From: a virus
Taxonomy: Duplodnaviria; Caudoviricetes
Virus record (IMG/VR): IMGVR_UViG_3300038393_001386
Coordinates: 901-64,900 of that record
DNA length: 64,000 bases
Direction: 5' to 3' (one strand)
Part shown: in pieces, positions 1 to 64,000 of the stretch
Layout: every line of letters starts with the position of its first letter
Numbering within the stretch: the first letter of the stretch is position 1
The notes under the pieces: generated by a model
Told to the model about the DNA's origin: nothing
Database searches by the model: none
What the model saw: the letters and a program-made list of their open reading frames with translations, nothing else
Made by a program: the position numbers and the translations under genes

Positions 1-253
1 GGTGCAGCAGGAATCGCTGCTGGTATCGAAGACTGCCGCCGATGCCGAAGCGCAGCGCCGGCTCAACTGCTGGCAGGTGCAGCGCACCGTGTACGGATTT
101 TCCGGCAAGCCGAACCTGTTCAACCTGACGCTCGGCCAGCCGGTCACGCTCACGCACTGGCGCTTCGGGCTGGATGCCGGCAAAACCGGCATCGTCACCG
201 CGCTCACGCTCGACTGGCTGGCCGCCACCATCAAGGTGGAGGTCTTGGTATGA
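1..253 (+). CDS. Tail tip/hub protein, C-terminal fragment (probable continuation of 62420->64000)
   Basis: Open frame from the window edge; ends in a typical tail-protein C-terminus (LTLGQPVTLTHWRFGLDAGKTGIV...); stop overlaps the next ATG. Confidence 0.75.
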   Translation, partial: VQQESLLVSKTAADAEAQRRLNCWQVQRTVYGFSGKPNLFNLTLGQPVTLTHWRFGLDAGKTGIVTALTLDWLAATIKVEVLV

Positions 254-1740
254 GCGCGATTGTCAACGAGCGCGACCGCATCCTGCAAAGTGCTTCGCAG
301 CGGATCGCCGAAACGCAGATGACGCCTGGCGTGGTGGTGCAGCAGGAACAGGTCGAAGGGCTGGAGCTGGTCGATTCCAAGCTGGTGGTCTTGAGCGCAT
401 CGAGCCAGATTTTCCGCATCCCGAAGGATGTCAACGGCCAGCCGCAGCCGGTGTCGCCTGACGTGATTTCCTTCACGCCGACCATCAAGGGCTTGCCGCA
501 GGAGCCGGTGTTCTCGGTCTCGTCCGGCAATGCGAAGCTGAGCTATGCCAACGGCGGCGCGCTGCTGAACTACACCGACATGCTGACCGATACCGCGACG
601 GTCAAGTGTTCGGTGTCGGATGTCACCACCGCGTATTACGACCAGATCACGGTCGCGAAGGTGCGCGAGGGAGCCGATGCGCTGACCGGCCTGCTGTCGA
701 ACGAGGCGCACACGGTGTCAGCGGACAGCCTGGGCAACGTGCTGTCCTACAGCGGCGCGGGCGGCAATTTCGTCGTGTACCAGGGCGCAACCGATGTCAC
801 GTCGGCCTGCACCTTCTCGGTGGTCAAGGCCACCGCTGGTGTCAACACCACGATCAACACGCAGGGCGCGTATGCGGTGACAGCCATCGCGCAAGGCACC
901 GACACCATTGTCGTCACCTACCGCGCCACGTTCGGCTCCTCGACGGTGGACAAGGATTTCACCGTCAGCAAGGCCAAGCAGGGCAATCCCGGCGGCGGCA
1001 CGCCGGGACAGCGCGGCTCGATGACCTTCCATATCACGATTTCCGGCACCGTGTGGGATAACACTGCCGCCGACAATGCGGTGGTGTCGCAGGTCGGCAG
1101 CAAGGTCTTGAATGACGTGGTTGAGGAAACCAACCAGAGTGCGCAATTCACCGAGTCGCGCTTCTGGGATGGCAGCAACTGGGACAAGATCACCGCCTTT
1201 GTCAATGGCAACCTGCTGGTCGATGGCACGGTCGGCGCGCAAAAGGTTGCCGCCAATGCGATCACCGGCGACAAGCTGGCGGTGGGCGCGATCACTGCCG
1301 ACAGCGCGGCGGTCGATAGCCTGAATGCGTCGAAGCTGACGGCGGGATTCATCAATGCGCAGCGCATTGCCGCCGACACCATCACGACCAACATGATCCT
1401 GAGCAAATCCTGCACCGCGTTCGATACCTTCGTGCGCGGCGCGGGCAATGGCACGCAATCCTTTTCCTTCACGATGGACCACAGCGGGGTCGCCACTGCC
1501 ATTGGCATCGTCAACTATTCGTTTTCCGGCTCCAGTGGCAATTTCTCCTTTTCGCTCGATATCGATGGCCAGCAAACGACTGCCGTCGATACCAGCAGCG
1601 GCGTCGTGTACTCGCTGTCCGGCATGAGCGGACTGCCGCTGTCAGCAGGCACGCACACGGTCAACCTGAAGGGCACGACTTCTCTGCCGCTGCAGAGCAA
1701 TCACGGCTTCTACGTCACCATTCTGCGGAGCTACCGATGA
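250..1740 (+). CDS. Tail fibre/host-specificity protein
   Basis: 496 aa; AITGDKLAVGAITAD-type repeats, Ig-like stretches, position in tail module. Confidence 0.7.
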   Translation: MSAIVNERDRILQSASQRIAETQMTPGVVVQQEQVEGLELVDSKLVVLSASSQIFRIPKDVNGQPQPVSPDVISFTPTIKGLPQEPVFSVSSGNAKLSYANGGALLNYTDMLTDTATVKCSVSDVTTAYYDQITVAKVREGADALTGLLSNEAHTVSADSLGNVLSYSGAGGNFVVYQGATDVTSACTFSVVKATAGVNTTINTQGAYAVTAIAQGTDTIVVTYRATFGSSTVDKDFTVSKAKQGNPGGGTPGQRGSMTFHITISGTVWDNTAADNAVVSQVGSKVLNDVVEETNQSAQFTESRFWDGSNWDKITAFVNGNLLVDGTVGAQKVAANAITGDKLAVGAITADSAAVDSLNASKLTAGFINAQRIAADTITTNMILSKSCTAFDTFVRGAGNGTQSFSFTMDHSGVATAIGIVNYSFSGSSGNFSFSLDIDGQQTTAVDTSSGVVYSLSGMSGLPLSAGTHTVNLKGTTSLPLQSNHGFYVTILRSYR

Positions 1741-2147
1741 TCTATTTTTTCAATAGCCGGGGCGAATGCATCCAGAAGTGGGATGCGCACGGCGGCGACG
1801 CGATCACGCTGCAGCCGCTGATTCGTCGCCATTACCTCGACATGAAAGACCTCGGCTGCTCCTATCACGCCTGGTCTCCGCTCGACGCGCCGATGGAGGA
1901 TTGGTGCTGGTATCAGGGGCGCATGCAGCCACGGCTCAACCCGCACGCCACGCTTGAGGTCAACGAGTCCACGCGCACGCTGACGCTGACCAAGCTGCCC
2001 ATCGGCGGCGACTTGCTGATCAATGGCACGCGCTATCCGATCACCGATGACAGCGTGCAGATCACGCTGACCTATGGCGGCACCGTGTCGCTGCGCGTGC
2101 AGGCGGTGCCCTACCGCGATGCCCATTTCGATTTCCAGGTGCCGTGA
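1737..2147 (+). CDS. Tail-associated hypothetical protein
   Basis: 136 aa ORF translationally coupled to its neighbours. Confidence 0.6.
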   Translation: MIYFFNSRGECIQKWDAHGGDAITLQPLIRRHYLDMKDLGCSYHAWSPLDAPMEDWCWYQGRMQPRLNPHATLEVNESTRTLTLTKLPIGGDLLINGTRYPITDDSVQITLTYGGTVSLRVQAVPYRDAHFDFQVP

Positions 2148-2407
2148 TGCAAACCATTGTCTATACCGAATCGTACCGCACGCGCCGCGCCGCCGACTAC
2201 CCGGATATCGGCGACCAGCTCGATGAACTGTGGCGGCTATTGGCCGCGCATCCGGCGATCGCCAATGCCGTTGCCAACAGCCCGGTGTTCCAGTCGATCC
2301 AGTCGGTGAAAGCGAAATACCCGGTGCCGTCGGCGGGCACCCCGATTGCCAATGGCCCGTCGCCGAAAGCGCCGCCGCCGCCGCTTGTCCGCAAGATCAG
2401 AAAGTAA
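2147..2407 (+). CDS. Small tail fibre-associated protein
   Basis: RRAADYPDIGDQLDELW motif typical of small phage tail proteins. Confidence 0.6.
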   Translation: MQTIVYTESYRTRRAADYPDIGDQLDELWRLLAAHPAIANAVANSPVFQSIQSVKAKYPVPSAGTPIANGPSPKAPPPPLVRKIRK

Positions 2408-2410
2408 ATC

Positions 2411-3259
2411 ATGGCCAATAACCTGCGCATCGTCACCGACAACGCCGCCGACCGCGCGACGATTGCTGCGTCCACCACGGCGGGATCGCTGACCACCGCG
2501 AACCTGAAGACCGATATCAAGAGCGAAGTCTGGCGCGCTACCGGCACGTCGGCCACGCTGACGCTGACCTGGACCAATGCCGAGACGGTCGGTTGCGTTG
2601 TCTGCGCGTTCGCCAACTTCACCAGCCTGGCCACCATGCGCGCCAGGGGCTACGCGAACGTGGCCGATGTGGTGGGCACCGCCACCACCTTGTTCGATAC
2701 CGCCGCCATTCAATGCTGCCCGCCCACGCCGCTCGGCCTATGGGACTGGGGCAATGTGCCGCTCGGCGTGAATGCGTATGCGTTCGGCGGCTTCGTCTAT
2801 GGCGTGGTGTGGCCGACTGCCGCGAATATCCGAAAACTCGTGATCGACATCGCCGATTCCACCAACAGCAATGGCTATGTCGAAGTCGGGCGCATCGTAT
2901 GCGGCCCGTACTGGTCGCCCGCCATCAACGCCGAATACGGCGCGCAAGCGGTGCCGATCGACAGCTCCACGCACCAGCGAACCGATGCCGGCGACCTGTT
3001 CACCAATCGCGGCTTCCGCAGCAAGGCGCTGTCCTTTGACATGGGGTCGATGACGGCGGCGGATCGCATCCGGGTATGGGACATCTTTGTCACCAACGGC
3101 AAGACCCGTCCGCTGTTCCTCTCGCTGTCGCCGCAAAACAATGACGACCCGACCTTGGAGCAGCAAAACCAGGTGTACGGCAAGTTGAACGACACGTCCG
3201 CCGTGGCGTTTAAAACGCTCGGCGTGTTCGCCACCAAGATCGATATCGAGGAAGTGTGA
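2411..3259 (+). CDS. Minor tail protein
   Basis: 282 aa; YVEVGRIVCGPYWSPAINAEYG...STHQRTDAG motif of siphovirus minor tail proteins. Confidence 0.7.
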   Translation: MANNLRIVTDNAADRATIAASTTAGSLTTANLKTDIKSEVWRATGTSATLTLTWTNAETVGCVVCAFANFTSLATMRARGYANVADVVGTATTLFDTAAIQCCPPTPLGLWDWGNVPLGVNAYAFGGFVYGVVWPTAANIRKLVIDIADSTNSNGYVEVGRIVCGPYWSPAINAEYGAQAVPIDSSTHQRTDAGDLFTNRGFRSKALSFDMGSMTAADRIRVWDIFVTNGKTRPLFLSLSPQNNDDPTLEQQNQVYGKLNDTSAVAFKTLGVFATKIDIEEV

Positions 3260-3933
3260 TGAGCAACCGTTTTTATGTGAAGCAGCCAGATTACATCCAG
3301 CAGTTGAACCTGCTGGACGACCAGGTGCAGGCGGGCGCGACCGGCTCGGTATCGGCTGGCTGCACGTCGTTCAACGGCAGGACGGGGCCGATCACGCTGG
3401 TATCGGGTGATGTCACTGGCGCGCTCGGTTATACGCCGTATAACGGCACCACCAACCCGAATGGCTATGTGACCAGCGGGGCGATCGGTTCCTATGCGCC
3501 ACTGGAGTCACCGGCGTTCACTGGCACGCCGACCGCGCCGACTGTCACCTATGGCGGCTGGAATACGCAAGTCATGAATGCGGCCTCGGTCAAGGAAGCG
3601 ATCGTCAAGGGCGCGGGCGTGTCCACGGTCGCGTTTTCGGCGACGCCGAACTTCGCCGCCGCCAGCGATCATGCCTTTTTCATGACGCTGACCGGCAATG
3701 TGACGGGAGCCACGCTTGCCACTGGCACAAACGGGCAAACGCTGCGGCTGTTTCTGCAACAGGATGCCACGGGCAACCGCACCTTTTCCTTTGCCGCCAA
3801 CCAGGTCTTGATCGGCACCGCCGGACCATCGCTCTCGCTGGTCGGCACGGCCAACAGTATCACGATCGTCGGGTTGATCTACCTGACAGCCGTTTCGCGC
3901 TGGCTCGTGGTCTCGGTGTCGGGAGGGTTCTGA
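3259..3933 (+). CDS. Short tail fibre-like protein
   Basis: SFNGRTG and SPAFTGTPTAPT fibre motifs; C-terminal LQQDATGNRT domain. Confidence 0.65.
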   Translation: MSNRFYVKQPDYIQQLNLLDDQVQAGATGSVSAGCTSFNGRTGPITLVSGDVTGALGYTPYNGTTNPNGYVTSGAIGSYAPLESPAFTGTPTAPTVTYGGWNTQVMNAASVKEAIVKGAGVSTVAFSATPNFAAASDHAFFMTLTGNVTGATLATGTNGQTLRLFLQQDATGNRTFSFAANQVLIGTAGPSLSLVGTANSITIVGLIYLTAVSRWLVVSVSGGF

Positions 3934-3934
3934 C

Positions 3935-6900
3935 ATGGCCTTTGTCAGCCAGGGGCAGTGGGCGAACAGCCAGAACAAGACCGCCGGCACCACGCTCGTG
4001 TTCAATGCGAACGCGACTGCGCCGGTCGGCTCGTTCATCGTGCTGGTCATCGCCAAGGACAATGCGGCCACGGCAAACGGGCAAACCAGCGAAGTCACCG
4101 GCATCTCGAGCAATACCGGCAACACCTGGACCAAGGCGCAGGAGTACACGCAGGCGCAAGGCAGCGCTGGCGCGGGCGCAACCTGCGCGGTCTGGTTTTG
4201 CAACGTCACCACGCAGATCGCCAACGGCGCATCGTTCACCATCAACTTCGCGCAATCGATCACCGCGAAAACCTGCTCGGCCTGGCTGTACACGATGGAC
4301 AGCAACATGGTCGGCGCGGTCGCTTCCACGGCAGTGCTCGGCAATGCGGGCGCTGATCCGGGATCGATGGCGATTTCCGGCCTGGCCTCGGCCAATTACC
4401 TGTTCGTGCGCGGCATCGCGCTCGAATACAGTTCGTTCGACATGATCGAAACCAGCGGCTTTACGCCGTTCGGCACCGATTGCACGTCGGGCGGGACCAC
4501 CGATACCAACATGTCGGTCGCCGGCGAATGGAAAATCGCCACGGCGACCGGCGCGACTTCCGACCCGACCCTGTCGGCGGTCGATAATGCGTCGGTGTTC
4601 GTCGCGTTCAAGATGAACAGCACCGGCGGTTCCACGCCGCCGCCATCTTCCTCGACCAAAATCCTGTCGATCGCTCCACCGACGCCAGGGTCCGGCCAAT
4701 ACATCCAGGCCTTGGTGAAATCGGCGCGCAGCTTTTCCGGCGATATCCATTACCAGGGCCGGATCGTCACCGCGCGCCAGACCCGCACCAGCGGCGGCGA
4801 TTTCTATGAAGTGGCGTCGCCGATCTGGCACTTGAACGCGTTCCAGTCCTATAACACCATCAATATCTTCACCAATGGCTGGGAACTGAACCGCTTTTCC
4901 TCCGGCAATGCCACGCAACTGGCGAAAGGCGATGGCAGCTATCCGATCGGCCAATGGGTCGATTTCGACATCACGCAGACCGGCAACAATATCGTCGTCA
5001 AGCTGAACGGCTTCACCGTCGCCGATATCAACGACCCGAATGCGTACACTGCCGGCGCGGTCGGCATGATCGTGCAGGATGCCGAAGGCCAGCTCGACAA
5101 TATCGCCTATCCGTTCGCCGATGATTTCGAGAGCTACGCCGAGCAATCGCTGGCTGACAAGGCCACGATCGGCAACTGGACCATCGATTACCTCAACGGC
5201 GGCAGCGCTGCCATCAAGACCGTCAGCACGTCCGGCACGTCTTCCACGCCGAACGCTTCCGTGATGGATATCTACGGCAGCGATTTCGTGTGGGGCACCA
5301 CCAGCGGCTCCGCCGGCGGGCGCACTGCGCCGACCACCGCCAACCACCTGTATGTCGCGACCAATGGCTCCGACAGCAACGCCGGCACGCAAGCCGCGCC
5401 ATTCCTCACCATCGGCAAGGCGGCGTCGGTCGCGCAGCCGAACACCACGATCCATATCGCCGATGGCACCTATGCCATCACCAATCTGTCCACCACTTGC
5501 TCCGGCACGTCTTCCGGCTACATCTATTTTTGGGCCACCAACAAGTGGGGGCCGAAACTGGTGCCGACTGGCACCGGCGTGTCCGGCATCGCCTGGAATG
5601 TCGGCGGCAACTACAACTGGGTCGATGGCATCGAGATCGATGGCCAGAGCAAGGCGAACTGGGATATCGGCTTCTGGATCGATGGCAGCAACGTGGTGAT
5701 CAAGTATGCGCATACGCACCATATCGGCATGGCCAATGGCTGTACCGCCAATGGCGGCGGCGGCATTTGCGCGTCCGGTTTTTCCGGGCAAGGCTTTCAA
5801 GACGTGCTCAATTGCGTGTCGCACCATATCGGCCCCGGCGCAATCGGCTCGTGCGCGGCGTTTCATGGCTATTACATGCAGGGCCACGACTGGACGCTGA
5901 AGAACTGCATCGCGCACAACTGCACCGGCAACGGCATCAACAGCCACCATGACTCGATTCGCGGCAAGATCATCAACAATACGATCTTCCGCACCGGGCG
6001 CGGCATCATCTGCTCGGCGGACCAGTTCTACAACATCACGCAGGGCGGCTCCTACACGATTGAAAACAATATCGTGTATGACAACAACCCGGATGGCTCC
6101 AACTATACCGGCGGCATCGGCATCGCCGGCACCACCGACAGCAACAGCGTCATCAACAACAACTATGTCGGCGGCAACCAGGGGCAGGCGATCCTGATTA
6201 CCTCGGCGCAGGGCACCGCGTCCAACAATATCACCACCGGCCTGCCGGGGTTCGTCAGCTATGCCATCGATGGCACCGGCAATTATCACTTGGCGGCCGG
6301 CTCGCAATGCATCGACTTTGGCTTGCCCGACTATGTCAATAGCGACGACCTCGATGGAGCCACCCGCATCGTCGGCGCGAAACCCGACCTCGGCGTGTAT
6401 GAATACGGCGCGGCAGCGCCATCCGGCCAGCCGGCCAATCCGACCTGGCCCGCCACGTTCGACGCCGACCTGACCGCCTACACCGTGCGCAACGAGGGCG
6501 TGCAAAACAATGACACCACCAAGGCGCTGAATGGCTCGGATGGCGTGCATCCCGCCTGGAGCCAGCAAATGTCGAAGACGACCGCCGGCATCATCGGCCT
6601 GATGTTCGGCTATGAAGAAGCCAAGGCGGGCACCTCGGCCACCACGTTCAAGAACAACCTGCAGCAAATGATCAACGGGGCCAAGTCTTACGGCAAGACC
6701 GTGATCCTGTTCACCGAGCACAAGGTCAATATCAATACGTCGGCCTACAACCAGGCGATCGTGGACCTTGGATCGAGCAACAGCCTGCAAGTGATCGATA
6801 TCTTTACCTGGTCGAACAGCCATTTCACCGGCGCGCTCACCGATTGGCTGCCGGATGGCGTCTATCCGAAGCAGACCACCTATAACGATATCGGCCATTA

Positions 6901-9900
6901 CGCTTCCAGCCAGATATCGTCCACGGCACCGTCCGGCGGCGGCACCGGCACGGTGAGTCCGGTCGGGCAAAACGCAACCGACTGGGTGCTGACGTTCCAG
7001 GATGAGTTCGACGGCACCGCGATGGACTTCACGCGCTGGAATGATGGCATCTGGTTCCGCCGCGCTCCCGGCACCAAGGTCAATTACGCGGTGCAGAACG
7101 GTTCGCTGTTCATCTATCCGCTGCAGGACCAGGCGTCCGCCGACAAGATCGGCATGGACCCGGCCTCGAATGGCTATTACGAGCGCGACTTCGCCACCGA
7201 TGGCAAGTTTTCGCAGACGTATGGCTACTTCGAGGCGGAAATCAAGATGCCGACCGGGCGCGGCCTGTTTCCCGCCTTCTGGCTGTTCAACCATGACACC
7301 GATCCGCTCGACACCGAGATCGATATCATGGAAGCCTATCCGGGCGGCTATGACAACAACCAGGCGGCATTCAACTGGGCCAGTTCGCAACTGCACGCGA
7401 TCGATTACATCTTCACGGTGTGGAACGATACCGGCGACGACCGCGCCGGCTACATGAGGATGGCGGGCGGCACCAACAGCCGCTTCCCGACCAAGGACTT
7501 ATCGACTACCTACAACGTATTTGGCGTGAAGTGGGATTCGTCCGGCATCACGCCGTACTTCAACGGCCAGGCGCTCGGCGTATATAACGAGTCGGCCAAC
7601 GTGTATGCCGATACGCTGGTGTCGCCGTCGCTGAACACCAATAACTTCGCGTCGCGCCCGATGTACTTCGTGCTGAGCCTGTGGCTCGGGCGCGCGGTTG
7701 GCAATGAATCGCCGTGGCCGAACACGTCGGAAACGCCGCAAGGCATCGGCAATCCGATGGAAGTGCGCTATGTGCGCGCCTGGCGCTTCCAGGCCGGTTC
7801 CGGCGGCGGCTCGCAAAGCGGGCCGGCAATGGCGAACCAGTACCATACCGGCCTGCACTCGCACCGCTCTTGGGGCGGCGGTTCGCCCAACCCGTCCTTC
7901 AAGTTCGGCTTGTTCCGCGACTGGGATTGCGACGGCACCGCCGACATGTATATCTGGAAATCCGATAACACGATCGACTTTTCGCGCGTCGATACGGTGT
8001 ACCAGGCAGTCGTCAACCAGGGTGGCAAGGTGATCAAGAACTTCGGCTCGGTGCCGACCTGGGCGGCGCGCGTGAAAACGGTCTCCGATGTCAACGACTT
8101 TTCGCTGCAGGGCAGCTCGCGCTATGGCGTGGTCGGGTCGATGTCGGGGCCGGCGGACCTGGATGCGTATGAGGATTACTGCTTCCGCTTCATCACGCAC
8201 ACGAAAAACTGGCTGTTCGCGGTCGAAGGCTGGAACGAGCCATTCGATACCGATGACCAGTCGCCGTATGAATACTTCACCGGCACCAAGACGCAACTGG
8301 CCGATATCCAGCAGCGGCTGTACCGCGCCGCCAAGCGCGTCGATCCGAACCTGCCGGTGTTCTCACCGCCGAATGCCTGGGAAACCGGCATTCGCGACGT
8401 GATCCTGACCGCGCACTGCTCGGATGGCACGCCAATGTACAACTACTATGACGTGCTCGGCTGCCATCCGTATGACTACAGCGCGGCAGGCGAGGGCGGC
8501 ATGCAATTGCTGTCGGACCTGGTGAACAACATGCGGAGCTGGATGAACGACGCCGGCACCAACAAGCCGATCGCCGACACCGAGCATGGCTTTTTCCACG
8601 ATTTGCATCCTGGCGGTTCCTATTTCTGCGACAGCAGCCAGGATGTGAAGGCGCAAATCCTGTATGACCTGAACCAGAAAGCCAAGCAGCTTGGTCTGGT
8701 CACGATCTGCTTTTACAGCTTTGATGACGGGCTGGTCGAAGGCAACGCCGATTTCTCGCCTGGCACGCCGTGCGCGACCAAGATGCAGCAGGCGTATGAC
8801 GACTTCGACACCAAGAGTTACCCATGGCCAGTGGTGTCGTCTTCCGCGCCGCCCCCGACCGGCGGCAGCGGGGGCGGCGGCAGCACGACCGGCCCCGGCG
8901 ACATGCCGTATGGCCGTCCCGCGTCCGAATTCGGCAAGATGACGTTCCGCGATGAATTCGACCTGTCCACGCTGAATGCGAATGCTTGGACCACGCACAT
9001 CTGGTATCAGGGCGAGCAGGGCGTGCCGTATGACATCGCCAATTCGTGCCTGCGCATCTATCCCGATTCCTCGTTCGTGGACCGGCACATCACGACCGAT
9101 TCCAAGTTCGAGCAAAAGTACGGGTACTGGGAATGGAAGGCAAAGCTGCCGATCGGCAAAGGCGTGTGGCCGGCGCTCTGGCTGTATTACCACAACGACA
9201 GCGCAGCGGCTCCGGTGCGCCGCGAAGTCGATGTGATGGAAGCCTATCCGGGCGGCGGGCCGAATTCCGGCTGGTCCGATTCCAGCCTGCACCCGACCAA
9301 CTTCGCGGCCACGCTGCACGAGGCGAATGCCGATTACAGCTCGGATGTGGTGCCGTTCACCGAAAAGCTGTCCGATTCCGGGCTGGCCACCACCGACCTG
9401 TCGGCGCAGTTCCACTATTACGGCGTGAAGATCACGCAAAGCCGCGTCGAATTTTATTTCGATGGCCAACTGCTGGGCGGCTGGGACAACGATGGCGTGT
9501 TCACGGTATTCCAGTACATCATCATGAGCCTGCAGTTCGGCTCCGCGTCCGGCACGCCGGATGGCACCACGCCGCTGGGCACCAGCAATGCGTTCCAGAT
9601 CGATTATGTGCGGGTATGGGCGCTGGCCGATGGCAGCACGCAAGTCAATACGCAATTGCCTGCGCCAGACAATGGCTCTGGCTCGACCACCACGCGCACC
9701 GCGACCCTGTCGAAGACGCTGCGGGCGATGACGCTGTCCTCGGCTGGCACGTCCGGCTCGGCGGGCGGTGCGGCGCGCATCGGCAACCTGTCGATCACGC
9801 TCGGCCCGCTGACGCTCGACGCCGGCAGCCAGGTGCCGCAAGCAAGGAATGCGGTCTTGAACAAGACGCTGCGCGATATGACGCTCGCGTCCACGGCAAC

Positions 9901-9973
9901 CAATGCTGCTGGCGGCGGCGGCGGTGGCGGCGGTGGTGCCGGCAGCGATGACGATGCCTTCCTCATTTTCTGA
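3935..9973 (+). CDS. 2012-aa multidomain carbohydrate-active virion protein (beta-sandwich, pectate-lyase-like beta-helix, SGNH-like, GH16, clan GH-A TIM barrel, second GH16)
   Basis: YVATNGSDSNAGT..APFLTI beta-helix start; GH16 motifs EIDIME (~7316) and EVDVME (~9225); WNEP (~8232) and DTEHG (~8576) of clan GH-A; Ser/Gly/Pro linkers. Confidence 0.8.
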   Translation: MAFVSQGQWANSQNKTAGTTLVFNANATAPVGSFIVLVIAKDNAATANGQTSEVTGISSNTGNTWTKAQEYTQAQGSAGAGATCAVWFCNVTTQIANGASFTINFAQSITAKTCSAWLYTMDSNMVGAVASTAVLGNAGADPGSMAISGLASANYLFVRGIALEYSSFDMIETSGFTPFGTDCTSGGTTDTNMSVAGEWKIATATGATSDPTLSAVDNASVFVAFKMNSTGGSTPPPSSSTKILSIAPPTPGSGQYIQALVKSARSFSGDIHYQGRIVTARQTRTSGGDFYEVASPIWHLNAFQSYNTINIFTNGWELNRFSSGNATQLAKGDGSYPIGQWVDFDITQTGNNIVVKLNGFTVADINDPNAYTAGAVGMIVQDAEGQLDNIAYPFADDFESYAEQSLADKATIGNWTIDYLNGGSAAIKTVSTSGTSSTPNASVMDIYGSDFVWGTTSGSAGGRTAPTTANHLYVATNGSDSNAGTQAAPFLTIGKAASVAQPNTTIHIADGTYAITNLSTTCSGTSSGYIYFWATNKWGPKLVPTGTGVSGIAWNVGGNYNWVDGIEIDGQSKANWDIGFWIDGSNVVIKYAHTHHIGMANGCTANGGGGICASGFSGQGFQDVLNCVSHHIGPGAIGSCAAFHGYYMQGHDWTLKNCIAHNCTGNGINSHHDSIRGKIINNTIFRTGRGIICSADQFYNITQGGSYTIENNIVYDNNPDGSNYTGGIGIAGTTDSNSVINNNYVGGNQGQAILITSAQGTASNNITTGLPGFVSYAIDGTGNYHLAAGSQCIDFGLPDYVNSDDLDGATRIVGAKPDLGVYEYGAAAPSGQPANPTWPATFDADLTAYTVRNEGVQNNDTTKALNGSDGVHPAWSQQMSKTTAGIIGLMFGYEEAKAGTSATTFKNNLQQMINGAKSYGKTVILFTEHKVNINTSAYNQAIVDLGSSNSLQVIDIFTWSNSHFTGALTDWLPDGVYPKQTTYNDIGHYASSQISSTAPSGGGTGTVSPVGQNATDWVLTFQDEFDGTAMDFTRWNDGIWFRRAPGTKVNYAVQNGSLFIYPLQDQASADKIGMDPASNGYYERDFATDGKFSQTYGYFEAEIKMPTGRGLFPAFWLFNHDTDPLDTEIDIMEAYPGGYDNNQAAFNWASSQLHAIDYIFTVWNDTGDDRAGYMRMAGGTNSRFPTKDLSTTYNVFGVKWDSSGITPYFNGQALGVYNESANVYADTLVSPSLNTNNFASRPMYFVLSLWLGRAVGNESPWPNTSETPQGIGNPMEVRYVRAWRFQAGSGGGSQSGPAMANQYHTGLHSHRSWGGGSPNPSFKFGLFRDWDCDGTADMYIWKSDNTIDFSRVDTVYQAVVNQGGKVIKNFGSVPTWAARVKTVSDVNDFSLQGSSRYGVVGSMSGPADLDAYEDYCFRFITHTKNWLFAVEGWNEPFDTDDQSPYEYFTGTKTQLADIQQRLYRAAKRVDPNLPVFSPPNAWETGIRDVILTAHCSDGTPMYNYYDVLGCHPYDYSAAGEGGMQLLSDLVNNMRSWMNDAGTNKPIADTEHGFFHDLHPGGSYFCDSSQDVKAQILYDLNQKAKQLGLVTICFYSFDDGLVEGNADFSPGTPCATKMQQAYDDFDTKSYPWPVVSSSAPPPTGGSGGGGSTTGPGDMPYGRPASEFGKMTFRDEFDLSTLNANAWTTHIWYQGEQGVPYDIANSCLRIYPDSSFVDRHITTDSKFEQKYGYWEWKAKLPIGKGVWPALWLYYHNDSAAAPVRREVDVMEAYPGGGPNSGWSDSSLHPTNFAATLHEANADYSSDVVPFTEKLSDSGLATTDLSAQFHYYGVKITQSRVEFYFDGQLLGGWDNDGVFTVFQYIIMSLQFGSASGTPDGTTPLGTSNAFQIDYVRVWALADGSTQVNTQLPAPDNGSGSTTTRTATLSKTLRAMTLSSAGTSGSAGGAARIGNLSITLGPLTLDAGSQVPQARNAVLNKTLRDMTLASTATNAAGGGGGGGGGAGSDDDAFLIF

Positions 9974-9989
9974 TTACGAAAGGAATCCC

Positions 9990-10211
9990 ATGGACCTGGA
10001 ACAACGACTCGACCGGCTGGAGCAGGCCATGGCGGAACACATTGAATTGTGTGCGCAGCAAAAGAAGGACATCGCGGAATTGACGCAACTGCTGCACGAC
10101 GTGAAAGGTACGATCCGCGTCGGCAGCGCCGTCAAGTCGCTGATCGGCTGGGCCTGCTCGATCGGCGTGGCGATCGCCGGACTGTACTGGGCGGTGAAGG
10201 GAAAAGGATGA
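9990..10211 (+). CDS. Holin-like protein (one C-terminal TM)
   Basis: 73 aa; AAGGA RBS; coiled N-terminus plus one TM; directly upstream of endolysin. Confidence 0.6.
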   Translation: MDLEQRLDRLEQAMAEHIELCAQQKKDIAELTQLLHDVKGTIRVGSAVKSLIGWACSIGVAIAGLYWAVKGKG

Positions 10212-10777
10212 AAACCTTAAGCACCGACGACTACCTGCGCGCCGCCGCCAGGCTGAAGGTCGATGTCGCGACGCTGCTGGCGGTGTGCCGGGTGGAGTCG
10301 CGCGGCAAGGGATTCAACCCGGATGGCTCGCCGGTGATCCTGTTTGAAGGGCATGTTTTCTTCCGCTATACCAAAGGATCGTTCACCGAAACGCATCCCG
10401 ACCTGTGCTACCGGCAGTGGACCCGCAAGTATTACGGCAAGACTTGGCAGGAAGAACAGGACCGTTTTACCCGCGCGCTGCGGCTTGACCCGGTCGCGGC
10501 CTTGATGAGCACGAGCTGGGGCTTGTTCCAGCTCATGGGCTTCAACTATGCGCTGTGCGGCTATCGGCAGGTGTGGGACTTTGCCGATGCGATGCGCGAC
10601 AGCGAAGGAAAGCAATTGGACGCCTTTGTCGGGTATGTGATCCATACCGGGCTGGACGGGCCGCTGCGCCAAAAGCGCTGGGCCGACTTTGCCGTTAAAT
10701 ACAACGGCGCGAATTTCAGGGCCAACCAGTACGACACCAAGTTGGCGCTGGAGTATGAGAAAGCGAGCACGGCATGA
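10208..10777 (+). CDS. Endolysin, N-acetylmuramidase (DUF3380-like)
   Basis: VESRGKGF...PVILFEGHVF, STSWGLFQLMGFN, WADFAVKYNG motifs. Confidence 0.9.
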   Translation: MKTLSTDDYLRAAARLKVDVATLLAVCRVESRGKGFNPDGSPVILFEGHVFFRYTKGSFTETHPDLCYRQWTRKYYGKTWQEEQDRFTRALRLDPVAALMSTSWGLFQLMGFNYALCGYRQVWDFADAMRDSEGKQLDAFVGYVIHTGLDGPLRQKRWADFAVKYNGANFRANQYDTKLALEYEKASTA

Positions 10778-10834
10778 TGCTGCTTTCCTTTTGGTATGCG
10801 TTCTTCATGTCATTTTTTAGTTAAGGGGAAAACC

Positions 10835-11143
10835 ATGTTTGACAAATTCACCGGCATCTTTGAAGTGCTGCAAAAGGGCAAGGCACTGGCTAATGCCAGG
10901 GCCTGGACGACCGGCCAAATCACCGCAACAGCATTGGCTGGATTTCTTCTCTTGGTTATCCAGTACGGGCAAGCGTGGGGCATCCATGTTCCGGCGTGGG
11001 TCGATACTGATTTCGTTAATAAGTTCTGCGATGGCTTTATTGTGTTTGTCAACCTGTACTTCAGTGTCGCCACATCGCACGACCATGGAGTTGGCGGCGT
11101 GTCGCCTGACGGCGCATCCGGTGACAGCTCCGGCCAGTTCTAG
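10835..11143 (+). CDS. Two-TM lysis-cassette membrane protein (holin/antiholin-like)
   Basis: 102 aa with two hydrophobic segments, downstream of endolysin. Confidence 0.55.
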   Translation: MFDKFTGIFEVLQKGKALANARAWTTGQITATALAGFLLLVIQYGQAWGIHVPAWVDTDFVNKFCDGFIVFVNLYFSVATSHDHGVGGVSPDGASGDSSGQF

Positions 11144-11228
11144 GGCCGTGTGCAGCAAGGAAGACGTGCGCGCCTGCGTCGAATGGATCGATGGCGCGGC
11201 GGTGTCGGTCTCCTGCCCGTTTTGAGAC

Positions 11229-11408
11229 ATGAAGCCGCAAAGAACCAAACCCCTGCGCCGGAAGTTGGCGAAGCCGGCGCAGGAAATCAAGCACAACCGG
11301 GAACGGCTGAACCTGGAGCGCTCGCTGGACAAGCGGCGCATGCGGGCCAGGTCGCGCCTGGACGATGAGGAATTGGATGATGAGACTTTCGACGCCGACC
11401 TGGATTAA
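11229..11408 (+). CDS. Small hypothetical protein (basic N-terminus, acidic C-terminus)
   Basis: Hand translation MKPQRTKPLRRKLAK...DDEELDDETFDADLD (59 aa, below ORF-track cutoff). Confidence 0.4.
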   Translation: MKPQRTKPLRRKLAKPAQEIKHNRERLNLERSLDKRRMRARSRLDDEELDDETFDADLD

Positions 11409-11721
11409 GTTGTTCCTGCTGTGGCTGGTGGCGTGCGCGGTCGCGTTGCTGTTGAGCTGGTTGCCGGAAGCGCTCGGCGCAACGCGCAGCTATGCGGCCA
11501 AGTCAGCCTTCGCCAAACGGCAAGCCTGCCCAGCCACGGCGAAGAACACGGTGTCTTGTAAAGGCTTCGTGATCGACCATGTCAAGGCGCTGGACTGCGG
11601 CGGCGCTGATAGCCCGGACAACATGCAATGGCTCACGATCGAGGCGGGAAAGGCAAAGGACAAGACAGAACGTAATGGTCCGGAGTGCCAGCATCGGACG
11701 ACAGGGAAACAGTCTGAGTAG
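11365..11721 (+). CDS. HNH endonuclease with N-terminal hydrophobic/signal segment
   Basis: CPAT...C.GFVIDHVKALDCGGADSPDNMQWLT motif; TM-like LFLLWLVACAVALLL; true start may be 11377 or 11380. Confidence 0.7.
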   Translation: MRNWMMRLSTPTWIKLFLLWLVACAVALLLSWLPEALGATRSYAAKSAFAKRQACPATAKNTVSCKGFVIDHVKALDCGGADSPDNMQWLTIEAGKAKDKTERNGPECQHRTTGKQSE

Positions 11722-11938
11722 CTTTTCCTACTGGTTCGCCGTTGATATAGAGTGTACAACCACCAAAAGTCCATAAGATGCCGTAGAAAGTCCAGTCGCC
11801 CGTCACTACGCCATCGTCCACCAGGATGCCTTGCGGTGGCACGATCAGTGTCTTGACAGGCATCAGCATGCCTGACTTGATATAAACGGGCGCGGCGGCA
11901 GCGGCCAGCATCGCACCAAGGAAGCCTCGACGATTCAT
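11633..11938 (-). CDS. Small protein with twin-arginine (Tat-like) signal peptide
   Basis: MNRRGFLGAMLAAAAAP. Confidence 0.55.
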   Translation of the reverse strand: MNRRGFLGAMLAAAAAPVYIKSGMLMPVKTLIVPPQGILVDDGVVTGDWTFYGILWTFGGCTLYINGEPVGKATQTVSLSSDAGTPDHYVLSCPLPFPPRS

Positions 11939-11940
11939 GA

Positions 11941-12150
11941 TTACACCTGTTCCTCGACCCATAATTGGCGCACGACTTCGGCGGCAGCGTGTTCGCCGCG
12001 CTCGCGCAAAGCGTACTCGGCGCGCAGCAAGGCGTCTTGCGTGGCGTGCCGGTACACATACCTGAGCATCGCGCCGGGGGTCTTACAAGACACTATCTGA
12101 TCTTCATGCCGGTCGATGAAGTCCAATTCGCGTTTTTGGTATGGCGTCAT
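11941..12150 (-). CDS. Hypothetical protein
   Basis: 69 aa ORF coupled in the leftward operon. Confidence 0.55.
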   Translation of the reverse strand: MTPYQKRELDFIDRHEDQIVSCKTPGAMLRYVYRHATQDALLRAEYALRERGEHAAAEVVRQLWVEEQV

Positions 12151-12458
12151 AGTTCGCTATTCTCCTTTTGGTAAGCCTCGGCAATGTCTCGCATCGCCTG
12201 CTGGAATATCTTCGATTCCGGACCCCAAAAGTGCATGGCGTTATAGGCGCGTGCCGCCATTTCCTTCCAGTCCGCCGACCGGCTCGCCATCGGCCCGTCG
12301 CGCCGCTGCCAGCGGGCGATCAAGCTGTCGGTGCTGCCGTTCATGTCAAACGTGACCTGGCAGTCGGCGCAGCGGATCGTGGTGCGCTGATGCCAGTTGT
12401 CGTGCTCGGTTTTGACATTGCCGCCGCAGAACGGGCAGGGCAGTAAGTCAATCACCAT
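12147..12458 (-). CDS. Lar-like (restriction alleviation) zinc-finger protein
   Basis: LLPCPFCGG...CADC motif. Confidence 0.65.
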   Translation of the reverse strand: MVIDLLPCPFCGGNVKTEHDNWHQRTTIRCADCQVTFDMNGSTDSLIARWQRRDGPMASRSADWKEMAARAYNAMHFWGPESKIFQQAMRDIAEAYQKENSEL

Positions 12459-12783
12459 GGTCAGTCTCCTTGTGATCGGATACGGTATCTGATGCTGGCG
12501 GCGGACCTGCATATAAATACGCTTCATCAATCACGCGGCCAACGTTGGTTACTTCCATGTCAACCGGACCCCATGCCGTCGCGCTTATCACTCCCTTCCG
12601 TCCGCGCTTAGGTTGGTACGTGACCATTTTCCCGACTGGATGATTCGATCCGAGCAAATTGCGCAATGCCGCAATAACCAGTTTTGTCGCCTTGAGCATT
12701 TCTGGCGGATCGCCGAAATATTGCATGTGCGTGGTAAAGCCTTGTGCCTGTAATGCGGCGACGATTTGTTCGTCTGTAATCAT
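12448..12783 (-). CDS. Hypothetical protein
   Basis: 111 aa; contains two GA-N7-TC-like sites (NHPV, DTVS). Confidence 0.55.
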   Translation of the reverse strand: MITDEQIVAALQAQGFTTHMQYFGDPPEMLKATKLVIAALRNLLGSNHPVGKMVTYQPKRGRKGVISATAWGPVDMEVTNVGRVIDEAYLYAGPPPASDTVSDHKETDHGD

Positions 12784-12960
12784 TTATTCACCTTTCACAT
12801 TTGAGGAGCTATCTATCGCAAGATCGCGGATGCGGGTAATGATTACATGCGCCTCATCCACCAGCGAGACATTTGGATCTGCAAGAACCTCGTCGCAGAT
12901 CTGTATCACTTCCTCTAGTGTCTCCAGGCGCGCATGCTGCCGGACCTCTTTTTCATTCAT
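12784..12960 (-). CDS. Hypothetical protein
   Basis: MNEKEV...; ends IDSSSNVKGE at a GA-N7-TC site. Confidence 0.5.
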   Translation of the reverse strand: MNEKEVRQHARLETLEEVIQICDEVLADPNVSLVDEAHVIITRIRDLAIDSSSNVKGE

Positions 12961-13055
12961 CGCACAATCCCCTAAAAAGTATTTGCATTGCACGGATTCC
13001 GTGTTATGATGTCTTCATCGGTTGAACGAAACCGACAACCAACAAGGGGAAGACA

Positions 13056-13445
13056 ATGAATAGCAACACGGTCGCCAAAGAGATTTATGCCGATGACAAC
13101 AAGGTCATCATGATCCTCATGGATCAACGGGCGGTTGACCTCGCTGATGCCTTCGTCAGGAACTTGCGCAATACACTGACCGCAGAACAGTGGGATCAGA
13201 TGAAAGAGCTCAATGCTCAATATGGCGAAGGCAGGGTATGCGCCAGCTATGAGTTCTGCGATGCCAACTTGGCGATGGCTCTTGCATTCAAGGCGCTGCG
13301 CATCCCTCTCTGGCGAGACGCTGACGAAAACGGCGATCCGACCGAAAAAACCCTGCGCAATCCAGAAACTGCCATGCTGCACGAAGCGAACGCGCTCTGG
13401 AATTCCGCCTGGGAATACGCCCGCAAAACCAAAATGACCGCCTGA
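13056..13445 (+). CDS. Hypothetical protein (counter-oriented cassette)
   Basis: 129 aa, AGGGAAG RBS; opposite strand to all neighbours. Confidence 0.6.
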   Translation: MNSNTVAKEIYADDNKVIMILMDQRAVDLADAFVRNLRNTLTAEQWDQMKELNAQYGEGRVCASYEFCDANLAMALAFKALRIPLWRDADENGDPTEKTLRNPETAMLHEANALWNSAWEYARKTKMTA

Positions 13446-13446
13446 C

Positions 13447-13632
13447 ATGACGCATCCGACTCCAGAACAGATCCGCAAGGCCCGCGATGCTGTGGGCCTG
13501 TCGCAGACTACTGCCGCCGAGCTAATCCACTCCACCATGCGAACCTGGCAGGATTGGGAGGCCGGCAAAGCCAAGATGCATCCGGGTTTGTGGGAATTAT
13601 TCGCCATTAAGTCGAAGTCCCTTCGCCGTTAG
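13447..13632 (+). CDS. XRE-family helix-turn-helix protein
   Basis: PEQIRKARDAVGLSQTTAAELI...WQDWEAG. Confidence 0.8.
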   Translation: MTHPTPEQIRKARDAVGLSQTTAAELIHSTMRTWQDWEAGKAKMHPGLWELFAIKSKSLRR

Positions 13633-13912
13633 CATGGGATGTGGCATCAAGCGCAGCCACCAACTGTTTAAACGCCTGCTCGGTGTGATAGCGGCCCTTG
13701 ACCTTCACCAGATTGTGAACCGCCTTCATCACGGCATTAATGCGATCCGTGCGATATGTGCTGTAATCCGCGTCCATGCCAGTGTCGTACTCATAGTCCG
13801 GGTCCGAGACGATGGAATCGATAATCTGCAATTCCAGGCTCAGCCGGGCCTTCTGGCTGATTAACGCTTGCAGCTCTGGATGCCGCCAATCAATGTCCTG
13901 CTTCTTATCCAT
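13607..13912 (-). CDS. Hypothetical protein (array A module)
   Basis: MDKKQDIDW...LDATSHANG; ends at the TGCCACA site. Confidence 0.6.
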   Translation of the reverse strand: MDKKQDIDWRHPELQALISQKARLSLELQIIDSIVSDPDYEYDTGMDADYSTYRTDRINAVMKAVHNLVKVKGRYHTEQAFKQLVAALDATSHANGEGTST

Positions 13913-14171
13913 TGCTCTCTCCATCTGATGGGACATCTGTTGTTTGCTCAAGCGAAAACAGGTAGCGCAACCAGCTCTGTGCGCCGCCTTTGGTCAGATG
14001 ATCCCGATCATGTGAATCAGCAACCCATTCGGGCCAGTAACCATCGAAGCCTGACATTTCCAGATGCCGACACATATCCTTGAGTGTGATGCTGCTGGTT
14101 GCGCCATACAGTTGCAGGAAAGTTCGGACTGCGCGGTTCTCGCCATCATCGTCCAGCAGTTTTCTAGTCAT
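13905..14171 (-). CDS. Hypothetical protein (array A module)
   Basis: MTRKLLDDDG...TDVPSDGESNG; CAGGAG RBS. Confidence 0.6.
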   Translation of the reverse strand: MTRKLLDDDGENRAVRTFLQLYGATSSITLKDMCRHLEMSGFDGYWPEWVADSHDRDHLTKGGAQSWLRYLFSLEQTTDVPSDGESNG

Positions 14172-14203
14172 TTGATTTTTCTCCTGTTGCTTCCGATAGT
14201 GCC

Positions 14204-14371
14204 TCAAACGTCAATTAGCGCCGACACTTCGACGACGGCATCTGGATACTTCTCGCGCAATGATTCGGCATATTCGCAAGCCTCATCAAAATCGTTGAAT
14301 TCCTTGGTGTGACAGGCCGAGCAAAAAACGGAGTAGCAGACCACAAGCAAGGTTGACCATTGTGATTTCAT
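14204..14371 (-). CDS. Small hypothetical protein (array A module)
   Basis: Hand translation MKSQWSTLL...VSALIDV (55 aa); stop lies in the GGCACTA site. Confidence 0.45.
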   Translation of the reverse strand: MKSQWSTLLVVCYSVFCSACHTKEFNDFDEACEYAESLREKYPDAVVEVSALIDV

Positions 14372-14586
14372 TCCTGTTCTCCCTTTGATGATCCATCTGT
14401 CGCAAGGCGTTTAATGCGGTCTTCGCATCTAGAGCATCCGCAATGTTTTCTAGCTTCTTCTAGGGCGGCAGCGCGGGAGGCTTGCCATGCTCTCCAAGCA
14501 TCGGCGGTTCCGGTGTCTGCATATTCGCCATCAACCATATCCAGCGGCGATCCCCACCAGCCCTCGAATTGCTCCCGTATAGTCAT
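14368..14586 (-). CDS. Hypothetical protein (array A module)
   Basis: RAAALEEA motif; ends ATDGSSKGEQE. Confidence 0.6.
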   Translation of the reverse strand: MTIREQFEGWWGSPLDMVDGEYADTGTADAWRAWQASRAAALEEARKHCGCSRCEDRIKRLATDGSSKGEQE

Positions 14587-15215
14587 TTCGGCTCCGATGA
14601 ATTAGAGGGGTGATCAAGCGGGTCATTGATACCTGGACCACAGCAGGGAACAAAGTGCATCATTCCAGCCGTGCGATGACATGGACAGGCGCAGTCGTTA
14701 TATGCCGGATTGCATCCTTCCCGGTTTGGCGCAATCAAGTTGCCGGTATCAGATGAACGATCCAGCGCAGCAGTGACGGCAACCCGGGCATATTCGCGCA
14801 TTTGGTCGGCAGTAAAAACGTCATTCCTTCGGCTTGCGTGGAATGGTAATTGGGCAAACGGGCCGGTTCTGTTCTCATTCCAGTAGCCATCATCGAAAAT
14901 GGTTCCGACCGGCGCGGGCAACTCGGCAGATGCAGGAGATGGGCGATCCGATGCAAGACCGCGCAAGTGCTGAATGCAGGAGCGGATTTCATCCAATCCA
15001 CCCGGCCACGCATCGAAAAATTCTTTGAGAATCCGTGCAGCGCCATCGGCCGTCATCGAATACTTGCCGCCATGCTCACTTTCCCATTCGACATCGGCGT
15101 GTGCTGCTGTAAGCCGCTCGATCTCTCCAATCAACTTGAGGACACCGGAAGCCTTGAGCACGAAATCATCGGGCTGGACCTCGCACATCTCCTTCATTTT
15201 TGCCAAATCAATCAT
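14583..15215 (-). CDS. Three-module mosaic protein (array A)
   Basis: Modules joined in frame by SDRPS, LDRSS and LDHPS. Confidence 0.65.
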   Translation of the reverse strand: MIDLAKMKEMCEVQPDDFVLKASGVLKLIGEIERLTAAHADVEWESEHGGKYSMTADGAARILKEFFDAWPGGLDEIRSCIQHLRGLASDRPSPASAELPAPVGTIFDDGYWNENRTGPFAQLPFHASRRNDVFTADQMREYARVAVTAALDRSSDTGNLIAPNREGCNPAYNDCACPCHRTAGMMHFVPCCGPGINDPLDHPSNSSEPK

Positions 15216-15351
15216 TGTTTTCCTCTCCTGCGTTAGCTGGTCTATCCGTTCGGCGCTCCGCTCGCCAATGCTTGAATTTGGCCACTGGCAGCAACAGCAC
15301 ATAGCTCACCAGATAAAACACCAATCCGATAACGTCTTTGATGGTCCTCAT
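15208..15351 (-). CDS. Small membrane protein (array A module)
   Basis: Hand translation MRTIKDVIGLVFYLVSYVLLLPV...TDRPA (47 aa); GGAGGA RBS. Confidence 0.45.
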   Translation of the reverse strand: MRTIKDVIGLVFYLVSYVLLLPVAKFKHWRAERRTDRPANAGEENND

Positions 15352-15369
15352 GTATCCTCCGATGGTCGA

Positions 15370-15567
15370 TTACATGCGCGGCCTCAGCAGCATCGCCTTG
15401 ACATGGCTGTATCCCGCGCGGCGGCACGCTTCGTAATCTTCGGGCTGCAGGTAAAACACCCGCTGCGTCAGCGGCGTGCCGATCCGGTTGTAATAGTCAT
15501 CCTGCTGCATCACCTGCTTGCCGTAAGTTGCCCACATCCGATGCGCCACTTGGATATCGCGTGTCAT
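15370..15567 (-). CDS. Hypothetical protein
   Basis: MTRDIQVAH...; GGAGA RBS. Confidence 0.5.
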   Translation of the reverse strand: MTRDIQVAHRMWATYGKQVMQQDDYYNRIGTPLTQRVFYLQPEDYEACRRAGYSHVKAMLLRPRM

Positions 15568-15824
15568 ACGGTCTCCTTTCTGCCTTCGCGCAGCGCGATC
15601 AGCTCGCGCCGGAAATCCCGGTTGCGCAGCGCACAATTCACCATCATCAGCCGCAAGTCATCGATCCGGCTCTGCCGGTCGCGCAGCAATTCCTCCAGCA
15701 TCGCGATCCGCGCCGCCCGCGCTTTCAACTCGTCCTGCTGGCGCAGGAATTCCGCCTGGTACTGCTGCGCCTGCCGCTCCAGTTCCTCTATCCGGCGCTC
15801 CAGCGTGGAACGGTGGATCGTCAT
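15564..15824 (-). CDS. Coiled-coil hypothetical protein
   Basis: LERRIEELERQ heptad pattern. Confidence 0.55.
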   Translation of the reverse strand: MTIHRSTLERRIEELERQAQQYQAEFLRQQDELKARAARIAMLEELLRDRQSRIDDLRLMMVNCALRNRDFRRELIALREGRKETV

Positions 15825-16411
15825 GCCAGCAACTCCAGACAACGCGCTCGCAGCGCCTCCGTTTCCGCTATGGTCGGCATATAGGTGTGCGGCTGCAGGA
15901 AATAATCGTCCAGATCGACCGGCAGATATAAATTCGAGGTATCGTGCGTGTCCGCGCACTGGAACAGTCCCAGCAGGATCGGCGCATCGCCCATGCAACG
16001 CAGCGTGTGGATTTCCTGGTCCGTCACTTCATACGCCTGTTCGCTCGGCGTGAGCCGTTCCTGCTTGCCAGCCAGCGCCACCCGTCCCGCCGGCTCGCGG
16101 TGCCGCGTTTCGGCGCGATACAAGTATTGCTGCCAGTCGCCATGCGCCGACTCATCTGCCCGGAACCGCCAATGCTCCAGGCTGCCGTGCAACACGAAGG
16201 TGGAAAAGCCATAGCGGTGCGAATGCGGATGGACCAGAAAGCCGCTGTTCGGGTTGATCGGCTTGTCGATCAGGTACATCTTGACGGTCAGCTCGAAGCT
16301 GCGATGCAGGCACAGGTAATGCATGCCATCGACATGGTAGTTCATCGAGGAATGGGGGCGCATCTGCTTCGGATCGAGTTGATGGAGCAATGCCTTGAAG
16401 ACAGTGCGCAT
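15821..16411 (-). CDS. Cupin-like protein
   Basis: VHPHSHRYGFSTFVLHGSLEH and EIHTL His-rich cupin pattern. Confidence 0.55.
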   Translation of the reverse strand: MRTVFKALLHQLDPKQMRPHSSMNYHVDGMHYLCLHRSFELTVKMYLIDKPINPNSGFLVHPHSHRYGFSTFVLHGSLEHWRFRADESAHGDWQQYLYRAETRHREPAGRVALAGKQERLTPSEQAYEVTDQEIHTLRCMGDAPILLGLFQCADTHDTSNLYLPVDLDDYFLQPHTYMPTIAETEALRARCLELLA

Positions 16412-16420
16412 GGCGTTCTC

Positions 16421-16609
16421 CTAATGGTAGAGGCGGTGGGCCTCGATGCAATGGCGCAGCACCATGTAGCGGAAGGGCAGCGGCAGTTCGTCCCATGCCG
16501 ATGGCTCTTGCGCGAGCATGCGCATGACCATCAAGGCCACACGGGAGCGTTCTTCACACAGCGCTTGCTGGCGCGGCGTGCGCTGCGGCAACAAGGCGAG
16601 CGCGCTCAT
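16421..16609 (-). CDS. Hypothetical protein
   Basis: Coupled ORF in the early operon. Confidence 0.45.
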   Translation of the reverse strand: MSALALLPQRTPRQQALCEERSRVALMVMRMLAQEPSAWDELPLPFRYMVLRHCIEAHRLYH

Positions 16610-16830
16610 GATGGCACCCGCAAGTCTGCGCCTTGCAGCGGCAAGCCGTGTTTCGTCAGCGCATGGGTGGCCAGCTTGAAGCCATCGCGCAGCGCGGATT
16701 CGTTGTCCTTGCCCAGCAAGTGGTAATAGACGGCAGTGCGCAGCGTTTGCAGCGCACGCACCAAATCCTCGTGGCAATCCATGCAGGTGCAGGCATGGCG
16801 AATCATGTCTTCATCCAAGTCAATATTCAT
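16606..16830 (-). CDS. Hypothetical protein
   Basis: MNIDLDEDM...; GGGAG RBS. Confidence 0.5.
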   Translation of the reverse strand: MNIDLDEDMIRHACTCMDCHEDLVRALQTLRTAVYYHLLGKDNESALRDGFKLATHALTKHGLPLQGADLRVPS

Positions 16831-16877
16831 TGATCGTCTCCCGATCCGGTAATGATACTGCATTCGTGGACGTTAAA

Positions 16878-16892
16878 CTACCAAAATGGTTG
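16878..16892. promoter_or_regulatory. CTACC-N5-GGTAG-type operator (variant)
   Basis: CTACC AAAAT GGTTG in an AT-rich intergenic gap. Confidence 0.55.
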
Positions 16893-16915
16893 CATAAAAG
16901 GGGAGCAAAAAAGGG

Positions 16916-17158
16916 TCAAAATGGCACATGCAGCACCGCCGGACTCTGCTTGCGCTGCCGCTTCTCTTGCGCCAGTTCCGCTTGCAAATGGCGCTGCCCT
17001 TCCGCCGTCCACAACAGGTCACGCAGCAGTTTTTGCGCGTGATACAGCGACGTGCGCCATTCCGCCTTGGCGGATTCTGGCGTGGCCGGGTTGTGCAACT
17101 GCTGGCGGCAATGATCAATGTGTCGCCGCGCCAAGGCGATTTTCAGCGCCATGCTCAT
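16916..17158 (-). CDS. Hypothetical protein
   Basis: 80 aa ORF, GGAGAG RBS. Confidence 0.5.
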   Translation of the reverse strand: MSMALKIALARRHIDHCRQQLHNPATPESAKAEWRTSLYHAQKLLRDLLWTAEGQRHLQAELAQEKRQRKQSPAVLHVPF

Positions 17159-17257
17159 GTCACTCTCCTTGCTAGGTGACGCCGGCGCACTTGCCGAGCA
17201 TCGAAATGATCCAAAGGATCGCTATCCCTGCCAATATGCCTCTTGCCAATGGTCCGA

Positions 17258-17476
17258 TCATGCTGGTTCTCCTTTCTTGACGCGCTTGGCTTCGTCGGTG
17301 ACCCGCTGATATACGCCATACATGGCGTCGGTCGCTTGCTGGAGCACCCGCTGGCGCAGCGCCAGATACTGCTGGTAGCGCAGCCCTTCGCGCTGTGCGC
17401 ACTCGCGGATTTCCGTGTCCAATTCCATCAGACGGTGCCGCATGCTGGTCAGCGTGAGTTTCGGTTCGCCGCTCAT
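17258..17476 (-). CDS. Hypothetical coiled-coil protein
   Basis: 72 aa ORF, AGGAG RBS. Confidence 0.5.
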   Translation of the reverse strand: MSGEPKLTLTSMRHRLMELDTEIRECAQREGLRYQQYLALRQRVLQQATDAMYGVYQRVTDEAKRVKKGEPA

Positions 17477-17485
17477 GTCATGCTC

Positions 17486-17815
17486 CTAGTCGATCCTGCT
17501 GCCGCATTCTTGCGCCACGGCTTGCAGGTTATGCTTCAATGCCAGGAACTGCTGCTTGGCCTGGTGCAGTTCGGCGTACGCGATGCGGATCGCTGCGTCG
17601 CACGCCTCATGCTCAGTCGCAAAGGCCTCGCTCCAGGAGTAGTAATAGGAGCGTGTCGATTTCTCCGGCACGCCGTAAAAGCCCCAACTGTGGCCCAGGC
17701 TGGTTTTCTCAATCTTGGTCAGATGCACCTTCAGCGGCAATTCGCCGTGCCGGGTCCGCTTGCGTCCCACGATCCACAAGACTGTCGGCATCGTGCCTTC
17801 GTAGTGGTATGCCAT
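17486..17815 (-). CDS. Hypothetical protein
   Basis: 109 aa; GGAGACCATCATG start motif. Confidence 0.55.
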   Translation of the reverse strand: MAYHYEGTMPTVLWIVGRKRTRHGELPLKVHLTKIEKTSLGHSWGFYGVPEKSTRSYYYSWSEAFATEHEACDAAIRIAYAELHQAKQQFLALKHNLQAVAQECGSRID

Positions 17816-17828
17816 GATGGTCTCCTAG

Positions 17829-18029
17829 TTACGCTTCCGTGACACTGAAATCATCGTCGGCATTGATGCCGAACCGCTCGAACGGCTCATCATCGGCCAC
17901 GCCGTAATTCGACAGCGCCGCCTCGCGCGCATAGGGTTCGGTCGTTTCTGTGACGACGCCAAGCCACAACGGACGATTCTCGCGCGTCACATACACATCC
18001 CACACTTTCAGATTCGCCAGCGATTTCAT
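17829..18029 (-). CDS. Hypothetical protein
   Basis: 66 aa; GGAGAACATCATG start motif. Confidence 0.55.
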   Translation of the reverse strand: MKSLANLKVWDVYVTRENRPLWLGVVTETTEPYAREAALSNYGVADDEPFERFGINADDDFSVTEA

Positions 18030-18068
18030 GATGTTCTCCTATGGCGGGCTTGCGCCCGCCGGGTGGTG

Positions 18069-18932
18069 TCAGGCTGTTTCCAGTTCCGGCAACCGCTCGC
18101 CGCGCTTCAATGCCGCCATGCCTTCGGCCAGCCGGGACAGCGCCTTGTTCAGCCGCACGTTTTCATTGACGCCGCCGACTTCGCGGGTGGTCGTTCGCTT
18201 GCCAGTGCTGGTGCGCCCCGGCAGTCCGCCGCGCACGATGTTTTCCTGCACGCGGTTAAAGGTCGTCCACAAGTCGTTGTTCTGATCCTGCGGACGGCGG
18301 ACGGTCAGCAAGCGGTCGGCATCTACTGGAGCCTTGCCGCCTTCCCACCGCAGTTCCTGCGCGGCGTTGGCTAGCAAGAGTTGTTCGGGCCGATCGAGCC
18401 GGATCGCCTTGTAATCGTCAATCGTTTCTTCGACTTGCTTGAGGTTATCGATCACGCGGAACGAGCCTTCGATCACGTCATCGACCACGTTGCCGGTGTG
18501 CCGGACTTTGACGTGCTCGCCGATTTCGCCCATGATCAAGCCGTTCTTGCAGATGTAGCGGAACACGCCTTCCATGATCTGGTATGAGCTGGTGCCGTCG
18601 TGGCTGTTGACCAGCACGATTTCTCCGGTTTCCTGACTGGAATGCAGCTTCGCATCCGGGTGCCGCAGGCGCAGCAAGTGCTTGGTGAAATCGCGCTTGC
18701 CTTCATCGCGGCACTTGGTTTGCCGGACCTCGAACACCTGGAAGCCTTCGCGGCGCAGGCCGGCGAGCACGTCCGAAGTCGGGATAAAGGCATAGCGTTG
18801 GCCGCGTGAGTCATGCGCGTGATCGGCAAAGATCGATGGCGCGTAACGGGCGATCGTGTCATCGTCCAGCGGGGTGGCCGATTGAAAAACGGTTTGATTC
18901 TTTTGTGCTCCATAGCGTACAAAGTTCAACAT
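18069..18932 (-). CDS. DUF932/DUF945-family protein
   Basis: IPTSDVLAGLRREGF, FTKHLLRLR, EIVLVNSHDGTSSYQ, NDLWTTFNRVQEN motifs. Confidence 0.85.
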   Translation of the reverse strand: MLNFVRYGAQKNQTVFQSATPLDDDTIARYAPSIFADHAHDSRGQRYAFIPTSDVLAGLRREGFQVFEVRQTKCRDEGKRDFTKHLLRLRHPDAKLHSSQETGEIVLVNSHDGTSSYQIMEGVFRYICKNGLIMGEIGEHVKVRHTGNVVDDVIEGSFRVIDNLKQVEETIDDYKAIRLDRPEQLLLANAAQELRWEGGKAPVDADRLLTVRRPQDQNNDLWTTFNRVQENIVRGGLPGRTSTGKRTTTREVGGVNENVRLNKALSRLAEGMAALKRGERLPELETA

Positions 18933-18971
18933 GATGGTTCTCCAAGGTTGTGGTCTAGTTCGGTCTGTCTG

Positions 18972-19012
18972 CTACCGTATTGGTAGTATATGATACCGTA
19001 TTAGGATGTCAA
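18972..19012 (-). promoter_or_regulatory. Leftward sigma70 promoter with overlapping operator
   Basis: Minus-strand TTGACA-16nt-TATACT; CTACC GTATT GGTAG at 18972-18986. Confidence 0.8.
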
Positions 19013-19041
19013 GGTAAAAAATGGTCGCAAATGTGAAAAAG

Positions 19042-19452
19042 TTAAGGCGTCTGCCGGGGCGTCCAATACACCAGCACGGGCGCTGCCGGGTCAGAGCACA
19101 AGCCACGATCATGCATCTTGCCATCGATCACGGTCACGATATGGTTGGGCAGCATTACCATATAGCGGCCTGTGCGATGCGTCGCCAGAAACTCGATCAG
19201 CATCATCGGCACAGGCGGGAAATGGTGCTCGCCAAAGTGATGGGCGACGGCGCTCATGCTGAGCGGATCGATCCCTTCCCTGTCTTGTCGGCCTGCATTG
19301 CGCAGGATGTGATGCGCGGTGCCATACGGCAGATCGGCGAAGACCGCCAAGGCGCGCACGCTGCAATCATTGTCTTCATGGGTATAGCCATCGAGATTGC
19401 GACCGCCATCCGTACTAGTGAGCAACATCGATTCCAACGCTTGCCGGTTCAT
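19042..19452 (-). CDS. Hypothetical protein
   Basis: NDCSVRALA...HIVTVIDG pattern; AGGAAAGGA RBS. Confidence 0.6.
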   Translation of the reverse strand: MNRQALESMLLTSTDGGRNLDGYTHEDNDCSVRALAVFADLPYGTAHHILRNAGRQDREGIDPLSMSAVAHHFGEHHFPPVPMMLIEFLATHRTGRYMVMLPNHIVTVIDGKMHDRGLCSDPAAPVLVYWTPRQTP

Positions 19453-19489
19453 GGTTCCTGTCCTTTCCTGACTAAACGACCATGAAGAC

Positions 19490-19517
19490 AGTATAGCTAC
19501 CAAATTGGTAGTATCAA
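19490..19517 (-). promoter_or_regulatory. Leftward promoter with operator between -35 and -10
   Basis: Minus-strand TTGATA-16nt-TATACT; CTACC AAATT GGTAG at 19497-19511. Confidence 0.8.
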
Positions 19518-19742
19518 GAGCCGAAGTGCGATTTCTCCAGACTTTTACAATGTATGCAACTTTCCAACAGTGTTGGCAATTTTCCAGCAGTTCCAGCGGA
19601 GCCGCTGGTGGGGAATTTTTTGCCCAAGAGCGCGCAAACGGGGCGCGATGCGCGACTGATTCAGGCGCAGTGCGACCGTTGGCCCCTTTTGGAATCAAGC
19701 ACTTGCGACGAAGTGCGACCTGTGTTTATCCTGCGCATGATT

Positions 19743-19801
19743 CTCGAAATCCAGTGTACGGTTATACCGTACCGAGGGTTCAAATCCCTCCCTTTCCGCC
19801 A
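19743..19801 (+). other. attP core: 3' part of tRNA-Ser(CGA)
   Basis: CTCGAAA anticodon loop, TCCAG stem half, long variable arm GTACGG-TTATA-CCGTAC, T-arm GAGGG-TTCAAAT-CCCTC, ends CCGCCA; no 5' half of the tRNA upstream. Confidence 0.8.
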
Positions 19802-19819
19802 CCAGACTCAGTTTCCTTG

Positions 19820-19849
19820 AAAGCGCCCACTAACCTCTGGGCGCTTTTT
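19820..19849. terminator. Bidirectional intrinsic terminator beside attP
   Basis: AAAGCGCCCA-8nt-TGGGCGCTTTTT. Confidence 0.8.
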
Positions 19850-20255
19850 CATTGGGGTGGTGGGGAATATTTTGACCATCGCCGTCTGCGTCCGATGTGG
19901 CATCCGATGCCAGGCAATGCAGAAACATTGCCTTCGCTTCGTCGGCTGTGAACAGGTTGGTGCCGATAGGCCAGCTCGGCGCGTATCCCCTCGCATCCGG
20001 TTCATGCTTGAACGAGATGCCGCAGTCGGGCGCGAAAGTCTTGGGCAGCGGCCAGCAAAGGAAACGGTTCACCATCGCATCGACATCAGTAGATGGACGA
20101 TTCGCCGGGTCGTCGTTGACGCCGGCTTGATGCCAGTGCAGTTCTTGCTTTCCGCAATTCGCGCACTCCGTCTTGCCAGAGCGCAGTAGGTTGAAGTGGA
20201 CGGAGCCACACTCGCAGGTATAGGCCATGTGATCGTGAAGGTTTTCGATGGTCAT
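19830..20255 (-). CDS. Two-module hypothetical protein (array B)
   Basis: Zn-finger-like N-module, NRPS junction, ends SDATS. Confidence 0.6.
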   Translation of the reverse strand: MTIENLHDHMAYTCECGSVHFNLLRSGKTECANCGKQELHWHQAGVNDDPANRPSTDVDAMVNRFLCWPLPKTFAPDCGISFKHEPDARGYAPSWPIGTNLFTADEAKAMFLHCLASDATSDADGDGQNIPHHPNEKAPRG

Positions 20256-20259
20256 TTTT

Positions 20260-20424
20260 TCATTGCTCTGATGGGTGATTTAGCGCGGCCAGCATTTCCC
20301 GCATTCCGTACAGCACATGCATGGTTTGCTGGTAATTCGCTTGCATCGCTCTTTCTCTTGGGTCAAGCTGCAACCGTCGCAACTGCTCGGCTTCGTACAG
20401 GTCAAGGAATTTAGCTGCGTCCAT
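20260..20424 (-). CDS. Small hypothetical protein (array B)
   Basis: MDAAKFL...LNHPSEQ. Confidence 0.5.
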   Translation of the reverse strand: MDAAKFLDLYEAEQLRRLQLDPRERAMQANYQQTMHVLYGMREMLAALNHPSEQ

Positions 20425-20590
20425 TGTTTTCCCCCTTTGCGTCTGATGGGACATCTGTTGCGACTTCTAGCATTGCTGCAAGTCCAAGCATTTCATCTAC
20501 GATAGGGAAACGTAGTTCCTTGTCTCCTGTCAGGATGTCCACAGCTTCGCGCAGGATGTTCGCTATATCTCGTAAGTCTTTGTTATTCAT
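20411..20590 (-). CDS. Small hypothetical protein (array B)
   Basis: Hand translation MNNKDLRD...ATDVPSDAKGENNGRS. Confidence 0.5.
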   Translation of the reverse strand: MNNKDLRDIANILREAVDILTGDKELRFPIVDEMLGLAAMLEVATDVPSDAKGENNGRS

Positions 20591-20751
20591 TCGTTTGCCT
20601 CCGATAGTGCCTCAAGCGCGGATTCAAGAATCTTGTGAATTCCCTCCCAATATCGGAGGTATTCATCTTCACCGTTGGCATATCGCGGAATAAGTCCAAC
20701 CTCAACTGCCTTCTTCATTGCCGCCGACACCATTTCTTCGGTTATTTGCAT
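20587..20751 (-). CDS. Small hypothetical protein (array B)
   Basis: Hand translation MQITEEMVSAAM...LEALSEANE. Confidence 0.5.
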   Translation of the reverse strand: MQITEEMVSAAMKKAVEVGLIPRYANGEDEYLRYWEGIHKILESALEALSEANE

Positions 20752-20975
20752 TTCGGCTCTCCCGAATCGGATGATCCATCTGTCGCAAGTGCGCGGATCT
20801 TGGCTGCTGCTCCGCAGTCGCCGTCATAACCCCACTGAATAGCATCGACCGCCTGCGCCGCTTCTTCCAGGGCGGCAGCGCGAATCGCCTGGGCGAACAG
20901 AAATGTTGCCTGGTTACCGAAGCCAACTTCATCGATGAACTTGTTGTGCAGGTCCGCTGCTTCTTTTTCTGTCAT
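20742..20975 (-). CDS. Hypothetical protein (array B)
   Basis: RAAALEEAA motif; ends ATDGSSDSGEPKCK. Confidence 0.6.
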   Translation of the reverse strand: MTEKEAADLHNKFIDEVGFGNQATFLFAQAIRAAALEEAAQAVDAIQWGYDGDCGAAAKIRALATDGSSDSGEPKCK

Positions 20976-21457
20976 TTCGGCTCCTTCGTATTAGAGGGGT
21001 GATCCGATGTGAGCAGATGCGCCACATCCTCAAATTTCACCCATTCGCCGTTTTCCTTGATTTCGATTATCGGAACAATCGGTTCATTGCGGCTTTCAGC
21101 GGTCACATAGAAGTTGTACCTTTTGATCGCAACAGATGAACGATCTGGTTTTTCGCCACTGTATAGCTCTGCATAAACCTCATCGGCAATTCGCTGCTGC
21201 TCTGCCTCTGTTTGGCATAGCGGGAACCGGCATAACGAATCAGATGGGCGATCCGATGCGGCCTTCAGTTCGCGCAATTCCCTTTCTGCTTTCATGGCGC
21301 GGTTTGCCCATTCATGGCGGCTTAGCACGGTGCAAGGAATGCATTCTTTTTGCACTCCGACTTTAATGAAATAATCAGGCTTTCCGGCTCCCGGATGCGG
21401 ATTGTCGGAAAGCGGCAAACCGCATTTATGGCAGCATCCTGGCTTCAATTCAGGCAT
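20972..21457 (-). CDS. Three-module mosaic protein (array B)
   Basis: Modules joined by SDRPS, PDRSS and SDHPS. Confidence 0.65.
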   Translation of the reverse strand: MPELKPGCCHKCGLPLSDNPHPGAGKPDYFIKVGVQKECIPCTVLSRHEWANRAMKAERELRELKAASDRPSDSLCRFPLCQTEAEQQRIADEVYAELYSGEKPDRSSVAIKRYNFYVTAESRNEPIVPIIEIKENGEWVKFEDVAHLLTSDHPSNTKEPK

Positions 21458-21483
21458 TCTTTTCTCCTTCTGCATGGGATGGT

Positions 21484-21711
21484 CTATCCGTTCGGCAGCC
21501 ACAGATCATACGGATCGCCGGTGTCCTGTGGTGTTTCCTGCTGGATCGCACGCTTGAGCCAATCCGGCACCGACTTTTTCGCTGCTTCATCATCCGAATA
21601 GGTGCCGACCTTCTTGCCATCGATCCACACTTCGACCATGCCATTCGCCAGCCGGGTCCGACGCACCATGTGGACTTCCGCAACCCGGCCATTGACATCC
21701 AGTATCTTCAT
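21484..21711 (-). CDS. Hypothetical protein
   Basis: 75 aa; its stop TAG lies inside the TAGACCA site. Confidence 0.55.
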   Translation of the reverse strand: MKILDVNGRVAEVHMVRRTRLANGMVEVWIDGKKVGTYSDDEAAKKSVPDWLKRAIQQETPQDTGDPYDLWLPNG

Positions 21712-22529
21712 TTCGCTTGACTCGCAGCTCCCGCACTCGCTGCCTGTCCAGGACTGGTCTGCGGCGCTTCGACCGGGTTATTGATCACCCAGGTTCTCGG
21801 CTGCATCGCGACGATTTCCGACGCATCGGGATCGCCACCGGGCTTGTTGAACGCGGAAATGCGCAGCCGGACCGGGCCATTCGGCCATTTCCTGGTGTCC
21901 CAGTCGAGCACCGCATGCGTGTGGTCCATCGACACCGTGAAAATGCCGTATTTCGGGATATAGCCCGATCCCGGCAGCAGTTCGGCATTCAGGATGCCGG
22001 ACCCGATCACTTCCAAGTGAACGATATCGTTGATCTTGGCCTGGTCTGGCGGAGCCAGGAACACGCCAGCACCGAACGCGGGCGGCGCATTCGATGGCGC
22101 AGTGGGCTGTGCATTGGCGGCAGCAGCGGCGGCAGCGGCATTCGCATCCGACGATGAACTGGACGCAGACCCGGATTGCGCGGTCGGGTTCGCCGTGACC
22201 GTGACATTGACCGGCTGACCGGGTGGCGGATTCACCACCACGGGCGTCGGGTTGACCGTCACCGCTGGCGGATTGACGATAATCGGCGGCAACTGCTGCG
22301 GGTGATCGGCTGGCGGCTGTTGCGGCGGGTTATCCGTCATTGTGGCTGGCTGCGACGGCGATGGTGGTGGTGCAACCGATGCGGACGTGTCCGCAGACGC
22401 CACAGGAGCGGTTGAGGCGGCTGCCGATGCAGCAGTGGAAGCGGGGTGGTCATCACCACCACCGCCGCAAGAGACGCACAATGCGCCGACAAGAACGATC
22501 AAGGTCCGGTTCAACGGCAAGGGAATCAT
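21708..22529 (-). CDS. Lipoprotein with Pro/Ala-rich linker and C-terminal Ig-like domain
   Basis: Signal peptide ending ALCVSC-GGGG; PPQQPP linker; WDTRKWPNGPVRLRISAF beta-domain. Confidence 0.7.
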   Translation of the reverse strand: MIPLPLNRTLIVLVGALCVSCGGGGDDHPASTAASAAASTAPVASADTSASVAPPPSPSQPATMTDNPPQQPPADHPQQLPPIIVNPPAVTVNPTPVVVNPPPGQPVNVTVTANPTAQSGSASSSSSDANAAAAAAAANAQPTAPSNAPPAFGAGVFLAPPDQAKINDIVHLEVIGSGILNAELLPGSGYIPKYGIFTVSMDHTHAVLDWDTRKWPNGPVRLRISAFNKPGGDPDASEIVAMQPRTWVINNPVEAPQTSPGQAASAGAASQAK

Positions 22530-22625
22530 ATTACCTCCAAGCACAAATAGCTCCCTGAAAGGTCGTTGTTATGCTGTTACGGTAGTCCGACTGGGCAGGC
22601 GACTCCTGCGCCAGATCAAGCCTGT

Positions 22626-23036
22626 TTACGAATCAGGTACGGTGTCGCCGAAGCGCGACGCCACATAGGCGCGCATGGCAGCAATCAGCGGCGTGTGGCC
22701 TTGAATGCCGCCATTGGCCCAATCGTTGACATCGATATAGCCCCCGCCATAGCCATCACAGTTTTGCGGATGAAAGGCATACCATCCATCATCAAACCGC
22801 ACGATGGCAATGCCTTCGCACTCGATGATCGGGCCACCCGTTACCCAGTCATTGGATGGAGAAAACCGGCGACGGGAATCCAGAACAGGCTGGGAAAGCA
22901 TGCCGATATGGCCATGGCTATACATCCCTTCGCCAACCTCGTATTCCGCTATTTGCGGATAGTAGCGCACGGTATATCCTGCCGCCTTGGCGACCCAGTA
23001 ATCAAGCAATGACCCTTCCAGCTCACTGACGTTCAT
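22626..23036 (-). CDS. NinX/DUF2591-family protein
   Basis: LEGSLLDYWVAKA, FSPSNDWVTGGPII, TPLIAAMRAYVAS. Confidence 0.8.
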   Translation of the reverse strand: MNVSELEGSLLDYWVAKAAGYTVRYYPQIAEYEVGEGMYSHGHIGMLSQPVLDSRRRFSPSNDWVTGGPIIECEGIAIVRFDDGWYAFHPQNCDGYGGGYIDVNDWANGGIQGHTPLIAAMRAYVASRFGDTVPDS

Positions 23037-23364
23037 CGTCAATTTCCTCGCCAAAAACTTTCATCAGATAGCAGCGCATCGCAGCAATCAGCGGCGATGA
23101 TCCTCTGGCTTTGGCTTTGAGTTCATAATAGCCACGATGGCCATAGATCGGCTTATCAAAGTCATACAGCAAAGCTGTCCACGCTGGCCATCCTTTAAGC
23201 TCATCATCGTGGTCATAATCCCATTCGATTTTCTCGCGCTGGATGATCGGCCCAGCTCCGCACCAGTTGGTCGCATAGCGTGCCAGCGGGTGCGGGTTGT
23301 GTTCGGCACGCGCCACCCAGCGGTCGATTTCCGAAATGGTCAGTTCCGATACGCGTTTGCTCAT
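23023..23364 (-). CDS. Second NinX/DUF2591-family protein
   Basis: IDRWVARA, YATNWCGAGPIIQRE, SPLIAAMRCY. Confidence 0.75.
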   Translation of the reverse strand: MSKRVSELTISEIDRWVARAEHNPHPLARYATNWCGAGPIIQREKIEWDYDHDDELKGWPAWTALLYDFDKPIYGHRGYYELKAKARGSSPLIAAMRCYLMKVFGEEIDDERQ

Positions 23365-23579
23365 TGTTCTTCATCCAGATCGTAGAGATAGGTGTCGATG
23401 ACAAGCACAGCGCGCCCGATGCGGCATTCTGGCTTGTGCCTCATCCTGATTGCAGGCTTGGCGTGGCGGTATTCTCCGCATTCCGGGCAAAAGTGCGCCC
23501 ATCCTGTCGGATCATTGCAGAACAAGAAGCCATCGCCCAACGCATCCTGCGCCAGTTGGATAATGTCGCGTTCGGTCAT
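23361..23579 (-). CDS. Hypothetical protein
   Basis: CPECG motif, coupled ORF. Confidence 0.5.
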   Translation of the reverse strand: MTERDIIQLAQDALGDGFLFCNDPTGWAHFCPECGEYRHAKPAIRMRHKPECRIGRAVLVIDTYLYDLDEEQ

Positions 23580-23589
23580 CGCCTTGTCC

Positions 23590-23874
23590 TTACTTGAGCA
23601 TCCTTGCCGCTTCTTCCAGCAGCGCCGCGCGCCCCTGCTGAATCGCCCGTACCGTGTCGATCGGATCGATCTGATCGAGCGCGACTTCCTCGCCGTACAG
23701 CAGGATGATCGACTCCTTGTACTTGTCGCCCTCGAAGACGAAATTCAGTTGCGCGATGTTCTGCCATTTGCCGTCGTACCAGATCGGGCGGTGCCCATAG
23801 AAGCGTGTCATCAGAAATTCGCATTTAGCCAAGTTGTCCATCGTATTGCCTTTCGTAATAAGGTTTATCTTCAA
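23590..23874 (-). CDS. Hypothetical protein
   Basis: RAALLEEAA motif; coupled ORF. Confidence 0.5.
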   Translation of the reverse strand: MKINLITKGNTMDNLAKCEFLMTRFYGHRPIWYDGKWQNIAQLNFVFEGDKYKESIILLYGEEVALDQIDPIDTVRAIQQGRAALLEEAARMLK

Positions 23875-24059
23875 TCACAGGTGCCGCCTTCGCTATCCTC
23901 AATCCGGCGCTGCAAGTCATCGCGCAGCGTCTGCTTGGCTTGTTCCTCTGTAATGCCAATTAGTTCGCAGGCGCGGCACATTACGGGATGCACCGATCCG
24001 CTGATGACCCGATACGGGCGACCGCAATGAAAACAATAGGCAAGAGTCCATTCCATCAT
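23871..24059 (-). CDS. Zinc-finger hypothetical protein
   Basis: CFHC...CRAC. Confidence 0.5.
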   Translation of the reverse strand: MMEWTLAYCFHCGRPYRVISGSVHPVMCRACELIGITEEQAKQTLRDDLQRRIEDSEGGTCD

Positions 24060-24287
24060 TTATTCCCCATCCGGCACCATGCCGCACCATCCGCGCCCGG
24101 ATGGGACGCGCACGGGATCGGCCTTTAACATGACCTTTTCGCCTTCATTCGTTTGATAAACGATCTTGCGATCAATCCATTCAGTTTTCATTTCCTGTTG
24201 CCATGCCATACAAGCCGACCCTTGGCACTCGCGCTGCGTAGTGCAGCAGACATAAAGTTTCGCTTCAGCCTCATCAATCATTTTCAT
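24060..24287 (-). CDS. Hypothetical protein
   Basis: CQGSACMAW...GWCG motif common in small phage proteins. Confidence 0.6.
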   Translation of the reverse strand: MKMIDEAEAKLYVCCTTQRECQGSACMAWQQEMKTEWIDRKIVYQTNEGEKVMLKADPVRVPSGRGWCGMVPDGE

Positions 24288-25243
24288 TTGATCTTCCTCA
24301 CCGCCGCCGCCTTGGTCTGCAGCAGCAGATGCGCATAGCGCTGCGTGCTCCGTAAATCCTTGTGGCCCAATACCTGACCGATCGCATACAGGTCCACGCC
24401 TTCATTGGCCATCGCCGATGCCGTGCTGTGCCGCAGGTCGTGAAAGTGCAGGTGCGGATAGCCTGCCGCCTGTCTGGCCCGTTCCCATAGCCGCTGCATC
24501 CAGCGCTTCTTGTAGGGCAGCGGAAAATACTTTTGCAGCACCCACACCTTGGAATGCAAGGCCACGGTGCGCGCTTCGCCATTCTTGGTCTTGCGCAGAA
24601 ACACCGTGCCAGCCTGCCAGTCCGACGTGTGGCCGATGCTCATCATTTCGCCGATCCGCATGCCGGTGTAAAAGCCGAGCCGGATCAAGGCGCGGATTTC
24701 TCGGTTCTCGGCAGCCTTCGCGATGTCCAGCATCTGCTTTCTGGTGGCGTACACTTGCCGCTCATTCTTCACCGCCGGCATGGCGACCTTCAGCGCCAAG
24801 CCTTGGCCCTTGCCGTGGAATTCCTGCGCATAGCGGCAAGCCGCGCGCAGGTAGGACAGCTTGTTCTTGATCGATGCCGGCGACAACTGGCCGCGCATGT
24901 CCGCCGCGTAGTTCCTTGCCACGTCGCCCAGTTCATCCAGGTAGCGGCCCTTGTAAGCCCAGTGGATATGCGCCAGCTCGGCGCGCACGCCGGCGAAGTT
25001 CTTCAAGTCCGCCGCATGGTGTTCCAGGTACAGTTGCACGGCATCCTCGATCAAGTCGCGTGGTTGCTTGGCACCAGTTGCAATGGCGTACAGTTCCTTT
25101 TCCTGCCGGTGCGCGTAGGCTTGGGCTTGGGTTCGAGTCCAGCCTTGCGGAAGTAGTTTTCGAGTGCGGATTCGCTGGCCGGCGATATGCTTGTCGAACT
25201 CAAAGCACCAGCGACCCTTCTTTGCGTTGAAGTATGTCGGCAT
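24284..25243 (-). CDS. int: Tyrosine integrase
   Basis: Catalytic set: YTGMRIGE (R), LRKTKNG (K), HFHDLRH, LGHKDLRSTQRYAH. Confidence 0.95.
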   Translation of the reverse strand: MPTYFNAKKGRWCFEFDKHIAGQRIRTRKLLPQGWTRTQAQAYAHRQEKELYAIATGAKQPRDLIEDAVQLYLEHHAADLKNFAGVRAELAHIHWAYKGRYLDELGDVARNYAADMRGQLSPASIKNKLSYLRAACRYAQEFHGKGQGLALKVAMPAVKNERQVYATRKQMLDIAKAAENREIRALIRLGFYTGMRIGEMMSIGHTSDWQAGTVFLRKTKNGEARTVALHSKVWVLQKYFPLPYKKRWMQRLWERARQAAGYPHLHFHDLRHSTASAMANEGVDLYAIGQVLGHKDLRSTQRYAHLLLQTKAAAVRKIK

Positions 25244-25395
25244 GATTGCAGGTAGGCGGATAGGTCATCGGGATCGAACACGATCTTGCGGCGCGAGTAG
25301 CGCACGCAGGGGATCGGCCCATGTGGCGCGGCTAATGTATATAGCATACGCCGCGATACGCCCAATACAAGGGCGGCGTCCTTGGCCGATATCAT
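25051..25395 (-). CDS. xis: Excisionase/AlpA-like HTH protein overlapping int
   Basis: MISAKDAALVLGVSRRMLY...FDPDDLSAY. Confidence 0.7.
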   Translation of the reverse strand: MISAKDAALVLGVSRRMLYTLAAPHGPIPCVRYSRRKIVFDPDDLSAYLQSCRHTSTQRRVAGALSSTSISPASESALENYFRKAGLEPKPKPTRTGRKRNCTPLQLVPSNHAT

Positions 25396-25697
25396 ATTTG
25401 CTCCTGTTGCCTCTGTAATAAATCGATCACCGCTTCGACAATCGCCACGCGCGCCGCGCAGTGCTTGTTCGGATAGTGTTCATACATTTGCCAAAACGAC
25501 TGATACCCGTTCGACGTAAAGCAGCCATCGCCGCTGACCGGGAAATTGACCGCAATGCAGTAGGTCAGCAGCAGATCGAAGGCATCGGGCGTGCTGCGGG
25601 TCCAGCTTGGGTGCAGTTCGCGGTGCTGGAAGCCCAACAGCCGCGCCAGATTGCGGTCCAGCGCATCGAGCCGGTCATTCAGGGATTCGGTCGTCAT
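25392..25697 (-). CDS. Hypothetical protein (NinX-related fold possible)
   Basis: PSWTRSTPDAFDLLL...AARVAIVEA. Confidence 0.55.
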   Translation of the reverse strand: MTTESLNDRLDALDRNLARLLGFQHRELHPSWTRSTPDAFDLLLTYCIAVNFPVSGDGCFTSNGYQSFWQMYEHYPNKHCAARVAIVEAVIDLLQRQQEQI

Positions 25698-25909
25698 AGT
25701 CCGGCTCCCAGCCAGACGCCGCCCGACAGCAGCATCAGCACGATCAGGAACAGCCATGCCGACAGCTCCAGCGCCTCGCCGCGCGCGATACCGAATTTGC
25801 GGCGCAGCTTCGGCGTGATGTGCCGCATCCACAGCGTGAAGCCGCCCATCAGCGCAGCCATGCTGATCACCATCGCGCCGATCACCAACAGCAAGTCCAT
25901 CAGTTTCAT
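25694..25909 (-). CDS. Two-TM membrane protein
   Basis: Two hydrophobic segments. Confidence 0.55.
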   Translation of the reverse strand: MKLMDLLLVIGAMVISMAALMGGFTLWMRHITPKLRRKFGIARGEALELSAWLFLIVLMLLSGGVWLGAGL

Positions 25910-26448
25910 GCCTGTTCCTTTTCTGGTTTCTTCGTCGGCTGGTATGCGCCGAACAGCGCTTCGACCAGCACATCGCGCTTGGGCGCGACATTCCGTTTCA
26001 ACGCCTCGCGCCGCGCCTGCTCCATGCTTCTCTGCTCGCGCAGTTCTGACAGCCGCTGCCGCGCCAGCGATGGCGACAGCGCTTGCTCATCGTTCGGATC
26101 GATCAGCCGCGTCGTCAACTGGTACAGCGACAGCGGCCTGGCCTTGTCTTCGCCGTCTCCCTTGCGGTACACCGGGCGCGGCATGTTGTTGACCGCATGC
26201 TGCTCCCAGTCTGTAATGTGGATCGCACGGCGATCGTGCAGCACCTTGATCAGATGCATCAGCCGGCGCTCCGACATGCCGAAGCCTTCATTGATGCCGG
26301 CGGCGGTCGCGTCACCCTGTTGCAGTCGCCGCAAGATGCGGTTCAGCATTTGCCGCACCCGGCGGGAGTCGTCGCGGCCTGCCGCGTGGTCGCTTTTCGT
26401 GGCCGGCGAGTCGGGCAAGCTCCGCTTGTTTTTGGCGGTATCGGGCAT
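25906..26448 (-). CDS. Winged-HTH-like hypothetical protein
   Basis: IHITDWE...PRPVYRKGDGED motif shared with 28099-28509. Confidence 0.55.
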   Translation of the reverse strand: MPDTAKNKRSLPDSPATKSDHAAGRDDSRRVRQMLNRILRRLQQGDATAAGINEGFGMSERRLMHLIKVLHDRRAIHITDWEQHAVNNMPRPVYRKGDGEDKARPLSLYQLTTRLIDPNDEQALSPSLARQRLSELREQRSMEQARREALKRNVAPKRDVLVEALFGAYQPTKKPEKEQA

Positions 26449-26755
26449 TGCGTTCCTTGATGGTGAGCTTCGGCAGTTGTCGATCAGGCTGGGTGCCGTA
26501 GCAGTAACGCGGCACTGGCGGACCCTTTCCGGTCGGAGAGGGCGGCGGCAGGTATTCCGCGATATAGATGCAGCGCGGGGCCGGCATCGTGCAATGGGTG
26601 CCGCGCAGGTAGGACAGCGCAGCACTCACATACTGGCGCGCGTATTCGCCGAGCGCGTCTTGCAACTCTGCTGCCGAATAGGGCCGTTCCTTGAGCAGTG
26701 CAGCGATGCGCTCGGCGCGGGTGCGGATCGCGGTGCCGGGAGCGTTGCGCGTCAT
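26312..26755 (-). CDS. Winged-HTH-like hypothetical protein
   Basis: YSAAELQDALG...PVPRYCYGTQPD. Confidence 0.5.
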   Translation of the reverse strand: MTRNAPGTAIRTRAERIAALLKERPYSAAELQDALGEYARQYVSAALSYLRGTHCTMPAPRCIYIAEYLPPPSPTGKGPPVPRYCYGTQPDRQLPKLTIKERNARYRQKQAELARLAGHEKRPRGRPRRLPPGAANAEPHLAATATG

Positions 26756-26958
26756 GGCAAGTTCCTCCGGCCTTGCCGTGCCTGGCTCGGCTTGTGCGCG
26801 CGGTTGACCGCCTTGCCCTGTGCAGCGAACGTGAACGGCATGCCTTTCTGCACCAGGTGCTCGGCGCAGCGCTCGCAGCGCCAGATGCCTTTCGGCGTAT
26901 AGCCGACTGCCGGCTGCACCCAGCACGACATGCATTTGCGTAATGTTTCATCAATCAT
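26752..26958 (-). CDS. Small zinc-finger protein
   Basis: CMSC...CERC. Confidence 0.45.
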   Translation of the reverse strand: MIDETLRKCMSCWVQPAVGYTPKGIWRCERCAEHLVQKGMPFTFAAQGKAVNRAHKPSQARQGRRNLP

Positions 26959-27185
26959 TGAAAACTCTCCACCTGGTATTTTCCAGAGCGCACGCCGCGC
27001 TCCATGTTGCGCAGTTCGTGCGTGGCATCCTCGCCATGGATTCGCTCGTACCTGGCATAAATCGTGTCGCGCTGCGGATCGTCGGCCAGCAGGCACAACA
27101 GCGAGCGCAGCGCCGCCAGCTTGATATTCATGCAGGCTTGCCGGTACGCCGGCGAATTCCGGTAATCGGTGAAATCGGTCATCAT
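26955..27185 (-). CDS. Hypothetical protein
   Basis: 76 aa coupled ORF. Confidence 0.5.
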   Translation of the reverse strand: MMTDFTDYRNSPAYRQACMNIKLAALRSLLCLLADDPQRDTIYARYERIHGEDATHELRNMERGVRSGKYQVESFQ

Positions 27186-27574
27186 GGGTGCGGCCTGTCG
27201 AATGAAAACTCGATGCCTTTTTCCTGCACAGCATCGGCCATCACTTGCTCGGTATAGATCGCGTATTCAGCCATCGATAACGTTTCCGACGACAGCGCCT
27301 TGCCGGTCCGGTCATGCACGCCAATGAACTTGGCCTTGTAGTAGTCATGCCAGGTTTCCGCCGCAATGCCGGTCGCCTCGCTGATTTCCTTCAACACCGA
27401 GCCGTGATAGAAGCCGCGCTGCGCTGGTGAAATCGGCGCATCGAACGGATGCACCTGGATCACCAGCGGCTTGCCGGCGCTGGCCATCTGCCGCCAGTGC
27501 TCATTGAGCCAGCCGAGCATGCGACTGACATACTGCGCTTCGCGCAACACGAAAACCTTGACCATCATGCTCAT
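27182..27574 (-). CDS. NinB-like recombination protein
   Basis: ISPAQRGFYHGSVLKEIS...ETWHDYYK...SSETLSMAEYAIYTEQV. Confidence 0.7.
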   Translation of the reverse strand: MSMMVKVFVLREAQYVSRMLGWLNEHWRQMASAGKPLVIQVHPFDAPISPAQRGFYHGSVLKEISEATGIAAETWHDYYKAKFIGVHDRTGKALSSETLSMAEYAIYTEQVMADAVQEKGIEFSFDRPHP

Positions 27575-28050
27575 GCCACCTTTCGCGACAGATGCATGCG
27601 ACGCTCATACAATGCGCTGATGCGATTGAGTTTTGTCAGGCGGTCGTACAGCACCACGTTGACACATGCCGCCAAGTTCATGCAGTACGTGGTCGGCACA
27701 TAGACGACATCCCGACACCACGACAGCATGGACTCCCCCAGTGAGCTGTCTTCTGGCCCGAACAGATAAAACGCGCGCTCAGGGTGCGTATAACTGGTTA
27801 ATGGTTTCGCTCCTCGGCTCAGTTCCACGGCGATCGGCACGCAGGAATAGGGCACGATAAGGCGTAGATCATCTGTCTCGATCAACGGCACATGCCGCCA
27901 AGCCTGTTGCGTGTCCGTGGCCGCTTTGCGAAACCGCTGGCCCTGGATCGCCACCAAGGCCGCGTCATAGCAACCTGCCGCGCGCAAGACACCACCGACG
28001 TTGGCGGCTGTCTTGGGCCGATGCAAACCAATTGCTGCGTATCCTCTCAT
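27571..28050 (-). CDS. SpoU/TrmH-family (SPOUT) RNA methyltransferase
   Basis: PKTAANVGGVLRAA, YLFGPEDSSL, CMNLAACVNVVLYDR. Confidence 0.85.
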   Translation of the reverse strand: MRGYAAIGLHRPKTAANVGGVLRAAGCYDAALVAIQGQRFRKAATDTQQAWRHVPLIETDDLRLIVPYSCVPIAVELSRGAKPLTSYTHPERAFYLFGPEDSSLGESMLSWCRDVVYVPTTYCMNLAACVNVVLYDRLTKLNRISALYERRMHLSRKVA

Positions 28051-28098
28051 GGTTGCATGACTCCTTTCTTGGTCGCAGAACAAGGCGCAACAATCGCG

Positions 28099-28509
28099 TC
28101 AGGCGGCTTGCCGCGCGGGCTGGTCTGGCGGGTCGCTCGGCTCGCGCTTCTCGCGTTGCGCCGCATAATAGACCTTGGCCTTGGCGCGGTGACGGACGCG
28201 CTGGCGCTCGGCAAATTCCGGGTCGGCCATGGCCCGCCGGTAGCGTTCGCTCTCCGTCAATGGCGGCGGCTTGGTCGCATTCTTGCCTGCCCCAAGTTGC
28301 CAGACCGCCACTGGCGGCTGGTAGCGAGCACGTTTCCATGACTGGATGTGGATGCGCTTAGCTTTGCGCATGTGCTCCAGCACATGGGTCACGCCACACG
28401 AGGTTTTATAGCCGCATAACCGTTGCAATTGATGGCTGTCCAAGTCGCCCTGCTCACGCAGCAATCGCTCGATGAACAGCATCCTGTCCACCAGTTTCAT
28501 TGGCGTCAT
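28099..28509 (-). CDS. Winged-HTH-like hypothetical protein
   Basis: IHIQSWKR...PPVAVWQLGAGKNA. Confidence 0.55.
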   Translation of the reverse strand: MTPMKLVDRMLFIERLLREQGDLDSHQLQRLCGYKTSCGVTHVLEHMRKAKRIHIQSWKRARYQPPVAVWQLGAGKNATKPPPLTESERYRRAMADPEFAERQRVRHRAKAKVYYAAQREKREPSDPPDQPARQAA

Positions 28510-29417
28510 GCTGCCTCCGCGCCCACGGATGGTTGCTTGGTGCGCTGCTTGGTGCCACGCCCACGGAACAGCGTTTTCGCCTCTTTCTTCTTGTCCAGCG
28601 CAGACTCAGGATGCGGCGGCACATCGGCACCGGCCTCGCGCAACGCTTGCTTGATGACATTGCGCACCCGGCTGATCGCCTCCAATCCGGTTTCGGCATG
28701 GACCGTGATCTTGCTCAGGTTGCGCTTGTCCGGGTCGAATACCACGAGACCGCGCAAGAACAGGTCATTGGCGCGCGATGAGAAGCCGCCGACTGAATAC
28801 TGGCGGATCAGCGACGCGGCAACGGGCGGCAATTGCTCCAGATTGAAGCGCACGAGGTTTTCGTACAGTTCCAGGATGTAATCCATGTCATTCGGATGCA
28901 GCAGGATTTGGATCGCCGCCGCCGCGCGCATCGCGCCGCTGGAAAAGTATTTGCGGGTCGCCGCACATTTGGCTTGGATTTGCGCCAGCGGATCGCCCAC
29001 GGCAGGCAGCAGCGCCTTTTTCTGCTGCGGCGACGTGATGACGCGGCCAAAATACTGGCGCGACAGGAAGTTCAATGCCGAGCTGAACGTCTGGTCCAGA
29101 TTCAAATGGTCGCCGGTGTTGCGCACCTTGCCACCATCGATGACCTCAAAGGTTTCGCTTGGTGCGGCACGCGCCACCACCATGCGTGCGGCAATGCCGG
29201 ATTGCTCGATCGCGGTGAGCCGATGCTGGCCATCGATCATCCTGCCGCCTTCATCGAAGGCAATGCCTTGATGTGTGACTTTCCATTCGCCGCGCTGCAA
29301 TACGCCGATCAGGTAGTTGACCCAGGAGGGCTTTAATACGCGGTTATCATGGATGTTCAGGGCCAGATACGCGGTGGCTTTTTCCGGCGTGATCAGTTCT
29401 TCAGTAAAGTGGATCAT
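28506..29417 (-). CDS. ParB-like nuclease-domain protein
   Basis: ITPEKATAYL...GIAFDEGGRMIDGQHRLTAI. Confidence 0.7.
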   Translation of the reverse strand: MIHFTEELITPEKATAYLALNIHDNRVLKPSWVNYLIGVLQRGEWKVTHQGIAFDEGGRMIDGQHRLTAIEQSGIAARMVVARAAPSETFEVIDGGKVRNTGDHLNLDQTFSSALNFLSRQYFGRVITSPQQKKALLPAVGDPLAQIQAKCAATRKYFSSGAMRAAAAIQILLHPNDMDYILELYENLVRFNLEQLPPVAASLIRQYSVGGFSSRANDLFLRGLVVFDPDKRNLSKITVHAETGLEAISRVRNVIKQALREAGADVPPHPESALDKKKEAKTLFRGRGTKQRTKQPSVGAEAA

Positions 29418-29451
29418 GGTGGTCTCCAATGCGGTTGGGGGAGGGTACAGC

Positions 29452-29916
29452 TCAGAATGGGATATCGTCGTCCATGTCGGCAAAGTTCGCCGCCGGCTTC
29501 TTGGCTACTGGACGGTGGATGCTGTCGGTCGTTTCCCGCACCGGAGCTGGACGGGATGGGGCGGCAGGTTCGGCATCGGTGGGACGTCCGCCGAGCAGTT
29601 GCAGGTTGTCGGCAATCACTTCGGTCGCGTATTTCTCGACGCCTTCCTTGTCGGTGTATTTGCGAGTCTTCAGTTTGCCCTCGATATACACGGGCGACCC
29701 TTTCTTCAGGTATTCACTCATGATTTCCGCGACCCGGCCAAAGCCGACCACGCGGTGCCATTCGGTATGCTCCATTGGCTTGCCGCTGGCTTGATCCTTC
29801 CATTTGGACGTGGTCGCCACCGCGAGCGAGCAAACCGCATCGCCGGATGGCGCATGCCGGGTTTCCGGGTCTCGCCCAAGATTGCCAACAATAATCACTT
29901 TATTGACGCTTGCCAT
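29452..29916 (-). CDS. ssb: Single-stranded DNA-binding protein
   Basis: [18 protein letters not shown]...DMDDDIPF. Confidence 0.97.
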
Positions 29917-29925
29917 GCCTTTCTC

Positions 29926-30441
29926 CTATGTGATGACGATACGGGGATCGCGCACCAGCTCGACCCCTTCGATGACCACGCCTTGCTTTAAGTCGCTCAA
30001 CAGCTTGGCGCTGTCCAGTTGCGGTTCCGCCGGAATCGTGCGCCAGTATTCGGGCGGAATCTTGCTTTCCTCGTTCACCTGGACGCGGCCAGGGTTGAAT
30101 TGCCAGCGGATCGCGAAGTTCGGGGTTTGCACCATGCGCCGGTCGGTCTTCTGCAGCAGCAGCAGTTCCAGTTCCTTCAGGCGCTCGACTTGTTGCATCA
30201 AGACGCCGCAGCTCACGCGCATCTTGTCGGCGGCTTGTTCTCTCGCCTTGATCAACGCTTCGCGGTTCTTGATCAGGAACGCGATGTTTTCCAGCTTGGT
30301 GTCGATCGCATCATCCAGCGTGTGCAACTCGGCGAGCGCATGCGCGAGAACATTGGCGCGCTCATCTTGCGGCAAGTCTTCCGCATACTGCAGTTGCGCA
30401 TCCAGCGCCGCGTAGCGCTCCAGAAGGTCAAACACGTTCAT
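29926..30441 (-). CDS. Siphovirus Gp157-family protein
   Basis: Coiled coil; NPGRVQVNEESKIPPEYW...GVVIEGVEL. Confidence 0.8.
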   Translation of the reverse strand: MNVFDLLERYAALDAQLQYAEDLPQDERANVLAHALAELHTLDDAIDTKLENIAFLIKNREALIKAREQAADKMRVSCGVLMQQVERLKELELLLLQKTDRRMVQTPNFAIRWQFNPGRVQVNEESKIPPEYWRTIPAEPQLDSAKLLSDLKQGVVIEGVELVRDPRIVIT

Positions 30442-30635
30442 CGACCGCACTCCTGCAAGTAATCTTCGAGCGCGCGCTTGGCTTGCTCATAAGTCGCTTT
30501 CGCCTTGGCATACGTCATGCCGCGCGGCAGATCGGCGCTGTGGCCATCGATGATCGGTTGCAGCACCCGGATGGTCTCCGCCCACTCGTGCGCTTCAAAG
30601 GAATCGTTCGGTTTCAACTTGAAATACACTGCCAT
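30438..30635 (-). CDS. Hypothetical protein
   Basis: GGAGACCAGCATG start motif. Confidence 0.55.
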   Translation of the reverse strand: MAVYFKLKPNDSFEAHEWAETIRVLQPIIDGHSADLPRGMTYAKAKATYEQAKRALEDYLQECGR

Positions 30636-30667
30636 GCTGGTCTCCTTTTACGACTATCCTATACGTC

Positions 30668-30695
30668 ATACTACTTAAACGGTAGCATTAGTCAA
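30668..30695 (-). promoter_or_regulatory. Leftward promoter with operator
   Basis: Minus-strand TTGACT-16nt-TAGTAT; CTACT TAAAC GGTAG at 30671-30685. Confidence 0.7.
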
Positions 30696-31230
30696 GTGAA
30701 TTTTGCGATTTTTTCGCCATTTTCAAGCGCTGCCGGTAATCGTCGCGGATCGCGATGATGTCCTCAATCGAGAGCGGTCGCGGATCGTGCCAGCATTCCA
30801 GAGCGCACACGCGATCCAGTCCGATCCGCTCGACCAGACCCAGCCGATACAGCACGGCATTGCCGGACTTGTGCTGGTTGCAGGGCACGCATTGCTTGTG
30901 GCAATTGTCTTCGTGGAACCGCAAGGTGGCATTTGCGCCCACCGAAATGTAGTGTCCAGCATCATAGGCTCCTGCATGATGTCTGCCGCACGAAATGCAG
31001 GGCAGATCGCGGTCGCGCCAGCGAATCCACGCATTGAACGCGGCCTGCGCCTCCTTGAGCCAGTCGCTGCGGCTTTTCAGCTTCTCGCGCCGCTCGCGGT
31101 CGGTGCCGCGTGCGATTCTCTTGGCTTCGGCAAGCGCCTTGGCGCATTCCAGCGAGCACGCCACCGCCAGCGACAGGATTGGCACAAACCAGTCGCGGCA
31201 ATGGCGGCAGCGGCGGCGCTTGACGGTCAC
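30688..31230 (-). CDS. ninG: NinG/Rap recombination endonuclease
   Basis: CRHC, CSLEC, AFNAWIRWRD..PCISCG, YDAGHY, FHEDNCHKQCVPCNQHKSGN. Confidence 0.92.
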   Translation of the reverse strand: MTVKRRRCRHCRDWFVPILSLAVACSLECAKALAEAKRIARGTDRERREKLKSRSDWLKEAQAAFNAWIRWRDRDLPCISCGRHHAGAYDAGHYISVGANATLRFHEDNCHKQCVPCNQHKSGNAVLYRLGLVERIGLDRVCALECWHDPRPLSIEDIIAIRDDYRQRLKMAKKSQNSLD

Positions 31231-31514
31231 ACCGATTCCTGCACCGGCTCGTGCGTGTCGATCGTCTCATCATCTGGCAAACCTGATATTGGCCGCAGTG
31301 CCCATGATGAGCAATTGCAAAGTACCGAGGGCTGGTAATGGATGGCGGTGAAAACGAATGGCCGCGAGACCGATTCGACCAGCCAGGTATCGAGCGCTAG
31401 GTATCTACCGCATTGGCTATTGCCGGTATAGCGCAGCACGCGGCAAATGATGCCGATGTTGGCGGGGTCGCTGGCGTTGATCACGATCGCCAGCATGCCG
31501 GGTTCCAGTTTCAT
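31227..31514 (-). CDS. Hypothetical protein
   Basis: MKLEPGMLAIVI...LRPI.G.PD pattern. Confidence 0.55.
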   Translation of the reverse strand: MKLEPGMLAIVINASDPANIGIICRVLRYTGNSQCGRYLALDTWLVESVSRPFVFTAIHYQPSVLCNCSSWALRPISGLPDDETIDTHEPVQESV

Positions 31515-31535
31515 GTGAGCCTCCTATGGTAGTCG

Positions 31536-31934
31536 TCAGTCTGAATCAGTAGCTGATACCGGCGTGACAAGGCAGTCGCGAATCAGCGACTTCCACAACG
31601 GTTTTGGGCTGCAATTGCTGCTCTTGGCGGCACGGTAGCCATCGCGGTCGATGTGGCCGAGTCGCACCGCACGCCGCACCACATGGCCCCAGGCCCGCCC
31701 ATCCGGCGGGTCATCCAAGCCATGCTGCAGCGCATACTCGCGCACGTCTTCCGTCAAGAAGCGGTCATGTTGCCGTGCATAGTCGATCAACTGCTGCAAC
31801 GCCGCGTCTTGCCAATCCGGGCCGGCGTGGTCGGCAGCGCGCTGCACGCCGCGCTCCCGCTTGTCCTTCGCTTGCTGCCAAGTCAATGGCCGGGATTGAA
31901 CCGCCAGATCGAACAAATCCAATTGATCAGTCAT
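31536..31934 (-). CDS. Hypothetical protein
   Basis: PPDGRAWGHVVRRA motif of a small phage family. Confidence 0.6.
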   Translation of the reverse strand: MTDQLDLFDLAVQSRPLTWQQAKDKRERGVQRAADHAGPDWQDAALQQLIDYARQHDRFLTEDVREYALQHGLDDPPDGRAWGHVVRRAVRLGHIDRDGYRAAKSSNCSPKPLWKSLIRDCLVTPVSATDSD

Positions 31935-31963
31935 CGCCAACTCCTATCACTCCTGTCGGACAG

Positions 31964-32869
31964 TCATGCATCTTCCAGCTCGCCGCGATGGAAAGCATGA
32001 TCGACATACCGCATCGCGGCGCGGTCATACCAGAGCTTGACGCGGCCCTCCCATTCGCCATTGCGGCTCTTGTCGCAGACTAGCACCGCATCCGGGTCGT
32101 CGCGCATCACCGCCTTGCCGGCATCGCGGTCGCGCTCCTTCTTCTTGTTGCGCCAGACCAGCAGCACGTTATCGACCAGGTCCGTCACCGCCGCCGTGCC
32201 GGAAATGTCCATCCGGTTCGGCAAGCGTTCGTCGCCATCGCCTTTCTTCAAGTGCGCCACCAGATGCGCGTGGATGCTGTAGTCGCGCGCGCACGCGGTC
32301 AGCGCATCGACAAATTCCTTTTGCCCGTTGTAGTCATCGGTGCCGCGCACGCATTTCATCAGCGAGTCGATCGCGATATGCTCGATGCCGAGTTTTTCGG
32401 CGCAATGCTTGGCCACCGCAATCATGCGCTCCGGCTTGACCGTGCCCTGCTGGTCGTACAGCCACAGATAGCCATGTGTGCGCTCCAGGAAGTCTTCGAC
32501 ATCGGCGCGGCTGGGCGTCGCCTTGTTCGCCGCTTGCCGGCACATGCGCGCCAGCGTGCGCGCCGGCTTCATTTCAAAACTGGCGATACAAACCTTTTTG
32601 CGATCCAGCGCGAATTGCGACAGCACCTGCCCCTGCAGCGCCGATTTGCCGGAATTGTTGAAGCCGCCCCATAGCGTGACTTCTCCCGGCTCGAAGTACA
32701 GCCAGGCATTCGCAAACGGCAGTTTCGGTGCTTTCGGCGCGTCGTGTGCGGGGGACAGTACATGCATCACGTCGTGCAGGTAATCAGATGCCGGTCGCAC
32801 TTTTTCAGCGGCATCGGTGTCGTGCAGATAACGGGCGAAATCGATATCGTCCGGAGTCAGGATATCCAT
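31964..32869 (-). CDS. DnaB/T7 gp4-like replicative helicase (helicase domain only)
   Basis: Walker A GFNNSGKS, SFEM, HIAIDSL, HLVAHLKK, ISGTAAVTDLVDNV, KSRNG. Confidence 0.85.
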   Translation of the reverse strand: MDILTPDDIDFARYLHDTDAAEKVRPASDYLHDVMHVLSPAHDAPKAPKLPFANAWLYFEPGEVTLWGGFNNSGKSALQGQVLSQFALDRKKVCIASFEMKPARTLARMCRQAANKATPSRADVEDFLERTHGYLWLYDQQGTVKPERMIAVAKHCAEKLGIEHIAIDSLMKCVRGTDDYNGQKEFVDALTACARDYSIHAHLVAHLKKGDGDERLPNRMDISGTAAVTDLVDNVLLVWRNKKKERDRDAGKAVMRDDPDAVLVCDKSRNGEWEGRVKLWYDRAAMRYVDHAFHRGELEDA

Positions 32870-33219
32870 GCTTGCCAATCTCCTTCGTGAAAGAACAAGG
32901 TCTCCCTGCTGTCGTGCGCCAGGCAGATCACTGCCGTGGCGTCCGCTGCGGCCAATCGCTCGACCAGCGCCAGCAAGGCATCGGACCAGTGCGCGGCATG
33001 CACATGGACGCGGCAATGCTTCACAAAGCGCCAGTCGTGGCGATGTGCCAGCTCGGCTTCTTCGAGTTGAACGGTCGGGTACAGATTGAATTCCAGCGCG
33101 CGCTCGGGGTCGTCATAGCGCGTCGGTGCTGCCGGCTTGGGCAGGCCGATTTCCAGATAGATCGCCACCGGCTTGTGGCCGCGCAACCGGGCCGCGATGA
33201 TGGCTTGCTGGCCCTTCAT
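32857..33219 (-). CDS. Hypothetical replication-associated protein
   Basis: 120 aa between initiator and helicase. Confidence 0.55.
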   Translation of the reverse strand: MKGQQAIIAARLRGHKPVAIYLEIGLPKPAAPTRYDDPERALEFNLYPTVQLEEAELAHRHDWRFVKHCRVHVHAAHWSDALLALVERLAAADATAVICLAHDSRETLFFHEGDWQAWIS

Positions 33220-33220
33220 G

Positions 33221-34315
33221 TCAGCGCTCCCACACTGGCACGGCGGCATCCGGTCGCTGGCGCTGGTGCTCAGCCAGCCGTTCCTGCGTGCGGGCGATCC
33301 AGGCTTGCAAAAAGCGCTTGTAATCGCGGCGCGGCACCTTGTCGTGCGCATCGACCCATGCGCCGGCGCGCAGGATTTCGGATTGCACATCGACCAAGGG
33401 GTACGCGGTCGCCCAACTGCCAATCTGGTCGCTTTGCAAGCCGACAAAGCAATGTTGCGTGAAATCAAACTGGAGCGGCGGCGCAGGCGGGCGGCGGGCC
33501 GGTTTCTTTTTGGGTTTGTCTTTAGGTAGAGAATTGTCTTCAGGGAATGGCAGTGCAGGAATCTCGTCTGGCAACGGGAGAGCGTCAGCGCACCCGTTGT
33601 ATATAGTCTTTATCGTTGAAGATGAAGATGAAGATGAAGGGGGTATGTTTCCCTTATCTTCACTCTTGTCCTTACCCTTATCCTTACCCTTAAGGGTAAA
33701 CCCAAGGGATAGTAAATCGGCATCGTCAAGAGCAAACCATTCGCCAAGGATTTGCTTAGATGCCATCGACTCATGCGCCTCAGCTTCCGCTTTGCCCATA
33801 TCCTCAACTTGAAGGCAAGCGATCATTTCCAGCACATCAGGCTTGCAGGCGTAACGCAGCTTGTTGAGCCGGTTGACTGGGTTGATTGCAATGCCGATCT
33901 TGGTCGCGCCATCCGATTCGCGCCGGACCGCATAGAGGAAGCCAGGAGCGTTGTATCGGTCGCTTAGCTTGGGATTACCGCCGCTGTGGCCATCTTCGCG
34001 GCGCTTCTGACACTCGATTTCGTCTTCTACCATGCGCTTGTTGTAAATAGCTCCGTCGTCGCGCTGCTTTGCCACACCATACGCCAGTAGCTTAGCCAGC
34101 GTGGCGCGCAGTTGTTCCAGCGGCAAGCCAAGTGTGTTGGCCAATGCTTCGTCAGGGAATGGCCTTTCGTTCAGCAATAACACGCCGCGTTCGCTGGATT
34201 CATGCATCAGGCACAGCATTTCAAACCAGACGCCACGCTCGAAATAGCCGAGCGCTTGGACGCCAGGGTCTTTGCGCCAGTCCGCTGGATAGAACTGGAA
34301 AGCAGGCATTTTCAT
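33221..34315 (-). CDS. Replication initiator with inserted T5orf172/GIY-YIG-like domain
   Basis: N-terminal MPAFQFYPADW; insert GFLYA...KIGIA.NP..RL...AEAEAH...GEWF; poly-Ser linker; C-terminal FLQAWIAR. Confidence 0.75.
   Translation of the reverse strand: MKMPAFQFYPADWRKDPGVQALGYFERGVWFEMLCLMHESSERGVLLLNERPFPDEALANTLGLPLEQLRATLAKLLAYGVAKQRDDGAIYNKRMVEDEIECQKRREDGHSGGNPKLSDRYNAPGFLYAVRRESDGATKIGIAINPVNRLNKLRYACKPDVLEMIACLQVEDMGKAEAEAHESMASKQILGEWFALDDADLLSLGFTLKGKDKGKDKSEDKGNIPPSSSSSSSTIKTIYNGCADALPLPDEIPALPFPEDNSLPKDKPKKKPARRPPAPPLQFDFTQHCFVGLQSDQIGSWATAYPLVDVQSEILRAGAWVDAHDKVPRRDYKRFLQAWIARTQERLAEHQRQRPDAAVPVWER
33610..33715. repeat. Short tandem repeats inside the initiator gene (possible origin iterons)
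   Basis: (GAAGAT)x3 and CCTTACCCTTATCCTTACCCTTA; AT-rich. Confidence 0.4.
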
Positions 34316-34386
34316 GTGGACACTCCAAATGGGTGCGCAGACCCAGTCGTGCCGGTACGGTTGCCGGTAGGTCAATAACAGCAGGA

Positions 34387-34608
34387 TTAGGCGCGGCGGC
34401 GCAATTGCTCGCGTGGCTTGAGTAGTTCGGTCAGCGTCAAGCGATCCTTGCCGAGCGGATCGTTGATCATGCGCAACGCCAGATCGACGCCGGGGCGCTT
34501 GCGGTCGTGCGCCATGTGTTTGAAATAATCGTAATTGGTGCCGACCCGGTCGCAGAATGCGAGAATGGCCTGCCGCCCTTCGAGTTTCCACAGAGTCATC
34601 AGGTCCAT
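34387..34608 (-). CDS. Cro-like HTH protein
   Basis: 73 aa; AFCDRVGTNYDYFKHMAHDRKRPG; divergent from the cI-like gene. Confidence 0.65.
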   Translation of the reverse strand: MDLMTLWKLEGRQAILAFCDRVGTNYDYFKHMAHDRKRPGVDLALRMINDPLGKDRLTLTELLKPREQLRRRA

Positions 34609-34686
34609 AGTGAACAGCCGGTGCGAATGGGAAGAAATAAGGTGGATACCCCGTGCCATGGTGAATGGCGGGATCGGTCTTATATA

Positions 34687-34778
34687 CTACCAAAATAGTC
34701 GTATAAAGGCTATAGCAGTCCAAAACGGGCGCATTATGACCTGTGCATAATGCAGTGGCATCAGGTACTATTTGGTAG
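34687..34778. promoter_or_regulatory. Immunity-switch operators
   Basis: CTACC AAAAT AGTCG (34687-34701) and a GGTAG half-site (34774-34778) between the divergent HTH genes. Confidence 0.6.
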
Positions 34779-34876
34779 TAGTACGCCTGTAGCGTATGCG
34801 ATAGGAGGCCATGGCCATGCGAATCGTAGCCTTGCACCCGACAAAAACAAGACTGTTGTACCCACTGGGAGCCATC

Positions 34877-35257
34877 ATGGACAGTAAGGAAATCCGGCAC
34901 GCGAATTTCATCGCGTTGTTCAACCAATTCAAGCGCGAGAACGCGCATTTGCCGGATCGCGGCATGCTCAAGCTGTTTGCGCAAAAGCTCGAACTGTCCG
35001 ATCGGTTCTTGTCGCACGTCAAATGCCGGCGCAAAGTGATTGGCGACCAGGTGGCGCGGCACATTGAAGACAAGCTGCAGTTGCGGCATGGCTGGCTCGA
35101 CCAGCAGCATGAAAACGTGAGTCCGGCAGAAGAAGCGGAAAAGGTGTTCCTCGATACCGCGCTGACGCTGTACCGGGCGATGCCGGATGAAGCGCAAAAG
35201 CTGATGATGGAATTGCTGAAGTCGCGGCTGCCGCCGAAACCGCCGAAAAAATCGTAA
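34877..35257 (+). CDS. CI-like repressor (HTH, no peptidase S24 domain)
   Basis: RHANFIAL...FAQKLELSDRFLSHVK...IGDQVARHIEDKLQLRHGWLDQQH. Confidence 0.7.
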   Translation: MDSKEIRHANFIALFNQFKRENAHLPDRGMLKLFAQKLELSDRFLSHVKCRRKVIGDQVARHIEDKLQLRHGWLDQQHENVSPAEEAEKVFLDTALTLYRAMPDEAQKLMMELLKSRLPPKPPKKS

Positions 35258-35478
35258 ACCGCCCTGTTGGCATCGGTTATACTGGATGGCCGTACAGCTA
35301 TTGTTGCATCGTTCACCGGCTTTGTCAGCATCTTGACAAGTTCTGATCTGCATCAAACAAGTCACACACGGTGGTTGTCCCTGCAATGCGGCGTGCGGAT
35401 TTAACGACAGATTTAACAGTCGGGGTGTGGGCCATGTGGTAATCTGACCCACAGGCAACCGATATTGGAGGGCGAAAC

Positions 35479-35649
35479 ATGTTAGCGGCCTCAAACGAGA
35501 CGGAATTCGTGTTGGTAGTCTGTGAAGTATTGGCCGATTTGCCGTATGACCAATATCCGGCGTTGATGCATGAGTTATTTGAGATCGCTCAGCGGTATCT
35601 GCCCGACGCGTCGGGTTTTTCTTTGCCTGAATTTTTACGCCCATCCTGA
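35479..35649 (+). CDS. Small hypothetical protein
   Basis: GGAGG RBS; MLAASNETEF...LRPS (56 aa). Confidence 0.4.
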   Translation: MLAASNETEFVLVVCEVLADLPYDQYPALMHELFEIAQRYLPDASGFSLPEFLRPS

Positions 35650-35719
35650 ACCTCTTACGACTAAAGAGGTAGCATTTACAGCCAGCAATCCAGTAAAATA
35701 GACCAAGACGTTGGTGCTA

Positions 35720-35734
35720 CTACCTAAACGGTAC
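35720..35734. promoter_or_regulatory. Operator upstream of the packaging operon
   Basis: CTACC TAAAC GGTAC (same spacer as the 30671 site). Confidence 0.6.
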
Positions 35735-35815
35735 TTCATTATAGTCGCTATCGGCCATAATGCAACCTAAAAAGGCGTCTTACCACCATTTTGGGCTATT
35801 TGACGGGAGGCTGGC

Positions 35816-36088
35816 ATGCCGCGCGTGACCACTGAGGCATTGCAAACCGAATTGAACTTGCTGCGACTGGCGATCGAAGACACTGCCGCCGCCGCCGTGC
35901 GCGACTTTTACGCCAACACCGGCTTGATCCCGATGGTGTCGTTCAGCATCGAGCGCGCCCTGATCCATCGCTTTGGCGAACCCGACCGCACCGAGCCAAC
36001 CGGCGTGCGCGTGCAAGCCGATGTCTATCTGTCGTCAGCGTCGGCCAAGCACCCGGTCGAACGCTTCCTGCCTTCCGAGCAGGAGTGA
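35816..36088 (+). CDS. Hypothetical protein
   Basis: GGGAGG RBS, 90 aa. Confidence 0.55.
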   Translation: MPRVTTEALQTELNLLRLAIEDTAAAAVRDFYANTGLIPMVSFSIERALIHRFGEPDRTEPTGVRVQADVYLSSASAKHPVERFLPSEQE

Positions 36089-36091
36089 GCC

Positions 36092-37339
36092 ATGACCATC
36101 GGCCATCGCCCGCTGGAAATTGTCTATCGTCCCTTGACAACATTGATTCCCTACGCGCGCAATGCGCGCACGCATAGCGATACGCAAGTCGGGCAAATCG
36201 CTGGCTCCATCCTGGAATTCGGCTGGACCAATCCAGTCTTGATCGATGAGCAGGGCGGCATCATTGCCGGTCATGGGCGCGTACTGGCGGCCAATGTGTT
36301 GGGGCAAACCGAGGTGCCGACCATCACGCTCTCGGGCTTGTCTGATGCTCAAAAGAAAGCCTATGTCATTGCTGACAATAAACTAGCGTTGAATGCCGGC
36401 TGGGATGAAGAATTGCTGCGGCTGGAGATACAAGAGTTGGCCGAGCTGGATTATGACTTGAACATGACCGGCTTCACCGAGGATGAAATCGCTGCGCTTA
36501 ACCAGTCTGCACAGGATATTGAGGAAGGCTTGACCGACCCCGATGCGGTGCCAGAGATACCCACTCAGCCGGTGACGAAGTTGGGTGATATTTGGCAACT
36601 TGGGAAGCATCGCGTCATGTGCGGTGATTCAACCAGCATTGATGGCGTTGCAAATCTGATGGCAGGACAGTCGGTTGACATGGTTTTTACTGATCCACCA
36701 TACGGAATTAGCATCGTCAAAGGTAATAAAGTCGGTGGTGGCGGGGCATTCGGCGGTAAAAAGAATGAAAAGAAAGATAGGTCAAACGTTATTCAATCCA
36801 GCACCTTTGCACCCATTGCTGGCGACGACACGATAGAGGTTGCAGTCGAAGCGATTCAGGTAATCGCAACTCTCGGCGCAAAGGTGGAAATCATTTGGGG
36901 TGGTAATTATTACGCCGCGCATCTGCCGAACTCATCTTGTTGGATCGTATGGGATAAGGAAAACACCGGGAATTTTGCCGATGCCGAACTTGCGTGGACC
37001 AACCAGAAAACTGCAGTGCGAATCTTCAAGCACATGTGGAATGGGATGGTTAAAGCCTCAGAGCATGGGCAGCGAAGGGTGCATCCGACACAAAAGCCTG
37101 TCGCATTAGCTGAATGGTGTTTTGATCAATATGGGCAGGAATGTGAAAGCGTATTGGACCTATTTGGCGGCAGTGGTTTTACGCTTTTAGCGTGCGAAAG
37201 AAAACACAAAACCGCATATCTCATGGAACTGTCGCCTGATTACTGCGATGTCATCATCAAGCGCTGGCAGGACTTCACAGGACAGCCTGCGGTACTGGCG
37301 TCCACCGGCGAAACCTTCGACAGCTTACGCCATGACTGA
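36092..37339 (+). CDS. ParB-domain plus N6/N4 DNA methyltransferase
   Basis: LIPYARNARTHS, IIAGHGR, FTDPPY, HPTQKP, LDLFGGSG. Confidence 0.92.
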   Translation: MTIGHRPLEIVYRPLTTLIPYARNARTHSDTQVGQIAGSILEFGWTNPVLIDEQGGIIAGHGRVLAANVLGQTEVPTITLSGLSDAQKKAYVIADNKLALNAGWDEELLRLEIQELAELDYDLNMTGFTEDEIAALNQSAQDIEEGLTDPDAVPEIPTQPVTKLGDIWQLGKHRVMCGDSTSIDGVANLMAGQSVDMVFTDPPYGISIVKGNKVGGGGAFGGKKNEKKDRSNVIQSSTFAPIAGDDTIEVAVEAIQVIATLGAKVEIIWGGNYYAAHLPNSSCWIVWDKENTGNFADAELAWTNQKTAVRIFKHMWNGMVKASEHGQRRVHPTQKPVALAEWCFDQYGQECESVLDLFGGSGFTLLACERKHKTAYLMELSPDYCDVIIKRWQDFTGQPAVLASTGETFDSLRHD

Positions 37340-37877
37340 CTATCTGCCCGCGCCGCGCAAGGTCAAAAAAGGCTATGACTGGCCCGCTATCAAGACGGAA
37401 TACATCACGTCCACGATCCATTTGCGAGACTTGGCAAACAAGCATGGCGTGCATCCATCGGTCTTGATGAAGCGTGCCGCGAAAGAAGGATGGGAAGCGG
37501 AACGCAAACAAAGGCAAGCGGACATTGCGTTGGAAGCGCAGCGCATTTTGCGTGAGGAACAATTGAATGAGCTGGTCGAGTTCAATCGCAGTGATGTCAC
37601 GCTGGCCAAGGCGCTGCGCGCGCAAATCGCCAAGCGCATCAATGCGGCGAAGGATTTGGCGAATCCGCTGCCCTTGGCAGGGCGCGAAATCCGGCAATTG
37701 TCGGCGGCACTGGTCGATACGCAAAAGGTCGGGCGACTGGCATTAGGCATTCTCGTGGAGCCGGAAGGAATGCCGTTTGCGCATCCGATGAACACGATTA
37801 ATCCCACGGCTGAGCAACTGGCAAGCGAGCAAGACTGCTTGAATGCGGCAATGGCGTGGGCATTGAAGAACATTTAA
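37332..37877 (+). CDS. terS: Terminase small subunit
   Basis: DWPAIKTEY...LANKHGV HTH, upstream of terL. Confidence 0.65.
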   Translation: MTDYLPAPRKVKKGYDWPAIKTEYITSTIHLRDLANKHGVHPSVLMKRAAKEGWEAERKQRQADIALEAQRILREEQLNELVEFNRSDVTLAKALRAQIAKRINAAKDLANPLPLAGREIRQLSAALVDTQKVGRLALGILVEPEGMPFAHPMNTINPTAEQLASEQDCLNAAMAWALKNI

Positions 37878-37886
37878 GGGGAGCGC

Positions 37887-38123
37887 ATGAAGACCAAGAC
37901 CAAGGAAGCACTGATCCTATGGGCGATTACCACGGTGTTTCTCGTGGTGTGGATATTCGCGATTGCCTCCGGCATCTGGTGGCTGTGGTGCCAGGTGGTG
38001 CCGCATTTCTGGCCACAAGGGCCGGTGACGATCGTGCATCCGGATTACTGGTATTTCACCGGCCTGATGTTCCTGGTGTCGTGGCTGTTCCGTGCGCTGT
38101 TTGGCTGGAACCCGAAGACATGA
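37887..38123 (+). CDS. Small membrane protein
   Basis: Two TM segments. Confidence 0.55.
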   Translation: MKTKTKEALILWAITTVFLVVWIFAIASGIWWLWCQVVPHFWPQGPVTIVHPDYWYFTGLMFLVSWLFRALFGWNPKT

Positions 38124-38242
38124 CGGTCGAGCAATTCCTGGACGATTACCGCGATGCGCTGGTGGCGCTGGCATTCGTGATCGTGGTGATTGTCACGCTC
38201 GGCATGGCTGCCGCGTTCGCGCTGCTGGCGACGGGGTTGTAA
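38120..38242 (+). CDS. Small single-TM protein
   Basis: Coupled ORF with a hydrophobic segment. Confidence 0.4.
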   Translation: MTVEQFLDDYRDALVALAFVIVVIVTLGMAAAFALLATGL

Positions 38243-38365
38243 TGGCGATGGCGGTGGCATTCCTGGCCGGCATCAACCTGATGGCGCTGGTGGAGCAGCC
38301 GAGTTTCCTGAACGTTTGCATCCTGCTGTTCAACCTGTGCTGCTGCTTCTGGTATCGGGGGTAAC

Positions 38366-39817
38366 GTGGGCAGCATGCTGGAGCTGCCTGCTGACGCCAA
38401 CTTTGGCGAACAGCATCTGATCAAGTCTTACCGCAAATTGTGTTCGGAAGACTTGTATCGCTTCACGCGCTATTTCTTTCGCTGTCGTTATAAATCCGAC
38501 TGGGTGCAAAATTGGCACCATCAGGCGATTTGCGACAAGTTGATGAAGGTGATCAATGGCGATATCACGCGCTTGATCATCAACCTGCCGCCGCGCTATG
38601 GCAAAACGGAACTGGCAGTCATCAATTTCATCGCCTATGGCATGGCGATTGCGCCCGATAGCGAATTCATCACGGTATCGTTTTCGGCTGGCCGCGCCGT
38701 CAACAGCACCTACATGGCGCGCAATATCGTGATGATGCCGGAGTATCAGGCGCTGTTCCCTGAGACGCAGGTATCCAAGCATGTCAAGGGCAAGGGCGAA
38801 TGGCACACGACCGCTGGCGGCATCGTGTATGGCGCGTCTGCCGATGGCACGATTACCGGCTTTGGCGCGGGCAAGAAGCGCGATGGCTTTGCCGGGGCCT
38901 TGATTATCGATGACCCGCACAAGGCGAATGAAGCCGGGTCCGACGTGATGCGGCCCAAGGTCAATGAGAACTACAACATTACGCTGGCCAATCGTTTGAA
39001 CAAGGTCGAAACCCCGATCATCCTCATCATGCAGCGCTTGCATGAGGATGACATGACGGGCTTTCTGTTGGCCGACGGCGATATCAATGGCGACAAGTGG
39101 GAGCATCTGGTGCTGCCGGCGCTCGATGAGCAGACCGGCGAGGCGCTGTGGCCGAAAATGCATACCGCCGAACGGCTGCAACGGATGGCCAAGGCCAAGC
39201 CGTATATCTTTTCCGGCCAGTACCAGCAGCGACCGGCTCCGCTCGAAGGCGGCATTTTCAAAACGAGCTGGTGGCAATACTACAATCCGAAGGCGGCACC
39301 GCGCTTTCGGCGCATCATCCTGTCATGGGATACCGCGTTCAAGACTGGGCAGGAAAACGATTATTCCTGTTGCACGGTATGGGGCGAAGCCGAGACAGGC
39401 TATTATCTGATCGATATCTGGAAAGAGAAAGTCGAAGCGCCGGTCTTGAAACAAATGGCGGTCTCGATGTATCAGCGCGTGTACCACAATCTGCGCGCGT
39501 CTGGCGTGCTGATCGAGGACAAGGCCAGCGGGCAGGGCTTGATCCAAGAACTCAAGCGCGAGACCAACATGCCGGTGATCCCGATCCAGAAGGGCAAGGG
39601 GCAGGATAAGGTCGAGCTGGCCAATTTGGTTGCGCCAATCATCCAATCCGGGCGCGTGTTCTTGCCGGAAGGGCACCCGGAAGTCGCGGGCTTCGTGCTC
39701 AGTCACGCGCAATTCCCGAATGCGGCGCATGACGACGATGTGGATAGCGGCGTGCAAGCACTATTGTGGTTCTCGCAAGGGCAGCAACTGCGCAAGGTGC
39801 AGCTCACGGGATGGTAA
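38366..39817 (+). CDS. terL: Terminase large subunit
   Basis: Walker A LPPRYGKT, Walker B LIIDDPHK, nuclease SWDTAFK...HDDDVDS. Confidence 0.95.
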   Translation: MGSMLELPADANFGEQHLIKSYRKLCSEDLYRFTRYFFRCRYKSDWVQNWHHQAICDKLMKVINGDITRLIINLPPRYGKTELAVINFIAYGMAIAPDSEFITVSFSAGRAVNSTYMARNIVMMPEYQALFPETQVSKHVKGKGEWHTTAGGIVYGASADGTITGFGAGKKRDGFAGALIIDDPHKANEAGSDVMRPKVNENYNITLANRLNKVETPIILIMQRLHEDDMTGFLLADGDINGDKWEHLVLPALDEQTGEALWPKMHTAERLQRMAKAKPYIFSGQYQQRPAPLEGGIFKTSWWQYYNPKAAPRFRRIILSWDTAFKTGQENDYSCCTVWGEAETGYYLIDIWKEKVEAPVLKQMAVSMYQRVYHNLRASGVLIEDKASGQGLIQELKRETNMPVIPIQKGKGQDKVELANLVAPIIQSGRVFLPEGHPEVAGFVLSHAQFPNAAHDDDVDSGVQALLWFSQGQQLRKVQLTGW

Positions 39818-39839
39818 CTAAAAATGCGACTAAAAAGTA

Positions 39840-39867
39840 TTGGCGGCTACCGGATCGGTAGTATAAT
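39840..39867 (+). promoter_or_regulatory. Rightward promoter with perfect operator
   Basis: TTGGCG-16nt-TATAAT; CTACC GGATC GGTAG at 39847-39861. Confidence 0.75.
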
Positions 39868-40121
39868 AAAGGTGCGTCGTGAATGACGTACCAAACCCCG
39901 GTAGAACGCTGAGGCCATCGGTGCTGGTGACGGGCAAATCATCAGGGATTCAAGCCTGCTCCCGGCGCAGGTGTGGCCAGCCGGGATCGAACATCGCCCT
40001 GCCGAGATAGCCGGCAGTCCGCTGTGGCGTGCTTTCTCCGCAGCGGAGTCCTTTCATCTGCCCCCGGCGCGGATTGCTATCAGCCGGGATTTCCCTTTCC
40101 CCATTCCTTGGGCGGATAACG

Positions 40122-40547
40122 ATGGAACCAAACTTTGAACTGTTGCGCGACGCTTACGCCATCATCGATGGCATTCCGGAATCCTATTTTGCGCTGGACC
40201 AGTGGCGCGAGGATCGACCGTGCGGCACCGTGGCATGCGCCGCTGGCTGGCTGATGCAGCACCCGCAGTTTCAAGTGCTTGGGTTGCGTGACAAGCGCCT
40301 TGATCACTCTCCATATCACTGCCCTGTCTTCAATGTTGGCATTACACAGTTTGTTGGATTTTCAGCAATGGCCCATGTCTTCAATCTATCCCTTGATGAC
40401 GCGGACGACCTTTTCGACTCTGAAGTGACGCGCTTGGACGCGGATTATGAGCATCCGATAGCCATGATCGGCGTGTCCGACAAGGATCGCTGGAAGGCGC
40501 GGGTGCGCAAGTATCTGAAGCAGCATGGCCAGCCGGTGGCCGAGTGA
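40122..40547 (+). CDS. Hypothetical protein
   Basis: CGTVACAAGW motif of a small phage family. Confidence 0.6.
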   Translation: MEPNFELLRDAYAIIDGIPESYFALDQWREDRPCGTVACAAGWLMQHPQFQVLGLRDKRLDHSPYHCPVFNVGITQFVGFSAMAHVFNLSLDDADDLFDSEVTRLDADYEHPIAMIGVSDKDRWKARVRKYLKQHGQPVAE

Positions 40548-40557
40548 AAGGGCAGCG

Positions 40558-40794
40558 ATGAAGAAACTCGCGTTGGATGAAAGTCGCGGACCGACCTTTG
40601 CCTTTAATCAGCGTGATGACGTGGAGCGGATCGTTCGCGTGTTCGCGCTGCGCGGCTATGAAATTGATGCAATGACCGCATACCACGCATGGGGTCGCTA
40701 CAGTGATGCCATGTGTGCTGGCTGGATGATGTTGCCTGACGATGACAATGAAGTGTTTCTGCATGCGCTGTCTTATACGGTCGAAGTGGAATAA
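40558..40794 (+). CDS. Hypothetical protein
   Basis: WGRYSDAMCAGWM motif. Confidence 0.6.
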   Translation: MKKLALDESRGPTFAFNQRDDVERIVRVFALRGYEIDAMTAYHAWGRYSDAMCAGWMMLPDDDNEVFLHALSYTVEVE

Positions 40795-40800
40795 CAGAAT

Positions 40801-40881
40801 GCGTGAGTAGCTCAAAAGGATAGAGCGCCGTCCTCAAATAGTCGAGACGGACATGCGGGTTCGAGTCCCGTCCACGCTCCA
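40801..40881 (+). tRNA. Atypical tRNA-like element (13-nt anticodon loop)
   Basis: GCGTG/CACGC acceptor, GCTC/GAGC D-stem, CCGTC/GACGG anticodon stem, GGGTTCGAGTCCC T-arm, terminal CCA; loop CTCAAATAGTCGA. Confidence 0.6.
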
Positions 40882-41725
40882 AGAACAGCAGTCGTGCCGA
40901 GGTCGCGTCTTAAACGCTTTCGTCGCCTCATTTGACCGAGAAACCGTAAAGCGTGACAGCCGGGAAAGACCGGCCTCAAGCAATGAGCCGACTCATCATG
41001 TGCTTGCCTGACTGGTGGTGCCACCCTGCTGGTCTGGCGAGTCGGCTCACTGGTTGAGAAGGCGGGATGCTGACCCGCTACATGAGCAGAGGACCGCCAT
41101 TGACGGTAAGAGCAGAGAGAGCAGGATGCGGTAGTCGCCGCACCGGAGTACCGGACAAACCATGTGTAGGGTGCTGGCTAACAGGATGCCGAAGACACGC
41201 GACTTGATACGGCAGCCAGATAAATCCGAAAAGTGTTAGCGAAACTGCCTCAAGCCGGGGATCAGCGCCGGCCTCAACCCCAACAAGCGAGCCGATTGTT
41301 CCGTTGCAGACTGCGGCGGTGAACAGACTTGGCCAAGTAGCAGTCGGCTCCCTTGTTGGTGGCGGAACCTTGTGGAGCCAAGCCATGGATTGGTGCAGCG
41401 TGACGGATCACGCCAGCCATCAGCACCGCTAGTTTTCAGCGGCAGGCCCGATTGGCCAAGTGTGGGCTTGAGTCGAAAACGTGACGTTTCAGGCCATTGT
41501 TGCAGACAGGACGAAACGCTGTCGCCGGACACTGTAACCGGCACCAACAGGCAAGGGCAGATATACCGGACGCATGGGCATGCACGGCGTCGCAGGCGAC
41601 CAAAGTGGACGCACCGGAGCCACCCGGCTGGCGCAGCTTTCTGTCCTTCCCTGTTGGTGACAGCAACACTCTGGTTCAGGAATCACGCGCCCGACTGGTG
41701 CGCTGTCATCAACGCTTAACTACAG
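40882..41725 (+). ncRNA. Candidate large structured non-coding RNA (GOLLD/ROOL-like size and context)
   Basis: ~850 nt with no convincing gene; helices 40984-40994/41039-41049, 41280-41298/41341-41359, 41542-41560/41641-41659; recurrent CCGG..CCGG hairpins. Confidence 0.5.
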
Positions 41726-41734
41726 GAGAACGAT

Positions 41735-41938
41735 ATGGCGATGGTAGAAGTTGGTTCAGTTGAAAAGATATTTTCTGACGCGCAAGCCGAAATCGATGAG
41801 GAAACGAGCGAGAAAGCGAAGAAGGCGATCAAGGCCAAGCTGCGCGAGCTGAGCGCGGCCAGGCAAGTGGTCGCCAATATCGAAGCGCAGGTGCGCGATT
41901 TGAAAGCGAGCATTCTCGATGGCAGTTTCACAGGTTGA
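41735..41938 (+). CDS. Coiled-coil hypothetical protein
   Basis: CAGGAG RBS, 67 aa. Confidence 0.6.
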   Translation: MAMVEVGSVEKIFSDAQAEIDEETSEKAKKAIKAKLRELSAARQVVANIEAQVRDLKASILDGSFTG

Positions 41939-42521
41939 ATTCAATCCGCGCTTGCCGGTCGAGTGGTGCGGCTGGCAATCCGATACGGTGACGCTTGGCC
42001 GCTGCGGCTGGAATCTCGCGATCAACCGCCAATACGTTGATCTGCAGATGCTCGGCAATCCCGTTGCCATGAAAATCCCGACGCGCTATGAAATCGTGCT
42101 GTCGCATCCCAGTCTCGATGTCACGCTGATGTGCTATGACTACGACTTGCAGCAAGTGCAGGTCGCCGTGCGGATGGATGGCCTCATGGGTGGCACGCAT
42201 GCGCCGCCGATCCGCTTCCAGCATGTGATGCGCCGGACCGACATGGTGCGTCATACGCCAACGCTGGTGCCGTTTGCTGACATGGCATGGGTCCAGACCG
42301 AGCCGACGATTGCAGACGTGGACACGCCGCTCTATCGTCTGCCGCTGTTCAAGGCCTTGCATGACCAATCTCAGGCGCAGGAATTGATTGTGGAGCCGCG
42401 CGACGTGCAATCGATCCTGGAGGAACTATTGAAGATGCAAGCGCCGCAGATGCGGGAAGTCCGGCAGCGCGAGCAGAAACGGCAAGTCCACGCGCAAATC
42501 ATTTCCGTGGAGGCAGCATGA
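41919..42521 (+). CDS. Hypothetical protein
   Basis: EWCGWQSDT...GW motif; 200 aa. Confidence 0.6.
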   Translation: MAVSQVEFNPRLPVEWCGWQSDTVTLGRCGWNLAINRQYVDLQMLGNPVAMKIPTRYEIVLSHPSLDVTLMCYDYDLQQVQVAVRMDGLMGGTHAPPIRFQHVMRRTDMVRHTPTLVPFADMAWVQTEPTIADVDTPLYRLPLFKALHDQSQAQELIVEPRDVQSILEELLKMQAPQMREVRQREQKRQVHAQIISVEAA

Positions 42522-42672
42522 ACGACAAGCAAGCGAAGAAGTTGCGCCGGCTGGCGCGGCAACAGACCGAAGGTTATCCAGAGCGCATCCATGTGACCAA
42601 CCGCATGGGATCGGTGGTGCTGCATCCCTCCTGCACACGCGCCGTGTATCAGCAACTGAAGAAGGAGAAAGC

Positions 42673-43041
42673 ATGAAAGACTTTAGTGAATGGGTCGTGA
42701 AGACGCCGGACTGGCGTAACGACAAAGTCGATGTGGAGCAAGCCTATCCTGGCGTGCTCAATGACGGCATCACAGCGGACAAGCTCGCGGCCACCACGAT
42801 TCGGGGCGAACCCGTGCCGGTTGGCACGCGCGACGTGCAAGTGTATCTGGTGTACTGCTCATCCGCGGATCGGCGCGGGTCGTACTATACCCCCTTATCT
42901 GTGCTGGTGAAGGGCGGCACCGCACAGGAGGCCTTCTTGGAAGGGGTTAAGTTGCTGATGGCCGATCCAGCCTTCGATCCGCGCAAGTCTTGCACGATCT
43001 GCATCGAAGAACGGCAGATGCGCGAAATCTTGAAAGCGTGA
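42673..43041 (+). CDS. Hypothetical protein
   Basis: AGGAG RBS, 122 aa. Confidence 0.5.
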   Translation: MKDFSEWVVKTPDWRNDKVDVEQAYPGVLNDGITADKLAATTIRGEPVPVGTRDVQVYLVYCSSADRRGSYYTPLSVLVKGGTAQEAFLEGVKLLMADPAFDPRKSCTICIEERQMREILKA

Positions 43042-43049
43042 TTTCCGCT

Positions 43050-43077
43050 GTTGCACTACCAAAAAGGTCGGTATAAT
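43050..43077 (+). promoter_or_regulatory. Promoter with operator upstream of portal
   Basis: GTTGCA-CTACC AAAAA GGTCG-G-TATAAT. Confidence 0.65.
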
Positions 43078-43138
43078 ACTATTACTGTCTCCTTACCCAG
43101 TCTCCTGTAAGGTGGATGGTCTCCAAAGCGCAATCTTT

Positions 43139-43166
43139 GCCCCGCCTCGTGCGGGGCTTTTCTTTT
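43139..43166 (+). terminator. Intrinsic terminator in the portal leader
   Basis: GCCCCGC-CTCGT-GCGGGGC-TTTTCTTTT. Confidence 0.8.
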
Positions 43167-43290
43167 GGTTTCCCGTGAAACGTCCAAAATGGACGTAATG
43201 CAACCTTTATTTCCGCAAAGCAGCGTCATTCCGGTATAGTTGCGAACTAGAAATGCGACCATTTCGGTCTTGCAACTACCGGGAGGCGCG

Positions 43291-44784
43291 ATGCCGGGCG
43301 TCCGCACACAACATAAAGCCTATAAGGCCAGCCTGCCGGTCTGGCAACGCTGCCGCGACGCTGCCGCCGGCCAGGATGCGATCCGCGCCGCTGGCGAAAC
43401 CTACCTGCCGCGCCTGGCCGACCAGGATAGCGCCGCTTATACCTCGTACCTGACCCGCGCCAACTGGTTCAACGCCACCTCGCGCACCATCGAAGGCTTG
43501 AAGGGCATGCTGTTCCGCAAGCCGGAGCAGGTGGACGTGCCGGAAGGCATCCTGCCGCTGCTCGATGATGTGACGATGGGTGGCGAACCGCTGCACCTGT
43601 TCGCGCAGCAGATCGCGCAGGAAGTCTTGACCGTGGGCCGCGTCGGCCTATTGGTCGATCATCCGAGCGCGCCGGTCGATAGCGCGCCGCTGACCATCGC
43701 CCGCGCGCAACAGCTCGGCATGCGCCCGAAACTGGCGCAGTATTGCGCCGAATCGATCTGGAACTGGAAGTGCGAGCGCATCAACAATGTCCACCAACTG
43801 ACGATGGTGGTGCTGCATGAAGATGCGCAAGTGCCAGGTGACGATGAATTCGACGTGAAAACCGAAGACCGCTGGCGCGTACTCGACCTGCAACTGACCA
43901 CGCAGGGGCCGGTGTACCGGCAGCGGCTGTTCAAGGTGGACAAGCAAACCGACAAGGATGTGCTGCTCGAAGTGGTGTACCCGCAGCTCGATGGCAAGTT
44001 CCTCACGGCCATCCCGTTCACCTTCATCGGTGTCGAAGGCTTGCATGCAGACCCGGAAATCCCGCCGCTGGTCGATCTGGTCGATGTTAACCTGTCGCAC
44101 TTCCGCGTGTCAGCCGATTATGAGCACGGCTGCCATTTCACCGGCTTGCCCACGCCGTACATCGCCGGCTATTTTGCCGACACCGATGCCAAGCTGCACG
44201 TCGGCTCCTTGACCGCCTGGGTGTTCCAGAGCGAAAACACGAAAGTCGGCTACCTGGAATTCACCGGCCAGGGCTTGTCGTGCCTGGTGGAGAACATGGT
44301 CGCCAAGAAGGACATGATGGCGATCCTCGGTGCGCGGCTGTTGACCACCGACAGCGGCAGCAACCAAACCGCGATGACGGCGGCGATCCACCACGGCGGC
44401 GAAACCTCCATTTTGGGCGCGATCGCGCAAACCATTTCGCTTGGCCTGCAGCGGCAACTGACGCTGTTCTGCGCCTGGGCTGGCCAGGCGGCGGACGTGG
44501 TGTACCAGGTCAACCAAGAGTTTTATCCGTTCCCGGTCGATGCGCCAACGCTGACGGCGGTGGTGGCCGCATGGCAGCAGGGCGCGATCAGCGATGAAAC
44601 CAAGTTCGATTACCTGCAGCAGCGCGAAGTGATCGGGCCGGAAGTCACATTCGAGGAAGAACAGCAGCGGCTGGCCAAGCAACAGGCCGAGCGCGATGCG
44701 CGCGAGCAGGCGAAAGCCCAAGCCAACGCGGCGCTGCAGGTGGCGACTGCCAACCAGATGCCGGATAAAGTGCCGCCGAAATAA
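43291..44784 (+). CDS. Portal protein (DUF4055-like)
   Basis: GGGAGG RBS; YLTRANWFNATSRTIEGLKG, IPFTFIG...PPLVDLVDVNLSHF, YLEFTG. Confidence 0.88.
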   Translation: MPGVRTQHKAYKASLPVWQRCRDAAAGQDAIRAAGETYLPRLADQDSAAYTSYLTRANWFNATSRTIEGLKGMLFRKPEQVDVPEGILPLLDDVTMGGEPLHLFAQQIAQEVLTVGRVGLLVDHPSAPVDSAPLTIARAQQLGMRPKLAQYCAESIWNWKCERINNVHQLTMVVLHEDAQVPGDDEFDVKTEDRWRVLDLQLTTQGPVYRQRLFKVDKQTDKDVLLEVVYPQLDGKFLTAIPFTFIGVEGLHADPEIPPLVDLVDVNLSHFRVSADYEHGCHFTGLPTPYIAGYFADTDAKLHVGSLTAWVFQSENTKVGYLEFTGQGLSCLVENMVAKKDMMAILGARLLTTDSGSNQTAMTAAIHHGGETSILGAIAQTISLGLQRQLTLFCAWAGQAADVVYQVNQEFYPFPVDAPTLTAVVAAWQQGAISDETKFDYLQQREVIGPEVTFEEEQQRLAKQQAERDAREQAKAQANAALQVATANQMPDKVPPK

Positions 44785-44893
44785 CCGCCTAAAAAAGTCG
44801 TTAATCGTCCAATTTCGGCTACACAAATTTCCGCAGAGCATTACAATAAGCGCCAGTTGCAGTGTGGAAAGGGCCGCATTGTGTCCATGATTG

Positions 44894-44908
44894 CTACCAA
44901 AACAGTCG
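44894..44908. promoter_or_regulatory. Operator variant
   Basis: CTACC AAAAC AGTCG, nearly identical to the switch site at 34687. Confidence 0.55.
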
Positions 44909-44930
44909 CAAGACGACCGGAGCGGTAATC

Positions 44931-45266
44931 ATGAACGCGCACCGGCATTTGCTGTTGGCGATCAGTTATCCGCCGCGCTGGTGCCGCAATGCGACCGCCA
45001 ACCTGTCGTTTTGCTCATTGTGCGGCTCGCTGCATCCGGACGATGTGCCGCTCGTGATTCCGGCGCAGGCGCTGCAGTACCACGCCGGCCTGCCGCACAA
45101 AGTCGGATTGGGCAAGCTCGGCTGGTTTTGCCTGGCCCATTTGCTCGATGCCACGCCGGCGCAAGTCGCGCGCATCGAAACCGCGCTGCGCTACCGCTTC
45201 ACGCTCGATGCGTCGGGCGACGTGGTTAGTTATGTGCCACTGGTGTGGCGGACCGATTGGCAGTAG
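44931..45266 (+). CDS. Hypothetical protein (moron-like, in head module)
   Basis: CSLCGSLHP motif, between portal and scaffold. Confidence 0.5.
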   Translation: MNAHRHLLLAISYPPRWCRNATANLSFCSLCGSLHPDDVPLVIPAQALQYHAGLPHKVGLGKLGWFCLAHLLDATPAQVARIETALRYRFTLDASGDVVSYVPLVWRTDWQ

Positions 45267-45479
45267 CAGTGCGCGGGGGAGCGCCGCAGTCGGTCCACCA
45301 GACCAGGGGCATCAAGCCGTGGCAGGGAGACGCTGAGGGGAGATTCCGGTTATCTCAGCAACCTGGGGCACCACCTTCGTGCCACGCCTTGATGTTCTGT
45401 CAGCCGGGAGCGGGCGGTTGTGCCGCCGTGCTCCTGTCCTTGCGGTTGTGCCGCGTAATCCATCCCTGTGGGAGTAACC

Positions 45480-46145
45480 ATGCCGTTCGATAAAGACGAT
45501 CCCGATTTCAAGGCTGCGTTGAAAGCCGCCTCTGACGAAGCCAAAGCCGCGTTGCAGGTGGAAATCGACAAGCTCAAGACCAAAAACCAGGAGCTGATCG
45601 CGGAAAACCGCGAAGCCAAGAAGGGCCAGCAAATCGATCCCGCGAAGTATGCGGCGCTCGAAGACAAGGTCGCCGAACTGACGGATCAACTGAGCACGGC
45701 GCAAGCCGAGACCGCCAAGCAGATCAAGGCGCTGACCACCGAGCGCGACGCCTTCGCCAAGAAGTATGACGGCGAAAAGGCGGCGAACTACAAGTCAGTG
45801 GTCGAGACCGGCTTAACCAATGCGCTGGTCGAGGCGAAAGTCGATCCGATCTACCTGCCGTTCGTGAAAGCGAAGATGCAAAGCGACGTGAAGGTGGTGG
45901 AAGACGGCGAGCTGCGCAAAGCGGTGGTCGGCGACAAGGCGTTAGCCGAGTTCGTCAAGGAATGGGCAGCCTCCGATGAAGCGAAGAACTTCATCCAGGC
46001 GCGCAGCGATGGCGGCGGCAATGCCAACGGCAGCAACAAGCAAAACGGGCTGGTCACGATATCCGCCAGTGATTCAGCCGCATTCGGCACCAACCTGGCG
46101 GAAATCGCCAAGGGCGAGAAGGGCACCGTCCGCATCGCGCCCTAG
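45480..46145 (+). CDS. Capsid scaffolding protein
   Basis: Charged coiled coil, then GGGNANG linker and a short C-terminus; upstream of MCP. Confidence 0.8.
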   Translation: MPFDKDDPDFKAALKAASDEAKAALQVEIDKLKTKNQELIAENREAKKGQQIDPAKYAALEDKVAELTDQLSTAQAETAKQIKALTTERDAFAKKYDGEKAANYKSVVETGLTNALVEAKVDPIYLPFVKAKMQSDVKVVEDGELRKAVVGDKALAEFVKEWAASDEAKNFIQARSDGGGNANGSNKQNGLVTISASDSAAFGTNLAEIAKGEKGTVRIAP

Positions 46146-46160
46146 TTTTATCTAGAACAG

Positions 46161-46175
46161 CTACCAGGGAGGTCG
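46161..46175. promoter_or_regulatory. Operator variant upstream of major capsid gene
   Basis: CTACC AGGGA GGTCG. Confidence 0.45.
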
Positions 46176-46201
46176 CTGTTCGTCTGAAAGGGGAGTAAAT
46201 C

Positions 46202-47332
46202 ATGTCGAACGACTTAACCAAAGTCAGCCCAATCCTGCTTGCGCAGGGGCTGATGGCGCTGCGGGGCTACAACGTGATGCCTCGCCTGATCAACAGCGAT
46301 TACCAGGGCATGGCGTCCGAAAAGAATTCGGTCATCAATGTGCCGATCCCGTCCGCGATCACCACCAACGACGTGACGCCGGCCAACGTGCCGCCTTCCA
46401 CGCAGGATGTCGCGCCGACTTCGGTGCCGATCACCCTCGATCAGTGGAAAGAAGCCGCGTTCTACCTGACCGACAACGATGTGATGCAAGCCATTGCGGG
46501 CGTGATCCCGATGCAGGCGTCCGAAGCGATCAAGTCGCTGGCCAACACCGTCAACGCGTACATCTTCTCGATGTACAAGAACTTTTACGGTTATGCCGGC
46601 ACCGCCGGCACCACGCCGTTCGCCTCCGACACCACCGCCTTGCGCGATGTGCGCAAGATCATGAACAACCAGCTTTGCCCGACCTCGGACCGCCGGCTGG
46701 TGCTGAGCCTGGATGCCGAAGGCAATGCGATCGTGCTGCCGCTGTTCCAGCAAGCGAACACGTCCGGCACCACCACCACGCAAGTCGAAGGCGTGATCGG
46801 TCGCAAGATGGGCTATGACTGGTTCTCTGACCAGCAAGTGCCGACCCATACCAGCACCGCGCTGACCGCCGGAGCCGCGACCGTCAATGGCGCACATTCG
46901 GCTGGCGCAAAAACCGTGTCGATCGCGAAAGCGACCAACACGTCGCCGCTGGTCAAGGGCGACATCATCACCTTCGCCGGCGACACGCAAACCTATGTCG
47001 TCACCGCTGACGTGACGCTGGCGGTCGGCAATACCAACGTATCGATCGAGCCGGGGCTGGCCACCGCCAAGTCCGGCGGCGAAGCGATGAGCCTGAAAGC
47101 CTCGCATGTGGTGAACCTGGCGTTCCACCGCGATGCGATCGCGTTTGCGACCCGTCCGCTGCTGGCGGTCTCGCATCCGTCGGTGATCACCAACCAGGCA
47201 TCGGACCCGGTCTCCGGCATCACGCTGCGGCTGGAAATCACGCGCGAATACAAACGGACCCGCTTTGCCTACGACATGTTGTACGGCGCGCAAGTGGTTC
47301 GGCGCGAGTTTGGCTGCCGCCTCGCTGGCTGA
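46202..47332 (+). CDS. Major capsid protein (P22 coat-like)
   Basis: 376 aa; ITLDQWKEAAF, GRKMGYDWF, NLAFHRDAIAFATRPL, YDMLYG. Confidence 0.88.
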   Translation: MSNDLTKVSPILLAQGLMALRGYNVMPRLINSDYQGMASEKNSVINVPIPSAITTNDVTPANVPPSTQDVAPTSVPITLDQWKEAAFYLTDNDVMQAIAGVIPMQASEAIKSLANTVNAYIFSMYKNFYGYAGTAGTTPFASDTTALRDVRKIMNNQLCPTSDRRLVLSLDAEGNAIVLPLFQQANTSGTTTTQVEGVIGRKMGYDWFSDQQVPTHTSTALTAGAATVNGAHSAGAKTVSIAKATNTSPLVKGDIITFAGDTQTYVVTADVTLAVGNTNVSIEPGLATAKSGGEAMSLKASHVVNLAFHRDAIAFATRPLLAVSHPSVITNQASDPVSGITLRLEITREYKRTRFAYDMLYGAQVVRREFGCRLAG

Positions 47333-47387
47333 TGGCTAGGGGCGGTGCCAGCCAGGCGCTGCCCCGTCTTGTCTCAAGGGGAAAACC

Positions 47388-47792
47388 ATGTCCGTTCAAT
47401 TATCCGTATCGGTGCGCAACGCGCGCCTGGATTCGATCGAAACCACCGTTTCAACTTCGCCCAAGCTGCGCATCCTGTCCGGCTCCGCGCCTGCCGACTG
47501 CGCCACCGCGCAAAGCGGCACGCTGCTGTGCGAAATCGCGCTGCCATCGGATTGGCTGGCTGCCGCCTCATCGGGCAGCAAGGCCAAGTCCGGCACCTGG
47601 AGCGGCACCGGGGCCGCGTCCGGCAATGCCGGGTATTTCCGCATTGTCGATAACGCCGGCACCACTTGCCACATGCAGGGCACGGTGACAGCCACTGGCG
47701 GCGGCGGCGATATGACGCTCGATAACGTGTCGATCGCGTCCAGCCAAGCCGTGACCGTGAACACCTTCACTTTAACTGATGCTAATTCGTAA
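47388..47792 (+). CDS. Virion structural/decoration protein
   Basis: RNARLD...KLRILSG.AP...GYFRI...GGGGDMTLDN. Confidence 0.7.
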   Translation: MSVQLSVSVRNARLDSIETTVSTSPKLRILSGSAPADCATAQSGTLLCEIALPSDWLAAASSGSKAKSGTWSGTGAASGNAGYFRIVDNAGTTCHMQGTVTATGGGGDMTLDNVSIASSQAVTVNTFTLTDANS

Positions 47793-47849
47793 CATTGAGT
47801 TTTCGCTGACGGTTGCGAACTAAGGTAAGCGCAGGGAGTCAAATCATGT

Positions 47850-48437
47850 ATGAACACTCCTATCTCTTTCGTCACCTGCAAGTGTCCAACTTGCGGGGAG
47901 ACCTATACCGTGCTTTCCGAAACGTTTGCGCAATTCGGCGCGGAAGAATGTTCTCATTGTTGCCGCAGACGGTACGAGCGCGAATGGAGAGCAGCCAATC
48001 CAGACAAGGTGGCTGCTGCTCGCCTTCGTGCGAAGCAGAATGCCGATCCGGTTGCGACTGCGAACCGCAAAGCGGCTTGGGCCAAAGCACATCCAGAAGT
48101 TGGACGAGCCAAAGCCAAGCGATACCGAGAACGGCACAAAGAAGAAGTGGCGGCGCGGGAGAAAGCATATTACGAGGCGAACCGCGTAAAGCGCATCCAG
48201 GCCACGCTCGATGCGTTGTATCGAAAGATCACGCCGCCGTGGGCAAATATGGAAGCGATTCACGCCAAATACGAAGAAGCTCGCCGACTAACGGAAGAAA
48301 CTGGCAATTTGTACGAGGTCGATCACATCATCCCACGCAAGGGCAAGAATGTGTGTGGACTGCATGTGGAGAACAATCTGCGAGTCGTCACAACTTTGGC
48401 CAATCGACGCAAGCAGAGAAGTCATACGCAGGAGTAG
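47850..48437 (+). CDS. Free-standing HNH (homing-type) endonuclease
   Basis: CPTC...CSHC; TPPWAN; YEVDHIIP...VCGLHVENNL. Confidence 0.85.
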   Translation: MNTPISFVTCKCPTCGETYTVLSETFAQFGAEECSHCCRRRYEREWRAANPDKVAAARLRAKQNADPVATANRKAAWAKAHPEVGRAKAKRYRERHKEEVAAREKAYYEANRVKRIQATLDALYRKITPPWANMEAIHAKYEEARRLTEETGNLYEVDHIIPRKGKNVCGLHVENNLRVVTTLANRRKQRSHTQE

Positions 48438-48468
48438 GGCATCCGATCCTCCTGCAACGGGAGGATTT

Positions 48469-48927
48469 ATGGACTTGACGACCGCGCAGTGGAGCACTTT
48501 CAAGACCGATATCAATACCAACCAGGCGGCGAATGTCGCGGCGGGTAATTACGACGCCATCGTTGCCTATTACAACGCCAATTCGTCGCCAGCGGTGTCG
48601 ATCTGGCGTCCCTTGGTGTCGATTACCGAGCTGAACAACGCGATCGTCTGGTCCGAGTTCGCCGGCCTCACCGCCGCCAAGCAGAACTGCTACATCGCGA
48701 TGGTGTGCGGCCCGATCGATGCCACGCAGGCGAATATCCGCTCCGGCTTTTCGACCATCTTTTCCAGTCAGGGAAGCCAGACGCTGATCAACCTGAACCT
48801 CATCGCCAAGCGAACCGGCACGCGCTTTGAAGTGCTGTTCTCAACTGTCGATGGCACGGCCAGCGTGTCGTCTTTATATGGCGCAGTGGTCACGCGCAAC
48901 GATGTCATCAATGCGTTAGCGAGCTGA
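48469..48927 (+). CDS. Virion structural hypothetical protein
   Basis: GGAGG RBS inside a hairpin (48446-48466); 152 aa. Confidence 0.6.
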   Translation: MDLTTAQWSTFKTDINTNQAANVAAGNYDAIVAYYNANSSPAVSIWRPLVSITELNNAIVWSEFAGLTAAKQNCYIAMVCGPIDATQANIRSGFSTIFSSQGSQTLINLNLIAKRTGTRFEVLFSTVDGTASVSSLYGAVVTRNDVINALAS

Positions 48928-48929
48928 TC

Positions 48930-49379
48930 ATGGCCACCACCTTTGCCACTCAAGCGATTTCGATCACGGCGACCACGCTGGCCTCTGGCTCCGCGCGCGA
49001 ATCGGGATCGGTCACGACCGACACCACCAACAACGTGGACGATTACCGCATCACGGTCAAGGCCACGGCGGCGGCGGGCACGCCGACCGGCTCCAAGGCA
49101 GTGTTCGTGTGGGTCAAGACTTCTGATGATTCCGGCACCACCTGGGATGGCAATGCCACGTCCAGCGATGCGGCGATCACGCTCGATTCGCCGCACCAGT
49201 TCTATTTCGGTGTCGCGATCCCGTTTCCGACCTCGACCCTGACCCGCGCCGGCTCCTTCTCCTTGAAGGCGGCGTGCGGCGGTTCGCTGCCGAAGACCTG
49301 GGGCATCATCATCGAGAACCAGATCGGCTTCGCCTTCACTGCCTGCAGCGTCACCTGCATGGAATCGTACAACACCTGA
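48930..49379 (+). CDS. Virion structural beta-sandwich protein
   Basis: Thr/Ser/Gly-rich, 149 aa, structural-gene codon usage. Confidence 0.6.
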   Translation: MATTFATQAISITATTLASGSARESGSVTTDTTNNVDDYRITVKATAAAGTPTGSKAVFVWVKTSDDSGTTWDGNATSSDAAITLDSPHQFYFGVAIPFPTSTLTRAGSFSLKAACGGSLPKTWGIIIENQIGFAFTACSVTCMESYNT

Positions 49380-49405
49380 TCCATTAACCGCAGGGAGGGC
49401 GCGCT

Positions 49406-52249
49406 TTGTCAACCAAGCTCTTTCTGCGCGCGCAAGCGCTCAATGCGATCGGCGGCACCTTCCGCGATCTACTGACCACTGCCGGGTCAAGCACCACCAC
49501 CGGCGTCGTCAACACGACCGCTTCCGGCACCGAAATCCAGTGGACTTCGACCGCTGGCGGCAGCGTGCTCGAATGGATTTCGGGCCGCTCGCCGACCGGC
49601 GGCTGGACCCTGTCCGGCACCATGACGTTCAACCTGTGGGCGCTGGAATCAGCCACGCAGGCGAACGTCGGCTGCCGCGCCAGGGTCTTCAAGCGCACCG
49701 CCGCCGGCAGCGAAGCGGAAATCGGCTCCGGCCCCTGGAGCAAGGGCACTGAGCTGACCGCATCGGCCACTGTGCAAAACTGGACAGGCACGCCAACCTC
49801 CACCAGTTTTGCCGAAGATGACCGGCTGATCGTCCGCTTCTACATCACCAATATCGGCACCATGGGCGGCGGGCGCACGGCCACGCTCGATTACGATGGC
49901 GGCACCGCCGCCGCCGATGGCGATTCCTGGTTCCAGCTCACCGAGACCGTCAGCTTCAAGGCGGAACAGCGCACGGCGGACTTGTCGGCCACGCTCGGCG
50001 CACTCACGCTGTCTTCTGATGGCCATACCGACCAGCCTCCGCCCTCTGGCGTGCGCCGCAAGACCGGCAAGCCGCCATACCACCGGCAGCCGCCGGCGGG
50101 CGTCAAGCCAGCCTGGGGCACCCCGGCAGCGAAGGGCTTGCTGTATGCCGCGTCCACGCCGTATGACGTGGTCCACCGCCGTAATGGCGGGCCGGTCGCG
50201 GCCACCTATCCAACCACCAACAAGCCGACTTACGGCAGCTCGGCGGGGCTGGGCAAAACCGTTGTTATCGCCAATGCGTCCACCAACGCGGTCGATTATG
50301 CGAATGCCTTCACGCCCGCGCCGCCGCTGACGATCCTGGTTGAATTCAATCAGGCATCGCAACCCTCGGTGGCCAACATCATCACCGCCGGCGGTGATGC
50401 GGCAGGCAATGGCTGGTCGTTGTGGACCCGCTCCGGCACCAATGACCTGGTGTTCACGTTCGGCTTCGTCAATGATTACCCGCTCGGCCTGACCGTCACC
50501 ACTGGCGTCGATTACACCGCCGTCATCACCGTGTCCGGCAATCTCGGCAGCGTCACCGGCTACCTGCTGCGCAAGGATACGCACGCGGTCCAGTACGGTT
50601 CGCCGGTGGCGCTCGATACCATGGCCACGCCGACCAAGCCGATCACGCTGGGCGCGAGCTACAATAATACCGCTTACGGCTTCTCGTTCGATGGCCAGAT
50701 CGGTTCGTGGGCCTTGTGGGACCGCTGCCTGAGCGACGATGAAGCGTTCGACTTGCTGGTCAACCCGTATCGCTTGTGGGGCGGCTCGCTCGGCCTGTAC
50801 CTGCCGCCATCCGGCTCCGGCATCACGGCAACGCTCAATGCCACGCTCGGCAGCCTGACGGCATCGGCGACCGGGGCTGTCACGGTGGCGGGCGCAGCCA
50901 GCCCGACGCTCGGCAGCCTGACCCTGTCTTCCAGCGGCACGGTTGCGGTGGCCGGCGCATCCAGCCCGACGCTGGGCGCATTGACTTCGTCCGCCGCTGG
51001 CGCGGTGGCGGTGTCGGCCTCGCTGGGGCAGGCGCTCGGCGCGCTGACGCTGTCGGCCTCGGCCACGCGCGAACTGACCGCCAGCCTGTCGGCCACGCTC
51101 GGCGCACTGACGCTGTCGAGCACGGCGACCAATCCCATTGCCGCCGACCTGTTTATCTCGCTCAACCTGCTGACCGCATCAGCCTCGGCCACGCACCCGG
51201 TGGTCGCCGATGGCGTCACTACGCTCGGCAGCCTGACGACCAGCGCAGCAGCCACGCACCCGGTCACGGGCGATGCGGCAGTCACGCTCGGCAGCCTGAC
51301 AACCAGCGCTAATGGCGCGGTCGATGTGGTGGCCGACGCGACGCCGATCCTCGATGGCTTGACCACGTCCAGCGCTGGCAGCGTCGCGGTCGCGGCAGAT
51401 GCCGACATGGCGCTTGGCAGCCTGATGCTGTCGGCGGACGCCTCGGTCTCAGACCCGGCGGCGATCCAGGTATCGCTGTCGGCCACGCTGGGCACGCTCA
51501 CGGCAGCGTCCAGCGGCACGGTCGCGGTGGCCGGCGACGCCAGCCCGACGCTGGGCAGCCTGACGACAGGCTCCGCTGCTGCCGTCGCGGTCGCTGCCAG
51601 CGTCAACCAGCCGCTCGGCAGCCTGACCCTGTCCAGCACCGGCGCGCTGACGGTTGCCGCAGTGGCCACGCCAACGCTGGGCGCATTGACTGCATCGGCA
51701 GCGGCCACGCATCCCGTCACCGGCGATGCGGCCATGACCTTGGGCAGCCTGGCGCTGTCCGCCGCTGTCGCGCACGACCGCGAAGTCAACCTGAACGCCA
51801 CGCTCGGCAGCCTGTCCAGCACCGCCGCCGGCAGCGTCGCGATCCTGGCCAATGGCGCGGGACAAGCCATCACGCTCGGCAGTCTGAGCGCGTCGTCAAC
51901 GGGCGCAGTCACGGTCGGCGCGCAATTGCTGGCCACGCTTGCGCCGATGACGGCCAATGGCGCGGCGCAAATCCTGGTGTCCGGCAGCGCGACCAGGACG
52001 CTCGGCGCGCTCACGGCGACCGGCGCTGGCGCTGTCGCCGTCACGGCTGATGCCGCCGCTACGCTGGGCGACTTGCTGCTGAGCGCCGCCGGCCAAGCCT
52101 TCCTGCTCACCGATTCTCTCGCCCGTACCGTGGCGATCGCCGCACAAGACCGCCATGCCGCGATTGCCGCGCAAGACCGGGCGGCGTCGATTGCCGCGCA
52201 AGACCGCGCTCATCTGTTCAACCCTGAAGACAGGACGGTGCATCCATGA
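49406..52249 (+). CDS. LamG-domain plus 21-aa-repeat virion fibre/decoration protein
   Basis: LamG-like ITLGAS..FDGQIGSWALWDRCLS; about 20 repeats of xxxTLGSLTxSAxGxVxVxxx; C-terminal IAAQDR x3. Confidence 0.75.
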   Translation: MSTKLFLRAQALNAIGGTFRDLLTTAGSSTTTGVVNTTASGTEIQWTSTAGGSVLEWISGRSPTGGWTLSGTMTFNLWALESATQANVGCRARVFKRTAAGSEAEIGSGPWSKGTELTASATVQNWTGTPTSTSFAEDDRLIVRFYITNIGTMGGGRTATLDYDGGTAAADGDSWFQLTETVSFKAEQRTADLSATLGALTLSSDGHTDQPPPSGVRRKTGKPPYHRQPPAGVKPAWGTPAAKGLLYAASTPYDVVHRRNGGPVAATYPTTNKPTYGSSAGLGKTVVIANASTNAVDYANAFTPAPPLTILVEFNQASQPSVANIITAGGDAAGNGWSLWTRSGTNDLVFTFGFVNDYPLGLTVTTGVDYTAVITVSGNLGSVTGYLLRKDTHAVQYGSPVALDTMATPTKPITLGASYNNTAYGFSFDGQIGSWALWDRCLSDDEAFDLLVNPYRLWGGSLGLYLPPSGSGITATLNATLGSLTASATGAVTVAGAASPTLGSLTLSSSGTVAVAGASSPTLGALTSSAAGAVAVSASLGQALGALTLSASATRELTASLSATLGALTLSSTATNPIAADLFISLNLLTASASATHPVVADGVTTLGSLTTSAAATHPVTGDAAVTLGSLTTSANGAVDVVADATPILDGLTTSSAGSVAVAADADMALGSLMLSADASVSDPAAIQVSLSATLGTLTAASSGTVAVAGDASPTLGSLTTGSAAAVAVAASVNQPLGSLTLSSTGALTVAAVATPTLGALTASAAATHPVTGDAAMTLGSLALSAAVAHDREVNLNATLGSLSSTAAGSVAILANGAGQAITLGSLSASSTGAVTVGAQLLATLAPMTANGAAQILVSGSATRTLGALTATGAGAVAVTADAAATLGDLLLSAAGQAFLLTDSLARTVAIAAQDRHAAIAAQDRAASIAAQDRAHLFNPEDRTVHP

Positions 52250-52566
52250 CAACCGACACCTATATCACTGACGCCAAGGGCCGGCTGGTCATCACCAAAG
52301 ACCCGCAAGCCACGCTCGATTACCAGTTCGATTGGTCCGCCTACCTGACGCCGATCACCGACACGATTGCCGGCGTGAATTTCACGCTGTCCGGCTCGGA
52401 TTCGGCGTCATTGGCGACCAGTTCCTTCAATGCGACTTCGGCCACTGCCTGGGTATCGGGCGGGCAAGTCGGCGAAACGATCCAGGTCGATTGCAAGATC
52501 ACGACCAGCTCGGTGCCGGCGCGGGTCGATTCGCGCTCCATTTTCATCAAGATCAAAGATCGCTGA
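52246..52566 (+). CDS. Head-associated/adaptor-like protein
   Basis: KDPQATLDYQFDWSAYL...WVSGGQVG...RSIFIKIKDR. Confidence 0.7.
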   Translation: MTTDTYITDAKGRLVITKDPQATLDYQFDWSAYLTPITDTIAGVNFTLSGSDSASLATSSFNATSATAWVSGGQVGETIQVDCKITTSSVPARVDSRSIFIKIKDR

Positions 52567-52720
52567 TATGACTCCACCTAACGCCACGCACGATAGACCA
52601 CGCGGAAGCTGTCGATATGCCGAACATTTCTGCAAGGCGACGATAAGACAACCCTTGTTCTCGGCGCAGCCTGCGCATTTTCAGCACGTCCTCGTTGACA
52701 GCGCTAGTACCAGTTCGTTT
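52553..52720 (-). pseudogene. Remnant of a homing-endonuclease C-terminal HTH
   Basis: NEDVLKMRRLRREQGLSYRRLAEMFGISTASAWSIVRGVRWSHI with no nuclease domain. Confidence 0.45.
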
Positions 52721-52738
52721 ACATAGGGAGCGGAGAAA

Positions 52739-53263
52739 ATGACCATCATCATCGAAGACGGCACTGGCGTGGCCACTGCGGAAAGCTACCTGTCGGTGGC
52801 GGACGCCGACAGCTACCATGCGGCGCGCGGCCATCTGGACTGGGATGCGCTGGATACCGAAGACAAGGAAATCTATCTGCGCCAGGCCACCGATTACCTG
52901 ACGCAAGCGTACCGGCTGCGCTGGAAGGGCTACCGCACGCACAGCACGCAAGCGCTGGACTGGCCGCGCGCCAATGTGCAACTGCCGGATGTCTCGTTCA
53001 CCTATGCCGGCTATGGCGCGTATGTGCCCTTCAACCAGGTGCCCACCGAAGTGCAGCGCGCGTGCGCGGAACTGGCCTTGAAAGCGGTCGATGGCCCGCT
53101 GGCTCCCGATATCGAGCGCAGCGTGAGCCGCGAAGTGGTCGGCCCGATCGATATCACATACGATCCGGCGGCTCCTCTGGTCACGCGCTTTCGCGCGATC
53201 GACCTGTTGCTGGCTCCGCTACTGGCCGGTTCATCCAATACGCTGCAACTGGTGCGCACATGA
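52739..53263 (+). CDS. Head-tail connector (DnaT-like family)
   Basis: IEDGTGVATAESYLSVADADSY, QALDWPR, VPTEVQRACAELAL. Confidence 0.85.
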   Translation: MTIIIEDGTGVATAESYLSVADADSYHAARGHLDWDALDTEDKEIYLRQATDYLTQAYRLRWKGYRTHSTQALDWPRANVQLPDVSFTYAGYGAYVPFNQVPTEVQRACAELALKAVDGPLAPDIERSVSREVVGPIDITYDPAAPLVTRFRAIDLLLAPLLAGSSNTLQLVRT

Positions 53264-53640
53264 GCGCGTTCGATGACCGCATGGTGGCGCGCGCCGCCGC
53301 CTTGATCGATGCGCGCGGCAAGCCCGTGACGATCACCAGCGTTACGTCGGCGACCTACAACCGCAGCACGCGCAGCAATACGCAAACCACCCTCATCACC
53401 ACGCCGAAGGTGCTGATGACCAAGCCGCCGCGCCGCACCTTTGGCGATGGCGGCGAATGGCAAGCCGGCACCGAAGCCAAGCGCGATACCAAGGCGTTTT
53501 ATTTGGCCGGCAACCAGGCCGAGCCAAGCATGGGTTCGACCGTCGATTTTGATAACCAGCGCTGGATCGTCGCCAATGTGATTCCCGACTATGTCGGCGA
53601 GCGCGTCGTGCTGTGGACCGTCACGATCTGGAGGGCATGA
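53260..53640 (+). CDS. Head closure/stopper protein
   Basis: AALIDARGKPVT; position in neck module. Confidence 0.65.
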   Translation: MSAFDDRMVARAAALIDARGKPVTITSVTSATYNRSTRSNTQTTLITTPKVLMTKPPRRTFGDGGEWQAGTEAKRDTKAFYLAGNQAEPSMGSTVDFDNQRWIVANVIPDYVGERVVLWTVTIWRA

Positions 53641-54074
53641 TGGGCTTCGCGCTGGATTTGCAACGCTTTGCGCTGAAAGCGGCCAACCGCCAGCAGCAAG
53701 TCCATCGGCGCTTGCTGTTCCTGACCGCGCAGCAACTGGTGATGACCTCGCCAGTCGGCGATCCGGCGCTGTGGTCGCATCCGGCTCCGCACAACTACCA
53801 TCCTGGCACGTTCCGCGCCTCCTGGCAGCACGGCATCGGCAGCGTGCCGTCTGCCGCCGCGACTGCGCCCGACCCGGACGGCCATGCGACGCTGGAACGG
53901 TTGCGCAGCTCGATCGACCAATCGCCTGGCGGCATCGATTACCTAGTCAATACCGCGCCGTATGCGCGCGCCATCGAGTATGGGCATAGCACGCAAGCGC
54001 CGCATGGCGTGCTGAGCCGCGTGATCGTCAATTTTCCGCAACTGGTGCGGCAAGCCGCCAAGGAGGGCGCATGA
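53637..54074 (+). CDS. HK97 gp10-like neck protein
   Basis: SPVGDP..W...GTFRASW, NTAPYARAIEYGHSTQAP.G. Confidence 0.8.
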   Translation: MMGFALDLQRFALKAANRQQQVHRRLLFLTAQQLVMTSPVGDPALWSHPAPHNYHPGTFRASWQHGIGSVPSAAATAPDPDGHATLERLRSSIDQSPGGIDYLVNTAPYARAIEYGHSTQAPHGVLSRVIVNFPQLVRQAAKEGA

Positions 54075-54478
54075 GCTATCTCGATCTGACTTCGGCCTTG
54101 GAAGATGCGGTGCTGGCGGTCGATGCCACGTTCCCGACCGCGTATGAAAACCAGCCGTTCGAGCCGCAACCGGGAGAAGCCTATCAGCGCATCGATTTTC
54201 TGCCCGCCGAGCCGGACGACCCGGCGTATGGAGGCGGCTTGCTGCGCGAAAACGGCATGCTGCAAGTGACCTTGTGCTATCCGGTGGCCGAAGGCTCCGG
54301 GCCGGCGCTCACGCGCGCCGAATTGCTGCGCGCGAGCCTGCCGCGCGGCGCGACCTATACGAAAAATGGCACCACGGTACAGTTTTCCCGCACGGCAATA
54401 ATCTTTCCCGCTATCATCATCGCAAACCGTTACTGTCTGCCGCTGCGCTGGCGTTATTACGCCAACGTCGCGCCGTGA
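54071..54478 (+). CDS. Tail terminator (DUF4128-like)
   Basis: TAYENQPFEP, GMLQVTLCYP..GSG, PLRWRY. Confidence 0.8.
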   Translation: MSYLDLTSALEDAVLAVDATFPTAYENQPFEPQPGEAYQRIDFLPAEPDDPAYGGGLLRENGMLQVTLCYPVAEGSGPALTRAELLRASLPRGATYTKNGTTVQFSRTAIIFPAIIIANRYCLPLRWRYYANVAP

Positions 54479-54607
54479 CGGTTTTTCTCAGGGATGGAAT
54501 GCGACCAAAACAGGCGTTATACGCCTGAAAAAGAGTCGCTTTTATTGAATTTATCAATGCGCCCATTCCGGGCGTAAAGCGACCGCAACGGTCAAGGGGA
54601 GGGCATC

Positions 54608-55825
54608 ATGACCATCGCCACTGGTGTAAATAAGCAAGTCATTTACAAGAAGGAAACAACCTGGGGCACCATCCCCGCCGCGTCCAGCGCGCAAGCGTTG
54701 CGCCGCACCACGTCCGACCTGGACTTGAAAAAAGAAACCTATCAATCGAATGAAATCCGCACCGATTTCCAGGTCGCCGATTTCCGCCATGGCGTGCGTT
54801 CGGTCGAAGGCACCTTGAATGGCGAAATCTCTCCCGGCACCTACAAGGATTTCTTTGCCGCCGCGCTGCGCCAGGCGTTCCAGACCGCCACCACCACCGG
54901 CGCGCAGACCACCATCACCGCCGCCACCACCACCGGCACCAATGGCACCTTCACCCGTTCCGCCGGCTCGTACCTGACCGATGGCTTCAAGGTCGGTGAC
55001 GTGGTGCGCTGGACTGGCTGGACCGTGGCCACGGCCAACAACACCAAGAACATGCTGATTACGGGGCTGACCGCCACCGTGATGACTGTCACCACGCTCG
55101 ATGGCACGGCGATCGTTGCAAAGGCCGCTGGCGACTCTGTCACCGCCACGCTGGCCGGCAAGAAAACCTGGGTGCCATCGACCGGCCATACCGATGACTC
55201 GTTCTCGATCGAGCACTGGTTCAATGACCTGTCGGTGTCCGAAGTCTATACCGGCTGCAAGGTCAGCAAGCTCGATGTGCAATTGCCGGCCACCGGCATG
55301 GGCACCATCGGCGTGTCGCTCATGGGCAAGGATGTCACCACTGCCAGTGCGCAGTATTTCACCAGCCCGAACGCGCAAACCTCGACCGGCGTGATCGCCG
55401 CCGTCAATGGCGCGCTGTATGTCGGCGGCACGGCGGTGGCCAATGTCACCGGCATGACCTTCACCATCGACGGCAACATGACCGGCGAAGCGGTGATTGG
55501 CTCGAACTCGCGTCCGGACATCTTCGAGGGCCGCGTCTCGGTGTCCGGCCAGATCACCGCGTTCTTCCAAGATGCCACGCTGCGCGACCAGTTCCTGAAC
55601 GAGACCGAATCATCGGTGATTGGCGTATTCACCACCGGGAATACGGCGGCGTCGGATTTCGTCGTGTTCAACATGCCGCGCATCAAGGCGGGCGGCGCAT
55701 CGCGCGACGATGGCGACAAGGGCATCGTGCAAACCATCCCGTTCACCGCGCTGCTCAATACCGCCGGCGGCACCGGCGTCAATTCGCTGGCAACCACCAT
55801 TTCGATCCAAGACAGCCAGGCGTAA
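54608..55825 (+). CDS. Major tail tube protein
   Basis: KETTWGT, ETYQSNEIR.D.QV.D.RHG...VEG, SFSIE, GR..VSGQITAFF. Confidence 0.88.
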   Translation: MTIATGVNKQVIYKKETTWGTIPAASSAQALRRTTSDLDLKKETYQSNEIRTDFQVADFRHGVRSVEGTLNGEISPGTYKDFFAAALRQAFQTATTTGAQTTITAATTTGTNGTFTRSAGSYLTDGFKVGDVVRWTGWTVATANNTKNMLITGLTATVMTVTTLDGTAIVAKAAGDSVTATLAGKKTWVPSTGHTDDSFSIEHWFNDLSVSEVYTGCKVSKLDVQLPATGMGTIGVSLMGKDVTTASAQYFTSPNAQTSTGVIAAVNGALYVGGTAVANVTGMTFTIDGNMTGEAVIGSNSRPDIFEGRVSVSGQITAFFQDATLRDQFLNETESSVIGVFTTGNTAASDFVVFNMPRIKAGGASRDDGDKGIVQTIPFTALLNTAGGTGVNSLATTISIQDSQA

Positions 55826-55833
55826 CCGCAAGC

Positions 55834-55870
55834 GGACCGCCTGCGGGCGGTCCTTTCCTTCCTCTTTTTT
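55834..55870 (+). terminator. Intrinsic terminator after tail tube gene
   Basis: GGACCGCC-TGCG-GGCGGTCC followed by a T-rich tract. Confidence 0.7.
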
Positions 55871-55881
55871 GAAAGACCCCC

Positions 55882-56292
55882 ATGAACGCAGTGCTTACCC
55901 TTCCCGACCTGTCGATGTTCGATGTGCAGTCTGGCGCGAACGAAGGTTTTACGCTGGAACTGGTCAATGCCAGGCACGAGAAAACCGGCCTCTGGATCAA
56001 GGTGTTGGGCAAGGATTCCACCGAATTCCAGCGTCTGTCCAAGCAACAGCAGCGGCAACGGCTGCACCGCATGCAAAAGGCTGGCCAGACCAAGATCACG
56101 CCGGAAGAACTGGAAGACGATGCGCTCGACTTGCTGGCGACTGTCACCAAGGCATGGAATTTCAAGGACAAGGAAGGCAATCCCTATCCCTGCACGCCGA
56201 GTAATGCGATCAACCTGTACCGCGATTTTCCGTATATCCGCGAACAGGTCGATGTGGCGGTGGGCGACCGGGAAAATTTTATCAAGAGCTAG
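55882..56292 (+). CDS. Tail assembly chaperone (gpG-like)
   Basis: Between tube and TMP; FPYIREQVD...RENF end. Confidence 0.85.
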   Translation: MNAVLTLPDLSMFDVQSGANEGFTLELVNARHEKTGLWIKVLGKDSTEFQRLSKQQQRQRLHRMQKAGQTKITPEELEDDALDLLATVTKAWNFKDKEGNPYPCTPSNAINLYRDFPYIREQVDVAVGDRENFIKS

Positions 56293-56636
56293 TCGCGCAG
56301 CTCTTGCGATACGGCGAGCGCGAATTCGCGCTCAATGAGCGGCAAAGCGATGGCGCGACCTTGCGCGAGCACATGGCAATCGTCGCGCAGCAGGGCGGGC
56401 AGGTGCCGGACGACGCGCAGCCGCTGGAGCTGCCGGCAGCCCTGGCCTATCTGTGGCGCTGGTTTCTGGACTTGTCCAATGCGCGCAGCGGCACCGGCTT
56501 TGGTCCGGCTCCGATCACGCAGTTGGATTTGCTGGCCTGGTGCGCACTGCATGAAGTCAGGCTCTTGCCGTTCGAGCTGGAAGCGATCCGGGCGCTCGAT
56601 TTCCTGTATCTGAGCGCGCAGGCGACAAGCAAGTAG
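56274..56636 (+). CDS. Tail assembly chaperone -1 frameshift extension (gpT-like)
   Basis: Slippery A-AAT-TTT at 56274-56280; the -1 frame stays open to 56636 (YLWRWFLDLSNARS, PITQLDL). Confidence 0.75.
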   Translation, partial: KFYQELVAQLLRYGEREFALNERQSDGATLREHMAIVAQQGGQVPDDAQPLELPAALAYLWRWFLDLSNARSGTGFGPAPITQLDLLAWCALHEVRLLPFELEAIRALDFLYLSAQATSK

Positions 56637-56644
56637 GGGGCGGC

Positions 56645-59600
56645 ATGGGCGCAGCAGATGCAGACATTGCCAAGCTAGGCATACAAGTCGATAGCTCGCA
56701 GTTCAAGTCTGCGCAGCAGGACATGTCGCGCTTTGTCGATGCCGGCAAGCGCGTCGAATCGGCCACTGCCGCGATGCAGCAGACTGTCAAGCAATTGCAG
56801 CAGACGCTGGAAGCGGTCGGCTTGCCGCGCCATACCGCCGCGCTGGAAGAACACGCGAAAGCGCATGAAAAGGCTGCCGCCGCTTCGGAAAAGCTGCATG
56901 CGGGGCTGGAATCGGTCCAGCGCGCGCTCGAAGGCTTGGGCGTGGGCTTGACGCTGCGCGAATTCGTCGAACTGGCCGATGAAATGGCCACCATGGAAGC
57001 GCGACTCCGGCTCGTCACCACCGGCACTGCCAACCTGGCGCGCGTGCAGCAGGAATTGTTCGATACCGCGCAAAGCACCCGTTCCTCGCTGGCCGATACC
57101 GAAGAACTGTACCTGCATCTGGCCGAAACCACCGGCAACCTCGGCTTGTCGCAGCGCGACTTGCTGACCCTGACCCGCACGCTGACCGAATCGTTCGTCT
57201 TGAATGGCCGCTCGGCCAAGGATGCCAGCGCCGCCGCGCGCCAGCTCGGCATCGCGTTCGCCACCAATTCCGCCGATTGGCGGCAGATGCGCAAGATTCT
57301 GCAGGAAGCGCCGGAACTGGCTTCCACCATCGCCGAAGGCATGGGCGTCACGGTGGCCAAGCTCAAGGAATTGACCAACCAGGGCAAGCTGTCCGGCGAG
57401 CAGATCGTGCAAGGCATCCTGAAGGCGTCGCAGGAAGTCGATAAGAGTTTTTCGACCCTGCCGAAAACGGTGGGCCAGGCTCTCACGCAATTGCAGAACG
57501 CGTTCGCCGAATTCGTGCATCAGCAGGATGAATCGAGCGGCGCGACCGCCACCATGGTCAAGGGCATCGACCTGTTGCGCGAGCACCTGGACAGCGTCGT
57601 GAAACTCTTGTCGGTGGCTGCGTTTGCCACCTTCCCCGGCGTCTTGCTGAACATCGCCAAGGGCTTTTCAGTGCTGGCCGCGCTCGGCAATCCGTTTGCC
57701 GCGATCGCCGCCGCCGTGTCGGTCGCCACTGGAGCCTTGTATGTGTACCGCGATGCAGTAGTGTCGATCGGCGGCATCACCGGCACCATTGGCGACATCG
57801 TCAAGGCGACCTGGCAGGAAATCGCCGAAGTCGGCGCGCGCCGCTTTGGCGAGCTGCAGGATGCGGTTGCGCCGGTGGTGGCGTTCTTCAACGACCGCTT
57901 TGGCGAATTGTCCGAATTCTTTGCGCGCGTGCTGACCACGATGGTGGACGATGCCGAGACGGCGGTGCGCGCGATCATCGGCTTTTTCGTCGGCATGGCC
58001 GATGCGCAGCAGGCGGCGGGGCAGGCGATCGTGGACAACTTCCGCGCCGAGTTCACCAATATCGCGAATCTGGCGGCGGCGATCGGCGAAGTCATCAAGA
58101 ACGCGTTCACGCATATCTGGGAGCCGGTCGATTTCACGCCGATCAAGAAGGCGCTGCAAAACCAGGTGCAGGGTGCCGCGCAAGGCGCGGGCACGGCATG
58201 GGTCGAAGGCTTCAAGAAAGGCTATGGCAGCGTGCAGCAGAAAAGCCTGACCGACAGCCTGGTGCTGCCGTTCGAGAAGGCGCGCGACAACATCGGCAAG
58301 GTCAGTGCCGATATCCAGGCCAAGATTCTGCAGATGCAGCGCGAAGCCGATGACGTGCAAAAGCAGACGGTGGGCGACTTGAATGGCCCCGGCTCGAAAA
58401 CCAGCGACAACCTGGCCAAGCAGATCGATGAGTATGACCGGCTGGTGCGCTCGATCAAGGCCAAGAATGCCGAAGCCGAAGAAGAATTGCGCGTCGGCCA
58501 TGAGTTGACCGATGCGGAAAAGATGCGCTTTGATTTCCTGTTCAAGATCGAGTCCGGCGAACTGCAGGTGTCGAAGGCGCAAAAGCAGCGCGTGCTGGTC
58601 ATGCTGGACCTGTTGCAAGCCAACCAGGAACAGGTGAAATGGGAGCGCGAACTGAACCAGCTCGCCGAGCAGGCCCGAAGCGAAGAAGAACAAAAGGTCA
58701 AAGCCGCGAAGGATGAACTGGCGTCGATCTCGAAAGCCACCGTCGCGCTGCAGGACCAGACCGAAGAAATCGGCAAGAACGCGCAGCAGGTGGCCGAATT
58801 GCGCGCTTCGCGGCTGGAAGTGGCTGCCGCCACCGATGAAGCCACTGCTGCCGATCTGCGCTGGAAAGCGCAGTTCGATGACAATGGCGACCTGATGCGC
58901 CAGCAGGCCGAGCAACTGGACATGGTCGCGTCGGCGCTGCGCAATGAGGCGCGCGCTGTGCGCGAGAACGGCGATGCGCAATTCGCCGACCAGTTGAAGA
59001 AAGACATGCAGAAAGCCGCTGAAGACGCGCAGCGGCAATGGAAGCAGACGGCGGACAAGATCGAGAACTGGCTGTCCGACGCATTCCTGCGCTCGATGCA
59101 GAGCGGCGAATCGTTTTTCAAGTCGCTGGTCGATGCGCTGAAGACCATGTTTGCGCGGCTGATCCTGCAGCCGATCTTTGCGCCGATTTCGGGCGCATTG
59201 GCTTCGGCGTTTGGCGGCTCATCGGCCTTCGGCGGCATCGGCGGCGGCACCAATTACGTGATGGCTGGCCAGCAACTCTGGCAAGGCTTCAATACCGGCT
59301 TCACCACCTTTGGCAAGAGCCTGGGCACGCTGGTGTCGCAACTCGGCACGTTGATCGGCTCGCCCACGCTGCAAGGCTTTGGCCTGGGCATGGGCTTGCC
59401 TGCCGGCTCGGCGCTGCCTGGTCTGTCGTCGTCCGGCGCGGTGTATGGCGGCGCGCAGGCCGGCATGGCTGCCGCGCCGTATCTCAATGGCGGACTGGCG
59501 CTGATCGGCGGCGTCGGGCTGGGCAATGCGCTGTCCGGCGGCTTGGCCATCATTGGCAACAATCCCTCCACCACCACCGCGATCGGCTCGGCGATCGGCT

Positions 59601-62416
59601 TGGCGGCAGCGGGGCCGATCGGCGCGGTGATCGGCGGCGCTTTGGGCGGACTGGCCAACCGGCTGTTCGGCTCTGGCCCGGAGCATTTGACCGGGCTGGG
59701 CATCAGCGGCTCGTATGCGAATGGCCAGGTGTCGGCGCAAAACTACGCGACCTATCATTCGTCCGGCGGCTTGTTTGGCGGCGGCGGCGACCGCACGCAA
59801 ACTTCACCGCTTGACCCGGCGACGGTCGCCACCATCCAGAATGCGTTTGCCACCATTACCGAATCGATCAATGGGCTGGCCAAGACGGTCGGCGATGGCG
59901 CGTTCACGCTGTCGAACATCAGCGAAGACTTCAAGGTCGGGTTCCAGAACACCGGCAATGCCGAAGCCGATGCGAAAGCGAACCTCGAACAGTTACAGAA
60001 ACTGTTTGCGTCGTTTTCCAATGATCTGGCCAATCAGGCACTGCCTGGCTTGTCGCAATTGGCGCGTGCCGGCGAAACCGCGACCGAGACGCTGACCCGG
60101 ATCGCCACCGAAATCGGCGCGACCGACCAGGTGCTGGCCATGATGGGCAAGACCAGCCAGCAAGCGTTCGGCGCGGTCGGCATCGCGTCGCTGGCCGCCA
60201 GGGAGCGCCTGATCGCATTCGCCGGCGGCATCGACAAGCTCACGCAAGGCGTGAGTTACTTCAACGACCATTTCCTGTCCGATTCCGAAAAGGTCCGGCT
60301 GGCCACCACCAATGTCGCCACCGAACTGGCCAAGCTGGGGGTCGGCTCGATCACCACCAAGGACCAGTTCAAGCAACTGGTGCAGTCGCAGGATTTATCG
60401 ACCGAAGCCGGCGCGCGGCTGTATGCGCAATTGCTGAACCTGGCTCCGGCGTTCGACCAGGCCGAGACCATGGTGCAGCAAATGGAAGATGCGGCGCAGC
60501 AGGCGGTGCAGCAAGCCTATCAGCAGGTGCAAGCCACCGAGCAGGCGCTGAACCAGGCGCGGCAATCGTATCAGCAGACCTTGGGCCAGATCGATGAAGC
60601 GTATAACGCGATCGCCGAAAAGCGCGAGGAATTGCACCAGCAGCGGCTGGAAGAAGAACGCAAGGCGGCGCAAGACCGCGAACTGAAGGAACTGCAAGCG
60701 CATACGCAGCAAATGCAGCAGGTGCAGCAGCAGGCCGAACAAGCCAGGCAGCAGGCCGACCAGAAAGTCGCGCAGGCGCAGCAAACGCTGGCGCAAGCGT
60801 ACCAGCGCGAAGCGCAGGAAGTGCAGCAGCGGCTGACCGACGCGCACAATGCGCTGATCGCCGCCTATCAGCGCGAAGAACAGGAAGTGCAAAACAACCT
60901 GGCTGCCGCGCGGCAGGACTTGGTCAATGCGTACAACAAGGAAGCGCAGGGGCTGCAGCAAACCATCGACCGCTTCCGCGAATTCGCGAAAGCGATGGCC
61001 GAGTTCCGCCAGTCGCTGCTGACCGGCGACTTGTCGCCGTTGACGCCGATCCAGCAATATCAGCAAGACAAGCAGCGCTTTAACGATCTGGTGCAGCGCG
61101 CCAAGGCGGGCGACCCGGAAGCGCAATCGCAAGTGCAGGGCGCGGCCACCGATTTCCTGAATGCGTCGAAAACCGCGTTCGCCTCCGGCTCGCAGTATCA
61201 AAGCGATTTCGCCACGGTGCAGGATGCCTTGAAACAGCTTGGCGACAGCGCCACGCAGCAGGCGAACGATGCGCAGGCGCAGCTCGATGCGCTGCACGAT
61301 CAAGTGTCGCAACTGGTGGATTTGGGCGACAAGACGCTGTCGGTCAAGGACGCGATCGCCAAGCTCACTGATGCGCAAAAACAGGTCGAAATGCTGCAGG
61401 ACATGCGCGACCAGGTCGAATTGCTGGTGGACCTCGGCGACAAGACCTTGTCGGTCAAGGACGCGATCGACCAGTTGAAGGATGCGCAGCACGCCGAAGA
61501 CCAGTTGCAGGCCTTGCATGACCAGGTCAGCCAACTGGTGGACTTGAACGACCAGGTGCTGACCGTCGATCAGGCGATTGACAATCTGAATGCCGCGCAA
61601 GCCGCGTCCGCCGAAGCGCAGCGCCAGCTCGATATCGCGAACCTGAACGTGCAATTGAGCCAGCAAGCCGAGCAGGCGTTCCAAGACCGCGTTGCACAAG
61701 AGGAACTGGTGCGCGAGCACATGCAACAAGACCAGGAACTGGCGGCATACGAAGCGCAGCAATACCAGCGCATCCAGGAACTGCAAGTGCAGGCGCAGCA
61801 GCAGGAAGGGGCGATCTATCAAGCCGAATGGGCGCACGACGAAGCGCTGGCCGCGCTGCAGCGCGCGCAGGAACAATACTGGGCGATCCAGCAAAACAAC
61901 CTGCTTGGCCAGATCGTGCAGCAACTGGCGGTCAACAACCAGTTGACGCAGCAGCAGACCGCTGCCACGCAGCAAGCCGCCGCCTCGCCAGGGGGCGCGC
62001 CGGCTGCCGCGCCGGCTGCCGCGCCGCAAACCTATATCGGCAGCAACGGCTTTGAGGAAACCGCCGGCATCCCGGAGCATGCGCTGGGCCTCGACTATGT
62101 GCCGTATGACGGTTATCTGACCTATCTGCACAAGGGCGAACGGGTGCTCACCGATGTGCAGGCGCGGTTCCAGGACCGTGCCAAGCGCGATGCCTCCACC
62201 CGGACCGGCATCGACACGCAAGCGCTGCGTGCTGAACTTACCGCGCTGCGCGAAACCCTGGAAGACTTGATCCGGCAACAGGCGCAGGCGACCGAAGCGC
62301 AAGTGCGCGCCGCCTATGATGCCGCCAAGCGCTCTGCCGACACGATCGTCGCCGGCCAGGTCGATGCCGCCGACCGCGCCGCCTACCGCGAACGCGCCCG
62401 CGCTGCATACGAGTAA
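56645..62416 (+). CDS. Tape measure protein
   Basis: 1923 aa, Ala/Leu/Gln-rich; tape-measure domain ADEMATMEARLRLVT; C-terminal HALG..YVPYDGY...LHKGERVL. Confidence 0.93.
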   Translation: MGAADADIAKLGIQVDSSQFKSAQQDMSRFVDAGKRVESATAAMQQTVKQLQQTLEAVGLPRHTAALEEHAKAHEKAAAASEKLHAGLESVQRALEGLGVGLTLREFVELADEMATMEARLRLVTTGTANLARVQQELFDTAQSTRSSLADTEELYLHLAETTGNLGLSQRDLLTLTRTLTESFVLNGRSAKDASAAARQLGIAFATNSADWRQMRKILQEAPELASTIAEGMGVTVAKLKELTNQGKLSGEQIVQGILKASQEVDKSFSTLPKTVGQALTQLQNAFAEFVHQQDESSGATATMVKGIDLLREHLDSVVKLLSVAAFATFPGVLLNIAKGFSVLAALGNPFAAIAAAVSVATGALYVYRDAVVSIGGITGTIGDIVKATWQEIAEVGARRFGELQDAVAPVVAFFNDRFGELSEFFARVLTTMVDDAETAVRAIIGFFVGMADAQQAAGQAIVDNFRAEFTNIANLAAAIGEVIKNAFTHIWEPVDFTPIKKALQNQVQGAAQGAGTAWVEGFKKGYGSVQQKSLTDSLVLPFEKARDNIGKVSADIQAKILQMQREADDVQKQTVGDLNGPGSKTSDNLAKQIDEYDRLVRSIKAKNAEAEEELRVGHELTDAEKMRFDFLFKIESGELQVSKAQKQRVLVMLDLLQANQEQVKWERELNQLAEQARSEEEQKVKAAKDELASISKATVALQDQTEEIGKNAQQVAELRASRLEVAAATDEATAADLRWKAQFDDNGDLMRQQAEQLDMVASALRNEARAVRENGDAQFADQLKKDMQKAAEDAQRQWKQTADKIENWLSDAFLRSMQSGESFFKSLVDALKTMFARLILQPIFAPISGALASAFGGSSAFGGIGGGTNYVMAGQQLWQGFNTGFTTFGKSLGTLVSQLGTLIGSPTLQGFGLGMGLPAGSALPGLSSSGAVYGGAQAGMAAAPYLNGGLALIGGVGLGNALSGGLAIIGNNPSTTTAIGSAIGLAAAGPIGAVIGGALGGLANRLFGSGPEHLTGLGISGSYANGQVSAQNYATYHSSGGLFGGGGDRTQTSPLDPATVATIQNAFATITESINGLAKTVGDGAFTLSNISEDFKVGFQNTGNAEADAKANLEQLQKLFASFSNDLANQALPGLSQLARAGETATETLTRIATEIGATDQVLAMMGKTSQQAFGAVGIASLAARERLIAFAGGIDKLTQGVSYFNDHFLSDSEKVRLATTNVATELAKLGVGSITTKDQFKQLVQSQDLSTEAGARLYAQLLNLAPAFDQAETMVQQMEDAAQQAVQQAYQQVQATEQALNQARQSYQQTLGQIDEAYNAIAEKREELHQQRLEEERKAAQDRELKELQAHTQQMQQVQQQAEQARQQADQKVAQAQQTLAQAYQREAQEVQQRLTDAHNALIAAYQREEQEVQNNLAAARQDLVNAYNKEAQGLQQTIDRFREFAKAMAEFRQSLLTGDLSPLTPIQQYQQDKQRFNDLVQRAKAGDPEAQSQVQGAATDFLNASKTAFASGSQYQSDFATVQDALKQLGDSATQQANDAQAQLDALHDQVSQLVDLGDKTLSVKDAIAKLTDAQKQVEMLQDMRDQVELLVDLGDKTLSVKDAIDQLKDAQHAEDQLQALHDQVSQLVDLNDQVLTVDQAIDNLNAAQAASAEAQRQLDIANLNVQLSQQAEQAFQDRVAQEELVREHMQQDQELAAYEAQQYQRIQELQVQAQQQEGAIYQAEWAHDEALAALQRAQEQYWAIQQNNLLGQIVQQLAVNNQLTQQQTAATQQAAASPGGAPAAAPAAAPQTYIGSNGFEETAGIPEHALGLDYVPYDGYLTYLHKGERVLTDVQARFQDRAKRDASTRTGIDTQALRAELTALRETLEDLIRQQAQATEAQVRAAYDAAKRSADTIVAGQVDAADRAAYRERARAAYE

Positions 62417-62419
62417 ATC

Positions 62420-64000
62420 ATGTTGCTGCACCGCGCCCTGATCCCGTACCAGAAGCAGCCGCCGGCCACCGCGCCGGTGCGCTGGAACGCGGGAATCGGG
62501 CGCGGCTTGCTGGTTGCGTCCGCGCATCCGAATCTCGGCATGCGCAGCCGCAGCGCCGGCTATGTCACGCCGTCGTTCCCGCTGGCCGCGAAACCGTCCG
62601 CAGGCAAGACGGCAGGGCTGGGCAAGACCACGCTGTTTTCCAACACGACGGTCAGCCCGATCCATTTCCCGGCGCTGCCGACGGTCCCGTTTCCGCTGAC
62701 GCTGCTGGTGGAATTCAATTTCACCACGCTGCCGGGGGCCGGCACGCTGGTCAGCTTCGGCGGCTCCGGCACCGCCGCCGGCGGCTTTGCCGTCTGGTCC
62801 ACCAGCGGCGGCGCGCTGACCTTCACGCTCGGCGGCGTCAACGACTACGCGCTTGGCATTACCGTGGCGGCGCTCACCGATTACACGCTGCTGCTGACGT
62901 TCGATGGCAGCAACGTGCAAGCCACGCTGCGCAACAAGGTCGATCGCAGCATTACCTATGGCGCGCCGATCGCCGCTTCCGGCATGCTGGCAGCGTCCAA
63001 GCCGCTGACGATTGGCGCGACCTATGACGGCGGCTTGGCCAACTATTTCGATTCGCCGGACGGCCATATCGGCAGCGTCGCCATGTGGGACCGGGTGCTG
63101 TCGCCGAAAGCGATCCTGTCTCTGCTGGGCAACCCATACCAGATTTGGGGCATGCCGAACGGCCTGGTGTCGATCACCGCGCAGGCTGGGCGCACCGCCA
63201 CGCTGCAAAAGACCCTTGGCGCATTGACGCTGTCGGCGGCGGGAACGGTCAGTACACCGGGCGGCAACCTGAACGCCACGCTGGGCGCACTGACCACGTC
63301 GGCCACCGGCAGCGTGGCCGTAGCCGCGACCCTGGCCAAGACGCTCGGCGCATTGACCTTGTCGGCCACCAGCGGGTCGCCGCGCAATGCCACGCTGACC
63401 AAGACGCTGGGAGCCTTGACGGTCGCCGGGGCCGGCACCGTGCGCGATCCGGTCAATACCGCCGGCATGACTGCCGATGGCTCGAATATCCCGCTGTGGC
63501 TGTCGGACCCGGCGGCGATCCGCTGCGCGCTGATCGAGGTCGGCGCGCTCAGTGGCGGCGTGGAAACCACGCGCTACCTGTCCACGGTCGGCTATGTGAC
63601 CGGGCCGAGCGAAACCCCGGCCAACACCGCGTACCTGCCGATCGTGGTGGCGGCGGGATCGATCCAGTTCACCGAGCAACTGGGGCTGGATGGCTCCGGC
63701 GGCATGAGCTTTGGCGATATCGAGCTGTACAACGTCGGCGGCGAGCGCGATAGCTGGCTCGCCGACATTTGGGCCAACCGCAGCGTCAAGGTCTGGATCG
63801 GCGATCCGCGCTGGCCGCGCGCCGATTTCATCCAGGTCTTCACCGGCGTACTGTCCAATCCCGGCCTGGTGAGCCGCCGCCGCGACCGCCTGAACCTGCA
63901 ATTGCGCGACAAGATGCAACGGCTGAACAAGACGATATCTGAAATCAAGCTCGGCGGCACCACGGCGAACGCGGAAAAGCTGATCCCGCTGACCTTTGGC
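62420..64000 (+). CDS. LamG plus 21-aa repeats fused to tail tip/hub protein (runs off the window)
   Basis: Hand-checked open frame of 527 codons (absent from the ORF track, no stop): LamG paralogous to 49406, four TLGALT repeats, then TRYLSTVGY...GDIELYN..GERDSW...LIPLTFG. Confidence 0.8.
   Translation, partial: MLLHRALIPYQKQPPATAPVRWNAGIGRGLLVASAHPNLGMRSRSAGYVTPSFPLAAKPSAGKTAGLGKTTLFSNTTVSPIHFPALPTVPFPLTLLVEFNFTTLPGAGTLVSFGGSGTAAGGFAVWSTSGGALTFTLGGVNDYALGITVAALTDYTLLLTFDGSNVQATLRNKVDRSITYGAPIAASGMLAASKPLTIGATYDGGLANYFDSPDGHIGSVAMWDRVLSPKAILSLLGNPYQIWGMPNGLVSITAQAGRTATLQKTLGALTLSAAGTVSTPGGNLNATLGALTTSATGSVAVAATLAKTLGALTLSATSGSPRNATLTKTLGALTVAGAGTVRDPVNTAGMTADGSNIPLWLSDPAAIRCALIEVGALSGGVETTRYLSTVGYVTGPSETPANTAYLPIVVAAGSIQFTEQLGLDGSGGMSFGDIELYNVGGERDSWLADIWANRSVKVWIGDPRWPRADFIQVFTGVLSNPGLVSRRRDRLNLQLRDKMQRLNKTISEIKLGGTTANAEKLIPLTFG

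Follow-up and report, generated by a model that had tools for sequence, protein, structure and literature searches.

Linkers for the in-register exchange of unrelated genes are a long-standing proposal of the modular theory of phage evolution, and convincing examples are rare. In PMC3029335, short conserved boundary sequences serving as sites of homologous exchange are an established idea (refs 21-22 therein), which is traced to Susskind and Botstein, with lambdoid examples from Clark et al. 2001. According to PMC3029335, boundary sequences are not findable at most mosaic joints, and the complete ordered set of 11-bp cores described here is therefore unusual. The cores lie in two arrays of genes, A and B, in one phage genome; "the window" means the whole 64-kb stretch of its DNA that was analysed. 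Like boundary sequences, which are proposed guides of homologous exchange, the cores are short, conserved and common to different phages, and they stand in an accessory early region near int/att. They lie at gene boundaries and join non-homologous modules, and similarity ends at their edges. Unlike boundary sequences, there are at least 10 different cores in a fixed order, each exactly 11 bp long, invariant across arrays and in frame; two of them are domain seams inside proteins, and the genome has two complete series. What is new here is that the cores are ordered and each is distinct.

T4-type phages have PeSL (promoter-early stem-loop) cassettes (Arbiol et al. 2010, PMC2839356), which resemble the present arrays in that small non-essential early genes of hyperplastic regions lie between short repeated elements; recombination between the PeSL elements shuffles the genes, as is proposed for the cores. 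However, each PeSL is an intergenic unit of promoter plus terminator, and a single kind is repeated (PMC2839356), whereas the junctions here are coding and different in each slot; neither a sigma-70-type promoter nor a stem-loop terminator was found at them, and there was no consistent hairpin. Integron attC/attI systems and engineered lox/FRT exchange also have promoterless cassette arrays bounded by short sites, and in the engineered systems differing spacers hold cassettes in register. In contrast to both, this locus lacks an associated recombinase that is of IntI type or conserved. Its sites have neither conserved binding arms nor a folded attC of 57-141 nt and are translated linkers, and its cassettes are not tied to one slot. 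An integron reading was rejected, since the junction elements are coding tails of 11-36 nt and the integrases are attP-type phage enzymes. Mosaic multi-domain phage proteins, e.g. the Ea22-like ones, were reportedly described by Iyer and colleagues in 2017. Polyvalent and Ea22-like proteins resemble the present case in that small independent domains are combined variably in early or anti-host proteins. We know of no description of conserved nucleotide-level seams in the literature on these proteins.

The phage carrying arrays A and B is temperate and comes from soil. Both arrays and all their cores are on the minus strand, and the gene calls were taken from a JGI contig (L018) identical to the window. 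Array A (12448-15351) consists of small, translationally coupled early genes: a 47-aa ORF (15208-15351), the three-domain protein A1 (14583-15215), A2 (14368-14586), A3 (14204-14371), A4 (13905-14171), A5 (13607-13912) and, past an inverted insert, two last genes (12784-12960 and 12448-12783). Array B (19830-21711) is a row of small early genes comprising B0 (21484-21711), the three-domain protein B1 (20972-21475), B2 (20742-20975), B3 (20587-20751), B4 (20411-20590), B5 (20260-20424) and B6 (19830-20255).

An earlier reading of the sequence alone (the sequence-only reading) had placed 16 11-mers of the form GA-N7-TC in A and B, with the minus-strand 7-bp cores TAGACCA, TCGCCCA, TCGTTCA, TCACCCC, TGGATCA, GGCACTA, TGTCCCA and TGCCACA (J1 to J8). 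All 16 were found at the claimed positions and the A/B pairs are identical, with the exception of a GC flank at the first site of A; the A/B spacings of 298/235, 186/108, 147/141, 218/224, 192/167, 268/158 and 289/551 bp were also correct. Every exact A/B island holds one 11-mer, and the islands are collinear and 11-20 nt long. J1 of A (15236-15246) has G instead of T at its last-but-one base and is read as T-D-R-P-A in the 47-aa ORF; J1 of B (21478-21488) includes the TAG stop of B0 (..PNG*) and is mostly untranslated. J2 (A, 14938-14948; B, 21243-21253) encodes D-R-P-S and J3 (14752-14762; 21135-21145) encodes D-R-S-S; both lie within B1 and are domain seams within A1, at residues 90-93 and 152-155, respectively. 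J4 (14605-14615; 20994-21004) encodes D-H-P-S in the B1 tail and in the A1 C-terminal tail, where it is followed after 18 nt by the A2 start, and J5 (14387-14397; 20770-20780) encodes D-G-S-S in the tails of A2 and B2. J6 of A (14195-14205) overlaps the final two bases of the A3 TGA stop and is untranslated, and J6 of B (20603-20613) is translated as E-A-L-S in the B3 tail. J7 (13927-13937; 20445-20455) encodes D-V-P-S in the tails of A4 and B4; in B it belongs to a 36-nt block, including the next start codon, that is 94% identical to a second contig, D. J8 (13638-13648; 19894-19904) encodes D-A-T-S in the A5 tail and within B6. The series runs past these eight first-noted sites. J9 (12803-12813, D-S-S-S) occurs in the window in array A only and is exact in D and a further contig, C. 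Array A also has a J10 variant with two mismatches (12479-12489), read as D-T-V-S in the tail of a 111-aa gene; J10 reads D-A-V-T in C and D.

The cores are thus at gene 3' tails or domain seams, usually with the peptide D/E-x-[P/S/T]-S. The distance from a core to the next start codon downstream is 12-30 nt, or else the core coincides with a domain end that homologue ranges define independently; two cores are within ORFs with no start codon after them. The tail around them is short and hydrophilic, with the consensus A-[S/T]-D-x-[P/S]-S-D-A-x-G-E; it closes one gene or domain and usually bears the ribosome-binding site of the next gene. Different linkers are alike overall, and 2-5 of the 11 core bases differ between them.

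A dot-plot of A against B at word size 10, proposed in the sequence-only reading, gave 14 shared words, whereas Markov shuffles gave 4.4 on average; of the 14, eight were at least 13 nt long, and these were all collinear. Chains of isolated islands reached 6-9 in array pairs versus 0-1 in reversed-sequence controls, and in 210 pairs of other phage loci they did not exceed 4, one operator/terminator region excepted. The same 11-mers recur without a mismatch on two unrelated contigs, C (L014) and D (L023), where their order is kept and the genes around them are different, as expected from the suggestion that core order is kept in other phages and slot contents vary. Array C reads J2, J2, J3, J4, J5, J5b, J6, J7, J9, J10 and array D reads J1-J5, J5b, J6, J7, J9, J10; J2 is present twice in C, and a J8-like core stands before J6 in D. 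The shared order was seen in A, B, C and D, the only four arrays known, which come from two data sources; C and D are from one run series and could represent one phage population. No exact core was found beyond the arrays in the 64-kb window, and neither complementary nor second copies were found elsewhere in the genome. The sole possible partner of a core is therefore the same core in another array.

Both arrays have the same orientation and order and share one weakly related pair, A2/B2, as would be the case if one array had been duplicated long ago, in tandem or segmentally, and the copies had diverged in the ordinary way. However, tblastx (E<1e-3) detected no same-slot similarity except in slot J4-J5, which argues against a simple old duplication. 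In six of the seven shared slots no similarity is left and lengths are up to two-fold apart, yet the 11-20 nt islands are still 100% identical, and the same islands occur in other phages around yet other genes. BLASTP of A against B proteins matched the tails and, weakly, A2/B2, which holds the RAAALEEA motif; across BLASTP, tblastx and blastn there was no diffuse homology beyond these matches. This agrees with the earlier description of the modules as unrelated apart from that motif, and the diffuse A/B homology named there as evidence against a cassette-exchange system was absent. Simple duplication is already contradicted as a sufficient explanation, and we regard it as very unlikely.

Copies of one junction, compared pairwise, are 100% identical at ten core positions and 96% at one, and identity falls to 45% at position -1 and 43% at +11. 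GA opens an Asp/Glu codon and TC opens a Ser codon, each as its first two bases. Most cores share this frame and the D/E-x-[P/S/T]-S pattern, core edges fall on codon positions, and different junctions reach a common peptide consensus with different bases. Selection might therefore act on the tail D-x-[P/S]-S-D-A-x-G-E at the peptide level, where it could serve as a flexible linker, processing site or docking site, for example, and nucleotide identity might reflect recent common descent. This is quite unlikely. J1 is conserved in three different frame or stop contexts, and J6 is untranslated in A and C and translated in B and D; since both are exact where untranslated or in another frame, the constraint acts on DNA. 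The interior synonymous positions, about three per core, are invariant in all 33 core copies compared, whereas the Ser codon is free to vary at its third base, adjacent tail codons are only about 50% identical, and shared cassettes are only 73-75% identical in DNA sequence. The motif is missing from most homologues of the same domains.

Phage proteins that lack these linkers widely contain the domains of A1, either free-standing or in different fusions, and the domain ends coincide with J2, J3 and J4. The same holds for A4. Two cassette families have changed slot: module 1a follows J1 in A and J6 in D, and the A4 family occupies slot J6-J7 in A and J7-J9 in C. Their breakpoints are near the start codon or inside the proteins and not at the cores, so the cores are not the sole joints. 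The cores, proposed as slot addresses, are distinct and ordered, but the addressing is not strict, because of these two families, the doubled J2 in C and the J8-like core before J6 in D. In no pair of arrays was a near-identical cassette found beside different neighbours, and all ten window cassette proteins tested were singletons at 90% identity. No exchange event was caught, and contigs from four further runs show the same phage only.

The sequence-only reading had favoured exchange of cassettes by a tyrosine recombinase, with the 7-bp cores as heterospecific overlaps; the enzyme would be the integrase of the phage or a different site-specific recombinase. As in engineered heterospecific lox/FRT sets, each slot has its own core and partner cores are identical, and both the window and D have an integrase. 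All linkers together yield an imperfect 23-bp palindrome as their consensus, and mirrored flank pairs average 2.45 of 6 versus 1.48 +/- 0.16 in shuffled sequences. However, cross-site pairing reaches 2.62, individual arms are weak and their flanking bases show no site-specific covariation. Tyrosine-recombinase cores have a 6-8 bp overlap and 11-13 bp arms, which the 9+5+9 geometry of the consensus, with its 5-bp spacer, does not fit. The only constant positions among linkers are GAK/MTC (K, G or T; M, A or C), GA and TC being codon edges, and the flank identity of only 43-45% implies that there are no conserved binding arms. The candidate enzyme in the window (24284-25243, minus strand) was tested and judged unlikely. 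It is an attP-type phage integrase, as is that of D; the two are 24% identical over 174 aa, in the catalytic domain only, and the cores are identical nonetheless. No other recombinase common to the window and D was found. The attP arms are unlike the junction flanks, and the contigs showed neither circles nor A-B joints, although this is weak evidence. A reading of the junctions as tyrosine-recombinase core sites was rejected, because inverted arms are not conserved, the recombinase is not shared and cassettes are not confined to slots; site-specific exchange of this kind is highly improbable.

The sharp identity edges and conserved order might also arise if the cores were other functional DNA or RNA elements in a vertically inherited ancestral array whose genes were replaced piecemeal by illegitimate recombination, the shared bases being only those under direct selection. 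Such replacement does occur, as the non-core breakpoints of moved cassettes indicate. On the other hand, at least ten different sequences would each require their own reader, and two cores lie in ORFs with no start codon after them. There is no consistent RNA pairing (probability 0.56 in cores versus 0.51 in flanks, with different partners each time), the junctions have no promoter-like or terminator-like sites, and there are no complementary or second copies in the genome. We consider this explanation unlikely.

The passive boundary sequences that had been named as the alternative fit better than a recombinase. Our data are best explained, with a probability of about one half, by 11-mers that act as slot-specific short-homology boundary linkers for in-register, in-frame exchange of cassettes and domains. 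On this reading the arrays would be a natural example, and an unusually clean one, of the linker sequences long proposed for gene and domain swapping, and the series would lie in an accessory early-gene region that changes fast in a small group of temperate soil phages. Because linkers differ at 2-5 of 11 bases, each would offer a short patch of exact homology with the same junction of another array only. We infer that recombination at the cores, between arrays of co-infecting phages or resident prophages, would replace a gene or domain in register and in frame. Eleven bp is short for known phage or host homologous recombination. The likely agents would be the phages' own annealing and recombination functions, or RecA-independent short-homology events; Erf, SSB and NinB are encoded in D, and SSB, Gp157 and NinG in the window. 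The cassettes that spread would be those with intact cores on both flanks, which would explain identical cores beside unrelated flanks, and out-of-register exchange between similar linkers would give the doubled J2 of C and the adjacent J8-like core and J6 of D.

It is more doubtful that the ordered, distinct cores are a true address code, that is, homology tags selected for the mobility of cassettes or domains in register and frame. Such a code might involve a dedicated short-homology annealing activity and be used in reshuffling anti-host genes. It would be the natural equivalent, based on homology, of cassette exchange at heterospecific sites or of ordered DNA assembly, and cores selected as mobility tags would represent a new, recombinase-independent form of gene-cassette system. 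The ordered, exact, in-frame junction set across four arrays makes the linker idea a testable system, and the same seams could also explain the assembly of multi-domain early proteins.

Arrays A and B flank attP, and acquisition or duplication of one whole block is the probable origin of the second array. Between them, 32 nt past the B6 stop codon, lies the presumed attP core, which is the 3' half of a Ser-like (class-II) tRNA (19746-19798, plus strand; covariance-model match, antisense of the tRNA half). Depth is 20-100x at 19743-19801, and loose ends bear a tRNA 5' half. The inverted insert of array A, between J8 and J9, is an HTH-type regulator of two ORFs (129 and 61 aa; 13056-13632, plus strand), homologous to one 168-aa gene after array D.

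The window covers almost all of a 64.9-kb viral contig, and the phage occurs in soil and rhizosphere metagenomes. It encodes a P22-type coat protein, terminase, portal, tyrosine integrase, SSB, NinG and a DnaB-like helicase, and its best-scoring outside matches are betaproteobacterial. Arrays A (12.4-15.35 kb, genes A1-A5) and B (19.8-21.7 kb, genes B0-B6) consist of small translationally coupled genes on the minus strand. All sixteen 11-mers listed by the sequence-only reading were found in place, and the A and B copies of each are identical except for the first site of A, which ends in GC. Compared by dot plot at word size 10, 13.5-15.4 kb and 19.75-21.65 kb share 14 words (shuffle mean 4.4); the eight of these that are at least 13 nt long all lie on one diagonal series. 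The series extends further than had been noticed, with J9 at 12803-12813 and a J10 variant at 12479-12489. On the minus strand the cores, 11-mers of the form GA-N7-TC, read J1 GATAGACCATC, J2 GATCGCCCATC, J3 GATCGTTCATC, J4 GATCACCCCTC, J5 GATGGATCATC, J5b GAGGTGCCGTC, J6 GAGGCACTATC, J7 GATGTCCCATC, J8 GATGCCACATC, J9 GATAGCTCCTC and J10 GATGCCGTAAC. No exact copies of the cores exist elsewhere in the window. At a junction without an exact core, the tail of B5 (..LNHPSEQ*, 20270-20280, minus strand) holds a J4 relative with two mismatches, which looks like a decayed or paralogous linker.

The same cores are found in other genomes. A search with A4 returned 59 homologues, nearly all of which stop right past the conserved domain and have unrelated tails. 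One of them, at 70% identity, has a J9 tail in place of J7, and its contig (L014) carries array C, in which J2 (twice), J3, J4, J5, J5b, J6, J7, J9 and J10 stand exact and in order with different genes around them. A profile-free A1 search returned a protein that matches only the first 40 residues of A1 and ends in a J7 tail. Its contig (L023) has the layout Erf, SSB, NinB and C5-methylase, then array D, then Int. Array D contains J1, J2, J3, J4, J5, J5b, a J8 with one mismatch, J6, J7, J9 and J10. Both contigs thus bear out the prediction of a conserved core order with variable slot contents in other genomes. Outside the arrays, what L023 and the window contig have in common is limited to SSB, a distant NinB-like gene, an HNH gene and an opposite-strand regulator. 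Arrays C and D come from one run series and may derive from one phage population; separate JGI samples yielded the window phage. The set is four arrays from two data sources. An automatic chain search gave 6-9 isolated exact islands for array pairs versus 0-1 for reversed controls, and at most four in 210 pairs of other phage loci, one operator/terminator region excepted. No lineage-specific core set of comparable kind turned up among those other locus pairs. A plain duplication of A and B would account for shared sites in shared order; arrays C and D, together with the missing residual homology, exclude it as a sufficient explanation.

Conservation is confined to the cores. Among 33 copies compared pairwise, copies of one junction are 100% identical at ten positions of the core and 96% identical at the one remaining position; identity falls to 45% at -1 and 43% at +11, and is about 50% in the ten bases that follow. 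Cassettes common to different arrays have a DNA identity of only 73-75%. Every core opens, on the minus strand, with an Asp or Glu codon, and its last two bases begin a Ser codon. Synonymous positions in the core interior never vary, unlike the third base of the Ser codon. J6 lies past a stop codon in A and C but is part of the coding sequence in B and D. J1 reads T-D-R-P-A in A, contains the TAG of B0 in B, and in D a TGA stop overlaps it. Because synonymous sites are invariant and J1 and J6 are exact across reading frames and stops, the constraint is on the DNA, beyond the peptide alone.

The cores J1-J8 encode the peptides TDRP(S/A), SDRPS, DRSS, DHPS, TDGSS, EALS, TDVPS and DATS. Two to five residues and then G-E, the site of ribosome binding for the next gene, usually follow before the stop, and J4-J8 lie 12-30 nt upstream of the next start codon. 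J2 and J3 are inside larger proteins, A1 (14583-15215) and B1 (20972-21475). A1 has four domains (residues 2-41, 42-90, 97-152 and 160-200), whose ends match J2 (90-93), J3 (152-155) and J4 (201-204). Each domain is widespread as a free or differently fused phage protein without these linkers, and a B1 domain in a Cupriavidus/Ralstonia prophage shows the same pattern. Different junctions nevertheless conform to one peptide-like consensus, A-[S/T]-D-x-[P/S]-S-D-A-x-G-E, as if all linkers had diverged from a single ancestral tail.

A slot, the interval between two successive cores, can contain one or two genes, or else a domain of a fused protein. Contents of the same slot were unrelated (tblastx, E<1e-3) in all comparisons but J4-J5, which holds one family (RAAALEEA motif) in A, B and D and a DUF551 gene in C. 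The idea that each core is a strict slot address is contradicted by four cases. Module 1a lies 3' of J1 in A and 3' of J6 in D; its homology runs from the ATG to a point within the protein, where no core is present. The A4 family occupies the J6-J7 slot in A and the J7-J9 slot in C. The J2 pair in C brackets an extra cassette, and the J8-like core in D is misplaced, 7 nt upstream of J6.

The sequence-only reading had proposed that a tyrosine integrase exchanges cassettes at heterospecific 7-bp cores. The consensus of the linkers (38 junction sites in A, B, L014 and L023) is an imperfect 23-bp palindrome, GCATCG-GAT-N5-ATC-YGATGC, and flank pairs are significantly mirrored (mean 2.45 of 6 versus 1.48 +/- 0.16 when shuffled). 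However, flanks paired across different sites score 2.62, with no site-specific covariation; therefore the palindrome is a property of the consensus, not of individual sites. Its 9+5+9 geometry does not fit tyrosine-recombinase cores, and the flanks, at 43-45% identity next to the core, have no conserved recombinase arms. We took the Ser-type tRNA 3' half at 19746-19798 (plus strand), between arrays B and A, as the window attP core; its arms are unlike the junction flanks. The window and D integrases share 24% identity, in the catalytic domain only. These tests speak against integrase-mediated exchange at the cores. A type IIS layout, with inverted GCATC around the core, was prompted by the palindromic consensus and dropped, the pentamer being present in only about a sixth of sites. 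Because attP sits between the arrays, an integrated prophage would have B at one of its ends and A close to the opposite one. In the soil runs the tRNA half has a depth 20-100 times that of its surroundings, and loose ends there bear the tRNA 5' half. Minus-strand promoter-like sites lie near attP at 19012-18985 (11/12 matches) and 19517-19490 (10/12 matches), and a GC-rich hairpin and, after it, a T run overlap the end of B6 (19830).

The cores are distinct between slots, identical between genomes, indifferent to frame and absent in further copies elsewhere, and so they inform only on identity with the same junction in another array. Because this is their sole information, we infer, at roughly even odds (about 0.5), that they are short-homology boundary linkers allowing in-register, in-frame replacement of genes and domains. 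Matching cores of two arrays would provide the short homology by which a gene or domain is swapped in register and in frame, and cores would stay intact since cassettes with intact cores are those that spread. The boundary-linker concept is described in PMC3029335; distinct, ordered cores set the present case apart from single repeated junction linkers. The junctions bear neither promoter-like nor terminator-like sites and so are not PeSL-type units (PMC2839356). Folding gave no consistent pairing of cores and did not support an RNA-structure role.

No exchange event was seen. In four soil or rhizosphere runs the contigs are of the same phage, at low depth, and contain no A-B joints, circles or loose ends at cores, which is weak evidence as only contigs were covered. 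Sequenced phage genomes in INPHARED gave no match by megablast of the 9-kb region or tblastn of A4. In IMG/VR, an exact 20-mer junction island had no matches and a 19-mer island had two (L006 and L007), AT-rich and due to chance. The two-core pattern J4..J5 (gap 195-225) was absent from IMG/VR, and its single match in JGI metagenomes (L017) is unrelated, high-GC and also chance. No cores were present at the loci of DUF932 homologues (L008-L013) or of D C5-methylase homologues (L025-L039), in the Cupriavidus/Ralstonia prophage with the B1-domain homologue (L021), or in L016 and L022. The J3..J4 pattern was absent from 401 sampled genomes of the taxonomic order of that Cupriavidus/Ralstonia genome. 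Look-ups of C and D cassettes for further contexts returned only the same arrays, ten window cassette proteins had no relatives at 90% identity, and a protein search with the three-domain protein of C gave no matches.

Two of the DUF932 neighbourhoods, L008 (11.8-13.4 kb) and L011 (11.6-13.4 kb), have a chain of eight isolated exact islands in common. The islands consist of repeats of the TCAACACATTCAA type plus a terminator hairpin, and therefore this is a common regulatory region, not coding linkers. An opposite-strand HTH/repressor-like gene is embedded in distal array A (13056-13632, plus strand) and is also found 3' of array D (L023:5282-5788, minus strand). In D it is a single 168-aa gene; the window version is divided between ORFs of 129 and 61 aa in different frames, and either a frameshift or a genuine split could explain this. 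The last gene of the early operon (about 11633-11911, minus strand) encodes 92 aa in the window and in L018 but 101 aa in three Logan contigs, a cassette-like contrast between very close relatives, the contigs being otherwise identical. ARAGORN called a tRNA-like gene at 40800-40880 (plus strand) with an undetermined anticodon (four-base 'caaa' at position 36). A 2012-aa protein (3935-9973, plus strand), which combines beta-helix, GDSL-lipase-like and GH16 domains, probably serves as a tail-associated glycan depolymerase.

Follow-up and report, generated by a model that had tools for sequence, protein, structure and literature searches.

The window, the whole 64,000-nt stretch of temperate phage DNA analysed here, carries two syntenic arrays of small accessory early genes on the minus strand, with an attP-like site derived from a tRNA fragment between them (Table 1). 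The genes of these arrays are likely host-takeover or anti-defence genes. Aligning array A with array B yielded eight short colinear islands separated by DNA that could not be aligned. The 14-mer reported in a preliminary description of this DNA as common to 14582 and 20971 is present at both positions, as part of a 34-bp island with 88% identity. The arrays are punctuated by 11-bp sites, most of which we name by the four residues that they encode.

Table 1. Arrays, proteins and 11-bp sites at the locus (window positions).
Feature	Position	Strand	Remarks
Array A	13.6-15.35 kb	minus	
Array B	19.8-21.7 kb	minus	
P1, 210 aa	14583..15215	minus	
P2, 161 aa	20972..21457	minus	
141-aa protein	19830..20255	minus	NRPS at aa 52-55, DATS at aa 118-121, 198 nt apart
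DRPS, array A	14938..14948	minus	11-mer identical in array B and L007
DRPS, array B	21243..21253	minus	
DRSS, array A	14752..14762	minus	
DRSS, array B	21135..21145	minus	
DHPS, array A	14605..14615	minus	26 nt ahead of 72-aa gene start
DHPS, array B	20994..21004	minus	26 nt ahead of 77-aa gene start
Site upstream of P1, array A	15236..15246	minus	one mismatch to array B and L007 copies; in frame, DRPA in tail of 47-aa gene (15208-15351)
Site upstream of P2, array B	21478..21488	minus	counterpart of the site upstream of P1; out of frame, contains TAG stop of 75-aa gene (21484-21711)
DGSS, array A	14387..14397	minus	tail of 72-aa gene (14368-14586)
DGSS, array B	20770..20780	minus	tail of 77-aa gene (20742-20975)
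EALS, array A	14195..14205	minus	3' of the stop of 55-aa gene (14204-14371)
EALS, array B	20603..20613	minus	tail of 54-aa gene (20587-20751)
DVPS, array A	13927..13937	minus	tail of 88-aa gene (13905-14171)
DVPS, array B	20445..20455	minus	tail of 59-aa gene (20411-20590)
DATS, array A	13638..13648	minus	tail of 101-aa gene (13607-13912)
DATS, array B	19894..19904	minus	within 141-aa gene
NRPS, degenerate (AAT for GAT)	20092..20102	minus	array B only
NHPS, degenerate	20270..20280	minus	array B only; tail of 54-aa gene (20260-20424)
DSSS	12803..12813	minus	past inverted HTH gene pair

P1 comprises segments 1a (aa 1-40) and 1b (aa 41-89), DRPS (aa 90-93), module 2 (aa 94-151), DRSS (aa 152-155), a Cys-rich module 3 (aa 156-200) and DHPS (aa 201-204), followed by a tail that is encoded by a ribosome-binding region and ends in a stop overlapping the next start. 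P2 has a Zn-ribbon-like module 1 (aa 1-68), DRPS (aa 69-72), module 2 (aa 73-104), DRSS (aa 105-108), module 3 (aa 109-151), DHPS (aa 152-155) and a tail. The skeleton that the preliminary description had proposed, module-DRPS-module-DRSS-module-DHPS-tail, is present in both ORFs, and its view that the modules themselves are unrelated held up in a BLASTP comparison of P1 with P2, where only the linkers and tail align. The intragenic site spacings are multiples of 3 as it stated: 186 and 147 nt in P1, 108 and 141 nt in P2, and the 198 nt in the 141-aa protein. In this last protein, NRPS and DATS flank a conserved central domain, and phage homologues cover aa 15-115, 47-115 or 61-115. An AlphaFold model of P1 (pTM = 0.31) resembles beads on a string: confident blocks are split by three stretches of low confidence, one after DRPS (aa 91-100), one after DRSS (aa 158-165) and one across DHPS (aa 200-210).

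On the coding strand, the sites loosely fit GA[T/G]-N5-[A/C]TC, mostly GAT-N4-CATC. All have one orientation relative to transcription, each array position has its own 11-mer that is unique within its array, and the order of the series is fixed. We counted 24 occurrences of GAT-N4-CATC in the window, compared to 12.2 +/- 3.8 in shuffled sequences, which never reach 24; the two arrays hold 17 of the 24 matches (palindromic sites counted on both strands). Between 13.6 and 21.5 kb, 10 of the 11 exact GAT-N5-ATC sites lie in phase 0, which bears out the single D-x-x-S phase described earlier for the intragenic sites. The motif itself accounts for this uniformity, because it gives linker-like residues in phase 0 only (D, R, P, S, G, T and H), while reading it in either of the remaining phases produces I, M, W, C or a stop.

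Sites within genes read Asp/Glu-x-x-Ser and fall at a domain boundary or just before a C-terminal tail, the latter encoded by the ribosome-binding region of the next gene. DRPS, DRSS and NRPS are gene-internal, and gene ends carry six or seven site types. Most other sites had been described as preceding a stop, with a ribosome-binding site and an overlapped start following. This is true of DGSS, DVPS, DATS, NHPS and the array B EALS site, which lie 23-34 nt ahead of a start that is preceded by a ribosome-binding site and overlaps or abuts the previous stop. It is not true of the EALS site in array A, which lies past the stop: its first two bases are overlapped by the TGA of the 55-aa gene, outside the encoded protein. 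We found no promoter- or terminator-like match at any site, no complementary site copies elsewhere in the window that might act as guides, and neither conserved recombinase-binding arms nor a dyad flanking the sites; conservation is confined to 11 bp.

A contig of different metagenomic origin, L007, repeats the series of 11-mers in unchanged order and shares seven of them exactly. The DSSS 11-mer comes after DVPS in L007. Amino-acid identities (SSB 59%, NinB 24%, HTH protein 30-48%, integrase 24%) make L007 no more than a distant relative of the window phage. A 200-aa protein in L007 has the P1/P2 skeleton with other modules, and is in effect a third allele. Here DUF551 (PF04448; aa 120-185) exactly occupies the interval between DRSS (aa 114-117) and DHPS (aa 192-195), scoring 38.2 bits against a gathering cutoff of 22 and covering model positions 1-64 of 68. 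The DRSS-DHPS interval holds DUF551 in L007, a Cys-rich mini-domain family in P1 and an unrelated 43-aa segment in P2, and interval lengths across the arrays range from 108 to 234 nt. Between arrays A and B, too, the DNA flanked by the same pair of sites differs and is mostly non-homologous. The recurrence of the same ordered sites with other modules in L007 is what exchange at the sites would be expected to produce. Searches of IMG/VR, JGI metagenomes, GTDB genomes and 401 Burkholderiales genomes returned no further site-bearing lineage, and our evidence on the sites comes from three arrays in only two independent phage lineages.

Across arrays A, B and L007, 76 of 77 core bases are invariant (seven sites, three arrays), compared to a flank identity of 17% three-way and 35-38% pairwise. 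Core position 6, a third codon position, is invariant at 7/7 sites, while only 2/7 sites show no variation at the third position of the Ser codon, which lies one base beyond the core. The two sites that read DRPS differ in their Arg codon, and each codon is kept in all three arrays. The Ser codons in the cores are rare in this phage (TCT 10%, TCA 12%), and conservation extends to two sites that some arrays read out of frame or leave untranslated. Judged from these comparisons, the conserved unit is the DNA and not the peptide.

We searched databases exhaustively with P1 and obtained 58 matches, every one partial. The matches sort into four segments, with most lying within one, and stand-alone proteins 59-88 aa long are numerous among them. 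Three of the four segments also exist as stand-alone small-protein families, and P1 holds three undescribed mini-domain families that are widespread as stand-alone phage proteins. Three of four segment boundaries (~aa 90-96, 153-160 and 200) coincide with sites; the fourth, at aa 40/41, is a breakpoint relative to P0002 and has no site. P2 module 1 recurs with other partners in P0004, P0005 and P0006. These data support the idea that P1- and P2-type proteins are in-frame chains of independent modules. Recurrence with different neighbours had been anticipated, and P1 segments do recur in this way, also as stand-alone genes. The accompanying expectation, that the same D-x-x-S cores would flank them, was not supported: beyond this narrow lineage, the joints between these modules have no such core. 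In the distant protein P0029, P1-type modules 2 and 3 are adjacent without a DRSS core, so this joint may predate the site.

Taken as a whole, the pattern suggests in-frame exchange of protein modules between phages at these sites. At slightly better than even odds (a probability of about 0.55), we favor a reading in which phages exchange DNA by crossing over in register at these sites, with D-x-x-S being the one translation of them that suits a linker. A module between two intact sites would replace whatever another genome carries between its copies of these two sites, producing in-frame chimeras such as P1 and P2 while keeping translational coupling. We found no recombinant molecule or junction, and infer both recombination at the sites and its enzyme from comparison of the arrays. 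No two positions share a site, so the data point to in-register (allelic) exchange alone and give no indication that different sites combine freely. The preliminary description had proposed that exchange yields combinatorial mini-domain fusions; the in-frame independent modules, the DNA-conserved joints and the third allele in L007 speak for this, while the coreless boundary at aa 40/41 and P0029, lacking DRSS, speak against it.

A common motif combined with position-specific inner sequence points to a sequence-recognizing enzyme that also checks homology, and plain homologous recombination would be a poorer fit. Counting against exchange at the sites, the minimal pairing segment is reported as 31-34 bp for RecA and 23-27 bp for Red-beta (PMC3945230), well above the 11-bp length of the sites. 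A tyrosine recombinase needing identity in the overlap would be a candidate; alternatively, cleavage within a site could be followed by rejoining of matching ends. We tentatively, and with considerable doubt, envisage an addressed form of cassette exchange. A phage or host enzyme would read the outer GA(T)...(A)TC and cut or exchange strands in the unique inner 5-7 bp, each site being rejoined to its own counterpart. Gene or protein-domain cassettes would thereby be swapped, in register and in frame, with a co-infecting phage or resident prophage. Such exchange would be a natural counterpart to heterospecific recombinase-mediated cassette exchange or to ordered restriction-ligation assembly. 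We found no dedicated enzyme for the sites: the only tyrosine recombinase in the window (24284-25243) matches the general Phage_integrase family.

Tyrosine-recombinase sites have a homology-checked overlap flanked by recombinase-binding arms of 9-13 bp, and engineered heterospecific lox and FRT sites serve cassette exchange. A common outer element with a partner-matching inner 6-8 bp would give the barcode pattern found here, in which all sites have the outer GA(T)...(A)TC and each position has its own invariant inner bases. However, our sites have only 2-3 bp per side in common and lack binding arms and an enzyme, and the integrases of the two phages are only 24% identical. Shufflons and invertases (Rci/sfx, Gin/Cin) likewise place recombination sites within an ORF to give alternative in-frame protein ends, but use identical inverted repeats in one genome and an adjacent recombinase gene. 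The single orientation and unique 11-mers of our sites, where exchange would be between genomes, rule out this identity. Integron cassettes (attC hairpins of 57-141 bp, plus IntI) are ruled out by the 11-bp conservation, the lack of a dyad and the assignment of the integrase to the Phage_integrase family.

An unlikely alternative to exchange at the sites is that the 11-mers are cis-acting signals (for instance as targets of a DNA- or RNA-binding regulator, as a stoperator-like roadblock, or for processing or pausing), retained by selection while ordinary illegitimate recombination turned over the modules. The loose common motif, single orientation to transcription and clustering in two early operon segments would fit such signals, as would the fairly fixed distance of gene-end copies from the next start and the conserved HTH gene that adjoins the array in both phages. 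However, a reader of GAT...ATC would need no position-specific inner bases, yet silent ones are invariant across distant phages, and random breakpoints would hardly keep an exact 11 bp between replaced segments seven or eight times. Moreover, internal sites have no start codon downstream, and the sites lack the promoter- or terminator-like features and complementary copies that we looked for.

It is quite improbable that a single ancestral array gave rise to all three by descent alone, with no exchange and with everything but short constrained stretches diverged beyond recognition. Site order is strictly kept, and the DHPS-DGSS cassette (72-, 77-, 92- and 101-aa genes) is indeed homologous in all arrays, at 31-41% identity. 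Against this, family membership identifies the DRSS-DHPS modules, in their intervals of differing length, as different families rather than diverged copies, and the DNA-level constraint on the 11-mers would remain unexplained. We consider it very improbable that D-x-x-S is conserved at the protein level for a peptide function, whether as a flexible linker or as a polyprotein protease cleavage site. The motif does lie in linkers and tails, and P1 segments have stand-alone homologues as polyprotein processing would predict; but protease sites should show free synonymous variation, and the fixed silent core positions beside a variable one, the distinct Arg codons, the rare Ser codons and the untranslated copies all argue against conservation of a peptide. 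Finally, a chance pattern or assembly artefact is effectively refuted: independent JGI assemblies contain identical sequence, gene calls place the same gene order around P1 on two Logan contigs, the motif count is never attained in shuffles, and L007 has the seven exact 11-mers in order.

Whether phage mosaics arise through short conserved linkers or through random illegitimate joining is a decades-old dispute, and few clear linkers are known. At this locus, at least seven 11-bp joints with sharp boundaries are kept at silent positions, with different modules between them, across phages whose proteins are just 24-59% identical; several joints lie within proteins, at domain boundaries. If exchange at these joints can be demonstrated, directed in-frame shuffling of domains in phage accessory genes would become directly open to test, and an enzyme whose short-site specificity is programmable might come to light. 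Conserved boundary or "linker" sequences in lambdoid phages are part of the modular theory of phage evolution (PMC3029335, PMC3945230). Like our sites, these are short conserved DNA between non-homologous modules in accessory early regions of temperate phages, proposed as the place of recombination between related phages, and here too conserved DNA is flanked on both sides by non-homologous sequence (76/77 versus 17%). Those linkers are intergenic and not individually distinct, whereas our sites are sharply bounded at 11 bp, position-unique and fixed in order, with several being intragenic at domain boundaries in one phase.

PeSL cassettes of T4-type phages are also short elements that punctuate hyperplastic regions of small ORFans, and recombination between these repeated elements shuffles genes (PMC2839356, PMC4122927). 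They are intergenic promoter-plus-terminator units, all alike, any pair of which can recombine; our sites are translated and mutually different, and their lack of promoter or terminator matches, 11-bp length and location mostly inside ORFs rule out a PeSL identity. In the T-even adhesin gp38, as in P1 and P2, ordered intragenic motifs separate interchangeable variable segments: conserved glycine-rich motifs lie between hypervariable segments, and inter-phage exchanges map to the conserved parts (PMC3157838). The gp38 motifs form the structural core of one domain under protein-level constraint, whereas the joints described here link independent domains under DNA-level constraint. Start-associated sequences of Cluster K mycobacteriophages resemble our sites as short conserved DNA just upstream of many starts, but are one repeated 13-bp motif by the start codon, not distinct, intragenic or tied to module swaps (PMC3203893). 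In our arrays, a 23-bp island within the 72- and 77-aa genes is likewise conserved at the DNA level but lacks the site motif, which counts against the crossover reading, and the array B DVPS site forms, with the translation start region downstream of it, a 36-bp stretch with 94% identity to L007.

Arrays A and B, the two small-gene clusters of the window, share eight colinear islands (13-51 bp, 78-100% identity), and the rest is unalignable by blastn. P1, a 210-aa protein of array A, and P2, a 161-aa protein of array B, have the common skeleton module-DRPS-module-DRSS-module-DHPS-tail reported in the preliminary description, and only the linkers and the tail align by BLASTP, bearing out its view that the modules themselves are unrelated. 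The coordinates, multiple-of-three spacings and shared 14-mer that it listed are all present on the sequence, as are the site-encoded tails followed by a ribosome-binding site and an overlapped start. Two details required correction: EALS is not a C-terminal tail in array A, where its site follows a stop codon, and of the two copies of the site immediately preceding P1 and P2, only that of array A is in frame. GAT-N4-CATC, the form taken by most of these 11-bp sites, occurs 24 times in the window versus 12.2 +/- 3.8 times in shuffles, none of which reached 24, and the excess is confined entirely to the two arrays.

Database matches to P1 and P2 cover parts of these proteins only, and through one of them, the protein P0002, we reached a 7.8-kb Logan contig (L007) with the gene order erf, ssb, ninB, C5 methylase, small genes, inverted HTH gene and integrase. 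L007 contains the same 11-mers as the window in the same order, and encodes a 200-aa protein with the P1/P2 skeleton and other modules, in which the Pfam domain DUF551 (aa 120-185) exactly spans the interval from DRSS (114-117) to DHPS (192-195). Identity between the two phages is 59% for SSB, 24% for NinB, 30-48% for the HTH protein and 24% for the integrase, and nothing scores between them beyond these four. By these comparisons the two phages are only distantly related. Of two tandem paralogues in L007, the first ends with a degenerate DGSS site (3440-3470; two or three mismatches), and the site of the second is exact; decay may set in once a site has ceased to mark an array joint.

Table. 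Segments of P1, sites of the third array, and genes and arrays along the window.
Feature	11-mer	Location	Strand	Remark
P1		14583-15215	minus	array A
P2		20972-21457	minus	array B
P1 segment		P1 aa 1-40
P1 segment		P1 aa 41-90		family with many stand-alone proteins, 63-88 aa
P1 segment		P1 aa 96-153
P1 segment		P1 aa 160-200		Cys-rich family, many stand-alone proteins, 59-81 aa
Site upstream of skeleton gene	GATAGACCATC	L007
DRPS site	GATCGCCCATC	L007
DRSS site	GATCGTTCATC	L007
DHPS site	GATCACCCCTC	L007
DGSS site	GATGGATCATC	L007
EALS site	GAGGCACTATC	L007
DVPS site	GATGTCCCATC	L007
DSSS site	GATAGCTCCTC	L007		also in window at 12803
Replication organiser, DnaB-like helicase		within ~34-13.6 kb	minus
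NinG, Gp157, SSB, NinB		within ~34-13.6 kb	minus
SpoU methylase		within ~34-13.6 kb	minus
Tyrosine recombinase (integrase)		24284-25243	minus
Two NinX genes		within ~34-13.6 kb	minus
Many small ORFan genes		within ~34-13.6 kb	minus	stops overlap starts
Array B small-gene cluster		19.8-21.7 kb	minus
tRNA 3'-half-like sequence		about 19736-19800	plus	has T-arm and CCA end; seemingly tRNA-Ser-like; separates the two arrays
Array A small-gene cluster		13.6-15.35 kb	minus

In an alignment of seven sites across the three arrays (A, B and L007), all three agree at 76 of the 77 core positions. In the flanks, three-way invariance is 17% beyond 3 nt, and pairwise identity is 35-38%. Core position 6, a third codon position in phase 0 that is four-fold degenerate at most sites, is invariant at all seven sites. 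Position 12, the third base of the Ser codon and one base outside the core, is invariant at only two of the seven. Two distinct D-R-P-S sites encode Arg as AGA in one and CGC in the other, and none of the arrays departs from this. The first site forms an in-frame tail in array A, lies across a TAG stop in array B, and overlaps the methylase stop in L007. Because silent core positions, Arg codons and this out-of-frame first site are all kept, selection on the peptide cannot produce the pattern, and the conserved unit, as read from the alignment, is the DNA. Every 11-mer encodes only D, E, R, P, S, G, T, H, A, V or L in phase 0, and the other two phases give I, M, W, C or stop. This would account for the uniform reading phase, since a DNA motif within coding sequence would be tolerable in phase 0 only, and only in linkers or tails.

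A caution comes from a 23-bp island that is conserved as DNA yet lacks the GAT...ATC motif. The stretch encodes R-A-A-A-L-E-E-A (window 14453-14475 and 20860-20882; L007 3335-3361 and 3613-3637), and its DNA is nearly identical in four paralogous phrog_343/PF26207-like genes (72, 77, 92 and 101 aa) with otherwise 31-41% amino acid identity.

The proposal of modular in-frame fusion proteins is supported by homologues of partial length, which mark the modules as independent units. Searched exhaustively with phmmer against 1.84 billion representative proteins, P1 had 58 foreign matches, each partial and most within one of four segments. Three of the four segment boundaries fall on DRPS, DRSS and DHPS, as first described; the extra one, at aa 40/41, is the breakpoint with P0002 and has no site. 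The Zn-ribbon-like module 1 of P2 is found in three proteins with other partners, its similarity stopping within a few residues of DRPS. Phage homologues of the 141-aa protein of array B (19830-20255) span aa 15-115, 47-115 or 61-115; its NRPS (aa 52-55) lies inside the longest match and shortly precedes the shortest one, and its DATS is at aa 118-121. Segments of P1 and P2 recur with other partners. In proteins from beyond this lineage, these modules adjoin one another with no D-x-x-S core; one database protein, P0029, has the tail of P1 module 2 beside module 3 without DRSS. An AlphaFold prediction of P1 from a 14-sequence alignment, checked by eye, has a pTM of 0.31. It is confident at aa 41-90 and for parts of aa 100-158; confidence is low at aa 91-100, 158-165 and 200-210. 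As modelled, P1 is beads on a string; module 3 is poorly modelled, and DRSS sits at the end of a predicted helix.

The Cys-rich mini-domain at P1 aa 156-200 (14616-14750, minus strand) has a C-x-C-x-C-H ... H ... C-C pattern, no Pfam match and about 35 matches among representative proteins, and is probably an undescribed metal-binding phage domain. The families at P1 aa 41-90 and 96-153 also lack names.

We consider exchange at the sites the best explanation for these arrays, at a probability of roughly 0.55. Partner DNA molecules would have to match at the 11-mers, which would act as crossover points; cassettes with intact sites would be able to spread, and those with mutated sites would not. 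We favor crossover points because arbitrary inner sequences, specific to each position and located precisely where the replaced segments begin and end, remain unchanged at silent positions in distantly related genomes. Free combinatorial exchange between different sites is not indicated. The outer bases are common to all the different sites, which suggests that a sequence-recognising component is also involved. Some restriction enzymes have bipartite targets like these, among them the type IIB enzyme Hin4I (GAY-N5-VTC), and tyrosine recombinases need identity in a 6-8 bp overlap. The integrase is weakened as a shared exchange enzyme because the integrases of the window phage and L007 are only 24% identical. 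Further candidate enzymes encoded in the window are NinG (30688-31230), NinB (27182-27574) and a 325-aa protein (28506-29483). SSB and NinB/Orf are encoded by both phages, and L007 encodes Erf in addition; plain homologous recombination is a poor fit, since 11 bp falls well short of the minimal pairing lengths reported for RecA (31-34 bp) and Red-beta (23-27 bp) (PMC3945230). The idea that the pyrimidine-rich half of the site forms an anti-Shine-Dalgarno hairpin was rejected, since the pairing is weak and inconsistent by inspection and internal sites have no start downstream. No guide-like complementary copies of the 11-mers were found elsewhere in the window.

Boundary or linker sequences, a concept of modular theory (PMC3029335), come closest to these sites; among worked examples, the closest are PeSL cassettes (PMC2839356) and gp38 with its glycine-rich motifs (PMC3157838). 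The present case stands apart in four respects: each site is distinct and has its place in a fixed order, the sites are very short with sharp bounds, the constraint on them is at the DNA level, and several are inside proteins. The ordered barcodes are what is new here.

Across the collections searched, the sites are known in two independent lineages only. The sole other contig with the exact 18-mer of the DRPS site, L006 from IMG/VR, has it in another frame beside a terminase gene, and we judged this a chance match. The DRSS-gap-DHPS pattern had no matches in JGI metagenomes or in 401 Burkholderiales genomes. The 72- and 77-aa genes, a homologous cassette between DHPS and DGSS in arrays A and B, have no relatives in IMG/VR; a 23-mer from them matched no viral locus, 4 metagenome loci and 7 genome loci, and the 11-mers were absent from all of these. 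Sites were also absent from the contig encoding P0004, a protein that shares module 1 of P2, and from two Cupriavidus/Ralstonia prophages with P2 module 1. We found no stand-alone short homologues of P2, and no tblastn match to it in GenBank phages; ESM Atlas gave only uninformative scores of 0.82 or less for P2 aa 72-152. Pfam and PHROGs contained essentially nothing matching the array proteins.

The window is nearly all of a 64.9-kb IMG/VR virus record, and its genes from ~34 kb down to 13.6 kb lie on the minus strand. Samples containing these phages are JGI 3300037466, 3300037419 and 3300037467, together with runs SRR20363670/71, SRR35145397 and SRR35106392. A 4.4-kb block with a DUF932 gene sits between the tRNA-like fragment, which neither ARAGORN nor Rfam called, and array A. 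In Logan contigs with P1, the gene beyond a 136-aa gene (19042-19455) differs from that in the window, which suggests that the fragment is attP and that arrays A and B end at opposite ends of the prophage. The DUF932 and 136-aa genes are preceded by strong sigma-70-like promoter matches at 18985-19012 and 19490-19517 on the minus strand (11/12 and 10/12), so the inter-array block seems to have its own promoters. Another, independently assembled contig of this phage, 62.6 kb long (JGI contig Ga0395903_0000244, L012), starts at window position 15268, 22 nt upstream of the first array A site; the assembly graph may have broken there at a polymorphic joint, or the position may be due to chance. 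The tetramer GATC is present 421 times in the 64 kb, ~1.8x a simple base-composition estimate for the whole window. At 40800-40880 on the plus strand, ARAGORN called a tRNA of unassigned identity with a four-base anticodon (caaa), and the Rfam tRNA score there is 39 bits.

Follow-up and report, generated by a model that had tools for sequence, protein, structure and literature searches.

The window, that is, the whole stretch of 64,000 nucleotides analysed here, carries a unit bounded upstream by the large terminase gene (38366-39817) and downstream by the portal gene (43240-44784). The unit opens with a sigma-70-like promoter on the + strand, TTGGCG-16-TATAAT (39840..39867), which a consensus scan matched at 10 of 12 positions. 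Its spacer holds a perfect palindrome, CTACCG-GAT-CGGTAG (39847-39861), which reads as a candidate operator, so the operator-controlled promoter that the earlier note had placed at 39840 is present as a putative element, by consensus match only. An untranslated leader of about 250 nt follows (39868..40121, + strand), with flat codon-position GC and without a match in Rfam; its first 120-nt window folds with a z-score of -3.1, on the + strand only. The next features are two ORFs on the + strand, of 141 aa (40122-40547) and 78 aa (40558-40794), a tRNA-shaped element (40800..40880), and the ORF-free tract under review (40882..41734, + strand), which reaches up to the following gene (RBS and ATG at 41735). 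The cassette then closes with four small ORFs (67, 200, 52, and 122 aa; 41735..43041, + strand), and an intrinsic terminator, GCCCCGC-CUCGU-GCGGGGC with a U-run (43139..43157, + strand), lies directly before the portal gene.

None of these six ORFs belongs to a Pfam or PHROG family. Distant homologues of the 200-aa and 141-aa proteins were sought among 5.8 billion proteins; those of the 141-aa protein occur in unrelated contexts from which the RNA tract is absent, and those of the 200-aa protein likewise occur in other contexts. Pattern searches of IMG/VR with the same two proteins gave no match. The tract shares its strand with every gene of the cassette, and no internal terminator-like site was found between the promoter and the terminator. 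The tract would thus be the non-coding middle of a moron-like insertion of 3.3 kb between large terminase and portal, a single transcription unit in which transcription is inferred to run from the 39840 promoter as far as the terminator (43157).

The tRNA-like element that had been noticed ahead of the tract was located at 40800-40880 by both RF00005 (39.3 bits; gathering score, 29) and ARAGORN. It carries an encoded CCA and, in place of the canonical 7-nt anticodon loop, a loop of 13 nt; the RF00005 alignment shows an 8-nt insertion in the anticodon loop and a deletion in the 3' strand of the acceptor. ARAGORN reported it as ‘tRNA-???’, with an abnormal anticodon loop and no amino acid assigned. 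A similar tRNA-like stretch, 5 nt shorter here, was seen in a high-depth contig of one soil run (X6).

The tract at 40882-41734 is non-coding. Codon-position GC is flat at 40880-41700, in contrast to a periodicity of 0.25-0.5 in the flanking genes, and JGI gene calling left the same gap empty in each of two identical contigs. Comparison of seven tract ORFs with Pfam and PHROGs gave no match below E=0.068. These results agree with the earlier note, which had seen no ORF of typical codon usage in this stretch; the conserved protein-coding signal that it had named as contrary evidence was looked for with Pfam, PHROGs, and codon-position GC, and none was found. ORFs of 65-115 aa are present on both strands, and one or more missed small proteins could be sought among them. 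However, they lack a family match, inspection of the sequence revealed no RBS before any of them, the tract shows no codon-position periodicity, and the gene callers are silent across it, which makes a missed protein extremely improbable.

The tract reads as three diverged, paralogous tandem units of about 280 nt, all on the + strand; in each, a long imperfect hairpin comes after a short one with a GCCGG/CCGGC stem. In the first unit, the short hairpin (40954..40975) includes the sequence GCCGGGAAAGACCGGC at 40959, and long hairpin A (40975..41058) has 20-nt arms (40975-40994 and 41039-41058) with 18 of 20 Watson-Crick pairs, or 90% complementarity. The second unit contains the short hairpin GCCGG-GGAUCAGCG-CCGGC (41254..41272) and long hairpin B (41280..41359), a paralogue of A with which it has the words GAGCCGA and AGUCGGCUC.CU.GUUG in common; its arms (41280-41307 and 41332-41359) are 79% complementary, with two U-G wobbles on the + strand. 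The third unit contains the short hairpin GCCGG-ACACUGUAA-CCGGC (41524..41542) and long hairpin C (41542..41660), with arms (41533-41561 and 41640-41668) that are also 79% complementary. The base of C, CACCAACAGG / CCUGUUGGUG, resembles that of B, and its inner stem reads AAGGGCAG / CUGUCCUU where B has GAGCCGA / UCGGCUC, both arms having changed. The long hairpins thus hold their pairing across units through compensatory two-arm changes.

All helices named from the sequence alone were therefore found in place. The recurrence of CCGG-loop-CCGG hairpins also stands in so far as three of them exist (40959, 41254, and 41524), but a conserved loop and flank are found only in the first: the short hairpin of the second unit has neither the UGRCA flank nor the GARAGA loop described below, and that of the third is without the constant words. 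Units B and C may accordingly be read as diverged duplicates that kept their stems and lost their recognition words.

Folding statistics single out a small part of the tract. The whole-tract MFE has a z-score of -2.16 (20 shuffles). When the tract is folded in windows of 120 nt, only two hairpins rise above shuffles, A (z -4.5) and B (z -2.5), hairpin C spanning 136 nt and so lying beyond the reach of this window test; the mean over the tract is -0.66, on par with coding controls (-0.48). At hairpins A and B, folding of the + strand is more favourable than that of the - strand by 2.6-5.7 kcal/mol; for B the z-score is -2.5 on the + strand versus -1.7 on the - strand. The description of the full 850 nt as highly paired is not confirmed by these values, and a globally ornate fold of the tract is not supported by the folding statistics.

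Relatives of the tract were sought in several collections. A blastn search of 39820-41740 against 50,697 phage records gave no match, the source record holds one copy, and terminase relatives in IMG/VR (at most 41% identical) lack both the tract and any tRNA. The only further copies found are 100% identical, without variation, namely two identical contigs and soil or rhizosphere runs; the contigs of four soil and rhizosphere runs carry identical fragments with zero variants inside the tract. The runs that contain tract sequence are DNA runs only, with no RNA run among them. The 20-mer AGTCGGCTCCCTTGTTGGTG gave only a chance match, inside a coding region. As a side observation, the phages carrying the tract are soil phages, with a host of about 58% GC. 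Because no diverged homologue of the 850-nt tract was found, evidence for selection is confined to its 22-nt motif hairpin.

These observations bear on the possibility that the tract is a decaying, functionless spacer, in which duplicated hairpins and a stray copy of a mobile hairpin sit within a moron and are transcribed only as untranslated spacer. Such decay would fit the loss of the constant words in units B and C, the shuffled-like folding of most of the tract, and the lack of relatives conserving it among those found. However, 850 nt of idle DNA are rarely tolerated in phage genomes, and the three long hairpins stay paired despite changes in both arms. The identical sequence across several soil and rhizosphere samples speaks against decay only weakly, because the contigs are one strain. 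Altogether, we regard a functionless spacer as unlikely.

The short hairpin of the first unit belongs to a family found in many phages. This motif was traced from a 13-kb contig bearing two exact 20-21-mers of the tract, and its consensus is UGRCA-[G NNN G]-GARAGA-[C N'N'N' C]-A, with a 5-bp stem. It occurs in 276 IMG/VR contigs, giving 270 non-redundant instances with 16 stem versions. The exact 21-mer of the window is present in 57 IMG/VR contigs (selected with C after the hairpin) and 10 GTDB contigs. A search pattern that left the stem free returned 83 non-redundant matches, about 72 of them with fully Watson-Crick stems. In alignment A1, pairing cells make up 98.9%, and double changes number 125, where shuffles gave 38.6 and none of 500 came as high as the alignment; 11 U-G wobbles on the sense strand compare with 8 non-pairs. 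With the hairpin fixed and the 5' flank left free, the flank read U in 96, G in 105, R in 105, C in 105, and A in 95 of 109 members. With flank and stem fixed and the loop free, GAAAGA accounted for 81 and GAGAGA for 19 of 105. The base after the stem was A in 78% (A 85, G 16, C 5, and T 3; n=109).

The copy at 40954-40975 is the only one in the window. It has the flank UGACA (40954-40958), identical in 69 of 109 unbiased members, the stem GCCGG (40959-40963) with CCGGC (40970-40974), the commonest of the 16 versions, and the hexaloop GAAAGA (40964-40969). The base after its stem is C (40975), a minority variant (5/109) that does not exclude it from the family. Its setting is also that of the family, with a sense-strand orientation in an ORF-free gap near a same-strand tRNA-like element.

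Carriers of the motif include the cultured phages mEp390 (on E. coli; motif at 27451-27471 of NC_019721), Pokken (Stenotrophomonas), Alexa (Acinetobacter), ESP2949-1 (Cronobacter), and DIBBI. In nine cultured phages it is sense to its neighbours, within gaps that are free of ORFs and measure from 400 to more than 1700 nt; in mEp390 it lies within the leftward early operon, and in DIBBI and ESP2949-1 upstream of the small terminase gene. The hosts of the carriers span Proteobacteria, Cyanobacteria, Actinobacteria, and other groups, from soil, water, and enteric sources. Only the 22-nt hairpin is common across phages, extending up to about 120 nt within sub-groups, and no protein common to the motif neighbourhoods was found. 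The motif is absent from Rfam 15 and was not found in 8.4 million papers searched by sequence, where sub-words matched only macrophage primer papers.

Membership in the GOLLD or ROOL classes, which the earlier note had proposed, was examined with cmscan and Rfam 15, for the whole window at the gathering score and for 39800-42000 on both strands at E<=10. The sole gathering-score match of the window was the tRNA, and the remaining matches of 39800-42000 were to microRNA and sRNA families at chance level; at neither threshold was there a covariance-model match to GOLLD or to ROOL. What endures of the broader proposal is an uncatalogued, non-coding, tRNA-linked locus of structured phage RNA, on the sense strand and with a covarying motif stem, outside GOLLD and ROOL. 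One large RNA with a tertiary fold could still form a new class resembling these two, with the units as its domains and with release at the tRNA-like element. Its size, phage origin, tRNA-like neighbour, lack of ORFs, and whole-tract z-score of -2.16 would fit, as would the long ORF-free gaps that house the motif in other phages. On the other hand, Rfam has no match, local folding beyond two hairpins is not above coding controls, no homologue was found for the long-range pairs, other phages share the hairpin (up to about 120 nt in sub-groups) and no large fold, and the internal repeats suggest modules. We therefore consider a single giant RNA improbable.

The motif is a conserved, stem-covarying, sense-strand element linked to tRNA genes. 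In 37 of 270 instances a same-strand tRNA starts 2-12 nt downstream of it, where about 0.12 would be expected, and in 22 instances a same-strand tRNA ends within 150 nt upstream; no instance has an opposite-strand tRNA within 300 nt. In the window, the motif lies 74 nt downstream of the tRNA-like element and precedes a long hairpin, not a tRNA. When the family was examined for a helix that begins immediately downstream of the motif, no enrichment over controls was seen.

The palindromes of the tract might instead act as DNA, by binding protein or as replication, packaging, or recombination sites. The position between terminase and portal genes, the location of the motif upstream of the small terminase gene in DIBBI and ESP2949-1, and the cruciforms that long inverted repeats could form are in keeping with such a role. 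In the family, however, the hairpin is always sense to neighbouring genes and tRNAs, the arms vary around an asymmetric, conserved loop, opposite to what a dimeric operator would show, the sense-strand wobbles outnumber the non-pairs, and the lack of a -10 element at a fixed distance leaves no sigma-70 promoter. A role as DNA is thus very unlikely.

A number of identities for the motif were tried and dropped. With TGACA taken as the -35 element of a sigma-70 promoter, TANNNT is not enriched at any offset among 119 unbiased instances, and transcription from copies adjacent to a tRNA would start within the tRNA itself. A MerR-type operator is contradicted by arms that vary around a fixed centre, and an intrinsic terminator by the absence of a U-run after the motif. 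Upstream ORFs do not terminate at its UGA, as a stop or recoding signal would require. A site for CsrA, Hfq, or an N protein would not fit so wide a host range, and a common neighbour protein is lacking. Neither the window nor 16 motif loci gave a match to an Rfam ribozyme (hammerhead, HDV, or other), and for HDV-like and theta ribozymes, tested with Rfam models, the helix is followed in 78% of copies by A, not by the catalytic C.

Our favoured explanation, held with a little more confidence than doubt, is that the tract is a modular tandem of hairpins in a moron-like unit, headed by the pan-phage motif and probably processed, and not one giant RNA. The host tRNA-processing machinery, with RNase P as the prime suspect, would cleave the polycistronic transcript at the tRNA-shaped element and also at the conserved hairpin or close by. 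Such cleavage would part the upstream from the downstream mRNAs and free stable, hairpin-capped RNAs. The best guess for the motif is a role as an RNA processing mark; what points to RNase P is position and sequence resemblance, and the roles of the long hairpins are likewise putative.

The tract belongs with the ‘RNA islands’ found next to the tRNA genes of many phages. Phage genomes are tightly packed, and long gene-free tracts in such positions are therefore likely to be functional; to our knowledge, very few of them have a known role. The tract adds one case of a 22-nt hairpin that recurs nearly letter for letter across distant phages. That it is conserved in phages whose hosts differ so widely points to a partner present in all bacteria; naming this partner would reveal the way in which phages organise the processing of RNA and would yield an annotation marker for phage RNA islands.

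The resemblance to RNase P concerns the P4 region of E. coli rnpB, which contains GA-GGAAAG-U-CCGGGC and C-GACAG-AA-CCCGGC-UUA, with mutually pairing CCGG strands. The motif has U-GACAG and G-GAAAG-A, each followed by one of two pairing strands, and lies 2-12 nt from RNase P cleavage sites. In contrast to P4, the halves are in swapped order, the pairing of AAG with CUU that makes up the second half of P4 is impossible, the stem is free to vary where P4 is nearly fixed, and GAGAGA and UGGCA are tolerated. The resemblance may be due to chance. It is a long shot that the motif, by displaying GACAG and GGAAAG+N to either side of a short helix, imitates the catalytic core of RNase P RNA around P4 and, set a few nucleotides ahead of cleavage sites, offers a handle by which RNase P, or its protein subunit, is captured. 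If so, phages of all phyla could punctuate their transcripts and mature their own tRNAs ahead of host RNAs in this way, and the tract in the window would be an array of hairpin RNAs released by RNase P.

Among other small phage RNAs, lambda-type nut boxB is a 5-bp stem with a purine-rich, GNRA-like loop (GAAAA or GAAGA), whose sequences co-vary with the N protein of each phage and are not common to distant phages. The motif resembles boxB in its 5-bp hairpin, its purine-rich loop, and its presence on an early phage transcript (the leftward early operon of mEp390), whereas its loop and flank are constant across phyla, without a common neighbour protein. The put RNA of HK022, of about 70 nt with two stems (PMC9378689), differs in sequence and is a different element. 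Theta ribozymes are minimal HDV-like elements at the 3' ends of phage tRNAs, and of those associated with a tRNA, 77% are located no more than 1 nt from its 3' end (PMC10879173). Both theta and the motif are small phage-restricted RNAs, sense to their neighbours, in non-coding gaps, and at a fixed distance to tRNA ends. However, theta follows tRNAs and cleaves at its own 5' end, whereas the motif stands 2-12 nt before them, has only about 22 nt, and lacks a nested pseudoknot; theta is mostly found in gut Bacteroidota phages, and the motif in phages of many phyla.

For the tract as a whole, the tRNA cluster of T4 offers a precedent in its stable species 1 and 2 RNAs (rnaC/rnaD), of unknown function. 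These are likewise non-tRNA RNAs co-transcribed with phage tRNAs and freed by tRNA-processing enzymes, as we propose for the tract. They are, however, single small molecules and not tandem hairpin units, and we know of no UGRCA/GARAGA hairpin in them. GOLLD and ROOL are reportedly large, ornate RNAs associated with phages and prophages and often located beside tRNA genes. Both form multimers seen by cryo-EM (10.1101/2024.12.08.627333). Like them, the tract is phage-borne, non-coding, several hundred nucleotides long, and adjacent to a tRNA-type element; unlike them, it is built of three repeated hairpin units, of which only the 22-nt hairpin is widely shared.

The large terminase gene (38366-39817) and the portal gene (43240-44784) are separated by an insert of 3.4 kb, which begins with a sigma-70-like promoter on the plus strand (TTGGCG-16-TATAAT at 39840, 10 of 12 consensus bases) and ends with a strong intrinsic terminator on the same strand (43139-43157). 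The spacer of this promoter, which the earlier note considered operator-controlled, is filled by a perfect 6-3-6 palindrome (CTACCG-GAT-CGGTAG, 39847-39861), which is a candidate operator at which a repressor would control the entire insert. Between these signals, all on the plus strand, are an untranslated leader of 250 nt (39868-40121), two small ORFs, a tRNA-shaped element (40800-40880), an ORF-free tract (40882-41734), and four further small ORFs; no Pfam or PHROG family was found for any ORF of the insert. This layout is that of a phage 'moron' cassette. The first 120 nt of the leader fold with a z-score of -3.1, on the plus strand only, and the leader has no match in Rfam. A tRNA-like stretch similar to the tRNA-shaped element occurs on a 4-kb contig of 133x depth from soil run X6; relative to that contig, the phage element has two substitutions and five extra bases, and a low-depth 151-nt contig from run X5 differs from the phage element in the same way. 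Since all of these differences are confined to the anticodon-loop and variable region, they suggest that the element was derived from a normal tRNA by expansion of the anticodon loop.

The tract was found to be non-coding, as the earlier note had claimed. Codon-position GC is flat across 40880-41700 versus differences of 0.25-0.5 in neighbouring genes, the JGI gene calls leave exactly the tract gap empty on two metagenome contigs that carry the window sequence unchanged, and for seven ORFs within the tract (65-115 aa, either strand) neither Pfam nor PHROGs gave a match below E=0.068. The individual helices named in that note are all in place, but its description of some 850 highly paired nucleotides holds only in part. 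The whole tract folds with z = -2.16 (from 20 shuffles only), and among windows of 120 nt, which are too short for the 136-nt span of the third long hairpin, only those of the first (40960-41079, z -4.5) and the second (41260-41379, z -2.5) are prominent. The mean z of the tract (-0.66) is no better than that of terminase and portal coding windows (-0.48). The proposed membership in the GOLLD or ROOL classes was rejected: in a cmscan search against Rfam 15 tRNA alone reached its gathering score, and a scan of 39800-42000 at E<=10 returned nothing beyond chance-level microRNA and sRNA matches. What stands of the earlier observation is a non-coding tract with real hairpins that is not highly paired throughout. 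We found no relatives of the tract among 50,697 phage records, in IMG/VR contigs reached via the terminase and two neighbour proteins, or on contigs encoding distant homologues of the neighbour proteins. The source record itself is 64.9 kb long (completeness estimate 83%), and Logan contigs from nine soil and rhizosphere runs contain the window wholly or partly. In four such runs aligned to the window the tract is without variants, and every other copy of it is identical to the window.

The tract consists of three tandem units (spacings of 291 and 274 nt), each of which is opened by a short hairpin with an identical GCCGG/CCGGC stem (40959, 41254, and 41524) and continues with a long imperfect hairpin on the plus strand, namely A (40975-41058), B (41280-41359), and C (about 41542-41660). 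Hairpins A and B have in common GAGCCGA and AGUCGGCUC.CU.GUUG, hairpins B and C have in common CCAACA.GC and CCCU.GUUGGUG, and the apical word GCCACCC.GCUGG is common to A and C. The inner stem GAGCCGA/UCGGCUC of B is replaced by AAGGGCAG/CUGUCCUU in C, the two arms being altered together. These common words and two-arm changes indicate that the units are paralogues in which pairing has been retained, and this paralogous pairing is the only evidence of selection on structure that the tract itself provides. For both A and B, folding is 2.6-5.7 kcal/mol better on the plus strand than on the minus strand, and it is on the plus strand that the wobbles of hairpins B and C read as U-G.

An unrelated 13-kb contig from a soil run shares two exact 20-21-mers with the tract. 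One of these words, GACAGCCGGGAAAGACCGGCC, comprises the first short hairpin and its flank, and is present exactly in 57 IMG/VR contigs and in ten GTDB genome contigs (about 0.3 expected by chance), the latter labelled Clostridiales, Eggerthellaceae, Spirochaetales, Burkholderiales, Paraburkholderia, Marinobacterium, Arsukibacterium, uncultured proteobacterium, and Mycobacterium (two). Among cultured phages, blastn (92 records, including chance matches within tail genes) identified mEp390, Pokken, Alexa, P7641, ESP2949-1, DIBBI, Medea1, and Cruim01, as well as phages of Synechococcus, Planktothrix, and Microcystis. The sequences flanking the copies are unrelated to one another; only sub-groups share more than 22 nt, for example Xanthomonas phage DIBBI and coliphage mEp390 (about 120 nt, 87% identity).

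To avoid circularity, we defined the motif by pattern scans of three kinds, in which the stem, the flanks, and the loop were left free in turn; the family is larger than the set of copies retrieved, and the counts are lower bounds. The consensus reads U-G-R-C-A-[G NNN G]-G-A-R-A-G-A-[C N'N'N' C]-A, and G is scarce at the next three or four positions. With the stem left free (TGACAGNNNGGAAAGACNNNC), at least 83 non-redundant matches were obtained, about 72 of them fully Watson-Crick. With the hairpin fixed, the 5' flank among the 109 copies listed was U in 96, G in 105, A in 86 or G in 19, C in 105, and A in 95, and the base after the stem was A in 85. When flank and stem were fixed, the loop was GAAAGA in 81 and GAGAGA in 19 of the 105 matches listed. 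In an alignment of 146 sequences, 98.9% of cells pair, two-sided changes number 125 (38.6 in shuffles), and the covariation score is 0.485, a value reached by none of 500 shuffles (0.126 in shuffles); slid controls reduced pairing to 10-41%, and eleven U-G wobbles lie on the motif strand. Altogether, at least 276 IMG/VR contigs carry the motif, with at least 270 non-redundant copies and 16 stem versions. The motif occurs just once in the window, at 40954-40975, and there its stem is followed by C where the consensus has A. Neither constant word of the motif is present in the short hairpins that open units B and C; on the best-supported reading, these two units would be diverged duplicates.

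The motif is always in the sense orientation, being co-directional with its neighbours in nine annotated cultured phages. A same-strand tRNA gene starts 2-12 nt (mode 6) after the stem in 37 of the 270 retrieved copies (0.12 expected), and in 22 a same-strand tRNA ends within 150 nt upstream; none of the copies has a tRNA on the opposite strand within 300 nt. The window copy lies 74 nt downstream of its tRNA-like element. Protein neighbours are diverse: all-against-all BLAST gave no cluster common to more than four loci, and when 127 ORFs downstream and 131 upstream of the motif were compared with PHROGs, no family was present in more than three. The families encountered include helicases, RecT/RecE, primases, RNA ligase, head proteins, small terminase, and repressors. 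In cultured phages the motif occupies unusually long ORF-free gaps, of 413 nt in Pokken (before a tRNA cluster), 536 nt in Alexa and 704 nt in P7641 (two copies each), 750 nt in MinM2, 770 nt in Medea1, about 780 nt in mEp390 (leftward early operon, homologous to unannotated E. coli prophage stretches), and more than 1400 nt in DIBBI and 1700 nt in ESP2949-1, both upstream of the small terminase gene.

Several loci show local peculiarities. In mEp390, about 700 nt at the start of the leftward early operon (locus L085 2090-2780; NC_019721 about 27190-27880) have a counterpart left unannotated by PGAP in 36 E. coli genomes. The 81-aa 'gp36' annotated in mEp390 is a doubtful gene, since it overlaps a block that is conserved in Klebsiella phage P7641 as non-coding sequence. 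Both mEp390 and DIBBI (L085 2425-2445 and L089) have a further small hairpin whose loop is similar to that of the motif (AACG-GGAAAGG.-CGUU); it is located some 60 nt upstream of the motif and hints that the element can duplicate locally. Arrays also occur: on a 322-kb jumbo-phage contig (L107 4115-4520, minus strand), the motif opens each of 3.3 tandem 78-nt units; a strong terminator closes the units, and a small hydrophobic ORF comes next. This layout recalls type III toxin-antitoxin RNA arrays, and no ToxN-like gene was seen there. In loci L081 and L018, three or four copies alternate with tRNAs and tRNA-like pieces. On a Mycobacterium nativiensis contig (L024 5397-5960, minus strand), a 20-gene tRNA array includes an HNH endonuclease gene, and 40 nt beyond this gene come the motif and a tRNA-like remnant; in cyanophage MinM2 the motif is 170 nt upstream of an HNH gene. 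A contig encoding a homologue of the window's 141-aa protein has a hairpin variant with a UGGCA flank (L011 2091-2111); the variant is part of an early operon of lambdoid type, and an RtcB RNA ligase gene (2604-3803) begins about 500 nt downstream of it.

Other identities of the motif were considered and rejected. A sigma-70 promoter would have a -10 element at a fixed offset, which is missing, and transcription would start inside the tRNA in tRNA-adjacent copies. In a dimeric operator the arms would be expected to be constant, but here they vary around a fixed asymmetric centre. No U-run follows the hairpin as in a terminator. We also rejected a stop or recoding signal and any known ribozyme or Rfam family, and the motif differs from the put RNA found in HK022-type phages. 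The best-supported reading is that the tract is built of RNA modules and belongs to a moron-like operon, whose transcription we infer, and that the first of these modules bears a hairpin signal that is pan-phage and tRNA-linked. This signal is probably an RNA processing or recognition mark, which would be transcribed and might be a site of cleavage.

The nearest published analogues in lifestyle are the theta ribozymes, which lie 3' of tRNAs, have an HDV-like fold, and are found mostly in gut Bacteroidota phages (PMC10879173). The motif sequence itself was absent from the 8.4 million papers covered by a literature search. E. coli rnpB has two conserved regions that read GA-GGAAAG-U-CCGGGC and C-GACAG-AA-CCCGGC-UUA. 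The CCGG strands of these regions pair with each other in helix P4, which belongs to the catalytic core. In the motif, too, one strand of a short helix comes after GACAG and the other after GGAAAG plus one base, but the order of the two words is swapped; moreover, the motif stem varies freely, whereas P4 does not, and the motif loop tolerates GAGAGA. This likeness is possibly due to chance because it amounts to a 5-mer and a 6-mer within a sequence of 377 nt, and a functional link seems to us rather unlikely. Such a link would nevertheless involve a partner present in all bacteria, as the host range of the motif demands, and the motif lies a few bases from the RNase P cut sites of pre-tRNAs.
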